Shown one piece after another: positions 1 through 41,213 of a DNA stretch of 41,213 bases. The notes beneath the pieces were generated by a model that worked only from the letters and a program-made list of their open reading frames with translations, searched no databases and was not told the DNA's origin. The DNA comes from a bacterium (GTDB lineage: Bacteria > Zixibacteria > MSB-5A5 > GN15 > FEB-12). The stretch lies in the NCBI GenBank assembly GCA_043811375.1, contig JBDRNJ010000022.1:1-41213 (forward strand), in the 5' to 3' direction. Both the position numbers and the translations under genes were made by a program. The first letter of the stretch is position 1; each line of letters opens with the position of its first letter.

Positions 1-138
1 ACGAATTACAAACTTCATCCGTTGATCCATTGTACAGGTCTCTTTCCACGGCACTGAACACCTCCTTGGGTCGTACCGTAAGTTAACCTGTTACCTATGT
101 TTACGGTCTAGTCTGTTACCTATGTTCACGGTTTATAC
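1..138 (+). mobile_element. Right end of a probable IS481-family insertion sequence (truncated by window edge)
   Basis: Two 20-bp direct repeats CTGTTACCTATGTT(T/C)ACGGT at 88-107 and 113-132 (25-bp period) ending in TTATAC, resembling the reiterated terminal motif of IS481-family elements; an open frame entering from the window edge ends at TGA 55-57. Confidence 0.55.
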
Positions 139-149
139 CGACTGGGTGG

Positions 150-166
150 CCCACCTTTTAGGTGGG
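150..166. repeat. Short palindrome CCCACCT-TTT-AGGTGGG (REP-like or terminator)
   Basis: Perfect 7-bp inverted repeat between the IS end and the stop of the lipoprotein gene. Confidence 0.4.
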
Positions 167-185
167 TTTCTCGGATAGTTGCCTC

Positions 186-1025
186 TTACCGCCTCAGCCT
201 CCGGAGCAGCTTATCCAATGTCAACTCCTTCAGCGGGTCATGACCGGCCAGCGATCCGCGGCTGGTGCCTCCGGTACCGACAGCGATGTAAAAACCCTCA
301 TGCACCGCCATGCTGTGAATCGAGCCGCCGACAATCTCGCACGAGACATTCCCGGTGGTGGCATCGAACATCGGTCCGGTCATGGCAATGACCTTAATAT
401 ACAGCAAACCGTTGTAGGCAATAGCGGAGCCGGGTCGAGTGATAGTTGTGTCGGTAGTGCCGACGAAGTAATCCGATTCGACATTGGTTATGCCCAGTGA
501 GTCGTACATATAGAGCGTATAGAATACATACCAGTCAGCGTTTCCCACGGTATGCCAATCAACCGTGATCTCGGTCGCGATATCAACAGTGTCGCAGTCG
601 GGATAGTTCATGCTCCAGTCGAGAACGAATGGAACGTCAGCCATCACGTTGAGCAGTACCGGCTCACAGGTGCAGACGTCATGGGGTGTATAAATCCTGA
701 TATCAGCAGTATCCCCCGATTGATAGCCGGTCAGTGCGGCCGAACGTAAGACCTCAAACCAATAGCCCATCATCCCATTGGCCAGGGGATAGATATCGGC
801 CTGATAACCGTCTAAGGTAACTGAATCGAGTTGCAGCATTTTGTTGTCAACACCGATCAACTGTCCGCCGAACTCGATAGTGTCACCAATAATCCCGGCT
901 CGCGCGAGCATGGTTCCGAGCTGCTCGAAAGTCGGGCAAGCAGGGCACTCATCATCGTCACCACAACCGGCGATTAGTAGAACAGCCAGGACGGCTGCCA
1001 AACCCATGAGAATCAGACGTTTCAT
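186..1025 (-). CDS. Hypothetical lipoprotein (279 aa)
   Basis: Signal peptide II with lipobox LIAG-C followed by GDDDECPACP; GGAGG RBS 5 nt upstream; beta-rich body; no family recognised. Confidence 0.8.
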   Translation of the reverse strand: MKRLILMGLAAVLAVLLIAGCGDDDECPACPTFEQLGTMLARAGIIGDTIEFGGQLIGVDNKMLQLDSVTLDGYQADIYPLANGMMGYWFEVLRSAALTGYQSGDTADIRIYTPHDVCTCEPVLLNVMADVPFVLDWSMNYPDCDTVDIATEITVDWHTVGNADWYVFYTLYMYDSLGITNVESDYFVGTTDTTITRPGSAIAYNGLLYIKVIAMTGPMFDATTGNVSCEIVGGSIHSMAVHEGFYIAVGTGGTSRGSLAGHDPLKELTLDKLLRRLRR

Positions 1026-1227
1026 TACAACCTCCCGTTAACGTTGGTTCACGTTAGTTCGTTATGGTTTTGCACTCAAAGTTAAACCAGCCCTGCGTTG
1101 ACAGTCAGTGTTGATTTTCAAACAAAGCGGACTGGTCTCCCCCAAATCTAAGGCCCAATTTGCCTGATAGCAATAGTCCTGTTTGTTTTTTTAGCGGTAC
1201 TCCGCCAGGCTCTGATGTCGTCCCCCC

Positions 1228-2541
1228 TCACTCCTCCCAGACGGGGTTGGCGATCTTGCCGATGAACAAGATCGCCCCGGAAACATCCTCGTGGATCACA
1301 AACAGGAAGGGGCGGTTGCAAAGAAGATGCGGTGGGAGACAAACGATGATGTTCACTTGGGTAACGGCAGCTGCCTCGGTGCCGAACTCGTCCACCTGGA
1401 TAAACGCTTTCTGCTTGACGTTGGAAATCCAGCCGTCGCCGTCGACAAACATATTGCTGAAATCGGCTCGGCCCGAATTAAATGCTATCTCCATCCCCAG
1501 TGTCTTGAGTACGTCCGTCAGACTTACCTCGTACTCGAATTTGAACCGGGGCAGGTTGATCTCGAACCAGACAGGATGAAATCCGCCAAGCCAACTGTCC
1601 CAGTTTTCAAGCGTGAACCGGTCAATAAGGCTGTCCACGGTGAGATTCGGGTTCTTCTGCAAATTGGGAGCCATGATGGTCATCCGGAAGTCACCCCGTC
1701 CATAGGGAAGGCTGACGGCCTTTAAGTACTCATTCTCGTAATAAGTAGCGTTGGTGTCGGGCTCTGTCACATCTTCATCGATCTGGATTGCATGCTCTTC
1801 CTTTTTCAAATGCATCATCCGGCACACAGTTTCGGCGCCATCAGCCAGGTAGAATGTCGCGGTGTCGGTGTTGGCGGTATCAAAGGAGAACATCCAGTTG
1901 CCCTTGAAGTAGATCGCATTCATCAGGATGGCGACCACGGAAGGGTTGATGGGAGAACGAACCATCTCGGTAATCTTCCCGTTGGTGGCTTGAGAAACCC
2001 AAGCGTTGATAGTGTCGGCCGCCCAGGGAGCCTGGAAGTCGATCTCTTCGACGCGGGCATCGAAATAGGTCCGAGCCAGGTCAATGAATGCAGGCTGGAT
2101 AGCTTTCCCCTGCCGTGACCAGAATGAGTTGGCCGAGCGGAAGTCGACCAGCGGATCAGTCTGAGTCAGGATGCTGGTCACCTCACGATAGGCGTGGTTC
2201 AATTCTTCCAGAGACAACCCGGACATCTGGAGTGTCGAACCGATAGAATCCCGCGTGTCTCCATCGGCGCCGTTGTAGCAGATTCCGAGAGCGTATGAAA
2301 CAGACAGCGGTGAGATGAAGATATTATCGGTAGCGGGAGTGTGCCGGGCTACCTCACGGAAAAGATTCAGCCCGAACTTGTTGGCTGATTCGAGCAGGCC
2401 GGTTTCCTGTTGTGTCAGTTGAGCCGGGGTTCGCAACAGCGCGGGCGCTTGTTCCGGCTCGTCCGGCAAGTTGGATTCGGAGCACTGAAGACCTGCCACA
2501 CATAGAAAACCAACAATAAACACTGACAGGTATTTACGCAT
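1228..2541 (-). CDS. Serpin family protease inhibitor, probable lipoprotein (437 aa)
   Basis: Motifs NIFISPLS, NAIYFKGNW, hinge DEFGTEAAAVT and NRPFLFVIHE..SGAILFIGKI; start reassigned to ATG 2541 (MRKYLSVF..GLQC) after a purine-rich RBS. Confidence 0.95.
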   Translation of the reverse strand: MRKYLSVFIVGFLCVAGLQCSESNLPDEPEQAPALLRTPAQLTQQETGLLESANKFGLNLFREVARHTPATDNIFISPLSVSYALGICYNGADGDTRDSIGSTLQMSGLSLEELNHAYREVTSILTQTDPLVDFRSANSFWSRQGKAIQPAFIDLARTYFDARVEEIDFQAPWAADTINAWVSQATNGKITEMVRSPINPSVVAILMNAIYFKGNWMFSFDTANTDTATFYLADGAETVCRMMHLKKEEHAIQIDEDVTEPDTNATYYENEYLKAVSLPYGRGDFRMTIMAPNLQKNPNLTVDSLIDRFTLENWDSWLGGFHPVWFEINLPRFKFEYEVSLTDVLKTLGMEIAFNSGRADFSNMFVDGDGWISNVKQKAFIQVDEFGTEAAAVTQVNIIVCLPPHLLCNRPFLFVIHEDVSGAILFIGKIANPVWEE

Positions 2542-2578
2542 GATTCCTCTCCTTCCCGATCGTAAGAACAGTATATTT

Positions 2579-2607
2579 AGTATAGCATCCGGGACCCTCG
2601 ATGTCAA
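2579..2607 (-). promoter_or_regulatory. Sigma70 promoter of serpin gene
   Basis: TTGACA-N17-TATACT on the minus strand, ~37 nt upstream of the ATG. Confidence 0.75.
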
Positions 2608-2703
2608 CAAAAACAAGCACCTTGCTGCTGGCACTAAAACCAACTATATGTTATCTTAAAATCAGGAGCAGACGTATCCACACTGATGGGAGAGTAGAAG
2701 AGT

Positions 2704-4182
2704 ATGAGCTGGCCCGGACCGATCAATAAAATCGATGACCACCGCTTTGAGATACCGCAGTCGTACCAGAGCGGTTTGATGAAACATCACGGACTGAGGA
2801 TGCGCGTCCCCGGTTTGATATACGCCGATGACGCTATGCTGGCTTCGATCACGCGCGACAATTCCCCCGAACAGGTGGCCAATGTTGCCACCCTGCCCGG
2901 CATTGTCGGCTACTCTTTTGCCATGCCGGATATCCACCACGGCTACGGGTTCGCAATAGGCGGCGTGGCTGCTTTTGAGGCCGGCGAGGGTATCATCTCC
3001 CCCGGCGGTGTCGGGTACGATATCAACTGCGGTGTCAGGATGCTTACCACCGGGCTGATGATCGACGACATCCGCCCCCACCTGCAGGCACTGGTCGACA
3101 CCATGTTTACCAATATCCCCTCCGGGGTCGGTTCCAAGGGCAGGCTGCGTCTGTCTCAGGATCAACTCGACGCTGTCCTGGTAAACGGCGCTCGCTGGGC
3201 GGTCGAGCAGGGCTACGGCTGGCCGGAGGATCTGGCCACCATGGAAGAGGGCGGTGCCATTGAAGGTGCCGACCCGTCAGTTGTGAGCCAGACAGCGAAA
3301 AAACGCGGCTCTCCGCAATTGGGTACACTCGGCGCCGGTAATCATTTTCTCGAGATTCAACGTGTCGAGGAAATCTACGACAGTGAAGCTGCCCGTCTAT
3401 TCGGTATTACCGAGGTCGATCAGGTGACGGTCATGATCCATACCGGTTCACGCGGTTGCGGCCACCAGATTTGCACCGACTATCTCGATGTCATGCGCCG
3501 CGCCAACAAGAAATACGGCATCCCGCTGGTGGATCGCGAACTTTCCTGTGCCCCGGCCGAATCCGATGAGGGTCGGCGCTATTTTGCCGCTATGAAATGC
3601 GGGGCCAACTATGCCTGGGCCAACCGGCAGTTGATCAACCACTGGGTGCGCGAGTCGTTTGAGTCGGTGCTGGGCAAGTCATCCCGCGAACTGGGGATGA
3701 ACCTGATCTACGACATCGCTCACAACATGGCCAAACTGGAGCAGCACGATGTCGGCGGCAGGAAGCTGCAACTCTATGTCCACCGCAAGGGTGCCACGCG
3801 GGCGTTTGGGCCGGGTCACCCCGACGTACCCCAAAAGTACCGCGCCGTCGGACAGCCGGTGCTCATCCCCGGCGACATGGGCACCGCCAGTTATCTGCTG
3901 GTCGGCACCGACAAAGCGATGAAGGAAACGTTCGGCTCATCCTGTCACGGGGCGGGGCGTATGATGTCGCGTACCGCCGCCAGGAAAAACCTGCCTACAG
4001 ACAAAGTGGTAGCCGGGCTGGAAAGCCAGGGCATTTATCTACGCGCCAAGAGTCACCGCCTGATCGCCGAGGAAGCCCCCGAGGCCTACAAAGATATCGA
4101 CAAGGTAGTGGAGATTTCGCATCAGTCCGGTATTGCCCGCAAAGTCGCCCGGATGCGCCCGATGGGCGTGATGAAGGGGTAG
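2704..4182 (+). CDS. rtcB: RtcB-family RNA ligase (long, archaeal/eukaryote-like type, 492 aa)
   Basis: MPDIHHGYGFAIGG, GVGYDINCG, GTLGAGNHFLE, HTGSRG, HRKGATRA, SSCHGAGR, EEAPEAYKD motifs. Confidence 0.97.
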   Translation: MSWPGPINKIDDHRFEIPQSYQSGLMKHHGLRMRVPGLIYADDAMLASITRDNSPEQVANVATLPGIVGYSFAMPDIHHGYGFAIGGVAAFEAGEGIISPGGVGYDINCGVRMLTTGLMIDDIRPHLQALVDTMFTNIPSGVGSKGRLRLSQDQLDAVLVNGARWAVEQGYGWPEDLATMEEGGAIEGADPSVVSQTAKKRGSPQLGTLGAGNHFLEIQRVEEIYDSEAARLFGITEVDQVTVMIHTGSRGCGHQICTDYLDVMRRANKKYGIPLVDRELSCAPAESDEGRRYFAAMKCGANYAWANRQLINHWVRESFESVLGKSSRELGMNLIYDIAHNMAKLEQHDVGGRKLQLYVHRKGATRAFGPGHPDVPQKYRAVGQPVLIPGDMGTASYLLVGTDKAMKETFGSSCHGAGRMMSRTAARKNLPTDKVVAGLESQGIYLRAKSHRLIAEEAPEAYKDIDKVVEISHQSGIARKVARMRPMGVMKG

Positions 4183-4208
4183 GGGGGATTCTAACTGTAG
4201 CCGAGCCA

Positions 4209-4234
4209 GTCGGAACCACAGGGTTCCGACCTAC
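4209..4234 (-). repeat. REP-like element (GTAG + 9-bp hairpin)
   Basis: Minus strand GTAG-GTCGGAACC-CTGT-GGTTCCGAC: GTAG tetranucleotide followed by a perfect palindrome, the layout of REPs associated with RAYT/TnpA(REP). Confidence 0.65.
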
Positions 4235-4270
4235 TAAATGTCGCCAAGTAGAAGATTGTACCCCACCCAA

Positions 4271-4403
4271 CGGGCCGGTTGAAAAAGTCCCATTCTCGTC
4301 ATTGCGAGCGACAGCGTGGCAATCTCGGATATTGAATGTCAACGAGATAGCCACGTCGCTTCGCTCCTCGCTATGACGTTTGTTAGGTTTATCAACAGGC
4401 CCG
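4271..4403. mobile_element. MITE-like element (133 bp) with terminal inverted repeats and nested palindrome
   Basis: TIRs CGGGCCGGTTGAAAAA (4271-4286) and TTTATCAACAGGCCCG (4388-4403), 14/16 match; internal arms CGTCATTGCGAG/CTCGCTATGACG and CGTGGCAATCTCG/CGAGATAGCCACG; no coding capacity. Confidence 0.65.
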
Positions 4404-4452
4404 ATATGTGGGGATATATGCTCTCAAAATATTCCTTGATAGAAGATGACTT

Positions 4453-6270
4453 TCACGCCAGCCGGTCCATCTCCTCTACCTGTTCGGCGAACAGCTTCAA
4501 TGTCGCTTCCACCGGGTCAGGGGTGGTCATGTCGACACCACATATCTTCAGCAGTTCGATGGGATGGTCGCTGCCGCCGGACGACAACATTTTCAGGTAA
4601 CGATCGATCAGATCCTCCTCGCCGGAGAGAATGCGATTCAGGATTACCTGTGAGGCAGCATACGAAGTGGCGTACTGATAGACGTAGTAGGTCATGTAGA
4701 AATGCGGTACGCGGCTCCACTTCAGCGGGATCAGGTCGTCGATTGTCAGTTCGGGTCCGAAGTACTGCGCCGTCAATTCACCCCATAGTTTGGACAGCAT
4801 CTCCGGTGACAACGCTCCCCCTTTCTCCACTTCCTCGTGAATGCGCAACTCGAAACGGGAGTACATCACCTGATTGAAAAAGGTGCCGACAGTATTGTCG
4901 ATCTGCCGGTTCAGCAGGTACAACTTCTCCTGTTTGTCGATTGCTTTCTTAAGCAGGTGGTCAAGCAACAGGCCTTCGTTGAGAGTGGAGGCTACTTCGG
5001 CAAGAAATATCGAATACTGTGCTTTGGGGTACGGTTGCGTGGAATTGGCCAGATAGCTGTGCAGGGCGTGGCCCATCTCATGCGCCAGGGTAAACATATT
5101 GTCGACGGTTTTATTGTAGTTCATCAGGACAAACGGATGCGCCTGGTAATTACCCCAGTTATAGGCGCCGCTGCCCTTGCCCTGCGTTTCGTAGACATCG
5201 ACCCAGCGGGAATCAAAAGCCTGTTTCAGTACCTGACAGTACTTGTCACCTAACGGTTTCATGGCGGTCAGGATGTTACGGATCGCCTCATCGTAGGTGA
5301 CTTCGTAATCCTTCTCCGGGAAGAGGGGGCAAACCATATCATATGGTTGTAATGTGTCCACCCCCAGCACGCGTCGACGCAAGGCCGTGTAGTGATGCAA
5401 TCCGGTCAGATTGGCCGCGGTGGCGTCCAGCAGGGCATGATAGACAGAGACCGGGATGTTGCCAGGGTACAGGGCGGAGTGCAGGCAACTATCAAACCGG
5501 CGGGCGCGTGATTGAAACAGATCGGCGTTGACGGCGGCCGACAGAGCTGCTCCCAGCGTATTGATGTGATCCTTGTAAACAGAATAGAATGCCTGATGGG
5601 CGTCGCTGCGGACACGGCGGTTCGATGACTCCAGGAATTTGGCATAGCGCTGCTTGGTGAGAGTGACTTCGACGCCTTTTTCGTCCCTGATGGAAGTGTA
5701 TTTCATGTCGGCATCGTCGAGCATAGTGAAAATCGAACTCGGACCACGGGTGACCATGGCCGACTGCGCCAGCAGTTCCTCCACTTCCTGAGAGCGGATG
5801 TGTGCCCGGGAACGGATGAATTCCCTGATATAGAAATCGTGCACGTCGGATTGGGGAAACTGTGCCGACATCTCAAGCAGTTTTTCATCCTCAACGGGAA
5901 GCAACTCCGGTTCCACAAAAGCAAAAGCCGCCGCCGCCAGAGATGACAGCATCGCTGCTCGCTCGGTCATCGCCTGGTATTTCGAGACACGGTTGTCCAA
6001 ATCCTGGTTGAGGTGTGCGTACTGATACAGGTTGGCTACGGTCAGCAGCATATCGCTGCGCATCTGCAGGCAGTCGTAAAGCACCTTGGCCGAGGCAACA
6101 AGTTGCCCCTTGAACTCTTTCACCTTTTCAATCCGGCTCCGGATCTTCTCGAAATCAGCTTCCCAATCAGCTTCGGATTTGTATATATCCTGAAGGTTCC
6201 ATCTGTGCCGTTCATCGATCTCGTCACGGGTGGGGATCGCCCTGGGCTTGGAGTCAGTAGCAGTTGTCAT
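4453..6270 (-). CDS. pepF: Oligoendopeptidase F (peptidase M3B, 605 aa)
   Basis: Zinc motif TLAHEMGHALH, downstream LAEVAST, GKGSGAY, W..VPHFY..YYVYQYATS. Confidence 0.96.
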   Translation of the reverse strand: MTTATDSKPRAIPTRDEIDERHRWNLQDIYKSEADWEADFEKIRSRIEKVKEFKGQLVASAKVLYDCLQMRSDMLLTVANLYQYAHLNQDLDNRVSKYQAMTERAAMLSSLAAAAFAFVEPELLPVEDEKLLEMSAQFPQSDVHDFYIREFIRSRAHIRSQEVEELLAQSAMVTRGPSSIFTMLDDADMKYTSIRDEKGVEVTLTKQRYAKFLESSNRRVRSDAHQAFYSVYKDHINTLGAALSAAVNADLFQSRARRFDSCLHSALYPGNIPVSVYHALLDATAANLTGLHHYTALRRRVLGVDTLQPYDMVCPLFPEKDYEVTYDEAIRNILTAMKPLGDKYCQVLKQAFDSRWVDVYETQGKGSGAYNWGNYQAHPFVLMNYNKTVDNMFTLAHEMGHALHSYLANSTQPYPKAQYSIFLAEVASTLNEGLLLDHLLKKAIDKQEKLYLLNRQIDNTVGTFFNQVMYSRFELRIHEEVEKGGALSPEMLSKLWGELTAQYFGPELTIDDLIPLKWSRVPHFYMTYYVYQYATSYAASQVILNRILSGEEDLIDRYLKMLSSGGSDHPIELLKICGVDMTTPDPVEATLKLFAEQVEEMDRLA

Positions 6271-6295
6271 TATGTTCCTTTCTGTAATTACCCAA

Positions 6296-7549
6296 TCAGA
6301 AATCGGTCATACAGACCGGTTTGTGGTCAACGGCAAAGATGCGGTCTACTATACCGGCAGCATCGATTGGAGTCACCTCGGCTCGAGAATATGTGTAGAG
6401 ACTTTTGAAATCCACCGAACCAATAATCAACGAAGAGAAATCGGCGATGTCCATACTTACAGCTATGTCAGCCTCTCCCTCGTTGAGCAACTGTGGACGG
6501 CCTTTGTCGAAACGAAGCCGATAGTTGCCACCGTTTTCGGGGAGAAAGGTATCGGTGATGTTTAACTTCATGGTGCCGGAGTATCCTCCGAAGTCGCATT
6601 TGCTCAGGGATTCAAACAGATGAGGGACACTCAGTGTCCGGTACATGATGCCGACCCCGGAAGTGTGACTCTCGTGGTAGACACCTGGGATCAAGTGCCG
6701 GGTATCGTTGCGCGGGTCAAACAACAAGTGGTGGAAATTGTCATCGGGCGTACTGATAACCACGTGGTTGATCTGATCGGCCTGGCTGTGCAGGAAAGAC
6801 ATCAACTCCAGCAGGGCCGCCGGATTTTCAAAGACCAGTTCCAGGACGCGCAAATCGTTATTGAGAGGGGTCGCCGGTTGAGCGGGGATAAAATCAAACA
6901 TGATGTAGCCCTCAATCCGCCCGTCACGTTCGCAGCCGACCCACTTGAAACGCGGGAAGTCATCGAACCTGATTTGGCGACCAATCAACGTGTCCTCAAC
7001 CATGCCGGTTGTCCTGTCGGCGTAACGATTGTAGCATTCCACCAGGGCGGGCAGATCATCGCGAGTGAGTGTGCGCACGTGCGTTTTGGAATCGCCTCTG
7101 GGCAGGTGCCCGGGTTTGACCCGGTACTGGTGCATCTTGCCACCGTAGCCGGCACCCATCTTTCTATAAAAATCGGGGCGGAAGGGCCACAGCAGGGCCA
7201 TCGGTGCGCCCTGTTCGCGAAAGTGCCGGAAAAAGAAAAGCATCAACTCCCTGGCCACTTGCTCTTTTTTGTGCGCCAGATCAACCGCCAGGTATCCCCC
7301 GCCCCCGGCCGGTATCTTGAACCCGTGCAGGGTCATGGTGTAATCGTGCAGTCGGAGACCACCCAGGAGAGTGTCGTCGCGGTAGCAGCCCCAGGTGGAG
7401 TTGCGCACGTCCTTGTTTTGGGCGATGAACTTGTCGAGCTGTTTCTTGCGATCCTCGGCAGTGACCAGTTTCAAGCCGGGGTAGGCATCGGCGACTATGC
7501 GGATAAACTCATCCAGCCTCTCATCGGGTATGGGGCGAATGTCGTACAT
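6296..7549 (-). CDS. Eis-like GNAT acetyltransferase with C-terminal SCP2-like domain (417 aa)
   Basis: LAVDLAHKKE, LLWPFRPDFYRKMG, TDTFLPENGG, C-terminal ..CMTDF typical of the Eis family; start at ATG 7549. Confidence 0.9.
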   Translation of the reverse strand: MYDIRPIPDERLDEFIRIVADAYPGLKLVTAEDRKKQLDKFIAQNKDVRNSTWGCYRDDTLLGGLRLHDYTMTLHGFKIPAGGGGYLAVDLAHKKEQVARELMLFFFRHFREQGAPMALLWPFRPDFYRKMGAGYGGKMHQYRVKPGHLPRGDSKTHVRTLTRDDLPALVECYNRYADRTTGMVEDTLIGRQIRFDDFPRFKWVGCERDGRIEGYIMFDFIPAQPATPLNNDLRVLELVFENPAALLELMSFLHSQADQINHVVISTPDDNFHHLLFDPRNDTRHLIPGVYHESHTSGVGIMYRTLSVPHLFESLSKCDFGGYSGTMKLNITDTFLPENGGNYRLRFDKGRPQLLNEGEADIAVSMDIADFSSLIIGSVDFKSLYTYSRAEVTPIDAAGIVDRIFAVDHKPVCMTDF

Positions 7550-7555
7550 GTGAGG

Positions 7556-7584
7556 AAGGTATGGGATTGGGTGCGGATTGGCAA
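7556..7584 (-). promoter_or_regulatory. Sigma70-type promoter giving a probably leaderless Eis mRNA
   Basis: TTGCCA-N17-TACCTT with the ATG 6 nt downstream of the -10 box and no RBS. Confidence 0.5.
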
Positions 7585-7605
7585 GTGGGCATGGCATAAG
7601 GGCTG

Positions 7606-8538
7606 TCAAGCAGAGTCGCCTGACGGCTCTTGGCCACTGGTGAGATTGGCTTCGTGAGTTTCCCATAGGAAAACAGCTAGCGCAGTTGCAGCACCAACGG
7701 CTAGCTTTGCATGGCGAGGCTGGAGACCTCTCGAAGTAGCAGTCCGGCCATGTCCAGTACCGTACTGGTTCCGAAGCTCTGCCATTCCCTGTGTGATTGT
7801 CGCGAGGCTATTCAATAGTCGCCTAATAGTCTCGACTGCCCTCGCTTCATCCGATATGTCTGCGGGAGTTAGCTTTAGTGTCTTACTGGCGAGTCTGACG
7901 AGCTTTGGCAGGTCTATTGACGATGGGACTTCTTCCCCACGCTTCTCCAGAATGCTTTTGCAGATAGTCTCAATAAGCTCCTTCGCTGTGCCAATCGCTA
8001 AATCCGGGTCATCTTCTATCGCTGCCTCAATCCTCGTCAGTTGCTGGGACAAATATGAACCACTGAGCTCTTTGAGTGAATCCCGTGCCGCTGTGGCCGC
8101 GTTAGGGCTACAGATTGCCGCCCGCTGTGCCGCGAAAACAGGTCGCCCCGAAATCTGCGTTTTCTCAACGATTCTGTAACCATCTTCCAGCAGGTGAGTA
8201 TTGAACATCTCCTGTAATCGTCTGGACTCCTCTACATCCGGCCGAACTACTGGATGGATCATCTCGCAAAGAAAGCGGAGGAACACTTCATCCTCTCCGT
8301 GGAGCAACTTGAATCGGTTATCAGTAAACACCCAGTCATCCTCCCAATCGACGTTACTGATCCGATGCTGCCAAATGTCGTCTGCCGCAGTCCTGAAACG
8401 ACCGTTTGTGTCAGGTAAGTCTTCCAACGGGTACAAACGAGCCAAGAACTCAGGCTCTTCGAACCGACCGCTCCAATCGACATTGTCCTCAATAAGAGTG
8501 TCGATGATAGCGCGCCGCGTGACTTCAGATATCCGCAT
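7606..8538 (-). CDS. Abortive infection protein, AbiJ-like (AbiJ_NTD3 + Abi_C/HEPN-like), 310 aa
   Basis: N-terminal ISEVTRR..WSGR.EEPEFLARLYPL..DIWQHR..DWEDDWVF..FLRFLCEMIHPVVRPD; C-terminal AIGTAKELIETICKSIL..LRNQYGTGHG (Rx6H). Confidence 0.85.
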   Translation of the reverse strand: MRISEVTRRAIIDTLIEDNVDWSGRFEEPEFLARLYPLEDLPDTNGRFRTAADDIWQHRISNVDWEDDWVFTDNRFKLLHGEDEVFLRFLCEMIHPVVRPDVEESRRLQEMFNTHLLEDGYRIVEKTQISGRPVFAAQRAAICSPNAATAARDSLKELSGSYLSQQLTRIEAAIEDDPDLAIGTAKELIETICKSILEKRGEEVPSSIDLPKLVRLASKTLKLTPADISDEARAVETIRRLLNSLATITQGMAELRNQYGTGHGRTATSRGLQPRHAKLAVGAATALAVFLWETHEANLTSGQEPSGDSA

Positions 8539-8546
8539 CTACCCCC

Positions 8547-9377
8547 CTACATCCTCTCCACACAACCTGCGATCAAATCACGCAATTTCGGTTCAGTGGC
8601 GGCGGCAGTGCCGATGACGTCCTCAAGCGAACAGGGGTGCATGTTGTCGGCCAGGCCCATGTCGGTGATGATCGAAAAAGCCAGAATCTTGTTGTGCTGG
8701 TGATGGGCCGTGATCACCTCCGGCACAGTCGACATCCCCACCGCATCAGCCCCGATAGTCCGGAAAAAGCGATACTCGGCAGCTGTCTCCAGGCAGGGAC
8801 CGGTCAAACCGAGATAAACACCTTCCTGTAAACGCAGTTTCTGTTCTAGTGCTACATCTTTGGCAATTTGTAAGTAATTATGATTGTAGACTTCGTACAT
8901 GTCGGGGAAACGGTCGCCCCATTTGTCATCGTTGGGACCGATCAACGGGTTGCCGGGGAAGAAATTGATATGATCCTTGATCAGCATAATGTCGCCCGGC
9001 TTGAAGTTAGGGTTCATACCTCCGGCGGCGTTGGAGACAATCAGCGTGCCGATCCCCAGCGCCTTGAGCACCCGCACCGGGAAAGCGATCTGCTGGAATG
9101 AGTAACCTTCATAGTAGTGGAAGCGACCCTGCATACAAACAACCGGCTTACCGCGCAACTTGCCGTACAGCAGTCGCCCGGCGTGAGATTCAACGGTCGA
9201 CACCGGGAAATGCGGAATCCTGTCATAGTCGACGGTGCCGACCATCTCGATACCATCCACCAGCGAGCCTAACCCGGTACCGAGAATTATCCCGATATCC
9301 GGTTGCAGCTTGACCTGTCCCTGTATGTAACCGACCGCCTCGTTGAGCATCCGGTGAAAGTTCTCAATATCGTTCAT
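8547..9377 (-). CDS. punA: Purine nucleoside phosphorylase (trimeric PNP I/xanthosine type, 276 aa)
   Basis: GIILGTGLG, STVESHAG, QGRFHYYEG, VSNAAGG, GPCLETAAE, DAVGMSTVPE; AAGGAG RBS. Confidence 0.95.
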   Translation of the reverse strand: MNDIENFHRMLNEAVGYIQGQVKLQPDIGIILGTGLGSLVDGIEMVGTVDYDRIPHFPVSTVESHAGRLLYGKLRGKPVVCMQGRFHYYEGYSFQQIAFPVRVLKALGIGTLIVSNAAGGMNPNFKPGDIMLIKDHINFFPGNPLIGPNDDKWGDRFPDMYEVYNHNYLQIAKDVALEQKLRLQEGVYLGLTGPCLETAAEYRFFRTIGADAVGMSTVPEVITAHHQHNKILAFSIITDMGLADNMHPCSLEDVIGTAAATEPKLRDLIAGCVERM

Positions 9378-9556
9378 TGCCGTTATCTCCTTTACATGAA
9401 TGGTAATAGCAACTGACGCAAATATACGACTTCGGGTGATGGAGTCACCAGAAAAATGATATTGGAATGATTCTCCCCCCTGTCTGATAAGCGGACGTGT
9501 GGGCTGATCGACAGCCTCAGATTTAGCAGAGGCTGCCGGACAAACGCCGTGTTATC

Positions 9557-9799
9557 CTACCGTCTGGTATCGATACGCGGTTCGACAAAGGTATCCCAGA
9601 AAAAGTTCCTTTCGTCGTCCCGCGCTTCCGAGAATCGGAGCGCAGCCTCCAGATACTCCAGCTTCGTCTGGTCCCGTCCCTGTGACTGCCGCGCTGTTCT
9701 CAGTTTCTGCAGCGCAGCTTCCATTTTATCCAGGTATCGATGCCATTGGCGCTGCGAATCGGTGTCGTTAATCTTCTCAAGTATGAGACTGGCTTTCAT
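9557..9799 (-). CDS. Small hypothetical helical protein (80 aa)
   Basis: AAGGAG RBS and TTGACC-N17-TAGATT promoter upstream; charged, helical composition. Confidence 0.7.
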   Translation of the reverse strand: MKASLILEKINDTDSQRQWHRYLDKMEAALQKLRTARQSQGRDQTKLEYLEAALRFSEARDDERNFFWDTFVEPRIDTRR

Positions 9800-9822
9800 G
9801 ATGCTCTCCTTTCATCGCCGAC

Positions 9823-9851
9823 AATCTAAGGAGGTTATCGAGCGAGGTCAA
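9823..9851 (-). promoter_or_regulatory. Sigma70 promoter of 80-aa ORF
   Basis: TTGACC-N17-TAGATT on the minus strand, 23 nt upstream of the ATG. Confidence 0.6.
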
Positions 9852-9901
9852 TTAGAATAGGCATCGGCCTGTTGTTCGACAGAAGTTATCCGAGAACGCC
9901 G

Positions 9902-9936
9902 CGGGGTCTCTCCGAAAGGAGGAGCTCCGTTATTTT
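9902..9936 (+). terminator. Rho-independent terminator-like hairpin
   Basis: CGGGGTCTCTCC-GAAA-GGAGGAGCTCCG followed by TTATTTT. Confidence 0.5.
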
Positions 9937-9940
9937 ATGT

Positions 9941-10183
9941 GCGGCGGAGATTCGCCGCCATTTGGCCAGGGCCAACCCGGACCGGTTTGAACCTGACCAG
10001 GCCATCAGCTTACGTAACATGGGGCTGATATTCCTTGACACGGACAAGCGCTCCGAGGCCGTTGATATCTTCAGCGAGGCTGTTACTCTAATTCGCCCAT
10101 ACGCAGAAAGATGGCCGGGAAGCCCTCATGAGAACTTGCTCAATGACCTTCAGCGCGATCTAAAACGGGCTTCAGGCGATTGA
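9941..10183 (+). pseudogene. C-terminal remnant of a tetratricopeptide-repeat protein
   Basis: AAEIRRHLARANPDRFEPDQAISLRNMG..EAVDIFSEAV resembles the 'R.LA..NP..F.PDLA.SL.NLG' TPR class; only about one repeat, no credible start, and a terminator hairpin directly upstream. Confidence 0.6.
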
Positions 10184-10349
10184 GAGTCATAGTTGAGCAA
10201 GTTGCCTGGCCACGCAGCACCGAAATAGCGGAATAACGGAAATAAGCACAGTTTCAATATAGGTCCGGGTTACGGGGGAAGCAATATCAACAGCTATGCA
10301 TCGCACATGTCCCCAGCCACGAGTTTCTTATCCCAAGCGCCAGTTTTTC

Positions 10350-10378
10350 TGTTACCTTTTGCCCCACCAAAGTGTCTA
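10350..10378 (+). promoter_or_regulatory. Candidate ECF-sigma autoregulatory promoter
   Basis: TGTTACC-N16-TGTCTA immediately upstream of ATGATG (10383/10386), similar to the general ECF (G)TAACC-N16/17-GTC layout. Confidence 0.5.
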
Positions 10379-10382
10379 AAGG

Positions 10383-10964
10383 ATGATGGCAGACAATAGG
10401 ATCCTGTTTTGGAAGCTGGTGGAAGCGGAGCACCTTAGAGCCAGAGCTTTCTGCCGCAAGCTGATGGGTAACCGCGACGACGGCGATGATCTCTACCACG
10501 ATACGCTGGTAAGAGCCTTGTCGAAGTTTGCCGATCTGCGCGAACGAGCGGCTTTCCGGCCCTGGCTGTACCGGATTGCAGTCAATAGTTACCGCAATTG
10601 TATTCGGCAACCCTGGTGGCGACGGTTTTTGTCGCTGACACCCGAAGTTACCGAAAACCGAGCCACCGGAAATCTCGAGGCGGTTCAGGCGGCACGGCGG
10701 CGGCTGCAAGTAGCTTTTAAGGCCATCACGCCCGATGAGCGAGCACTGGTCATCCTCTTTGAAATGGAGGGCTGGACCATTGCCGAACTGGCCCGGCTCT
10801 TCGTCAAAAACGAAGCGGCAGTCAAAGTACAACTGTCGCGGGCCAGGCGTAAGATGCGGGAAGCGATCATTAAGCGCTTCCGGTTCAATCCGACCGAGCG
10901 ACCATCGCCGGCAGGAAAATGTGAGGATGGTATATGCGTTGCAATGAAGCCCGGCAAAGATTAA
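10383..10964 (+). CDS. ECF-family RNA polymerase sigma factor (193 aa)
   Basis: Region 2 (DGDDLYHDTLVRA..FRPWLYRIAVN) and region 4 (ILFEMEGWTIAELA..VKVQLSRARRKMR). Confidence 0.93.
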   Translation: MMADNRILFWKLVEAEHLRARAFCRKLMGNRDDGDDLYHDTLVRALSKFADLRERAAFRPWLYRIAVNSYRNCIRQPWWRRFLSLTPEVTENRATGNLEAVQAARRRLQVAFKAITPDERALVILFEMEGWTIAELARLFVKNEAAVKVQLSRARRKMREAIIKRFRFNPTERPSPAGKCEDGICVAMKPGKD

Positions 10965-12355
10965 GTGAATGGCGGTTAGCCAAACCGGGACAGGTACAGG
11001 ATCTGCAACTCGAGCGGCACCTGCGGCAATGCCCGGCCTGTGCGCGTCAGGCCGACGCAATTCGGCTGCTCAGGCACGATATCGGTACCAGTGCTGTTCA
11101 TGATCTTGAAGATGGCCTGCCACTGGCTATACTGAAAAGTCGTGTCGAAGCGCGCGTCTCACAGATACATCAACCAGACACCAAGGAGATTTCACTGATG
11201 ACTACTATTGTTCGCAACCTTAAGAAACGTCCCCGGCTGAGTGCTGCCGTTATCTTCGGCATCGCGATGCTGGTCTTTCTGACACTGGTACCGTTCAAGT
11301 TTGACCACACTGTCGGCTACGAGGTGGCTGTGGCCGGTGTTGATCCGACTCTCGCCCTCGACAACGACAGAGTCGAAGCGCTGCTGGCTAAACTGGGTAT
11401 GGAAAAGGCCGAGGTTAAGGTTGTCGGTTGTGATACCACCTGTGAGATTGTTATCAGTTGCCTCGAATCGCAGGGCGATGCCGACCTGGTCGTAGCCGCG
11501 TTTACAAGTGGCGGAAAGGTCGCATTTGACTGCGAGGTAATTGAAGTGTTCAAGGAGGAATCAGGCTCTTTGCTGGAACAAGCCAAGTGCGCTATTGTGG
11601 TTCGTGGGCAAGCGAGCCGGGATGACGGCACCATGCGCAAGATTCTGGTGGAACAACTCGGCGAAGGGTGTGGCGGCGATGCCGTAGCCTGGATGCACTG
11701 CCTTACAGACAGCATGCTGTGTGGTGATGGAATTGGTTCCGGTAAGATCGCCATTAAGCTCGCTAGTGATGGTCAGGACGAGGTGTTCAATATGAACATC
11801 ATCGGCGACGATAGCATTAAGAAGTGCATAATGATCCAGGGAGCCGGAGATGGATCTTTGCAGGATATATGCGCCCGGCTGAAACTGGAAGGTGGGGAGC
11901 TTGACGAAGAACTCATCCGGCAGTTGGAAGAACAAGGATGTGAGGTCACGGTGGAAACCAGCGCCGACGGCACACAAAAAGCTGTCAAGATCAAGTGTAA
12001 CGATAGTGCGCTAGAAGGTATTGAAGATGAAGGCGACGAGTCGGCCGCCAAAGAGTCGACCGAGCCGGATATGCCCGACCAGTTCGAACTGTCCCAGAAC
12101 TACCCCAATCCTTTCAACCCCACGACAACCATCGGCTTCAGCTTACCGCAGAGCGAGCATGTCACGCTGGAGATTGTCAATATCCAGGGGCAGATTGTAC
12201 GCACGCTCATCGATGAAGTCCGCAGTGCCGGACATCACCATATCGAGTGGGATGCCACGTCGGATGCCGGCAACAAGTTAGCGTCGGGCGTCTATTTCTA
12301 CCGCCTCAAGGCCGGTGACAACATTGACTCAAAGAAGATGACGTTATTGAAGTAG
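10934..12355 (+). CDS. zf-HC2 anti-sigma factor with TM helix, Cys-rich ectodomain and C-terminal FlgD-Ig/T9SS-A-like sorting domain (473 aa)
   Basis: MRC..HLRQCPAC at the N-terminus; one TM (LSAAVIFGIAMLVFLTLVPF); C-terminal FELSQNYPNPFNPTTTIGFSL..GQIVRTL..WDATSDAGNKLASGVYFYRL..KKMTLLK; overlaps the ECF gene; GAGG RBS. Confidence 0.85.
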   Translation: MRCNEARQRLSEWRLAKPGQVQDLQLERHLRQCPACARQADAIRLLRHDIGTSAVHDLEDGLPLAILKSRVEARVSQIHQPDTKEISLMTTIVRNLKKRPRLSAAVIFGIAMLVFLTLVPFKFDHTVGYEVAVAGVDPTLALDNDRVEALLAKLGMEKAEVKVVGCDTTCEIVISCLESQGDADLVVAAFTSGGKVAFDCEVIEVFKEESGSLLEQAKCAIVVRGQASRDDGTMRKILVEQLGEGCGGDAVAWMHCLTDSMLCGDGIGSGKIAIKLASDGQDEVFNMNIIGDDSIKKCIMIQGAGDGSLQDICARLKLEGGELDEELIRQLEEQGCEVTVETSADGTQKAVKIKCNDSALEGIEDEGDESAAKESTEPDMPDQFELSQNYPNPFNPTTTIGFSLPQSEHVTLEIVNIQGQIVRTLIDEVRSAGHHHIEWDATSDAGNKLASGVYFYRLKAGDNIDSKKMTLLK

Positions 12356-12379
12356 ACAGCACAGTAATCATAGCAATAT

Positions 12380-12420
12380 AAATCAACCCGGATGCAATCG
12401 TGTCCGGGCTGATTTTGTTT
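12380..12420 (+). terminator. Rho-independent terminator after anti-sigma gene
   Basis: AAATCAACCCGGA..TCCGGGCTGATTTT stem followed by a T-rich tail. Confidence 0.65.
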
Positions 12421-12512
12421 GTGAACCGATATACAGGGCCATGCTTTGAGACATCGCCAACGGCTGGCAATCCGAAACTTGTTTGGGATTGAATCAGTAT
12501 TACCAAGAAAAG

Positions 12513-12594
12513 TGGTGGGGGGAGGATTCGAACCTCCGAAGGCTTCGCCGACAGATTTACAGTCTGTTCCCTTTGGCCACTCGGGAACCCCACC
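12513..12594 (-). tRNA. tRNA-Tyr(GTA), CCA not encoded
   Basis: GGTGGGGTTCCCGAGTGGCCAAAGGGAACAGACTGTAAATCTGTC..GGAGGTTCGAATCCTCCCCCCACCA; long variable arm. Confidence 0.97.
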
Positions 12595-12715
12595 TTAGGC
12601 TACTAACAGAAACGGCGCCAGTGCCGACACCGGCCCCGTATCAATAAGTGTCGAGATTATATATCAATGACTTTAGAAAAGCAAAGGAAAAACTGAACGA
12701 GCTATCAGACAGGTT

Positions 12716-13870
12716 TCAATCGGCCGTAACGCCGCTCTCTTTTATTCGGTTTCGGGCATTATCTGTCGGAACCGCCTCTTCCCCGCTGCGACGAGTCACC
12801 AGACGCGCCACCCGCGGGAATTCCCGGCGCAGATCGGACGTGAGTTCATGGTAAGACTGCCGATCAGGTCCGCTTCCGCGCTTTTTCAAACCTTCCAGGG
12901 CGATGATAGAAAAAACCGACAAAAACAGCGCCACCATCCCGCTGATGACAACCGTCATCAGACGCCGCGGGCCGGATTTCTGTACCGGCAGCGACGGTGA
13001 ATCGAGAACCCGGACGATGGGTACGTCTTTCTGAGCATCCAGCTTGGCGACTTCGTACTCCTGACGCAGAAACAGGTAGGTCTTGGATTTCAGTGCGATA
13101 TCCCGCTCAAATCTGGCCAGTTGCTTGAGTATCTCCGGACTGGTGCTGCCGGTCCAGTCACGGTTAACAAGCTGGAACTGTTCCATGCTGTCCTCGGAGA
13201 GAGCCAGTTCCTGTTCAATCGCCTTGAACTGACGATCCAGGTAGCGAGCATTGTCCCTGGCCTGCGAGCGCCTTTTGTGCAGGTTGAAAGTTTCCAGTTC
13301 AGCCAGGTACCGGTTGAGAACCTGTTGAGAGAACTCCGGGTATTTCGTCTCCACGGAAATACCGATCACACCCGTCTTCTTGTCGAGAGCAACCGAAGTG
13401 ATGGCTGCGAGAGCGCGGTGCAGTCGGTCGGGGTTGTCCTGTTTGAAGTACTCAGCCAGCGTCAGTTTCATCGGCTCTGATCTGTGAGTGAAGGAATACT
13501 CGTGCTTGAGCACGGCGTCGTGTATCGAACGCGACTGTAATATAACCGGAAACAACTCCGAGGAGTTCTCATCCCTGGTTGTCAGGCTGCCCAGGCCGGC
13601 CAGGTCCTTTAGCTGAAACATCTTGTCGGCACCACCCGATGGCAGAATGACTGCGGAGGAGGTGTACATATTTGGCATCAGCAACATGATACCACACGCC
13701 ACCACAACCACAGCCCCGGATATGGCTGCAATCCATTTCTTCCGTCGCACCAATAGCCCGGTCAGTACAAACAGATCAATCTCAGTTTCCGGCGATGATT
13801 CCGAATTGCTCGATTGTCGTACCGGGTTGTTGTTATATCCTCTGTCAGAACCGTTGAACCGTCTGGTCAT
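12716..13870 (-). CDS. Wzz/GNVR-domain polysaccharide co-polymerase (chain-length regulator, 384 aa)
   Basis: EIDLFVL..N-terminal TM, YTSSAVILP, coiled coil, RVLDSPSLPVQKSGPRR + C-terminal TM; no kinase domain. Confidence 0.85.
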   Translation of the reverse strand: MTRRFNGSDRGYNNNPVRQSSNSESSPETEIDLFVLTGLLVRRKKWIAAISGAVVVVACGIMLLMPNMYTSSAVILPSGGADKMFQLKDLAGLGSLTTRDENSSELFPVILQSRSIHDAVLKHEYSFTHRSEPMKLTLAEYFKQDNPDRLHRALAAITSVALDKKTGVIGISVETKYPEFSQQVLNRYLAELETFNLHKRRSQARDNARYLDRQFKAIEQELALSEDSMEQFQLVNRDWTGSTSPEILKQLARFERDIALKSKTYLFLRQEYEVAKLDAQKDVPIVRVLDSPSLPVQKSGPRRLMTVVISGMVALFLSVFSIIALEGLKKRGSGPDRQSYHELTSDLRREFPRVARLVTRRSGEEAVPTDNARNRIKESGVTAD

Positions 13871-13929
13871 ATCTGCTTTTTCCTGAGTCCGGGGTCTATC
13901 ACTAATCGTATTAATACACGAAATATGCT

Positions 13930-13945
13930 TACAAATAATGTGCCA
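13930..13945 (-). promoter_or_regulatory. Candidate sigma54 (-24/-12) promoter
   Basis: TGGCAC-ATTAT-TTGTA versus consensus TGGCAC-N5-TTGCW (one mismatch at -12), 60 nt upstream of the wzz-like ATG. Confidence 0.4.
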
Positions 13946-14101
13946 TTTGCGAAGCGCGAGTGTGTGTTTGTATCGCATTGTGTGACATAAGGTTAATTGT
14001 GAGCGCCGGGCTGTGGAGCAAAACCTTTGAATGTAAATCGGTAATCATGGAAAACGTTTCCGTGTCAAAGAGAAAGGTGATTCCATCGCACAGTTGGGTA
14101 A

Positions 14102-15364
14102 TCACCGGGAGGTGGTATATTCCTGCTGTGCCTGCGGCTTGATTTCTGTTGCTGACACCCGGTAGTCAGCCGGTGCGTTCTTGGCCAGGCGAATGTAAGC
14201 ATCGGCCACGGCGTCCCACTGATAATGCTGCCGCACCCGCTGTTGCATGGCCGGGGCATGATCCGGGGATAACAGAACTTGTTTGAAAGTAGCGGCAATA
14301 ACAGCCGGGTCAAACAGCATCCCGGTACTGCCTAACACTTCCCGGCTGAACTCGCAGTCAATCGCCATCAGACGCGGACAGGTGGCCATCGCCTCCAGCA
14401 ACGCCGGGTTGGTGCCACCGACGCTGTTGCCATGAACATAGCAGAAACAGTTACCGCGCAGGACTTGCAGAACCCCGGCGTCATAGTTGGCTTCCATAAC
14501 ACACACACCGTGCCGGCCGTCAAAGGCAACCAGGCGCTGAGCATACGGTGTCGGGTCCTTGTAACCGATAAAGACCATTTTGAAACCGGTTTCACCCAAT
14601 CCCGACTCGTGAAAGGCCGCAGCCACCCGAACCGGCAGATTGTCTGGTTCGATGCGGGTTATTTGCAGGAAGTATTTGCTTTTTTCAAGGTCGAATTTGT
14701 TGAGTATGGTATCCTCTTCACGCCGGGTTATAGTCGGTGGAACCGGGCAACCATAGGGGATGAAGTTGGTTTTTTTGAAGAAACGCCGGCGATAGAAGCC
14801 CTGAATAGCACAAGAGTCTGAAATCAGTGTTCGACACATTCTGGAAATAAGAAATGAGGACAGGTAAGAGTATGATTTAAATGGCCAGGACCACTTGGCC
14901 CGACGCCATTCAAGACCATCGGTGTTAACCGACATCGGAATGCGAGCCAGCCAGGCCAGAAGGATTCCCGGGAAGTTGGCATTATTGAACCAGAAGACAT
15001 GACCGTACTGTCGTCGGTGTCGCAGCAGGTGCCACCCGGTTTGAACGGATGATACAAACGTCTCCAGCTTGCGATGACTACTCCCGCGCACATACACCAG
15101 ACGCCTTCCCCGATGCTCTGAGAGAGATTGCTTGGTAGCGGAAAGGCGACAGAAAACTTCGCAATCATACTCGTTGTCAACGAAGCGGCGGGAAATCTCG
15201 TCGACGGCAGTTTCGAATCCACCATAGTTGGCCGGCAGGCCACGAGTGCCGCAGAAGGCTACTGTTTTTCCGGGGGGGGGTGACTGTCGCCACCGACCGG
15301 ACGTGAAGGCTGAATTATGCAGCCGATTATGCGAATGTGTTTCCGAGCGTCGGGAATCTTCCAT
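14102..15364 (-). CDS. GT4 glycosyltransferase with DUF1972 (RgpA-like, probable rhamnosyltransferase)
   Basis: GTRGLPANYGGFET, VNTDGLEWRRAKW, RIEPDN, YVHGNSVGGTNPALLEAMA. Confidence 0.88.
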   Translation of the reverse strand: MEDSRRSETHSHNRLHNSAFTSGRWRQSPPPGKTVAFCGTRGLPANYGGFETAVDEISRRFVDNEYDCEVFCRLSATKQSLSEHRGRRLVYVRGSSHRKLETFVSSVQTGWHLLRHRRQYGHVFWFNNANFPGILLAWLARIPMSVNTDGLEWRRAKWSWPFKSYSYLSSFLISRMCRTLISDSCAIQGFYRRRFFKKTNFIPYGCPVPPTITRREEDTILNKFDLEKSKYFLQITRIEPDNLPVRVAAAFHESGLGETGFKMVFIGYKDPTPYAQRLVAFDGRHGVCVMEANYDAGVLQVLRGNCFCYVHGNSVGGTNPALLEAMATCPRLMAIDCEFSREVLGSTGMLFDPAVIAATFKQVLLSPDHAPAMQQRVRQHYQWDAVADAYIRLAKNAPADYRVSATEIKPQAQQEYTTSR

Positions 15365-15393
15365 TTCCCATAAGTATCGACTGATCGCTTCAC

Positions 15394-16542
15394 TTATTTA
15401 ACACCGCTGGTCACATTGAGTGCACTTCTGCCCGACTCGGCTACGGCGGCCAGACAATCGAGTGCCTGGAGATATTTCTTGGCCGCATGTGTCCAGGACC
15501 AGTCTTCAGCCCGCAACCTGCCCCGCCGGGCGAGGTCGGCCGCAAGGTTGGTATCGGCAAGCAATGATTTCATGGCTGCTGCGATCTGTTCGACATTGTT
15601 CGGATCAACCAGCAAACCGCAATCACCGACTACTTCCGGAATAGCGGTTGTATTCGACGTCACCACCGGCGTGCCGCAAGCCATCGCTTCCAGTGGCGGG
15701 ATACCGAGACCTTCGGCAAACGACGGATAGACAAACATGGTCGCCGCCCGGTAGAAATCGGCCAGTCGGTTATCAGGGACATCGGGAAGGAAACGGACGT
15801 ACTCGGCGATGCCCAGTTTTCTCGGGGCCGAGAGGATGTCTTCGAATCCGAAATCAGTCTGCCCGATTACCACCAGTGGACCAACATCCGGGCAGTATTG
15901 CCTGAGAATGGCATAGGCACGAAACAGACCGAGATGATTCTTACGGGGTTCCAGGCGACCGACGGTGAGCAGGAAATCCCTAACTCCGAATCGACGCGCA
16001 ATCAACTCAGAAGCGTCTGATCGATACCGTGTAGAAAACCTTTCAAGATCAACGCCGACTGGTACAATCCTGACCTTATCCGGGTGGAATCGGTACTGCT
16101 CCACCAGAATCTGTCGGCAGTACTGCGATATGGTATGAACCTGCCGGGCTCGAACGGCTGAGCGCCTTACCAGCATACGACTGCGCCACACGAACGCCTT
16201 CTTGAAGAACTGCGGATGGGTTTCAAAGAGCAGATCATGGACCGTCAGCAACCGGTCGCACGGCATCAGCAAAGGCGATATGTAGGTGCTGTGAAACAGC
16301 TCTATATCATGCTGTCTGATTAACGGCCGGGTCTGGTATGTAAGCCGTTTCAATCGGGAGGGCGATCGGTACTCCACATGCCGGTCCGGCCCGCCAAAAG
16401 GATAGTGCCCCCGCCAATGACCGAAAAACAAATACTTGTTGTGGTTATCGAGTTTTACAACTTCCCGGTAGAGGTTTTCCAGATATGTGCGACTGCCCTG
16501 GAATTTACCGGCGAGAACATGGCAGTCAACGCCAATTTTCAT
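15394..16542 (-). CDS. GT4 glycosyltransferase (MtfB/WbaZ-like)
   Basis: LTVHDL, VGRLEPRKN, FVYPSFAEGLGIPPLEAMACGTPVVTSN. Confidence 0.92.
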   Translation of the reverse strand: MKIGVDCHVLAGKFQGSRTYLENLYREVVKLDNHNKYLFFGHWRGHYPFGGPDRHVEYRSPSRLKRLTYQTRPLIRQHDIELFHSTYISPLLMPCDRLLTVHDLLFETHPQFFKKAFVWRSRMLVRRSAVRARQVHTISQYCRQILVEQYRFHPDKVRIVPVGVDLERFSTRYRSDASELIARRFGVRDFLLTVGRLEPRKNHLGLFRAYAILRQYCPDVGPLVVIGQTDFGFEDILSAPRKLGIAEYVRFLPDVPDNRLADFYRAATMFVYPSFAEGLGIPPLEAMACGTPVVTSNTTAIPEVVGDCGLLVDPNNVEQIAAAMKSLLADTNLAADLARRGRLRAEDWSWTHAAKKYLQALDCLAAVAESGRSALNVTSGVK

Positions 16543-17789
16543 CAGGCACCGGCTTCTTCAGGCTGGAGTCGTCCGTGGGCGGTATTGATCTCAATCGGTG
16601 GTGGTTGATAGAGTCCGACAAGCGCAAAGACGATCACGATATACCAGAACAGTTGTGTATTGAAATTGGCATTGAACAGCATGGCCAGAAAGATCACCAC
16701 CGCCAGCGAGAACTTGCGGCCGCTGATCAACCGAAGCAACAGAACGATCACCAGCGACGCTCCGATCAGACCGTAGTCATAGAGGAAGGCCGGTATGAAT
16801 CCGGTCCGTACGGTGTCTCCATCGGGGTGCACATGACTGAGAAAGGTATCCGTCATGAAAGAAGTGGACGCCATGGCGCCATGGCCAAGATAGCAGTGGT
16901 AGTCGGCCGGGTTCAAAGAGTTAAAGTACTCGGTAAAGGGAGCAATGCGCAAAAACAGGCTGGAGTCAATATCATTGAGGTCAAGGGCACTTAGAATCTG
17001 CCCGGATACCAGGGCCTGGGCGATGCGTACAACCCTGCTGCCACTGTCCACCACCGTCTGAAAGTCTGCCATCACAGCCACCAGCAGTAAGGTTGCCGGC
17101 AGCAGATAGAAGATCCGTCGAGGTAACTCACGGTAAGCTATCACTCCTGCTACTGCTACAGCCAGGAGATAACCATAGATGGAACTGAACGCGACCACCT
17201 GGTACAACACCAGTGCTGAATAGAGCAACAACTGCCGCCGACTTGCCGCCCCCGGCAGAGAATACCAGCCAAGAAAAGAGACCAGGACCACAAAGGCAGC
17301 GTAGGACGGCTCCGAGGAAAAGCCATAGTATCTCACAACTCCGATTCGCTCATCGTACAGACGGTGAAAGATGTTTCCAAGAACATCATCCGCTGCGCCC
17401 GTCATCACCAGCACCTGAGAAATTACGACATTGGCAAAATAAAGAATGATTACAGCCCTGAGAGTGCGGCTGAATGTCTCGACCGGCAGGTAACGTCGGC
17501 AATTCATCAACACCAGGAAGGTCAGAAGAAAAATGCCCGAATAGATCACCGATGTCAATTTGGCATCGTGCAGATTGATCAGAGAACTAAGACAGATATA
17601 GGCGGCGATCACCCAGACACCAAAAAGCTTGACGCGACCACGCCAGATAAAGAAATAGATTGCTGCCAGCGTTAGGGCCGGCACCGAAACAAGCAGGAAA
17701 ATCGAAACCGGTACCTCACCAATGGTCATAAGAGTTATGGCCGTACAGGCAAGAGTCAGAATGAGAGCAACGGCGATCGGTTTGATCAT
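16542..17789 (-). CDS. Putative Wzy polysaccharide polymerase (415 aa)
   Basis: About 10-11 TM segments, RYYGFSSEPS motif, large periplasmic loop, LYDYGLIG; position within the locus. Confidence 0.7.
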   Translation of the reverse strand: MIKPIAVALILTLACTAITLMTIGEVPVSIFLLVSVPALTLAAIYFFIWRGRVKLFGVWVIAAYICLSSLINLHDAKLTSVIYSGIFLLTFLVLMNCRRYLPVETFSRTLRAVIILYFANVVISQVLVMTGAADDVLGNIFHRLYDERIGVVRYYGFSSEPSYAAFVVLVSFLGWYSLPGAASRRQLLLYSALVLYQVVAFSSIYGYLLAVAVAGVIAYRELPRRIFYLLPATLLLVAVMADFQTVVDSGSRVVRIAQALVSGQILSALDLNDIDSSLFLRIAPFTEYFNSLNPADYHCYLGHGAMASTSFMTDTFLSHVHPDGDTVRTGFIPAFLYDYGLIGASLVIVLLLRLISGRKFSLAVVIFLAMLFNANFNTQLFWYIVIVFALVGLYQPPPIEINTAHGRLQPEEAGA

Positions 17790-19126
17790 GCCGTTACCTG
17801 CCTCACGGCAGCAGCGAGAGAACTGATGTTATCCGGGTGCATACAGAGGTTGTCGGATAGAGGATCGGAGATGATGCCGGGAAAACTGTGCTGCATCACG
17901 TAAGACTGAAGTTCGGCGGTATCGCCCGATACCTCGGGTATGATATCATAGATGTTGCGCGCTTTCCGGAGATCCTCCAGTCCGACGTGACGGCAATGCG
18001 GCGCCCGATTAAAGAACGTCGGCGCCAGGGTGACCGCCGGTTTCCCCAGCAGAGCCGCCTCGTACGCTACCGTACCCGATACCGTAACCACCAGTTCACT
18101 GCGCTGGATGATCTCATGCGAGTCTTCGTCTTCACGGATGAAATAAAGGTTGGGCAATCGTGCCAACCGGCGGTAGAACCCCGGTCCGCGATCACCGATG
18201 GCATTGCTGTGTTCCTTGACCAGCACCAGCCAGTCATCGGGAGTAATTCGCCAGAGGTTCAAGATATTTACTTGCTGGTCTTCGTAATAGCGTCCGATCA
18301 CGTCAATCGAAGCCTCCGGTTGCTTATGCAGCGCCAGAAAGACGAACTTCCTCTCCCCCACCTCCGTCAGTGACAGACGTTTAACGAAGCGGTACAGCTC
18401 ACGGTTCACCTCTTCCCCGCCCCGCTTAAGAAGGCGGACCCATCGACGCTTGATCAGTGTCGGGTCGTGTGCATCGATATTCTCGCCCGTCACAAAACGT
18501 TTCATTTTTTTAAGACGTTCCGGCAGTGATCGCGAATGTTGCAGCAACTGGTCGTTACCGGCCAGATAATCCGGCTTCTCGATGGCGATAGTTTTCTCCG
18601 ATGTCGGCCACGGTTTATCTCCCGGCACCGGCAACATCTGAGACTCACACTCATCGGTGAAAAATGCGAAGCGGCCGTTGGGGATACGAATGCCGGCCGG
18701 GTTCAGAAACCGGCAGCGCAGTTCGGAGCGCTGCTCGACCAGGCGACGGATCAGTAGTTCGTGAGCCCAAGTCAATTCCCCGAAGACGTAGTGTATGCTG
18801 TTGGTTTGTATGAAATCATATATCGGCTTCTGGATATGCAGCAGGTATTTCACACCCTCATCGGGAATATGCTCCAGCGCTCGATCACCATAGACCAGTT
18901 CGTTGAGCTTAAACTCGCCAATTTTGTCGCCGGGAAGGGCAATGTACTTCTTATTGAGGTATAACAAACATTCGGAATCATATCGCTGCAGGAGGTGTTC
19001 CCGTAATTTGTGATTCACAACGATCCAGTACACGGACCGACCCGCCTCCTGCAACTGCTGCGCCACGGCATCAAACAGAAAAGTCTTGCTGTAGTTGGAG
19101 ATGAAGCAAAGGTTACTTCCTGACAA
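17786..19126 (-). CDS. Capsule_synth/KpsS-like glycosyltransferase, candidate pseudaminyltransferase (446 aa)
   Basis: FLALHKQPEASID, LVKEHS, VVTVSGTVAYEAALLGKP motifs of KpsS/KpsC-like ulosonate transferases. Confidence 0.7.
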   Translation of the reverse strand: MSGSNLCFISNYSKTFLFDAVAQQLQEAGRSVYWIVVNHKLREHLLQRYDSECLLYLNKKYIALPGDKIGEFKLNELVYGDRALEHIPDEGVKYLLHIQKPIYDFIQTNSIHYVFGELTWAHELLIRRLVEQRSELRCRFLNPAGIRIPNGRFAFFTDECESQMLPVPGDKPWPTSEKTIAIEKPDYLAGNDQLLQHSRSLPERLKKMKRFVTGENIDAHDPTLIKRRWVRLLKRGGEEVNRELYRFVKRLSLTEVGERKFVFLALHKQPEASIDVIGRYYEDQQVNILNLWRITPDDWLVLVKEHSNAIGDRGPGFYRRLARLPNLYFIREDEDSHEIIQRSELVVTVSGTVAYEAALLGKPAVTLAPTFFNRAPHCRHVGLEDLRKARNIYDIIPEVSGDTAELQSYVMQHSFPGIISDPLSDNLCMHPDNISSLAAAVRQVTA

Positions 19127-19841
19127 AGCGTCCTCCCCGGTGTTCTACAACACTGTCTTCCCCGGCCAGTGATCGAGCGTCGGACTTGCGCTGCAGGTTA
19201 GACGATACGTAGAAGCCGCTTTCGGATATTGTTCGGGAGACAACGGTACCGGCGCCAACGGAGACTTCATCAACAATCGACACGCCCTGTAGAATCAGGC
19301 AGTGCGAACCAATATAAACGTGATTCCCGATGGTTACCGGTGCCTGCAGACGAACGTGCTGCAAATCAAAACCATGAGTCCAGATTTCCGAAGCGATACC
19401 GCCGAAAGTGACATCATCACCGATGGTAACGGTGTCGGATACGTCGATCGAATGCTTGCGCGTGATGAAAGTCCCCGCTCCGATGAACAAGTTCTGACTG
19501 TCGGCAAAAGGAGATTCGCCGGGACGGCTGCCGGTCACGGTGTTTTTGGACACTACCGCCGATCCGGCTCCAATACGCAATTCATTGACGTACAGAAATT
19601 TGTTGAGAACCCTCACTTCGCTCCCGGGGTGCATCTTCAAATGACCAACATTGAAGTAGTTGAGTTTACCGATAGTAACACCACGCAACCGGCAACTTCC
19701 CAGACAGAGATAGTTGCCGGGACCAATCCGGCAATCATAGGTGATGTCATAACGAAGAAGTGTCCGGTACAAAAACACCCTGATAGCATTAAACGGCATA
19801 CAGGCAATGAAGACGAGTGTGATGCTTTTCAGTCCTGGCAT
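19113..19841 (-). CDS. Hexapeptide-repeat (LbH) acyltransferase (242 aa)
   Basis: VTIGDDVTF..IWTH..APVTIGNHVYIG..GVSI..VGAGTVV. Confidence 0.85.
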   Translation of the reverse strand: MPGLKSITLVFIACMPFNAIRVFLYRTLLRYDITYDCRIGPGNYLCLGSCRLRGVTIGKLNYFNVGHLKMHPGSEVRVLNKFLYVNELRIGAGSAVVSKNTVTGSRPGESPFADSQNLFIGAGTFITRKHSIDVSDTVTIGDDVTFGGIASEIWTHGFDLQHVRLQAPVTIGNHVYIGSHCLILQGVSIVDEVSVGAGTVVSRTISESGFYVSSNLQRKSDARSLAGEDSVVEHRGGRFVRK

Positions 19842-21055
19842 ATCTGACCAAACCCGGATCGCAGAAACCATAGTACCATGACCAGGTTACAGACCATCCC
19901 GGTCACCATCCCAAGGGAAATTGTATATAGCGGCGTTCCCGGGTTCAACAATAAAACTGTTACAAAAATCAGCGCGGCAACGACAGAAAACAGCAGAATA
20001 TAGAGGTTTTTATTCATGCGATTAATGTATAACTCGAAGTATGCCACGTAACACCATGCCACTGTGTATATAACAATCATCACGGTAACGGCGTTAATAT
20101 CGACCGTAAACGACAGGTTGAGAAACTTGATAGCGGCCAGGCCGCCAAACACCAGCAGGATGCTGACCGACATCATGGTGGTGTACAGAGCCAGCACTTT
20201 CCGGCTTATCTCAGCCTTAGTATCAATGAAGATTCTCTTGGACAGGTACCCCACTGCCGAGGCATGGGCCAGTTGGATGATAATTGCTACCCGCTGCACA
20301 AACGAAATCTGAAACATCTCTTCCTGGGAAAGGAAATTGCGGGCATAGATCTTGCCGTAGTTGCTGATAAACATGAACAGGAAGATGTTGAGAATAATCG
20401 GCCAGGCAAAAGCCAGTGACTGCCGTAGGTAACCAAGTAAACCGGCTAGATTTATCCGCGACCGCTGCGTAACATAATAGACAAAGGTTACCGCCAGCAA
20501 CGCTGCCTGGCCAACGAACAGGTAGATCAGATCGATACCGCCCAGAACACTCCGGGCCAGAATCAGCAGTAGTATCGTAATGGTGCTAACGGTAATGGAG
20601 AAGGCAAACACTTTGGCCGGTCTGTCGATCAGGCGATAGTAGATAACAAAGAATGCCATAAAGAACATATAAATCGTTCGGATAAAAATATAGAGCCAGG
20701 TGAGAGTGACCTCGACTCCGGCCAGAGCCGCCACCGACAGCAGTGCCAAACCGAGCAATTCATAAGCCGCCAGTTGCAACAGGAACCAGCCCCGAACATC
20801 AGATACCAGCCGCTTGCGATCGGCTGCCTGCCGGTAGGCATAGAGAAAATATTTGCTGACACCGAGTTCAATGGCCACGGCGGCAACAGCGGCGATGGAG
20901 TATATGTATTCAATTTCATTATAGAGGGCTTTGTCCCTGAAGGCATAGAGTACCAACAGGGGTATGGCAAAGGTGAGAGACTTATCCAGGTAATTCAGCA
21001 CGGTGTAGCTGATCAACCCGGACTGTGCGTGAATCAGATCGCCATATCGAGTCAT
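19829..21055 (-). CDS. Wzx-like flippase (408 aa)
   Basis: About 12 TM segments, ELG motif after TM2, SLAFAWPII; position within the locus. Confidence 0.75.
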   Translation of the reverse strand: MTRYGDLIHAQSGLISYTVLNYLDKSLTFAIPLLVLYAFRDKALYNEIEYIYSIAAVAAVAIELGVSKYFLYAYRQAADRKRLVSDVRGWFLLQLAAYELLGLALLSVAALAGVEVTLTWLYIFIRTIYMFFMAFFVIYYRLIDRPAKVFAFSITVSTITILLLILARSVLGGIDLIYLFVGQAALLAVTFVYYVTQRSRINLAGLLGYLRQSLAFAWPIILNIFLFMFISNYGKIYARNFLSQEEMFQISFVQRVAIIIQLAHASAVGYLSKRIFIDTKAEISRKVLALYTTMMSVSILLVFGGLAAIKFLNLSFTVDINAVTVMIVIYTVAWCYVAYFELYINRMNKNLYILLFSVVAALIFVTVLLLNPGTPLYTISLGMVTGMVCNLVMVLWFLRSGFGQICQD

Positions 21056-22914
21056 GCCGGTGGGTCCTGAGACCGGTGGTGTGTAACCGCGCCGACCTGG
21101 TCACCCTGGTATTGGAGTGTCTCGGTTTTGAAGAGACAGAGAGTGGCCAGGGTGTAGATTTTCAACAGGTACTTCTCGTCCTGATAAACCCAGCGACCGG
21201 GGTGCAGGAAGGGCAGCACGGTTTTATACTGTCCATATTTTCGCAGGAACGAATCATCACTGCCCAGATCCCGACGGATTATATCGTCGATGATTCTCCC
21301 CAGGGCTCCGTTAAACAGCAGGTACATGCTGCTGGATACTGCTTTCTGCCGAAAGAAGATATCGTCGTTCAGCCGATCCCGAAACGCCATCCGCAGCAGG
21401 TACTTGTTTATCAGCACCCGATCGGTGGTATATCGATCGTGGCCGACTATAAACCGCGTGGCCTGTCGAAAAGGTATCGCCGAAGAGAATTCTGCCAACT
21501 GGGGGTCATAGAAGGGCATGGCGATATAAGTTCCTCGCAGACGGGCCAGGTCCTGAAGATAGCGGATGTCATCGGTATACTGTTGCTGCCACTTGAGTCT
21601 GACTATCTCGTTGTACAATTGACGCTGTGTGCGAATTCTGTTGATATCAAGCGTGAAGAAATCCCGGGCAGCTTCATAGTAAGATCGCCAGGGACCGTCG
21701 GCCGGGAAATCTTCAGGGCAAACATGAAAGAAATACTTCAGGAGGTAAACCGGCACATTCAGGGCATCCACGGCGCGACTGATGCCTCTCAGCCAGCGTC
21801 GATTGGAATGGACCAACGCCTCCGGTCGCACGGCCGACAGGACCCGATGCAGTCCCGACATTGCGGTCCGGCCGGAGGGTGATTGCCACAGCCCGAACAT
21901 GTGAAAGGCCAGTTTGTCGACGGGATTCAGGTCGGGTGTGTGCAGCCTGGTGTCCTGTCCGGCAAAGAAGGTCTGATGGTCCGATGGTCGGCCCAGGTTG
22001 CCGAAAATCCACATCCCCACGTAAGGGTTGTTCATAGCCGGAACCCGGCTCTCAAAATCGGCGAAGTTGTTCTCGTCTTCGGGGTCAACCTCGACAATAT
22101 CACATTTGACACCCAGGTGATCGGCGATGCTGCGGGCGTAGACCGTCTCGTCTTCGTCGGTCCCCTTTACTTGGAAGGAAACGGCCCGTACCCGATCGGG
22201 CGCCACCTCGTGAAGCGCAATCAACATTACCGCCGAGTCCAGCCCGCCCGACAGGAGGACGACATTGTCGGCGGCAGCCTGCCGTTCGTGAGCGGCTACG
22301 ATGTTATCACGCAGGAGTAGAACATTGTCTTTGAAAGAAAGTCCGTTGTCGGCATCGGCCAGCTTCAGCCGCCGTTGCCCTCTATCGATGACCGTCGGAC
22401 TATCGTCGAACGTCATAGTTGCACCGATCAACACTTCCCGCACGTCACGGTAATACGTAAAGCCGTCAAAAGTGTAATTGAGGTAAAGCAGTTGATGGAT
22501 AGTGTTGTCGTCGAATTCAGTGGCACCACTTTCGCGGGCTACCTGGTGCACATTGTTGCCCACACACAGAAAACCGGTGCGGATGCCGTAGTAGCCGCTC
22601 TTGATCCCGGCCACATCTCTCAACAAGGTGATCTTCCTGCCGATTTTATCCACCAGCACCGCGAAGTAAGTAACCAGCGGCAACGACTTGACCTCGCGGC
22701 CATCGGCCAGGTCTATTGAAAGCTGCCGGACCAACCTCTCGATAACGTTGCGCCGAGACTGATCAAAAGTCGTATCCAGCAGCAGAATCAGCCGGTCATC
22801 TTCGTAGCAGTACTCAGTATCGTCAACCTGATATTGAATACCGGTATCCCCGGTCCGACACCAACGGTATCCTGCCCGTTGGCGGACGTCACTTCTCTCA
22901 GCTACCAGCAGCAT
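21052..22914 (-). CDS. Asparagine-synthase-related ATP-dependent amide-forming enzyme with degenerate Ntn domain (620 aa)
   Basis: LLRDVAGIKSGYY, PP-loop LLSGGLDS, MPFYDPQL, KYLLRMAF..RQK; no N-terminal Cys nucleophile. Confidence 0.8.
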   Translation of the reverse strand: MLLVAERSDVRQRAGYRWCRTGDTGIQYQVDDTEYCYEDDRLILLLDTTFDQSRRNVIERLVRQLSIDLADGREVKSLPLVTYFAVLVDKIGRKITLLRDVAGIKSGYYGIRTGFLCVGNNVHQVARESGATEFDDNTIHQLLYLNYTFDGFTYYRDVREVLIGATMTFDDSPTVIDRGQRRLKLADADNGLSFKDNVLLLRDNIVAAHERQAAADNVVLLSGGLDSAVMLIALHEVAPDRVRAVSFQVKGTDEDETVYARSIADHLGVKCDIVEVDPEDENNFADFESRVPAMNNPYVGMWIFGNLGRPSDHQTFFAGQDTRLHTPDLNPVDKLAFHMFGLWQSPSGRTAMSGLHRVLSAVRPEALVHSNRRWLRGISRAVDALNVPVYLLKYFFHVCPEDFPADGPWRSYYEAARDFFTLDINRIRTQRQLYNEIVRLKWQQQYTDDIRYLQDLARLRGTYIAMPFYDPQLAEFSSAIPFRQATRFIVGHDRYTTDRVLINKYLLRMAFRDRLNDDIFFRQKAVSSSMYLLFNGALGRIIDDIIRRDLGSDDSFLRKYGQYKTVLPFLHPGRWVYQDEKYLLKIYTLATLCLFKTETLQYQGDQVGAVTHHRSQDPPA

Positions 22915-22926
22915 GGTCAGTGCCGT

Positions 22927-23991
22927 TTATTTCCCATCGGAGAGCAAATCCCAGTTCACCGGTGTTCCCCTTTTGATATCTCGGGATGCCTTCCTGCCCA
23001 GGAACACTTCAAAGTATTTAGTCGGCAGACCCAATCCGGGTCTGATGGCACGCAGGTTTTCAGGCGTGAACTCCTGCCCGGCTTTGACGTCGGCGACTAC
23101 ATAAAGTGAGCGTCGAAACTGCAGCGATTTCTTTTCCTTTTCGGTCCGGCCGTAGTGAACCCGGCCCAGCGCCTGCCAGGCGCGTTCGCATTCGAGCACC
23201 AGTTGCCGCAACTCAAGCGGCTCCAGGGAAAAGGCTGAGTCGACGCCACCATCGGCTCGCGCCAGGGTAAAGTGTTTTTCAATGACCGTGGCGCCGAGCG
23301 CCACGGCGGCCACGGCCACGCCGATACCCAGCGTATGATCCGACAGGCCCACTTGCACGTCAAACAGGTCACGCAGGTGAGGAATGGTCAGGATATTGGT
23401 ATTCTCCGGCGAGGCCGGGTAGCTGGATGTGCATTTCAGCAGTATAATATCCCGGCAGCCGGCCTCTCTCGCCGCGCGCACCGTCTCATCGAGTTCGGCC
23501 ACCGTGGCCATGCCGGTGGATATGATCATCGGTTTGCCGGTGGCGGCTACCTTGCGAATCAACGGCAGATCAACGTTTTCAAACGATGCAATCTTGTAGG
23601 CGGGTGCCCGGAGGTTTTCAAGGAAGTCAACCGCAGTGTCGTCAAAGGGCGTGCTGAAAACGATCAGGCCGAGCTCTTGCCCGCGCTCGAATATCGGCTG
23701 GTGCCATTCCCACGGCGTACAGGCCTGGGCGTACAAATTGTAGAGCGACGTGCCCTGCCAGAGGCTGTCGGGGTCATCGATACGAAACTCTCTCTCATCC
23801 AGATCAATCGTCATCGTGTCCGGTGTGTATGTCTGGAGCTTGAGGGCATGAGCACCGGCTTTTGCGGCTGCCTCGACTATCTGAAGTGCCCGTTCAAGCG
23901 ACTGATTATGATTGCCGGACATCTCGGCGACGATAAAGGGATGGTGCTCGGACCCGACTGTATGATGACCTATCTGTATTGCTTGTGGCAT
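22927..23991 (-). CDS. pseI: Pseudaminic acid synthase (354 aa)
   Basis: AEMSGNHN, KLQTYTPDT, YKIASFE, LLKCTSSYP, GLSDHTLG, IEKHFTL..DSAFSL, C-terminal SAF domain; GGAGG RBS. Confidence 0.95.
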   Translation of the reverse strand: MPQAIQIGHHTVGSEHHPFIVAEMSGNHNQSLERALQIVEAAAKAGAHALKLQTYTPDTMTIDLDEREFRIDDPDSLWQGTSLYNLYAQACTPWEWHQPIFERGQELGLIVFSTPFDDTAVDFLENLRAPAYKIASFENVDLPLIRKVAATGKPMIISTGMATVAELDETVRAAREAGCRDIILLKCTSSYPASPENTNILTIPHLRDLFDVQVGLSDHTLGIGVAVAAVALGATVIEKHFTLARADGGVDSAFSLEPLELRQLVLECERAWQALGRVHYGRTEKEKKSLQFRRSLYVVADVKAGQEFTPENLRAIRPGLGLPTKYFEVFLGRKASRDIKRGTPVNWDLLSDGK

Positions 23992-24002
23992 TGGCCTCCT
24001 CC

Positions 24003-24581
24003 TTACGCCGGCTGCAAAGCCTTTCCCGTCAACTGCGCAACGGGCGTATCCCATCCTTGAGTAAGCAGATGTTCAAACCGCGCTCGGTCGCGCATGCGGT
24101 GGCAACTTCCTCCTTCCGGTTGCGGGAACGAGCGGCGTCGCCCTGACCGAATCTCCGGCCAGACCTCCCGAAACAAATTTTCAATGGCTCTGGAAAGTTC
24201 TTCATAGGTTGAACGTAGAGTAGCATCCGGAGGATAAGTAACTTCTTGCTGTGCGAGAATATCGCCGGTGTCTACGCCCTCATCAATGTAATGTATTGTC
24301 ACACCCTTGGGCGTATCTTCAAGAAAGCTCCACAGATTGGGATCCGCCCCACGATTGAACGGCAGGTAAGATATGTGCAAGTTCACCAATCGGCCATGGA
24401 ACCTCCGGAGTACTGCTTCCCTAATAATATACCGGTAGCCGTAGCTAACAATGATATCAACACCGTCAAGTATGTCAGACCCGCCTGACAACCTCTCGTT
24501 GGTGATCTTTACCACATCACCGTACGACTCCAGGTATCCCACAAACTCCGGTCGCGGAGGACCGAGGAGGAGGATCATCAT
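24003..24581 (-). CDS. N10-formyl-THF-dependent sugar N-formyltransferase (PseJ-like, 192 aa)
   Basis: VSYGYRYII, NLHISYLPFNRGADPN, GVTIHYIDEGVDTGDI; ATGA-coupled to pseG. Confidence 0.88.
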   Translation of the reverse strand: MMILLLGPPRPEFVGYLESYGDVVKITNERLSGGSDILDGVDIIVSYGYRYIIREAVLRRFHGRLVNLHISYLPFNRGADPNLWSFLEDTPKGVTIHYIDEGVDTGDILAQQEVTYPPDATLRSTYEELSRAIENLFREVWPEIRSGRRRSFPQPEGGSCHRMRDRARFEHLLTQGWDTPVAQLTGKALQPA

Positions 24582-25690
24582 ATTGAAACCCTCTCCCCAC
24601 ACCGTTCATGGAGGATATTGCAGACGCGTCCAGCACCGCCCCCATCCACCAGACCGACAGCTTTCCTCCTCATGTCGCGGAGCACGAGAGGTTTATCCAC
24701 GAGTTTATTCAGTGCAGTACAAAAATTCTCAATCGTAACTTCCTCCCCCCTACCCAAATAAAGGACGGCTCCAAGCTGGTGTACTTGCTGTGCTATTTCG
24801 ATCTGATTCTCGGCAACGGCAATTACCAAAGCCGGCAGACCGAGGCAGCACCGCTCCCAAGTGGTGGTCCCACCGCCGCCAACAGCCAGATCAGCCCGGA
24901 CCATCAGCTCAGCCATATTCTCCACCTGGTAATGAAGCATGACATTTGGCATACTGCTGCTTGCAGCTTCAATTTGTTCCCGATGCAGATTGGCGCTACC
25001 CACTACTACATCAACGGTAATATCAGATCGTCCTGTCAAGTGAATGGCTTCAAGAGCCTTGGCGGTTTCGTTCGTTGTATCAACCCCACCAAAAAAGATC
25101 AGAATGCGATCAACCCTGTCATTTTTCTCCGGTATCACTTCTCGTGCTGCAATGAACTCCGGGCGCAGCAGAGCGTTCTGAGGTCCCAGCAACAACCGGC
25201 AATGGTCGGGCACCAGCCCGTCATAGCGATGTTCAAGGTTCTCGTACAGGTTCTGATCCAGCAGCAGGTCACAGTCATGTAACCGGTCAGCCAGGTCGTC
25301 AATTACCATGATTTGATTCACCAGCGGACGCAGAACCCGTTCCCAGGTGATGTCCAGGGCGTAATGATCCACTATCAACCAATCAGGTGCCCGAGGCAAG
25401 TCCGCCAGGAGAGATCGGGTCTGACCAACATCGACATCCCTAGGAACACTCAGCCAGGACAGATACTGCTTGCGCTGACCGGGATCATCAAAGGGATGAC
25501 CATCATGCGGAAGACGTTTGACTGTGAATCCCTTCCTCTTAATCATGTCACAGAGATGACCCGGAAACTCCCGACAGATAAAGGTGACCTGCGCTCCGTG
25601 CTCGCGCAGCAGGTGCGCCAGCGTCAGGCATCTCATGACATGCCCGGTGCCGATGCGGTGTGAAGCATCAGAGCGAACAACGATATTCAT
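24578..25690 (-). CDS. pseG: UDP-2,4-diacylamido-2,4,6-trideoxy-beta-L-altropyranose hydrolase (370 aa)
   Basis: RSDASHRIGTGHVMRCLTLA, IVDHY, VIDDLADR, FFGGVD, GGGTTTWERC, AENQ. Confidence 0.92.
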   Translation of the reverse strand: MNIVVRSDASHRIGTGHVMRCLTLAHLLREHGAQVTFICREFPGHLCDMIKRKGFTVKRLPHDGHPFDDPGQRKQYLSWLSVPRDVDVGQTRSLLADLPRAPDWLIVDHYALDITWERVLRPLVNQIMVIDDLADRLHDCDLLLDQNLYENLEHRYDGLVPDHCRLLLGPQNALLRPEFIAAREVIPEKNDRVDRILIFFGGVDTTNETAKALEAIHLTGRSDITVDVVVGSANLHREQIEAASSSMPNVMLHYQVENMAELMVRADLAVGGGGTTTWERCCLGLPALVIAVAENQIEIAQQVHQLGAVLYLGRGEEVTIENFCTALNKLVDKPLVLRDMRRKAVGLVDGGGAGRVCNILHERCGERVSI

Positions 25691-26424
25691 TGCCCATAAG
25701 CCTTCTGTTCTATGTGTGTATTGATTGCCGCCCAATCAGGATGCAGTTCCAGCAGTCTGAGGCAATCGTCAAGCGTAAAGGTCGCCTTGGCGGGATAGAG
25801 AGCTTCGATGATCCGTCTGGCGAGCTCAAAGTCCTCGGCCGTATCCACCGTCCACCGGTGGTGGCTGTGGTCTTTACCCAGAGACACGTTGGCCAACCGA
25901 TACCGCTCCGGCTGCCGATAGATGAAGGGGGTTACATGTTCGCGTTCCGGGCGAGTGGTGGCACTGATAAAGGCTTCATCAAGAACGCGATAAGAAAACA
26001 TCTCGCAGTCCATACCACGAGGATAGGTGCGTTTCAGTGTATTCGAGACATAGTCGTACTTTCCCGCTGTATCGCCATACTTCTCAATCACGGTATCGAT
26101 TACCTGCGGATCAATCAGCGGGCAATCGGCCGAAACCCGTGTTACCAAGTCGGCCTGGTGAATCCGAGCCGTTTCATGATAGCGAGACAGCACATCTTCT
26201 TCAGCACCGCGAAAGACTGCCACACCCATCCGTCGGCACAGGTCAACAATAGGCTCATCGGTAACATTGGTTGTGCAGGCGACAACCAACTCGTCCGCAC
26301 AGCGCACACGCAACAGCCTCTCCAATTGATATTCAAACATCGGCCTGCCCAATATCTGCTTAATTACTTTTCCCGGGAGGCGCGTCGACGTCATCCGTGC
26401 CTGGACAATAACGACCGTCTTCAT
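25687..26424 (-). CDS. Cytidylyltransferase (SpsF-type; fills the PseF role, CMP-Pse synthesis), 245 aa
   Basis: IVQARMTSTRLPGKV, RGAEEDVLSRY, RVSADCPLIDP, REHVTPFI, RWTVDTAEDF. Confidence 0.88.
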   Translation of the reverse strand: MKTVVIVQARMTSTRLPGKVIKQILGRPMFEYQLERLLRVRCADELVVACTTNVTDEPIVDLCRRMGVAVFRGAEEDVLSRYHETARIHQADLVTRVSADCPLIDPQVIDTVIEKYGDTAGKYDYVSNTLKRTYPRGMDCEMFSYRVLDEAFISATTRPEREHVTPFIYRQPERYRLANVSLGKDHSHHRWTVDTAEDFELARRIIEALYPAKATFTLDDCLRLLELHPDWAAINTHIEQKAYGQ

Positions 26425-27716
26425 GGTTCCCTCATCAGGGCCGCTTCCAGTGCCCGGATTACCCTCAGGCAATCGACTTCAGTTAGGTCCGGATACATCG
26501 GCAGGCTGAGCGCTCGAGCGTAGTATTGCTCCGCATGAGGGAAATCGCCCGGCCCGGTTCCGTAACGTTCACGGTAGTAAGGTTGCAGGTGAATCGGTAT
26601 GTAATGCACCTGGGTGCCAATTCCAGCCTCTCGCAGTCTCTTCATAACGACGGCTCGCGGGATGCCATAGTGATCAAAATCGATCAGCACCACGAAAAGA
26701 TGATAGGCGTGTTGCCTGCCCGGCAGCAGCGTCAGTGGCCGTACGAGATCGTTGTCGAAGGTGTCCGCCAGCAACCGGCAATACTCTTCGGCCAATCGGC
26801 GGCGTCGGTTCAGCGACCAGGCCAGACGGCCCAACTGGCTCTTACCGAGGGCCGCTTGTATATCGGTCAGGCGGTAATTGTAACCCAGTTGCTGCATTTC
26901 GTAGTACCAGGGATTGGTAGAGCCGTCCGGCGCCAGTGCCTCCTCCGGGCAGCTAAAATCCTCCTTCTGCATACCGTGATTGCGAAATCGTCTTAGCCGT
27001 CGTGCCAGGTCGGTATCAGAGGTAGTCACAGCCCCACCTTCACCCATAGCCACGTGCTTAACCGGATGAAAAGAGAAAGTAGTCATATCACTGTACGGGC
27101 TTCCTCCCAACCGCCACGACTTCTCGCCATAATCATATTCAGCTCCCAAAGCATGACAGGCGTCATCGACGACCACGGCACCATGTTCGTGGGCCAGCGA
27201 GTATATTTCTGCCAGGTCGACCGGTTGACCGGCCAGATGCACCGGCACGATTGCTTTTATTCTCCGTTCGTGGTCACTTTCGAGGATGCGGGCCAGAGCC
27301 GCCGGGTCCATCAGACCGCTGTCGGCATTGACATCGGCGAAGCGAACATCCGCTCCCACGTAGTGGGCGCAGTTGGCCGAGGCCAGAAACGTAACCGGGC
27401 TGGTTACAATCTCATCGCCCGGTCCCAATCCCAGGGCCAGCATGGCCAGATGCAAAGCGGCCGTACCGGAGGCACAGGCTACGGCTTCAGCAGCGCCGGT
27501 AAGGCGGGCTAATTCATCCTCGAAAGCCTCAATAGCCGGACCCTGTGTCAACCGCTCCGACCGCAGTATCGCTACAACAGCCTGCACATCTTCGTCGGTA
27601 ATGTGCTGACGGCCATAGGGTAAGAAAGGCGGCTGGTGCTCCTGATCGGAGACCGTCGTACCGGCCGGATCGGTGAGGTTTCGCCGACGGCGAGAGACAC
27701 CGGTTTTAGGATTCAA
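26421..27716 (-). CDS. pseC: UDP-4-amino-4,6-dideoxy-L-AltNAc transaminase (DegT family)
   Basis: FLPYGRQHI, LTQGP, SGTAALH, DACHALGA, FSFHPVKH, GYNYRLTDIQAALG; start uncertain (TTG overlapping the pseB stop). Confidence 0.92.
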   Translation of the reverse strand: MNPKTGVSRRRRNLTDPAGTTVSDQEHQPPFLPYGRQHITDEDVQAVVAILRSERLTQGPAIEAFEDELARLTGAAEAVACASGTAALHLAMLALGLGPGDEIVTSPVTFLASANCAHYVGADVRFADVNADSGLMDPAALARILESDHERRIKAIVPVHLAGQPVDLAEIYSLAHEHGAVVVDDACHALGAEYDYGEKSWRLGGSPYSDMTTFSFHPVKHVAMGEGGAVTTSDTDLARRLRRFRNHGMQKEDFSCPEEALAPDGSTNPWYYEMQQLGYNYRLTDIQAALGKSQLGRLAWSLNRRRRLAEEYCRLLADTFDNDLVRPLTLLPGRQHAYHLFVVLIDFDHYGIPRAVVMKRLREAGIGTQVHYIPIHLQPYYRERYGTGPGDFPHAEQYYARALSLPMYPDLTEVDCLRVIRALEAALMREP

Positions 27717-28822
27717 TTGTTACTTCCTCCGTCAACCAACTCCGTGTGCTCTGTCTCACTATTGGTATGGACGACCGAGAGTTGCCGTCGGTTATGCGCA
27801 TGTGAAGGTACTCCAACGGAGAAATTGCCGTCGACATGTTCTTTGATAAGTTCTCGCAATCGATTCACCGAGAGCCAGTCGGAGTTGGTGCCGCTGTTAT
27901 ATTTGAACCCGTCCGGACAGGGGCGGCCACCGAACGCTTCCCGCAGACGCCGGGGATCCCATAACGGCATCGAGGGCAGGATAACATAGTAGTTGTCGAA
28001 CTCGATAGTGTTGAGCGCGTCGGTCTCCGTTATCATTTCCTCGTGCAATTTCTCACCCGGCCTGATGCCGACTATCTCCCGTCGACACTCGGGACCGATA
28101 GCCTCGGCCAGCTCGGTGATCCGGTAGCTGGGAATCTTAGGCACGAACAACTCTCCGCCCCACATGTGGGCCAGAGCATAAAGGACCAGGTCGACCCCTT
28201 CCTGCAGGGTGATATTGAACCGCGTCATGCGCTCATCGGTGATCGGCAGCACTCCCTCGTGCTTCTTTTTCATAAAGAATGGTATCACGCTGCCACGGCT
28301 GCCCATCACGTTGCCGTAACGAACGACCGAAAACTTGATGTCCCGCTTGCCCTTGAAGTTATTAGCCGACGCAAACAACTTGTCCGAACAGAGCTTGGTG
28401 GCGCCATAGAGATTGATCGGCGCCGCAGCCTTGTCGGTGCTGAGAGCGACTACTTTCTGCACCCCCTGATCGATGGCAGCCTCGATTACGTTCTGGGCTC
28501 CGATGATATTGGTTTTGACGGCCTCAAAGGGATTGTATTCAGCGGCCGGAACCTGTTTCAGAGCCGCCGCATGGATGACGATTTCGACCCCCTCCATAGC
28601 TTGCATCAACCGCCGGCGATCCCGCACGTCACCGATGAAATACCGCATCTGGGGATACTTCCGGGTGGATAACAGTTGATCCATCTCAAACTGCTTGAGC
28701 TCATCGCGAGAGAAGATGACCACCCTGCTCACGCGCGGATAGCGTGTCAGAATTGTCTCTACGAACTTCTTTCCAAAAGAACCGGTACCACCGGTTACCA
28801 GAATTGCTTTTCCTGACAGCAT
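27713..28822 (-). CDS. pseB: UDP-GlcNAc 4,6-dehydratase (inverting)
   Basis: TGGTGSFG, SRDELKQ, HAAALKQVPAAEYNP, STDKA, YGATK, RYGNVMGSRGSV, GIRPGEKLHEE. Confidence 0.96.
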   Translation of the reverse strand: MLSGKAILVTGGTGSFGKKFVETILTRYPRVSRVVIFSRDELKQFEMDQLLSTRKYPQMRYFIGDVRDRRRLMQAMEGVEIVIHAAALKQVPAAEYNPFEAVKTNIIGAQNVIEAAIDQGVQKVVALSTDKAAAPINLYGATKLCSDKLFASANNFKGKRDIKFSVVRYGNVMGSRGSVIPFFMKKKHEGVLPITDERMTRFNITLQEGVDLVLYALAHMWGGELFVPKIPSYRITELAEAIGPECRREIVGIRPGEKLHEEMITETDALNTIEFDNYYVILPSMPLWDPRRLREAFGGRPCPDGFKYNSGTNSDWLSVNRLRELIKEHVDGNFSVGVPSHAHNRRQLSVVHTNSETEHTELVDGGSNN

Positions 28823-28891
28823 CTTATCTCCTTTTTATTCCTGTTGCAGGGAACGAGGTGGAGCGGTCAACATCAACTAAAAACAGCAGGT

Positions 28892-29362
28892 TCAGTCATC
28901 GATTCTAAAGCGGCAGTCGTGGTCATCCTCGTAGCGTATTTCATCCACCGGACTCTGTCGGCCCTCACCGGCATAAAGCCGGTTGGGAGCATTGAAGACT
29001 AACCCGTCCACGGCGCCGATATTCCGGTAGGCGTGAACAACACCCGGGGGTACAATAACCAGAACATGCTGCTCTTCACCGACGTCGATGGACCAACTCT
29101 GATCGAAGGTGGGTGAGTCGGAGCGATTGTCCCACAAGTAAAGGCGGAAAGTAGAAGATCCCAGGAAACAGAACAGATCGGCCTGTTCACGGTGCTCGTG
29201 CGGTCCCCGGGTGACACCGGGCCGGGTCATAGAGATATAGCTCATGGTCGGGTGGAACTCGCGCGGTAACTCATCATGACGATACAGTTCCGCCAGCCAG
29301 CCCCGTTGGTCGTGGTGTCTTTGAAATTCCCTGATAATGACACCGTTGATTTCACATTTCAT
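28892..29362 (-). CDS. rmlC: dTDP-4-dehydrorhamnose 3,5-epimerase family (RmlC-like cupin, 156 aa)
   Basis: DQRGWLAE, RGPHEH, WDNRSDSPTF, VPPGVVHAY; ATGA-coupled to rmlD. Confidence 0.85.
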   Translation of the reverse strand: MKCEINGVIIREFQRHHDQRGWLAELYRHDELPREFHPTMSYISMTRPGVTRGPHEHREQADLFCFLGSSTFRLYLWDNRSDSPTFDQSWSIDVGEEQHVLVIVPPGVVHAYRNIGAVDGLVFNAPNRLYAGEGRQSPVDEIRYEDDHDCRFRIDD

Positions 29363-30252
29363 TGTCTGAGCGCTTCTCCTTCCTGCCGCAGGAATTCGTC
29401 CAGAGCCTCCTCCCACGGACGCATTATGTTCAGACCGAGCTTCTTGAGGCACTTGTTTTCAAGGGTTGAGCGATGCGGCCTGGGCGCCGGACGTGGAAAT
29501 TCATCAGTCGAGCAGGGCGTCAACTGTACCGGCATATTCATCTGGTCGAATATCCGACGTGCTACCCCATACCACGTTGTTTCCCCCTCAGCCGTCACAT
29601 GAAAGATACCTTTCAGATTATTGGCTATAATGACACCCGTCTGGCGGGCGATCTCAACCGTCCAGCAGGGGCTGCCCCACTGATCGTCGACTACTTTCAG
29701 TTGTGAGAGCTTCTCTCCCCGACGGCTTTGCTCAATCTGTCGCCGCCCGAGTTGCAGCATGGTGCTCACAAAATTCTTTCCGTTACGGCCATATAACCAG
29801 GCAATTCTGAGCACGGCGTAGTCATCCAATAGCGCCGCCACCGCCATCTCTCCGTCCAGTTTGGTTTGGCCGTAGACCGTCCGGGGTCCGGTGGCATCTG
29901 ATTCGACATACGGAGATGTCTTTGTTCCATCAAAGACATAGTCAGTCGAGTAGTAAACCATCCCGGCGCCGATCTCACGGCAGGCTCGGGCGACATTCTC
30001 AGAACCAACGACATTCACAGCCACGGCTTCCGATCGGTCGGTTTCGCAGCCGTCGACATCAGTACAGGCGGCCGCATGGAGAACGGCGTCGGGCTTAAAT
30101 CGTCGCAGGCATGAAAGCACCGGCTGGTAATCACGGATATCAAGGTCCTCGATATCGACTCCGTTGACCGTATACTGCTGTTTGAGGATGCTGATTAAAT
30201 CGGCACCCAACTGACCCCGGCAGCCGGTTACCAGTACTTTACGAATCGCCAT
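29359..30252 (-). CDS. rmlD: dTDP-4-dehydrorhamnose reductase
   Basis: [37 protein letters not shown]. Confidence 0.95.
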
Positions 30253-31129
30253 CGACCTCGTGCACAACTTCCAAAAGGTATTTCTTGTACGAATTATCGC
30301 CCATGCCGTCCAGGAGCGTCTGCATTTGTTGTCGATTTATGAATCTCATCCGGTAAGCAATTTCCTCGATACAGGCAATTTTCTGGCCCTGCCGCTTCTC
30401 GATGGTAGCTATAAAGTTACAGGCGTCAAGCAGGCTGTCGTGGGTGCCGGTATCAAGCCAGGCGATTCCACGGCCCAGCTTGACCACATTGAGGCGGCCA
30501 CTGGCCAGGTAAGCCCGGTTAACATCGGTAATTTCCAGTTCGCCGCGTGGTGAGGGCTTGAGTTCTTTAGCGATTGACACCACGTCGGAATCATACAGGT
30601 AGAGGCCGGTGACGGCGTAATTGGACCGGGGCTTGATCGGCTTTTCTTCAATGGTGACCGCCCGACCGGCATCATCGAACTCCACCACACCGTAGCGTTC
30701 CGGGTCCCTGACATAGTAACCAAACACCAGTGCACCTTCTCGAAAAGCCCTGGCTTCGCGCAGGAAATCATAGACACCGTAGAAGATATTGTCGCCCAGT
30801 ATCAGCACCACACTATCGTTGCCGATGAACTCTTCACCGATCAGGAAAGCCTGGGCAATCCCTTCCGGCCGGAGCTGCACCCGGTAGGAGAAATTAAGCC
30901 CCAGGGAAGAGCCGTCACTCAGCAGTGACTGGAAACTGGGCATATCCTGAGGGGTGGAAATGATCAGAATGTCCGTAACCCCGAACAACATCAACGTGGA
31001 CAGGGGATGGTAGATCATCGGCTTGTCATATACCGGCAGCAACTGCTTGCAGGCTATCTGTGTTATGGGATATAACCGGCTGCCGGCTCCACCGGCCAGA
31101 ATGATTCCTTTGCGTACGGGTCCTGCCAT
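30239..31129 (-). CDS. rmlA: Glucose-1-phosphate thymidylyltransferase
   Basis: [49 protein letters not shown]. Confidence 0.97.
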
Positions 31130-31138
31130 GCCAATTCC

Positions 31139-32203
31139 TTATCGGTTGGTGTACATTTCCTGGTAGTATTTCCGGTACTGGCCACTAACACAATCCACCA
31201 GCCATTGATTGTTGTCCAGATACCATTGCACTGTCCGGCGGAGACCGTCCTCGAACGTATATTCCGGTTTGAAACCCAGTTCTGCCTGAATGTGAGAGGC
31301 GTCAATTGCATAACGGAGGTCGTGGCCGGGACGATCCCCGACAAACGAAATCAGCCGTTCATGGGGCGGGTCACCCAGCTTCTCATCCATTATCCGACAG
31401 ATCATCCGCACCAGTTCAATGTTTTGGATCTCATTGTTGCCACCGATATTGTACGTGCTTCCCGGCTTACCCCGGTGAAACACCAGGTCCAGAGCGCGGC
31501 AATGATCCTCGACATGCAGCCAGTCCCGAACGTTGCGGCCATCGCCATAGACCGGCAGGGGTAAACCTTCCCGTGCGTTTCTTATCATGAGGGGAATCAG
31601 CTTCTCCGGAAACTGGAACGGCCCGTAGTTGTTGGAACAGTTGGTCGTCACCGTATCCATCCCGTAGGTTCGGTGATAGGCTCGCACCAGGTGATCCCCG
31701 GAGGCTTTCGACGCCGAGTAGGGCGAGTTCGGCCGGTAGGGTGAATCTTCAGTGAACGAACCATCAGCACCCAGCGAACCATAGACCTCGTCGGTCGAAA
31801 CGTGATGAAAGCGAAAACGACCGGCAGTCTTCAACCTGGCCAGCGCCAGTTCCAGCAGATTAAAAGTACCTATAATGTTGGTATGGATGAACTCAGCCGG
31901 TCCCGTTATGGAGCGATCGACGTGTGACTCAGCCGCCAGATGGATGACGGCGTCTACCCGGTGCTTTTCTAGGCAGTCCGCCAACCTGTCCCGATCGCAG
32001 ATATTGATCTTTTCAAAAACGTAGTTGGGAGCCTGCTCCAGCGGTTTCAGATTGGCCAGATTACCGGCGTAGGTCAGGCAGTCCACGTTAACAAACAGGT
32101 AGGCGGGGTACTTCGGCACCAGGTACAGCAACAGGTTGGAACCGATGAACCCGGCTCCGCCGGTTATTATGATGCGCCGGTCAGGCACTTCATCATCTCT
32201 CAT
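31139..32203 (-). CDS. rmlB: dTDP-glucose 4,6-dehydratase
   Basis: [57 protein letters not shown]; exact start uncertain. Confidence 0.96.
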
Positions 32204-32408
32204 AAGGCAAATACACTCCCTTTCATCTACAGCGGTATATATAGGAGAAAGGGGAATGACAGACAATAAAAACATGGGGTAAAAGAACAAACAGTGCTAC
32301 ACCCGTTGGGTTTTCAAACCCGATAGACAACCATCCGGGCGATCCGAAGATCATCTGGTCACAACGAGATCGTTACGATAGTGCCTATCGAGGTGATTCC
32401 GAATAAGG

Positions 32409-32436
32409 TTGACTTCCGGGACAGTCCGGGTACATT
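32409..32436 (+). promoter_or_regulatory. Sigma70 promoter of the kinase operon
   Basis: TTGACT-N16-TACATT. Confidence 0.55.
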
Positions 32437-32452
32437 ATGAGCGATTTCACAA
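32435..32452. promoter_or_regulatory. Candidate Rex operator
   Basis: TTATGAG-CGAT-TTCACAA versus Rex consensus TTGTGAA-N4-TTCACAA (2 mismatches), overlapping the -10/+1 region. Confidence 0.5.
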
Positions 32453-32542
32453 GGTTGCGGCGGTGTGACGAGAGGATTCGGCAAATGAGCTCAGGTGCTC
32501 CGGAGAAGGAGGGAATTGCAGGAATGACCAGGCAGGTGGACA

Positions 32543-34267
32543 GTGCCCCGAGCGGCTGATTATACGTCAGGTCGGGTAAACGGGTCCGATGAATCTGGAC
32601 TGGCGGGTTCTGAACATTACCGTATTCTCCGACGAAGAACCACTATTCGATTGGCATTAATCTATCTGAGTCCGGTGGTTATACTCGCCGCATACTTCAT
32701 TCTTCAGTATGACGCAGTTGTTTCTGAAAGTGAACGTCTCCACCTCAGGGCTATTGCCGAAAGCCAGGCCAACACCCTGGATCTGTTCTTATCTGAGAGG
32801 CAAGTCAATCTCTCCAACCTGATTGATGACCCGATGTTCTCAATCCCGCCCACATCCGCCGGTCTGAAAGGTGACCTGATGGGATTGCGCAGAATAAGTG
32901 ACGCCTTTGTTGATATCGACTTTTTCGATTCGTCAGGGGTACGGGTGGCCTATGCCGGACCCTACGAATCTCTTGAGAAACAGGACTACAGGTCGGAGAA
33001 ATGGTACTCCACTCTGAGGGAGCAACAGTCCAGCTTCATCATCACCGATATTTACCTTGGCTTCCGACAGAGACCACATTTCACTATCGCGGTGAGCAGG
33101 GTTACCCGTGAGGGTCCCGTAGTCCTGCGGGCTACTCTCGATCCTCAGAAGATGTATCAGTACATAAGCTCTTTAGAAGGTTCCAACGAAGTAGTCACAT
33201 CAATTATCAATCTGAACGGGATATGCCAGTTGGCTTCGGAGTTGATCTCCAGACCTTTGGACACCAACTCTTTTATTCCACCACGGACCCCTCGGCAGGG
33301 CGCAGCCAGAACCACTGTTGAAAGCTCGTCGTTTACATACGGCTACTCCTGGCTGCACACAGTTGACTGGTCACTGATCATTCAAAAATCTCCCGAACAG
33401 TACCAGGGCTTCTTCTCAGATTTTCGAGTGCGAGTGATTGGTATCGCTGCCGGAATGGTCATCATCGGTTTTGTTGTCATAGTCAATCGAGCTCGGAAAC
33501 GAGTCGAACTTCAGAGAGAATCCGATATCAGCAGGGCTCAGCTCAGCCATGCCACCAAGCTGGCATCAGTGGGTGAACTGGCGGCAGGCATAGCTCACGA
33601 GATCAACAACCCATTGGCTGCCATAAACGAAGAGGCTGGGCTGATGAAAGACCTTATGAACCCAGACCTGGGAGATCCGGTCAAGCCGGAAGAGCTAACC
33701 CACTACCTGGATTCAATTCAGGAGTCTGTTTTCAGGTGTCGGGATATCACTCGCAAGTTATTGGGGTTTATCCGCAGGACGGACATTGATCTCAAAAAAC
33801 ATGACATCCACGAGCTGATCGACGAGGTTGTCGACGGTCTGTTGGGACCCGAGCTGATCGTGTCGAATATTGAGATCGTGAGAAAATACGATACGGACAT
33901 TCCGGAGCTGGTTACCGACGGTAATCAACTGGAACAGGTACTGTTGAATATTCTTAACAACGCCGTGGACGCCATGCACGGTGAACCGGGCAGAATCTCG
34001 ATCGTAACTACCCGACAAGACAAAAGCGTACATATCAGCCTTTCTGACACCGGTAAGGGGATGAATCGGCAGCAGTTGGAAAACATCTTTGTGCCGTTCT
34101 ACACTACCAAGGAGGTTGGCAAAGGGACCGGTCTGGGGCTCTCAGTCAGCTACGGCATTGTCAAGAACCTTGGAGGAAAAATAGAGGTTAACAGCGCTCT
34201 CGGACAGGGGAGTACATTCGAGATAGTGCTTCCCATTAATCAGAAAGTCAGAAGCGCCGAGGTTTAA
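32543..34267 (+). CDS. Membrane sensor histidine kinase with dCache-like domain (NtrB-type core)
   Basis: Two TMs flanking YAGPY..WY..ITDIYLGFR..HF; H box LAAGIAHEINNPL, N box, DTGKGM, FYTTK, GTGLGLS; start uncertain. Confidence 0.93.
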   Translation: MPRAADYTSGRVNGSDESGLAGSEHYRILRRRTTIRLALIYLSPVVILAAYFILQYDAVVSESERLHLRAIAESQANTLDLFLSERQVNLSNLIDDPMFSIPPTSAGLKGDLMGLRRISDAFVDIDFFDSSGVRVAYAGPYESLEKQDYRSEKWYSTLREQQSSFIITDIYLGFRQRPHFTIAVSRVTREGPVVLRATLDPQKMYQYISSLEGSNEVVTSIINLNGICQLASELISRPLDTNSFIPPRTPRQGAARTTVESSSFTYGYSWLHTVDWSLIIQKSPEQYQGFFSDFRVRVIGIAAGMVIIGFVVIVNRARKRVELQRESDISRAQLSHATKLASVGELAAGIAHEINNPLAAINEEAGLMKDLMNPDLGDPVKPEELTHYLDSIQESVFRCRDITRKLLGFIRRTDIDLKKHDIHELIDEVVDGLLGPELIVSNIEIVRKYDTDIPELVTDGNQLEQVLLNILNNAVDAMHGEPGRISIVTTRQDKSVHISLSDTGKGMNRQQLENIFVPFYTTKEVGKGTGLGLSVSYGIVKNLGGKIEVNSALGQGSTFEIVLPINQKVRSAEV

Positions 34268-34322
34268 AAGGGGATCAGAGAGTGAGGAAACAGGTTATCC
34301 TGATATTTTGCTGGAGGTCGTC

Positions 34323-34871
34323 GTGGAAATAAGGAGTGTCAAGGAACTGATGGTGCCCCGTGACCAGTACGCAGTGGTTTCCCAGGAGGCCACCCTGCTG
34401 GAGGCGATCCTGATTATGGAAGAAGCCCAGAAACGGCGTGATCGCCGGTGGCAACCTTTTCGATCTGTGCTGGTAGCCGATGAAAACGACAAAATCGTAG
34501 GCAAACTAGGTCAATTGGCTTTCCTGAAAGCACTCCAACCTCAGCGTGGTGTCCTCCGCGATACAAACAAGCTGGCCAGCGCCGGCGTAAGCGAGCAGAT
34601 GATGACCTCGATGATGGATCATTCCCGATTCTTCCAGGACAACTTATCCGACTTGTGTCTGCGGGCTGCCAATGGGAAGGTTAAGGACGTGATGCACCCC
34701 GTCAGCGAAAGCATTGACGAGAATACTCTGCTGGGAGAAGCCATATCCAAAATAATTCAATGGGAATGCTTGTCTGTCCTGGTGACCAGAGGAACGGAGG
34801 TGGTCGGGTTGTTGCGGCTTTCGGACCTTTGTCTGGAGATAGCGGAGTATATGAAGGACCTTTCAAACTGA
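34323..34871 (+). CDS. CBS-domain pair protein (182 aa)
   Basis: VKELMVP..VS..ATLLEAI..VLV.D..IVG and VKDVMHP..IDE..L.EAI..LVT..VVGLLRLSDL; GGAGG RBS before GTG 34323. Confidence 0.85.
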   Translation: MEIRSVKELMVPRDQYAVVSQEATLLEAILIMEEAQKRRDRRWQPFRSVLVADENDKIVGKLGQLAFLKALQPQRGVLRDTNKLASAGVSEQMMTSMMDHSRFFQDNLSDLCLRAANGKVKDVMHPVSESIDENTLLGEAISKIIQWECLSVLVTRGTEVVGLLRLSDLCLEIAEYMKDLSN

Positions 34872-34898
34872 TCAATATGGGTTAATCGGAGTGAATAA

Positions 34899-36932
34899 AT
34901 GCCCAGAGTACTGCTGATTGATGACGAGGACAAGTTTCGCATATCACTGACACGGCGTCTTAAACTGCATGGCTATGATGCCGTTGATCTGAATAACGGT
35001 GAAGATGCCGTCAAGCTCGTACGGAGCGACATGGATATCGACGTAGTCCTTCTGGACCGCAAAATGCCGGGCCTGAGCGGTGAACAGGTTCTTACGGAAC
35101 TGAAGCGATATCGCCCTGAGCTTCAGATCATCATGCTGACGGGGCACGGGACGATGAAGTCAGCGATGGAAACGGGAAGACTTGATGCCTACACCTACCT
35201 GCAGAAACCATACGATTTCGACAAGCTGACGGAAGTGATTGACGCGGCGCGGAAAGACAAGGTCCATGTGATGGCGCGCCACGAAATCCCGCATATAGAG
35301 AAAGGTTCCGTCCGGAGTTGGCTGAAAGGATCACACAATTCGCGTCCGGGCGTTATTATTCTTGGTTTGATTCTGTTCACTGCGCTTGTCCTGACACCGC
35401 CCCCTGACCGGATGTTACAACTATTGTCTTCACCTAAAACAGGAGAATTAACCGACCCCTCAATGGGTTATGCCGACTACCGGAAGATGCACGATGGAGA
35501 GAACATCGCCGACTATTATAGCCGCACGTACAAGCTGACCGAGACTGTAGTCGACGACAAGGGAAACGAAATCCAGCAATCCCTGAGTCCCCACAATGCC
35601 GCCTTCCGGGCCAAGGTCATGCTGGGCACGCTGATCGTGGCGGCGCTTTTCTGGGCAACCGGTGCGGTGCCGGTGGGTATTACGGCTCTGCTGGTGGGTG
35701 TGTTTATGTACCTCCTGGGAGTGTTGCGTCCCGATGATATCGCCAAAGCTTATTCCAAGGATGCCGTCATATTCATATTCGGTGTTCTCGCCATGTCCAC
35801 TGCCATCACCAAGACAGGCCTGGATAGAAGGATAGGGTTGCTGCTGCTGGGCCCGTCCAAGAATTTGAAACTGCTTCTGTTCCTGTTCCTGCCGATGCTC
35901 GGTATAGCCTGTTCGTTCGTTTCCGAACATGCCCTTATCGCTTTTATTATGCCGCTTTTCATGATGGTATATGCCTCGTCCGTGCGTGCCGCCGGGATCA
36001 AACAGGACAAAGCTCTGGCGGTGATGTTCGTGCTGTCGCTTTGTTATGTAGCCAATTGTGGAGGACCGGGTTCACCGGCTGCCGGTGGACGCAACGCCGT
36101 GATGCTCGGTATCCTTACGGATTACGGCATACCTCCCACTTTCGGGGAGTGGGTTCAGTATGGCCTGCCGTTCGTCCCCGTGATGGCGTTGGTTATTGGC
36201 GCCTACTTCTTCATTGTTTTCCGCCGGAAACTGAAGGTCAAGCGGCTGAACGTGTCGTCTCTGGTCCGCCAGGCGTCGGAGAGGATCGGCCCCATGAACA
36301 AGAATGAATACATCACGGCGATTGTCCTGGTGGGCTTAATCCTGATGTGGATTACGACCAGTGATCTGTTCGGTATGGGAGGACCGATTATATTGTGCCT
36401 GGTTGTTCTCAACATTCTCCGGATTTTACGCTGGCGCGATATTGCCGGTATCCCCTGGGACGTAGTCGCACTGTATGCCAGCGCCTGCGCCATGGGTAAG
36501 GGATTGGCGGTCACCGGCGCAGCACTTTACCTGGCGGACAGTTTCACTTCCCTGTTGCCCGAGTTCTTCCGGAGCGGTGAAGGACTGGCTATCGCGACCA
36601 GCCTGTTTACCGGGATAGCGACAAATTTCATGAGTGACGGCGCCACGGTGTCGGCTATCGGCCCGATTACGATCCCGATGGCCACGATCTCCGGAACTCA
36701 CCCCTGGATGATTGGCCTGGCAACGGCGTTTTCTTCTTCGTTCGCACACATGTTGATCATAGGGACTCCCAACAACGCTATTGCTTATGCCCTGGCCAAG
36801 GACCCACATACCGGAGAGCAGCTGGTAACTCTTTCTGACTTTCTCAAGCATGGCTTTATGATTCTGATTCTATCATTTGCCGTACTTTGGCTGTGGACCT
36901 TTCTTGGGTACTGGCGCTGGATAGGGTTCTAA
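34899..36932 (+). CDS. Response-regulator receiver fused to SLC13/DASS anion permease (677 aa)
   Basis: REC with D8/D9, D53, T81, K103 intact, followed by a multi-TM DASS body (LFWATGAVP, KTGLDRR, GGPGSPAAGGRNA, IPWDVV, GTPNNAI). Confidence 0.9.
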   Translation: MPRVLLIDDEDKFRISLTRRLKLHGYDAVDLNNGEDAVKLVRSDMDIDVVLLDRKMPGLSGEQVLTELKRYRPELQIIMLTGHGTMKSAMETGRLDAYTYLQKPYDFDKLTEVIDAARKDKVHVMARHEIPHIEKGSVRSWLKGSHNSRPGVIILGLILFTALVLTPPPDRMLQLLSSPKTGELTDPSMGYADYRKMHDGENIADYYSRTYKLTETVVDDKGNEIQQSLSPHNAAFRAKVMLGTLIVAALFWATGAVPVGITALLVGVFMYLLGVLRPDDIAKAYSKDAVIFIFGVLAMSTAITKTGLDRRIGLLLLGPSKNLKLLLFLFLPMLGIACSFVSEHALIAFIMPLFMMVYASSVRAAGIKQDKALAVMFVLSLCYVANCGGPGSPAAGGRNAVMLGILTDYGIPPTFGEWVQYGLPFVPVMALVIGAYFFIVFRRKLKVKRLNVSSLVRQASERIGPMNKNEYITAIVLVGLILMWITTSDLFGMGGPIILCLVVLNILRILRWRDIAGIPWDVVALYASACAMGKGLAVTGAALYLADSFTSLLPEFFRSGEGLAIATSLFTGIATNFMSDGATVSAIGPITIPMATISGTHPWMIGLATAFSSSFAHMLIIGTPNNAIAYALAKDPHTGEQLVTLSDFLKHGFMILILSFAVLWLWTFLGYWRWIGF

Positions 36933-36953
36933 GGAAAACATAGGAAGGTGGAT

Positions 36954-37442
36954 ATGTCTGACGGAATTAAACTCCTTATCGTTGATGATGAAATCAAGTT
37001 TCTCAATTCAATCGCCAAACGACTGGAAATGCGAGACTTCGATGTCACCAAGGCAACCAATGGCCAGGAGGCTCTGGAAATTGCCGGGCGGGAAAAATTC
37101 GACCTGGTCTTGCTGGATCTGAAAATGCCCGGACTCAACGGCAAGCAGGTACTCGAAATCCTGAAGAGGAAGCACAAGTTTCTCGAGGTCATCATCATTA
37201 CAGGTCACGGGTCACTTGACTCAGCAGTTGAATGCACACGGCTGGGAGCTTTCGACTACCTGCCCAAGCCGTACGAGTTTGAGAGTCTCCTCGAGAAGCT
37301 CCAGAAGGCGTATGAGGCCAGGCTGGAAAAGAAGTTCGAGGCTGATCAGGATCGACTGGAAAAAATCAGCAAGCTGGCCACCGGCCACAGCGCCCTGGGT
37401 ATTCTGCGTGAACTGCGCAAGCTGGACGACGAAGAGAAGTAA
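36954..37442 (+). CDS. Single-domain response regulator with short helical tail (162 aa)
   Basis: LLIVDDE, LLDLKMPG, ITGHG, YLPKP; no DNA-binding domain. Confidence 0.92.
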   Translation: MSDGIKLLIVDDEIKFLNSIAKRLEMRDFDVTKATNGQEALEIAGREKFDLVLLDLKMPGLNGKQVLEILKRKHKFLEVIIITGHGSLDSAVECTRLGAFDYLPKPYEFESLLEKLQKAYEARLEKKFEADQDRLEKISKLATGHSALGILRELRKLDDEEK

Positions 37443-37454
37443 ACGCGGCTTCTG

Positions 37455-37605
37455 TTCGAACCCCGGCGTTCACCAGTGACTGAGCTTCCAGCAAGTACCT
37501 GGTGCGAATGAGAATACTCAGGCAGGGAGCAACGCTTCCGGCTGCCTTTACGGCCCGCTCAATCACGTCCGGGTCGTTGATGACAATCACAAACTCCTTT
37601 GCCCG
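37455..37605 (-). pseudogene. Remnant of a Kef-type antiporter TrkA-N (KTN) domain
   Basis: RAKEFVIVINDPDVIERAVKAA..APCLSILIRTRYLLEAQSLVNAG matches the C-terminal part of KefB/KefC KTN domains; no intact start or remainder. Confidence 0.6.
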
Positions 37606-37721
37606 TGAAGCAACCGGGTTGTCAATCACAACCTAACTGGTTATATCATTGAAAAATGCCGGTCCGCAGTCCGGACAAGCCCTGCGCTCGTTTTTGGGGA
37701 GTTTGGTTGCCGGTAATAAAA

Positions 37722-37794
<73 letters not shown>

Positions 37795-37854
37795 ATCGTC
37801 AGTTAAGACTCAGATTCGGAATTAATCAGGTTATCGACGGATGTCAACCGAAAT

Positions 37855-38229
37855 TCACCGTCTCCTGAAGATGTACTGCTTCGTTTGCGGCCACAGCAAA
37901 CAACCAAAGGCAATCCCGGCGAATGGGATCAACAACAGATTGAGTGTGTCCCGATAACCGACCACAGCCAGCACGACAATCAGGGCGTTGATGACGGCCA
38001 AACCGTACCATCCCCAGACTTTTAGCTCCCGGTAGGCAAAGGCTACTGTTATCAGGGCAACGCCGATCAGTCCCAGGATAATGGGCTTACCCATATCACT
38101 ATAGTTGCGGTCGAGAACCCCCAGTATGATCTCCACCACACCGTAGATTAGAAACAACGCCGAAAACAGAAAGCCCCACCAGGCGGCCAGCCTGTAGGTC
38201 AAGGGAGCGCTCTTGTTTTTGTCAGACAT
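37855..38229 (-). CDS. Hypothetical 4-TM membrane protein (124 aa)
   Basis: Four hydrophobic segments; GAGAGG RBS upstream of ATG 38229; follows the ROK gene. Confidence 0.75.
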   Translation of the reverse strand: MSDKNKSAPLTYRLAAWWGFLFSALFLIYGVVEIILGVLDRNYSDMGKPIILGLIGVALITVAFAYRELKVWGWYGLAVINALIVVLAVVGYRDTLNLLLIPFAGIAFGCLLWPQTKQYIFRRR

Positions 38230-38254
38230 ATCCAGGTATCCTCTCAAACATCTT

Positions 38255-39223
38255 TCAGTTACAATCAACCAACAAGCCGGCACCAATGAAACCGGCATCG
38301 TTCCCCAGGGCGGCTCTGACGACACTCAGTTTTTCGACGGCCGTTTCAAACGCCCGCTTCTTGATCTCTGCGGTTACGGCCTCAATAAAGCCTGCCCCGC
38401 CCTGGGCCACCCCACCGCCTATCACTACGACTTCCGGGTTCAAAAGATTCACTATCCCGGCCAACCCGATTCCAAGGTAACCGGCTGTTTCATTGATTAT
38501 ATCGGTTGCCAGTCGGTCGCCCCGCTTGGCAGCAGCAAATACTTTACGGATCGACAGGTTAGCTGACCCACCTTCAAGTATATTCTCAAGTATCGGGCAT
38601 GTTTCCCGCTGCATCCGAGTTGCAACTTTGTCAAGTATTGCCTGAGAATGGCAGTAGGCCTCAATTGTCCCGGGTATACCGGCGTGAACCTGGTCGGAGT
38701 CGAAGTTTATGATCATATGTCCCAGTTCCCCGGCTGAACCGGTAGCGCCTCGCCACAGTTTGCCATTAATGACGACGGCTCCCCCCACACCGGTCCCAAC
38801 AGTCACGAACACGGCGGAGTCGGCACCGGTGGCAGCGCCGAATCTCACCTCGGCCAGGGCTACGGTGTTGACATCATTATCAACCCAGACCGACATATTC
38901 AAACGCTCACTGAGAACCCGGCCAATCTCCATCCCTTTCCAGCCACTGATATTCGGACAGGGACCGGTGACCGTACCGGTTCGGATGTCGACTGCGCCCG
39001 GAGTACCGACGCCAAGCCCTTTGATGATAAAATCCTCCTCGGCGGCAGTGCACAGCAAACGCTCGGCTATGTTGCCCACCAGGTGCATCAACGGTGTCGC
39101 ACCTTTTTCAGCCAGTGTCGGTCGCTGCTCCTTATGTAGAATCTTTCCGGAGCTATCGAACAGACCAAACTTGATGTTGGTACCGCCGATATCAATACCC
39201 GCATATACCTGGTTGTCAGTCAT
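38255..39223 (-). CDS. ROK-family sugar kinase (glucokinase-like, 322 aa)
   Basis: GIDIGGTNIK, GVGTPG, VDNDVN, TVGTGVGG, AGELGH, NLLNPEVVVIGGGV, LGNDAGFIGA. Confidence 0.93.
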   Translation of the reverse strand: MTDNQVYAGIDIGGTNIKFGLFDSSGKILHKEQRPTLAEKGATPLMHLVGNIAERLLCTAAEEDFIIKGLGVGTPGAVDIRTGTVTGPCPNISGWKGMEIGRVLSERLNMSVWVDNDVNTVALAEVRFGAATGADSAVFVTVGTGVGGAVVINGKLWRGATGSAGELGHMIINFDSDQVHAGIPGTIEAYCHSQAILDKVATRMQRETCPILENILEGGSANLSIRKVFAAAKRGDRLATDIINETAGYLGIGLAGIVNLLNPEVVVIGGGVAQGGAGFIEAVTAEIKKRAFETAVEKLSVVRAALGNDAGFIGAGLLVDCN

Positions 39224-39297
39224 CTACACTGTCACAAACAATCATTCTCATTCAAGCAAAAGCTTACCCGATGGTATCCAATAAATAAACCTTCTGG

Positions 39298-39326
39298 ATG
39301 ATATAAGTGCTGTCTCAAGCTGTCAA
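39298..39326 (-). promoter_or_regulatory. Sigma70 promoter of ROK gene
   Basis: TTGACA-N17-TATCAT on the minus strand. Confidence 0.7.
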
Positions 39327-39431
39327 GTTCAAAACAAAAAGTCGATTTCGACAGGCTCAATGGTACAATCTTAATGAGTAAGCCGCTGTCAAAACCTCAG
39401 ATAAGTTCGTCAACATCGATCAAGAAGATCG

Positions 39432-39459
39432 TTGACAGAAGACCAAAATGGGCTATATT
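39432..39459 (+). promoter_or_regulatory. Sigma70 promoter of S8 protease gene
   Basis: TTGACA-N16-TATATT. Confidence 0.6.
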
Positions 39460-39587
39460 ACGTATTGTAATCCTTGACGGAGTAGTCATTTGTACTGTGG
39501 ACTTTGTTCCCACCTACTCCCACATTTTGGCCAAGAATAGACAGTAGAGAATATCATATTTTTCCGATCAAAACATAGAGGTATGAA

Positions 39588-41213
39588 ATGAATCATCGAT
39601 CCCGATTGACAGTTCCTGTTCTACTCCCGGTAGGCATTCTTCTCGCTATGATCTTGTTGATCAACCTGCCCGTGTTCGGCCAGACGATAGATGAAGCGTC
39701 CTATGAGGAAGGGCAGTTTATCATCCAGCTTGCGCCCGGCGGTGACGTGCAATCTTTGTCCAACGCTTTCGTCATGCACAACCTGCGACCGGTGAAGGTG
39801 CTGTCGCGGCGCATGAATATCTGGCTCTTTGAGTACGACCCGGGCTATCTCAAGGCGAGTGAACATTCGATGATTCTTCGTGATGTCCGCAGCCATCGGC
39901 AGGTGGAACTGGCTCAGTTCAATCACCACGTATCGATGCGTTCGACTATTCCCAATGATCCCAGCTTCAGCAGCCAGTGGAATATGCATAATACCGGTCA
40001 GACCGGCGGCATTCCTGACGCCGACATCGACGGACCCGAAGCCTGGGACATCACTGTCGGTGATACTACGGCGTTTGGTGACCAGATAGTAGTGGCCATT
40101 ATCGACGGCGGCTGCGACCTCAATCATGAGGACATCGATTACTTTAAGAACATTCACGAGATACCGGGCAATAGCATTGACGATGACAACAACGGCTACG
40201 TTGACGACTATGACGGCTGGGACGCCTATGACAGCGACGGCAGTGTTCCCAGTAGTTCACACGGGACGCATGTGGCCGGTATTGCGGCCGCAATCGGCAA
40301 CAACGGCACCGGTGTAACCGGTGTCAACTGGGGCGTCAAGGTGATGCCGATTGCCGGATCATCTACGGTTGAGTCGATCGTGGTCGAGGCTTACGGTTAT
40401 GCTCATGAGATGCGTGCCCGCTATAACGAGACCAACGGTGACAGCGGGGCTTTTGTGGTATCGACCAACTCCTCGTTCGGTGTCGATTACGGCGATCCGG
40501 CCGATTTCCCCATCTGGTGCGCCATGTTCGACTCGATGGGTGCCGTTGGTATGATTTCTGCCGCAGCTACGGCCAATATCAATATCGATATTGACGTTCA
40601 GGGTGACGTTCCCACTGCCTGTCCCAGCGATTACCTGCTCTCGGTGACGAATACGACCGATGACGACGTCAAGAACACCGGCGCTGCCTACGGAACCACC
40701 ACCATTGATCTGGGTGCTCCCGGAACCAGTGTTTACTCCACAATCCCCGGCAACAGCTACAGCAGCATGACCGGTACCTCAATGGCTACGCCGCATGTGT
40801 GCGGTGCTGTGGCTCTCATGTACGGTGCTGCCTGCCCCTCACTGTTGCAGATGGGCAGGACATATCCGGATTCGCTGGCGCTGATGGTCAAGCAGGCTAT
40901 CATGGACGGTGTCGACGCCAACACATCGCTGGCGGGCATCACCGTCACCGGTGGGCGGCTCAATGTCTACAACAGTCTGCTGGTGATGCAGAGTTACCCC
41001 TGTGGTGTAGCCATAGCGCATACACCCCTGCCTGACACACGTGACATCCTCAACGACTACGAGGTATTGTGCACGATAACGTCGGACACGGGTCTGGTGG
41101 CCGATTCGTTGCTTTTGTACTATCAGATCAGTTCGACCTGGTATGAAGACACGCTGGTGGCGACCGGCGGCACCGACGAGTATAACGCCTATATCCCGGC
41201 CCAGTCGCCGGGC
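39588..41213 (+). CDS. Secreted subtilisin-like S8 serine peptidase (partial, runs off the window end)
   Basis: Translated by hand (absent from the ORF track because it has no stop): signal peptide, prodomain, PNDP..QW, VVAIIDGG (Asp), HGTHVAG (His), GTSMATPHV (Ser); GAGG RBS. Confidence 0.93.
   Translation, partial: MNHRSRLTVPVLLPVGILLAMILLINLPVFGQTIDEASYEEGQFIIQLAPGGDVQSLSNAFVMHNLRPVKVLSRRMNIWLFEYDPGYLKASEHSMILRDVRSHRQVELAQFNHHVSMRSTIPNDPSFSSQWNMHNTGQTGGIPDADIDGPEAWDITVGDTTAFGDQIVVAIIDGGCDLNHEDIDYFKNIHEIPGNSIDDDNNGYVDDYDGWDAYDSDGSVPSSSHGTHVAGIAAAIGNNGTGVTGVNWGVKVMPIAGSSTVESIVVEAYGYAHEMRARYNETNGDSGAFVVSTNSSFGVDYGDPADFPIWCAMFDSMGAVGMISAAATANINIDIDVQGDVPTACPSDYLLSVTNTTDDDVKNTGAAYGTTTIDLGAPGTSVYSTIPGNSYSSMTGTSMATPHVCGAVALMYGAACPSLLQMGRTYPDSLALMVKQAIMDGVDANTSLAGITVTGGRLNVYNSLLVMQSYPCGVAIAHTPLPDTRDILNDYEVLCTITSDTGLVADSLLLYYQISSTWYEDTLVATGGTDEYNAYIPAQSPG

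Follow-up and report, generated by a model that had tools for sequence, protein, structure and literature searches.

A receiver–DASS carrier fusion in a sensor kinase operon of a zixibacterium and its predicted role in sulfate uptake

Introduction

Several two-component systems are coupled to transporters, among them DctA/DcuB–DcuS, PstSCAB–PhoU–PhoR and CbrA, and in these systems a kinase is functionally linked to a transporter of the same solute. DctA and DcuB act on DcuS, and PstSCAB–PhoU on PhoR, as co-sensors; the transporter informs the kinase, and transcription is the output. In yeast, the phosphate carrier Pho90, a DASS-fold oxyanion carrier, bears a regulatory SPX domain at its cytoplasmic N-terminus.

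The molecular basis of sulfate uptake in dissimilatory sulfate reducers, including their change between cheap low-affinity and costly high-affinity transport, is presented as unsolved in PMC5840216. Woehlbrand et al. 2025 (PMC11887813) describe clusters of sulfate-reducing Desulfobacteraceae in which genes for DASS 'sulfate transporters' lie together with those for Cache kinases, response regulators and CBS proteins, the same gene set as in the operon studied here. Their section on these clusters reports a shared Cache sensor, for which sulfate is suggested as the effector, and proposes a further level of control by the CBS proteins. The regulators are described there as WalR-type and control is depicted as transcriptional; a carrier-fused receiver goes unmentioned. 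A protein of this architecture from Desulfobacula toluolica Tol2, CCK80087.1 (UniRef100_K0NN26, 691 aa), is on record by annotation only, as a 'response regulator modulated sodium/sulfate symporter'. Our literature searches found no experimental study of the fusion or its mechanism, no characterised response regulator with a transporter as output and no characterised sulfate-binding dCache domain.

Here we analyse such an operon on a Zixibacteria contig (JBDRNJ010000022.1; the window is the whole stretch of 41,213 nucleotides). An earlier note made from the sequence had singled it out as the best candidate for an undescribed system in the window. This is too strong, as the gene mix has been published (PMC11887813) and the fusion annotated in D. 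toluolica; only the mechanism is off the record. The note also remarked that similar gene mixes occur in anaerobic Desulfobacterota. Unlike the Desulfobacteraceae clusters as drawn in that section of PMC11887813, the present operon has no DNA-binding domain on either receiver, and its host lies outside Desulfobacterota.

Results

The operon comprises four co-oriented frames on the + strand, 21–55 nt apart, at 32543–37442 (Table 1), in agreement with the earlier reading, and it is syntenic in relatives. Where the available DNA reaches far enough, 67 of 69 loci have the kinase gene upstream of the fusion, 68 of 72 have the free receiver gene downstream of it, and 51 of 63 have all four genes together. 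In the Desulfobacula-type loci examined, the kinase is co-oriented upstream of 17 of the 18 called fusions. A recent insertion of the operon beside tRNA-Phe is not supported, as GC content is unremarkable and a relative (L031) has the same flanking genes.

Table 1 Features of the operon and its upstream region
Feature	Position	Strand	Description and basis
Rex-like palindrome TTATGA-N6-TCACAA	32435..32452	.	consensus scan, 1 mismatch
dCache-type membrane histidine kinase	32543..34267	+	574 aa; profile search
Stand-alone CBS-pair protein	34323..34871	+	two CBS stretches by Pfam profile search
Receiver::DASS fusion	34899..36932	+	677 aa, single uninterrupted frame
Fusion, N-terminal receiver, aa 1–127	34899..35279	+	Response_reg, aligned homologs; loop charge bias
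Fusion, DASS/SLC13-fold carrier	35280..36932	+	Na_sulph_symp, AlphaFold2 model, Foldseek
Free receiver	36954..37442	+	162 aa; two-helix C-terminal tail

The Pfam Response_reg match covers aa 4–114 of the fusion and includes an acidic pocket (D8-D9-E10), the phospho-acceptor D53 (35055–35057), T81, K103 and a long α5. The receiver had been called intact, and its D53, T81 and K103 indeed stand at the positions then given; together with P104 they are present in 303/303 full-length fusion homologs from two branches. All of the 120 top listed homologs span the full length, at 71–88% identity, and the fusion is therefore not a product of read-through; with the phospho-site invariant as well, an assembly or read-through artefact was rejected. 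The charge bias of the loops predicts a cytoplasmic receiver.

The carrier part has a DASS fold with unusual motifs. Na_sulph_symp (PF00939) matched aa 237–676 with 139 bits against a cut-off of 27, and TIGR00785 (dass) scored 173.1 bits, below its curated cut-off of 198.6. The carrier consists of TM1, an acidic external insert of ~65 aa and a core spanning aa 237–676. When the AlphaFold2 model of the fusion (pLDDT 81) was searched with Foldseek, the top rows for the carrier were all DASS proteins, with human NaS1 first (8y5w: E 2e-16, TM by target 0.71) but barely ahead of dicarboxylate carriers (E 2e-14). NaS1 (SLC13A1), VcINDY and other DASS proteins (TC 2.A.47) share with it the fold and the repeat architecture with two hairpins; the carrier differs from them in its ~21% identity, its near-invariant Arg398 in L5ab, its fused receiver and its external insert, and in having SEH and SDG instead of SNT. 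The positions of the two SNT motifs, which mark the hairpin tips of Na+-coupled DASS cotransporters (VcINDY, NaS1, NaDC), read S342-E343-H344 and S579-D580-G581, and the motif set SEH/GGRN/SDG/GTPNN that replaces the canonical motifs is nearly invariant across the 303 homologs. Because both SNT motifs are replaced, we place the carrier in a DASS-fold subfamily and not among the canonical members. R398 and H344 are near-invariant among fusion homologs; in LaINDY-type DASS exchangers, an Arg and a His fill the Na1 and Na2 sites (PMC7553777). Sulfate transport by NaS1 needs both SNT motifs (PMC11584011).

The fusions form one clade in the carrier tree (UFBoot 93–99). CCK80087.1, 58% identical over 674 aa, shares the four carrier motifs and the phospho-site; in its Desulfobacula-type branch, a CBS gene rarely stands between kinase and carrier (1/18). 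CCK80087.1 may correspond to TOL2_19410, which a passage of PMC5840216 reports in the membrane proteome; at 691 aa it is exactly as long as the maximum stated there for that DASS group. No D. autotrophicum protein is named among the listed matches, and none of these tied the fusion to HRM2_38230, HRM2_38270 or HRM2_38300, locus tags with published expression data. Related combinations of the same parts recur, namely a REC-CBS protein beside an unfused DASS carrier and a USP::DASS fusion, as would be expected under protein-level control.

The kinase has the order TM, periplasmic dCache-type sensor, TM, HisKA (H352) and HATPase_c. HisKA and HATPase_c exceeded their Pfam cut-offs, whereas dCache_1 (PF02743) reached 30 bits, below its cut-off of 45; the dCache assignment comes from ESM Atlas features (0.97) and from a match of the model to dCache_1 clusters (TM 0.83–0.91). 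The H-E-I-N-N phospho-His motif and the sensor residues R175, H179 and R196 are invariant in 56/56 operon kinases, and the resulting Arg/His/Arg pocket would bind an external sulfur oxyanion. The sensor domain has only two paralogs in the host genome: one belongs to a DASS cluster that also encodes an anion porin, the other to a SulP cluster; the paralog on contig C84 exceeds the PF02743 cut-off.

We surveyed 251 genomes of the host phylum, 94 with dsrA and/or aprA and 157 without. An intact fusion was present in 62/94 of the former and 0/157 of the latter, and the sensor type in 86/94 and 1/157; the surveyed genomes are kin, so this co-occurrence does not amount to 251 independent events. A fusion match is missing from the other 32 of the 94. 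The distribution tracks dsrA/aprA even within genera. Among fusion-bearing genomes of mixed named phyla, dsrA was found in 47/50 and aprA in the other three. One of the 157 (G017, 99% complete), in which dsrA, dsrB and aprA were not found, holds a remnant of the locus: the carrier is deleted between the two receivers and the CBS gene is frameshifted. Co-occurrence with dsrA/aprA narrows the likely substrate to sulfate or a similar sulfur oxyanion, and since the fusion appears only alongside these genes among the genomes checked, direct tuning of sulfate uptake, and not control through expression, seems likely. Such a distribution would also result from any other trait tied to sulfate respiration, for instance one involving sulfite, thiosulfate or an organic acid.

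The cargo and signal might be an organic di- or tricarboxylate, or phosphate, used by sulfate reducers, with gating otherwise as proposed. Carboxylates are the cargo of most characterised DASS proteins, the best PDB sequence matches of the carrier are NaDC1 and VcINDY, and databases name homologs, by homology, 'sodium-dependent dicarboxylate transporter'. We consider this highly improbable: the carboxylate-binding SNT motifs are absent from the carrier, whereas a canonical SNT paralog sits on contig C56 of the same genome; sensor paralogs flank SulP and other DASS genes with the His/Arg motif; and the distribution follows dsrA/aprA as described above.

Both operon receivers look like substrates of the operon kinase. 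At four α1 positions, which we take from Spo0F numbering as docking positions and which were picked after both receiver sequences had been inspected, the residues K-F-S-R occur in only these two of the 51 receivers of the host genome. Every other receiver has at most two of the four, and proteins of 440–480 aa (NtrC-sized) at most one; within this branch only F13 and R20 are nearly fixed. The claim that neither receiver carries an output domain also stands. Pfam found none on either, NCBIfam matches were receiver-only and below cut-off, and the operon lacks a DNA-binding output of the kind that transcription-factor regulators (OmpR/WalR, NtrC, NarL) carry at the C-terminus. A fold search of the free receiver matched its receiver part only and barely probed the ~40-aa tail.

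These data bear on the model put forward for Desulfobacteraceae DASS clusters in the section cited above (PMC11887813): sulfate is sensed by the kinase, and signalling through the receivers leads to expression of transporter genes at the level of transcription. In the present operon this would happen in trans, by way of a sigma-54 activator or some other factor, and the fused receiver would be secondary. On contig C84, the gene for a sigma-54 activator without a receiver is oriented divergently to the sister cluster, sigma-54 ATPase genes lie within 10 kb of 6/20 Desulfobacula-type loci and NtrC-sized proteins near 9/80 other fusion loci, and expression of D. autotrophicum DASS genes varies with sulfate according to a passage of PMC5840216. 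However, apart from the scarcely probed tail there is no sign of a DNA-binding domain on either receiver, the docking residues are absent from all NtrC-sized receivers of the genome, and the model leaves a membrane-bound receiver with an invariant phospho-site unexplained. We therefore judge it improbable.

The free receiver was called a single-domain receiver. It has no Pfam output domain, consistent with that description, but a conserved ~40-aa C-terminal tail of two helices, modelled with low confidence, had been missed. D55, T83 and K105 are invariant in 56 members, and mean column identity is 0.78, against 0.73 for the fused receiver. Five genomes retain an intact kinase and free receiver with neither carrier nor CBS protein; the pathway therefore has an output independent of the fusion. 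This corrects the earlier description of the transporter as the only visible output. It also means that a role of the free receiver as phosphate sink, one of the two suggested (the other being relay), is not its whole story.

The same five genomes are consistent with a different arrangement, in which the carrier is a co-sensor whose receiver, depending on how transport is running, holds on to the kinase or draws off its phosphate; the free receiver, acting on some other protein, would then be the true output. Conservation of the free receiver equals or exceeds that of the fused one and extends to its tail; the two receivers, with the same docking residues, would compete; and two distant fusions (P0128, P0140) keep the receiver although their carrier motifs are eroded. 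Against this, the carrier motifs are nearly invariant among the 303 homologs, two loci (L029, L082) keep CBS protein and fusion without an adjoining kinase or free receiver, and a few further loci lack the free receiver after the fusion. Moreover, in a sister carrier the place of the receiver is taken by a USP domain, as would fit a cap that regulates transport. We regard the co-sensor arrangement as rather doubtful.

For the CBS protein, a GTG start behind GGAGG is likely and gives 182 aa; the longest frame, from a TTG at 34308, gives 187 aa. In the 187-aa numbering, D173 is found in 43/45 and R170 in 44/45 aligned members. The Asp of the CBS motif is the ribose-binding residue; it is kept at one putative nucleotide site and absent from the other, which is degenerate. 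An assignment to the c-di-AMP-binding CbpB was not accepted (22 bits against a cut-off of 125). The protein had been proposed as a component of the system, and it is present in 61/69 loci but dispensable, lying between kinase and carrier in 1/18 Desulfobacula-type loci. It is best seen as a non-obligatory subunit, possibly one through which an adenylate signal enters.

Among the neighbours of 80 loci, the four core genes aside, each cluster is found at 9 loci at most. Receiver-only proteins such as RssB and CpdR act as adaptors elsewhere, and with the conserved tail of the free receiver in mind, phosphorylation could control lifetime or assembly of the carrier and not its transport cycle; the receivers would then be tags or adaptors that direct it to proteolysis or into a complex. 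The frequent neighbours include neither a protease nor an adaptor gene, and we hold this to be very unlikely.

A redox input through Rex had been proposed. The Rex-like box, scanned with the Rex consensus (TTGTGA-N6-TCACAA), overlaps a sigma-70-like −10 hexamer ~90 nt upstream of the kinase; within the window alone it is at chance level (1 match against 1.63 expected at ≤2 mismatches). The host genome encodes two rex genes and has 24 sites with ≤1 mismatch, this one among them, including those before sat, qmoA and both rex genes; sat and qmoA are known Rex targets in Desulfovibrio (PMC4045070). Across loci, a box with ≤2 mismatches was found in 12/54 kinase upstream regions, 0/54 internal controls and 11/1080 shuffles. 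The input thus has a box here but not in most relatives, and we rejected it as a family-wide feature. Rex may set operon expression in some lineages.

Discussion

On balance, we favour the reading in which the kinase switches uptake by phosphorylating the receiver built into the carrier, a prediction drawn from sequence and models. In this scheme the kinase would sense a sulfur oxyanion outside the cell and then phosphorylate the carrier's receiver at D53. Sulfate is probably both signal and cargo; thiosulfate or sulfite in both roles is unlikely. The phosphorylated receiver would raise or lower sulfate transport with no need for fresh gene expression. For this, receivers would pair across the carrier dimer or dock on its cytoplasmic face, restricting elevator movement. 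In an underpowered coevolution analysis of receiver and carrier (303 sequences, effective ~70), the top inter-domain pairs, such as Q63-T304 and V64-K321, were indistinguishable from phylogenetic noise.

The likeliest role is that of an accessory, costly high-accumulation carrier, to be shut when sulfate is plentiful, although whether phosphorylation switches it on or off is a guess. High-accumulation sulfate uptake is turned off at high sulfate according to a part of PMC5840216, in which the nearest published expression datum, that for HRM2_38300, is given contradictory directions of regulation. The kinase would likely phosphorylate the free receiver too and so act on a second protein target, for which a candidate is the receiver-less CBS-DASS pair carried by most of these sulfate reducers. 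It is possible, if only as a tentative extension, that a sulfate-binding dCache kinase switches high-accumulation uptake by the carrier and, by way of the free receiver, adjusts another sulfate carrier in the reverse direction.

This predicted control differs from that of known relatives. Pho90, which was matched in both sequence and fold searches, is controlled through a ligand-binding SPX domain, whereas the fusion would be controlled by His-Asp phosphorylation. In DctA/DcuB–DcuS, PstSCAB–PhoU–PhoR and CbrA the transporter informs the kinase; here it carries the phospho-acceptor itself.

If the favoured reading is true, the response regulator of a two-component system would be a secondary transporter, its kinase would have a dCache domain that senses sulfate, and the transcription-only model published for such clusters would need correction. 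Sulfate uptake and its switching set sulfate-reduction rates in sediments. The operon offers candidates for the carrier, the sensor and the switch residue, and the cultured D. toluolica Tol2 has an ortholog of the fusion. Under the tentative extension given above, the operon would provide the molecular switch for high- and low-affinity sulfate uptake, common to Desulfobacterota and uncultured dsr-bearing Zixibacteria.

The operon and its conserved core

The four genes of the operon lie on a single strand, spaced 21–55 bases apart, and both their set and their placement bear out the earlier note, as judged from the reading frames and Pfam domains. In the ESM Atlas (features and model), the kinase sensor grouped with dCache_1 domains, mainly from Thermodesulfobacteriota. 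Two branches of the receiver::DASS fusion were surveyed. Of 127 Zixibacteria-type loci found, 80 were kept, and each count covers the loci with enough flank: the kinase lies upstream of the fusion in 67/69, the CBS gene upstream in 61/69 and the free receiver downstream in 68/72, with the complete four-gene set in 51/63. No other gene cluster occurred in more than 9 of the 80 loci when further conserved neighbours were sought. Two loci (L029 and L082) have the CBS gene and fusion with neither kinase nor free receiver adjoining. For the Desulfobacula type, 20 of 58 metagenome loci were picked by length, and the 18 with a called fusion were counted by eye from maps. A co-oriented kinase lies upstream of 17, a receiver-only gene comes next after 13, and one has a REC-CBS fusion; a sigma-54 ATPase gene lies within 10 kb in 6/20 loci. 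Because a CBS gene stands between kinase and carrier in only one of these 18 fusions, versus the kinase in 17, the conserved core is kinase, receiver::carrier and free receiver. The CBS protein, which the earlier note had made a system component, is thus regularly present in the Zixibacteria type yet optional. A neighbourhood survey of REC-SLC13 fusions had been called for in that note, and the arrangement proved real and widespread, not a one-off.

Locations of the operon, of the other features of the window and of related clusters on other contigs (C4, C30, C84) of the host genome, G000
Feature	Location	Strand	Content or basis
Serpin	1228-2643	-	Pfam
RtcB ligase	2704-4182	+	Pfam
AbiJ_NTD3 + Abi_C protein	7606-8538	-	Pfam
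ECF sigma factor with FlgD-Ig protein	10383-12355	+	Pfam
tRNA-Tyr	12512-12594		
Surface-polysaccharide cluster	12716-32290	-	Wzz, glycosyltransferases, NeuB, cytidylyltransferase, DegT aminotransferase, dehydratase, rfb/rml genes
Histidine kinase	32543-34267	+	Pfam: HisKA, HATPase_c, sub-threshold dCache_1
CBS protein	34323-34871	+	Pfam: two CBS stretches
Receiver::DASS fusion	34899-36932	+	Pfam: Response_reg + Na_sulph_symp
Free receiver	36954-37442	+	Pfam: Response_reg alone
87-aa frame	37366-37629	-	
tRNA-Phe	37721-37795		
Subtilase, cut by contig end	39588-41213	+	Pfam
C84 sister cluster (L084)	G000:C84:78565-91598		dCache kinase, REC-REC, unfused 615-aa DASS, REC-CBS, O/P-type porin
C4 cluster, same sensor type	G000:C4:137618-144617		414-aa protein with C-terminal receiver, kinase, receiver, truncated kinase, receiver, SulP-like carrier
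CBS-DASS pair without kinase (L085)	G000:C30:30915-33041		

Elsewhere in the window, the 87-aa frame just past the operon looks on visual comparison like the tail of a Kef-type potassium transporter; it matched nothing in a Pfam search and is perhaps a gene fragment. The NeuB/cytidylyltransferase/DegT/dehydratase set is pseudaminic-acid-like, and the AbiJ_NTD3/Abi_C gene is likely a phage defence gene.

Conservation and phylogeny of the fusion

The best 120 homologs among the matches listed are full length and 71–100% identical to the fusion; the nearest named ones in that set, at 88% identity, are labelled Candidatus Zixiibacteriota. The second branch comprises proteins of 680–695 aa, whose named members are Desulfobacterales, Desulfobacula, Desulfosarcina and Desulfatiglans. 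An alignment of 303 full-length proteins from the two branches shows no substitution at D53, T81, K103 or P104, upholding the intact receiver seen earlier, and D8/D9 are absent from just one row, which is N-truncated. Judged from these alignments, the fusion is conserved and of long standing. Intact-receiver fusions fall into a single clade (UFBoot 93) in a phylogeny of 45 carrier cores, nested in a wider His/Arg-motif DASS group. Sister proteins either lack an N-terminal domain or carry a degenerate receiver together with changed carrier motifs (P0123) or a USP domain where the receiver would be (P0129). Two further proteins, P0128 and P0140, retain the receiver with eroded carrier motifs. 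Because Phycisphaerales-, Acidobacteriota- and Polyangiaceae-labelled proteins nest within Zixibacteria-type sequences, with weak internal support, the tree suggests that the module was transferred between lineages.

Association with sulfate respiration

Besides two rex genes, the host genome, whose contig C22 is the window in its entirety, carries dsrAB, aprA and sat. For Zixibacteria, which are not usually regarded as sulfate reducers, the share of dsrA/aprA genomes is large: among 251 sampled genomes of the phylum, each at least 80% complete, DsrA is encoded in 91 and AprA in 88, giving 94 with either or both (hereafter reducers) and 157 without. A fusion query of the N-terminal 267 residues matched 63 genomes, 62/94 reducers and 1/157 others, and this pattern splits within three genera (g13, g16 and g20), the sampled genomes being kin and not independent. 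The sensor domain matched 86/94 reducers versus 1/157 others, and the free receiver 66/94 versus 0/157. From the genomes of the 80 loci, 50 were taken, including every one labelled as another phylum; in this set, which overlaps the phylum sample, 47 have dsrA and the other 3 aprA. These counts are good comparative evidence that the operon concerns sulfate uptake in sulfate reducers.

The single exception, G017 (99% complete), in which dsrA, dsrB and aprA were sought and none was found, has a remnant operon at a contig end (C40, L083:9337-10535) with a frameshifted CBS gene. Its chimeric receiver is of fused type in the first half (63% to fused receivers versus 42% to free) and of free type in the second (83% to free versus 48% to fused), so the carrier appears to have been deleted between the two receivers; alternatively, the remnant may be a misassembly.

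The Rex input proposed in the earlier note stood in part. The Rex-like box at 32435 is of a kind found at chance-level frequency within the window, and G000 has 24 sites with at most one mismatch, some of them ahead of sat, qmoA and each of the two rex genes. In Desulfovibrio alaskensis, Rex targets sat and qmoABCD, according to passages of PMC4045070. Across loci, the box occurs in 12/54 kinase upstream regions versus 0/54 internal controls and 11/1080 shuffles, which indicates that it is real in a subset of loci and not a family trait. Six such boxes lie in about 430 intergenic bases at G000:C84:106087-106519.

Kinase and receiver without the carrier

In five reducer genomes (G097, G133, G111, G073 and G131), the free receiver comes directly after the orthologous kinase. 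Both are intact, and the CBS gene and fusion are cleanly missing from the locus. These free receivers are 70–74% identical to that of the operon, and the top DASS match in the same genomes is the C30-type pair, at 26–27% identity. Because the five keep kinase and free receiver without the carrier, the free receiver has a task independent of it, and the carrier does not hold as the sole visible output, as first read. TauE/TSUP genes adjoin the free receiver in 3/5 of these loci (Pfam run on two). Its C-terminus, about 40 residues in two low-confidence helices, is conserved in both branches; a DNA-binding domain was sought in this protein and none was recognised. According to the main rival reading, the carrier would be a co-sensor and the free receiver the sole output.

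G000 contains just two paralogs of the sensor domain, in the C84 and C4 clusters. In the former, a divergent, receiver-less sigma-54 activator precedes the kinase, and the cluster continues with apparent sulfhydrogenase-type hydrogenase genes, judged by eye. C30-type orthologs occur in 82/94 reducers versus 5/157 others and share a contig with dsrA in several reducers; this pair looks like a housekeeping carrier, a candidate for sulfate. A canonical SNT paralog of the carrier is present on contig C56.

Anatomy of the fusion and its partners

The modelled fusion (pLDDT 81, pTM 0.72) has a receiver with a long α5 that leads into the first TM helix, then an acidic insert of 65 residues and finally the DASS core. 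Membrane protein loops are oriented by the positive-inside rule, and the loop charge distribution would put the receiver on the cytoplasmic side and the insert outside. The top Foldseek match is human NaS1, with dicarboxylate carriers close behind. Sulfate transport by NaS1 requires both SNT motifs (part of PMC11584011), whereas the two positions in the fusion read SEH and SDG. Arg398 in L5ab is invariant. The carrier's Arg and His, predicted from sequence to lie close to the substrate site, would suit an oxyanion cargo and recall the Arg/His cation surrogates of DASS exchangers (described in a section of PMC7553777). R175, H179 and R196 of the sensor are invariant in 56/56 kinases and common to both G000 paralogs, suiting a predicted anion ligand. 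Among 51 receivers in G000, only the operon's two have K-F-S-R at four α1 positions, selected with both sequences already in view, which we take to be kinase-specificity sites by Spo0F numbering.

Proposed mechanism and significance

Most likely, the kinase would read external sulfate and phosphorylate D53 of the fused receiver, directly changing carrier activity, and the free receiver would relay this signal to another protein. The earlier note regarded the system as undescribed, which does not hold: UniRef lists the Desulfobacula toluolica ortholog, 58% identical across 674 aa, as 'Response regulator modulated sodium/sulfate symporter', and a section of PMC11887813 describes DASS gene clusters that also encode Cache kinases, regulators and CBS proteins, proposing transcriptional control for them. 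Group Cii of PMC5840216, as far as its excerpts go, comprises 474–691-aa DASS proteins of sulfate reducers, including genes induced at low sulfate; the paper's statements on HRM2_38300 are contradictory. A literature search, with most subscription journals outside its scope, found no study of a receiver::DASS fusion.

Since sulfate reducers switch off high-accumulation uptake at plentiful sulfate, saving energy (passages of PMC5840216), an accessory carrier with a built-in switch, in two thirds of reducers, fits the role of switchable high-accumulation uptake. Collectively, the arrangement is already annotated; the variant of two-component control is new and its function predicted, and a cultured species offers a clear route to testing control of sulfate uptake by the fusion.
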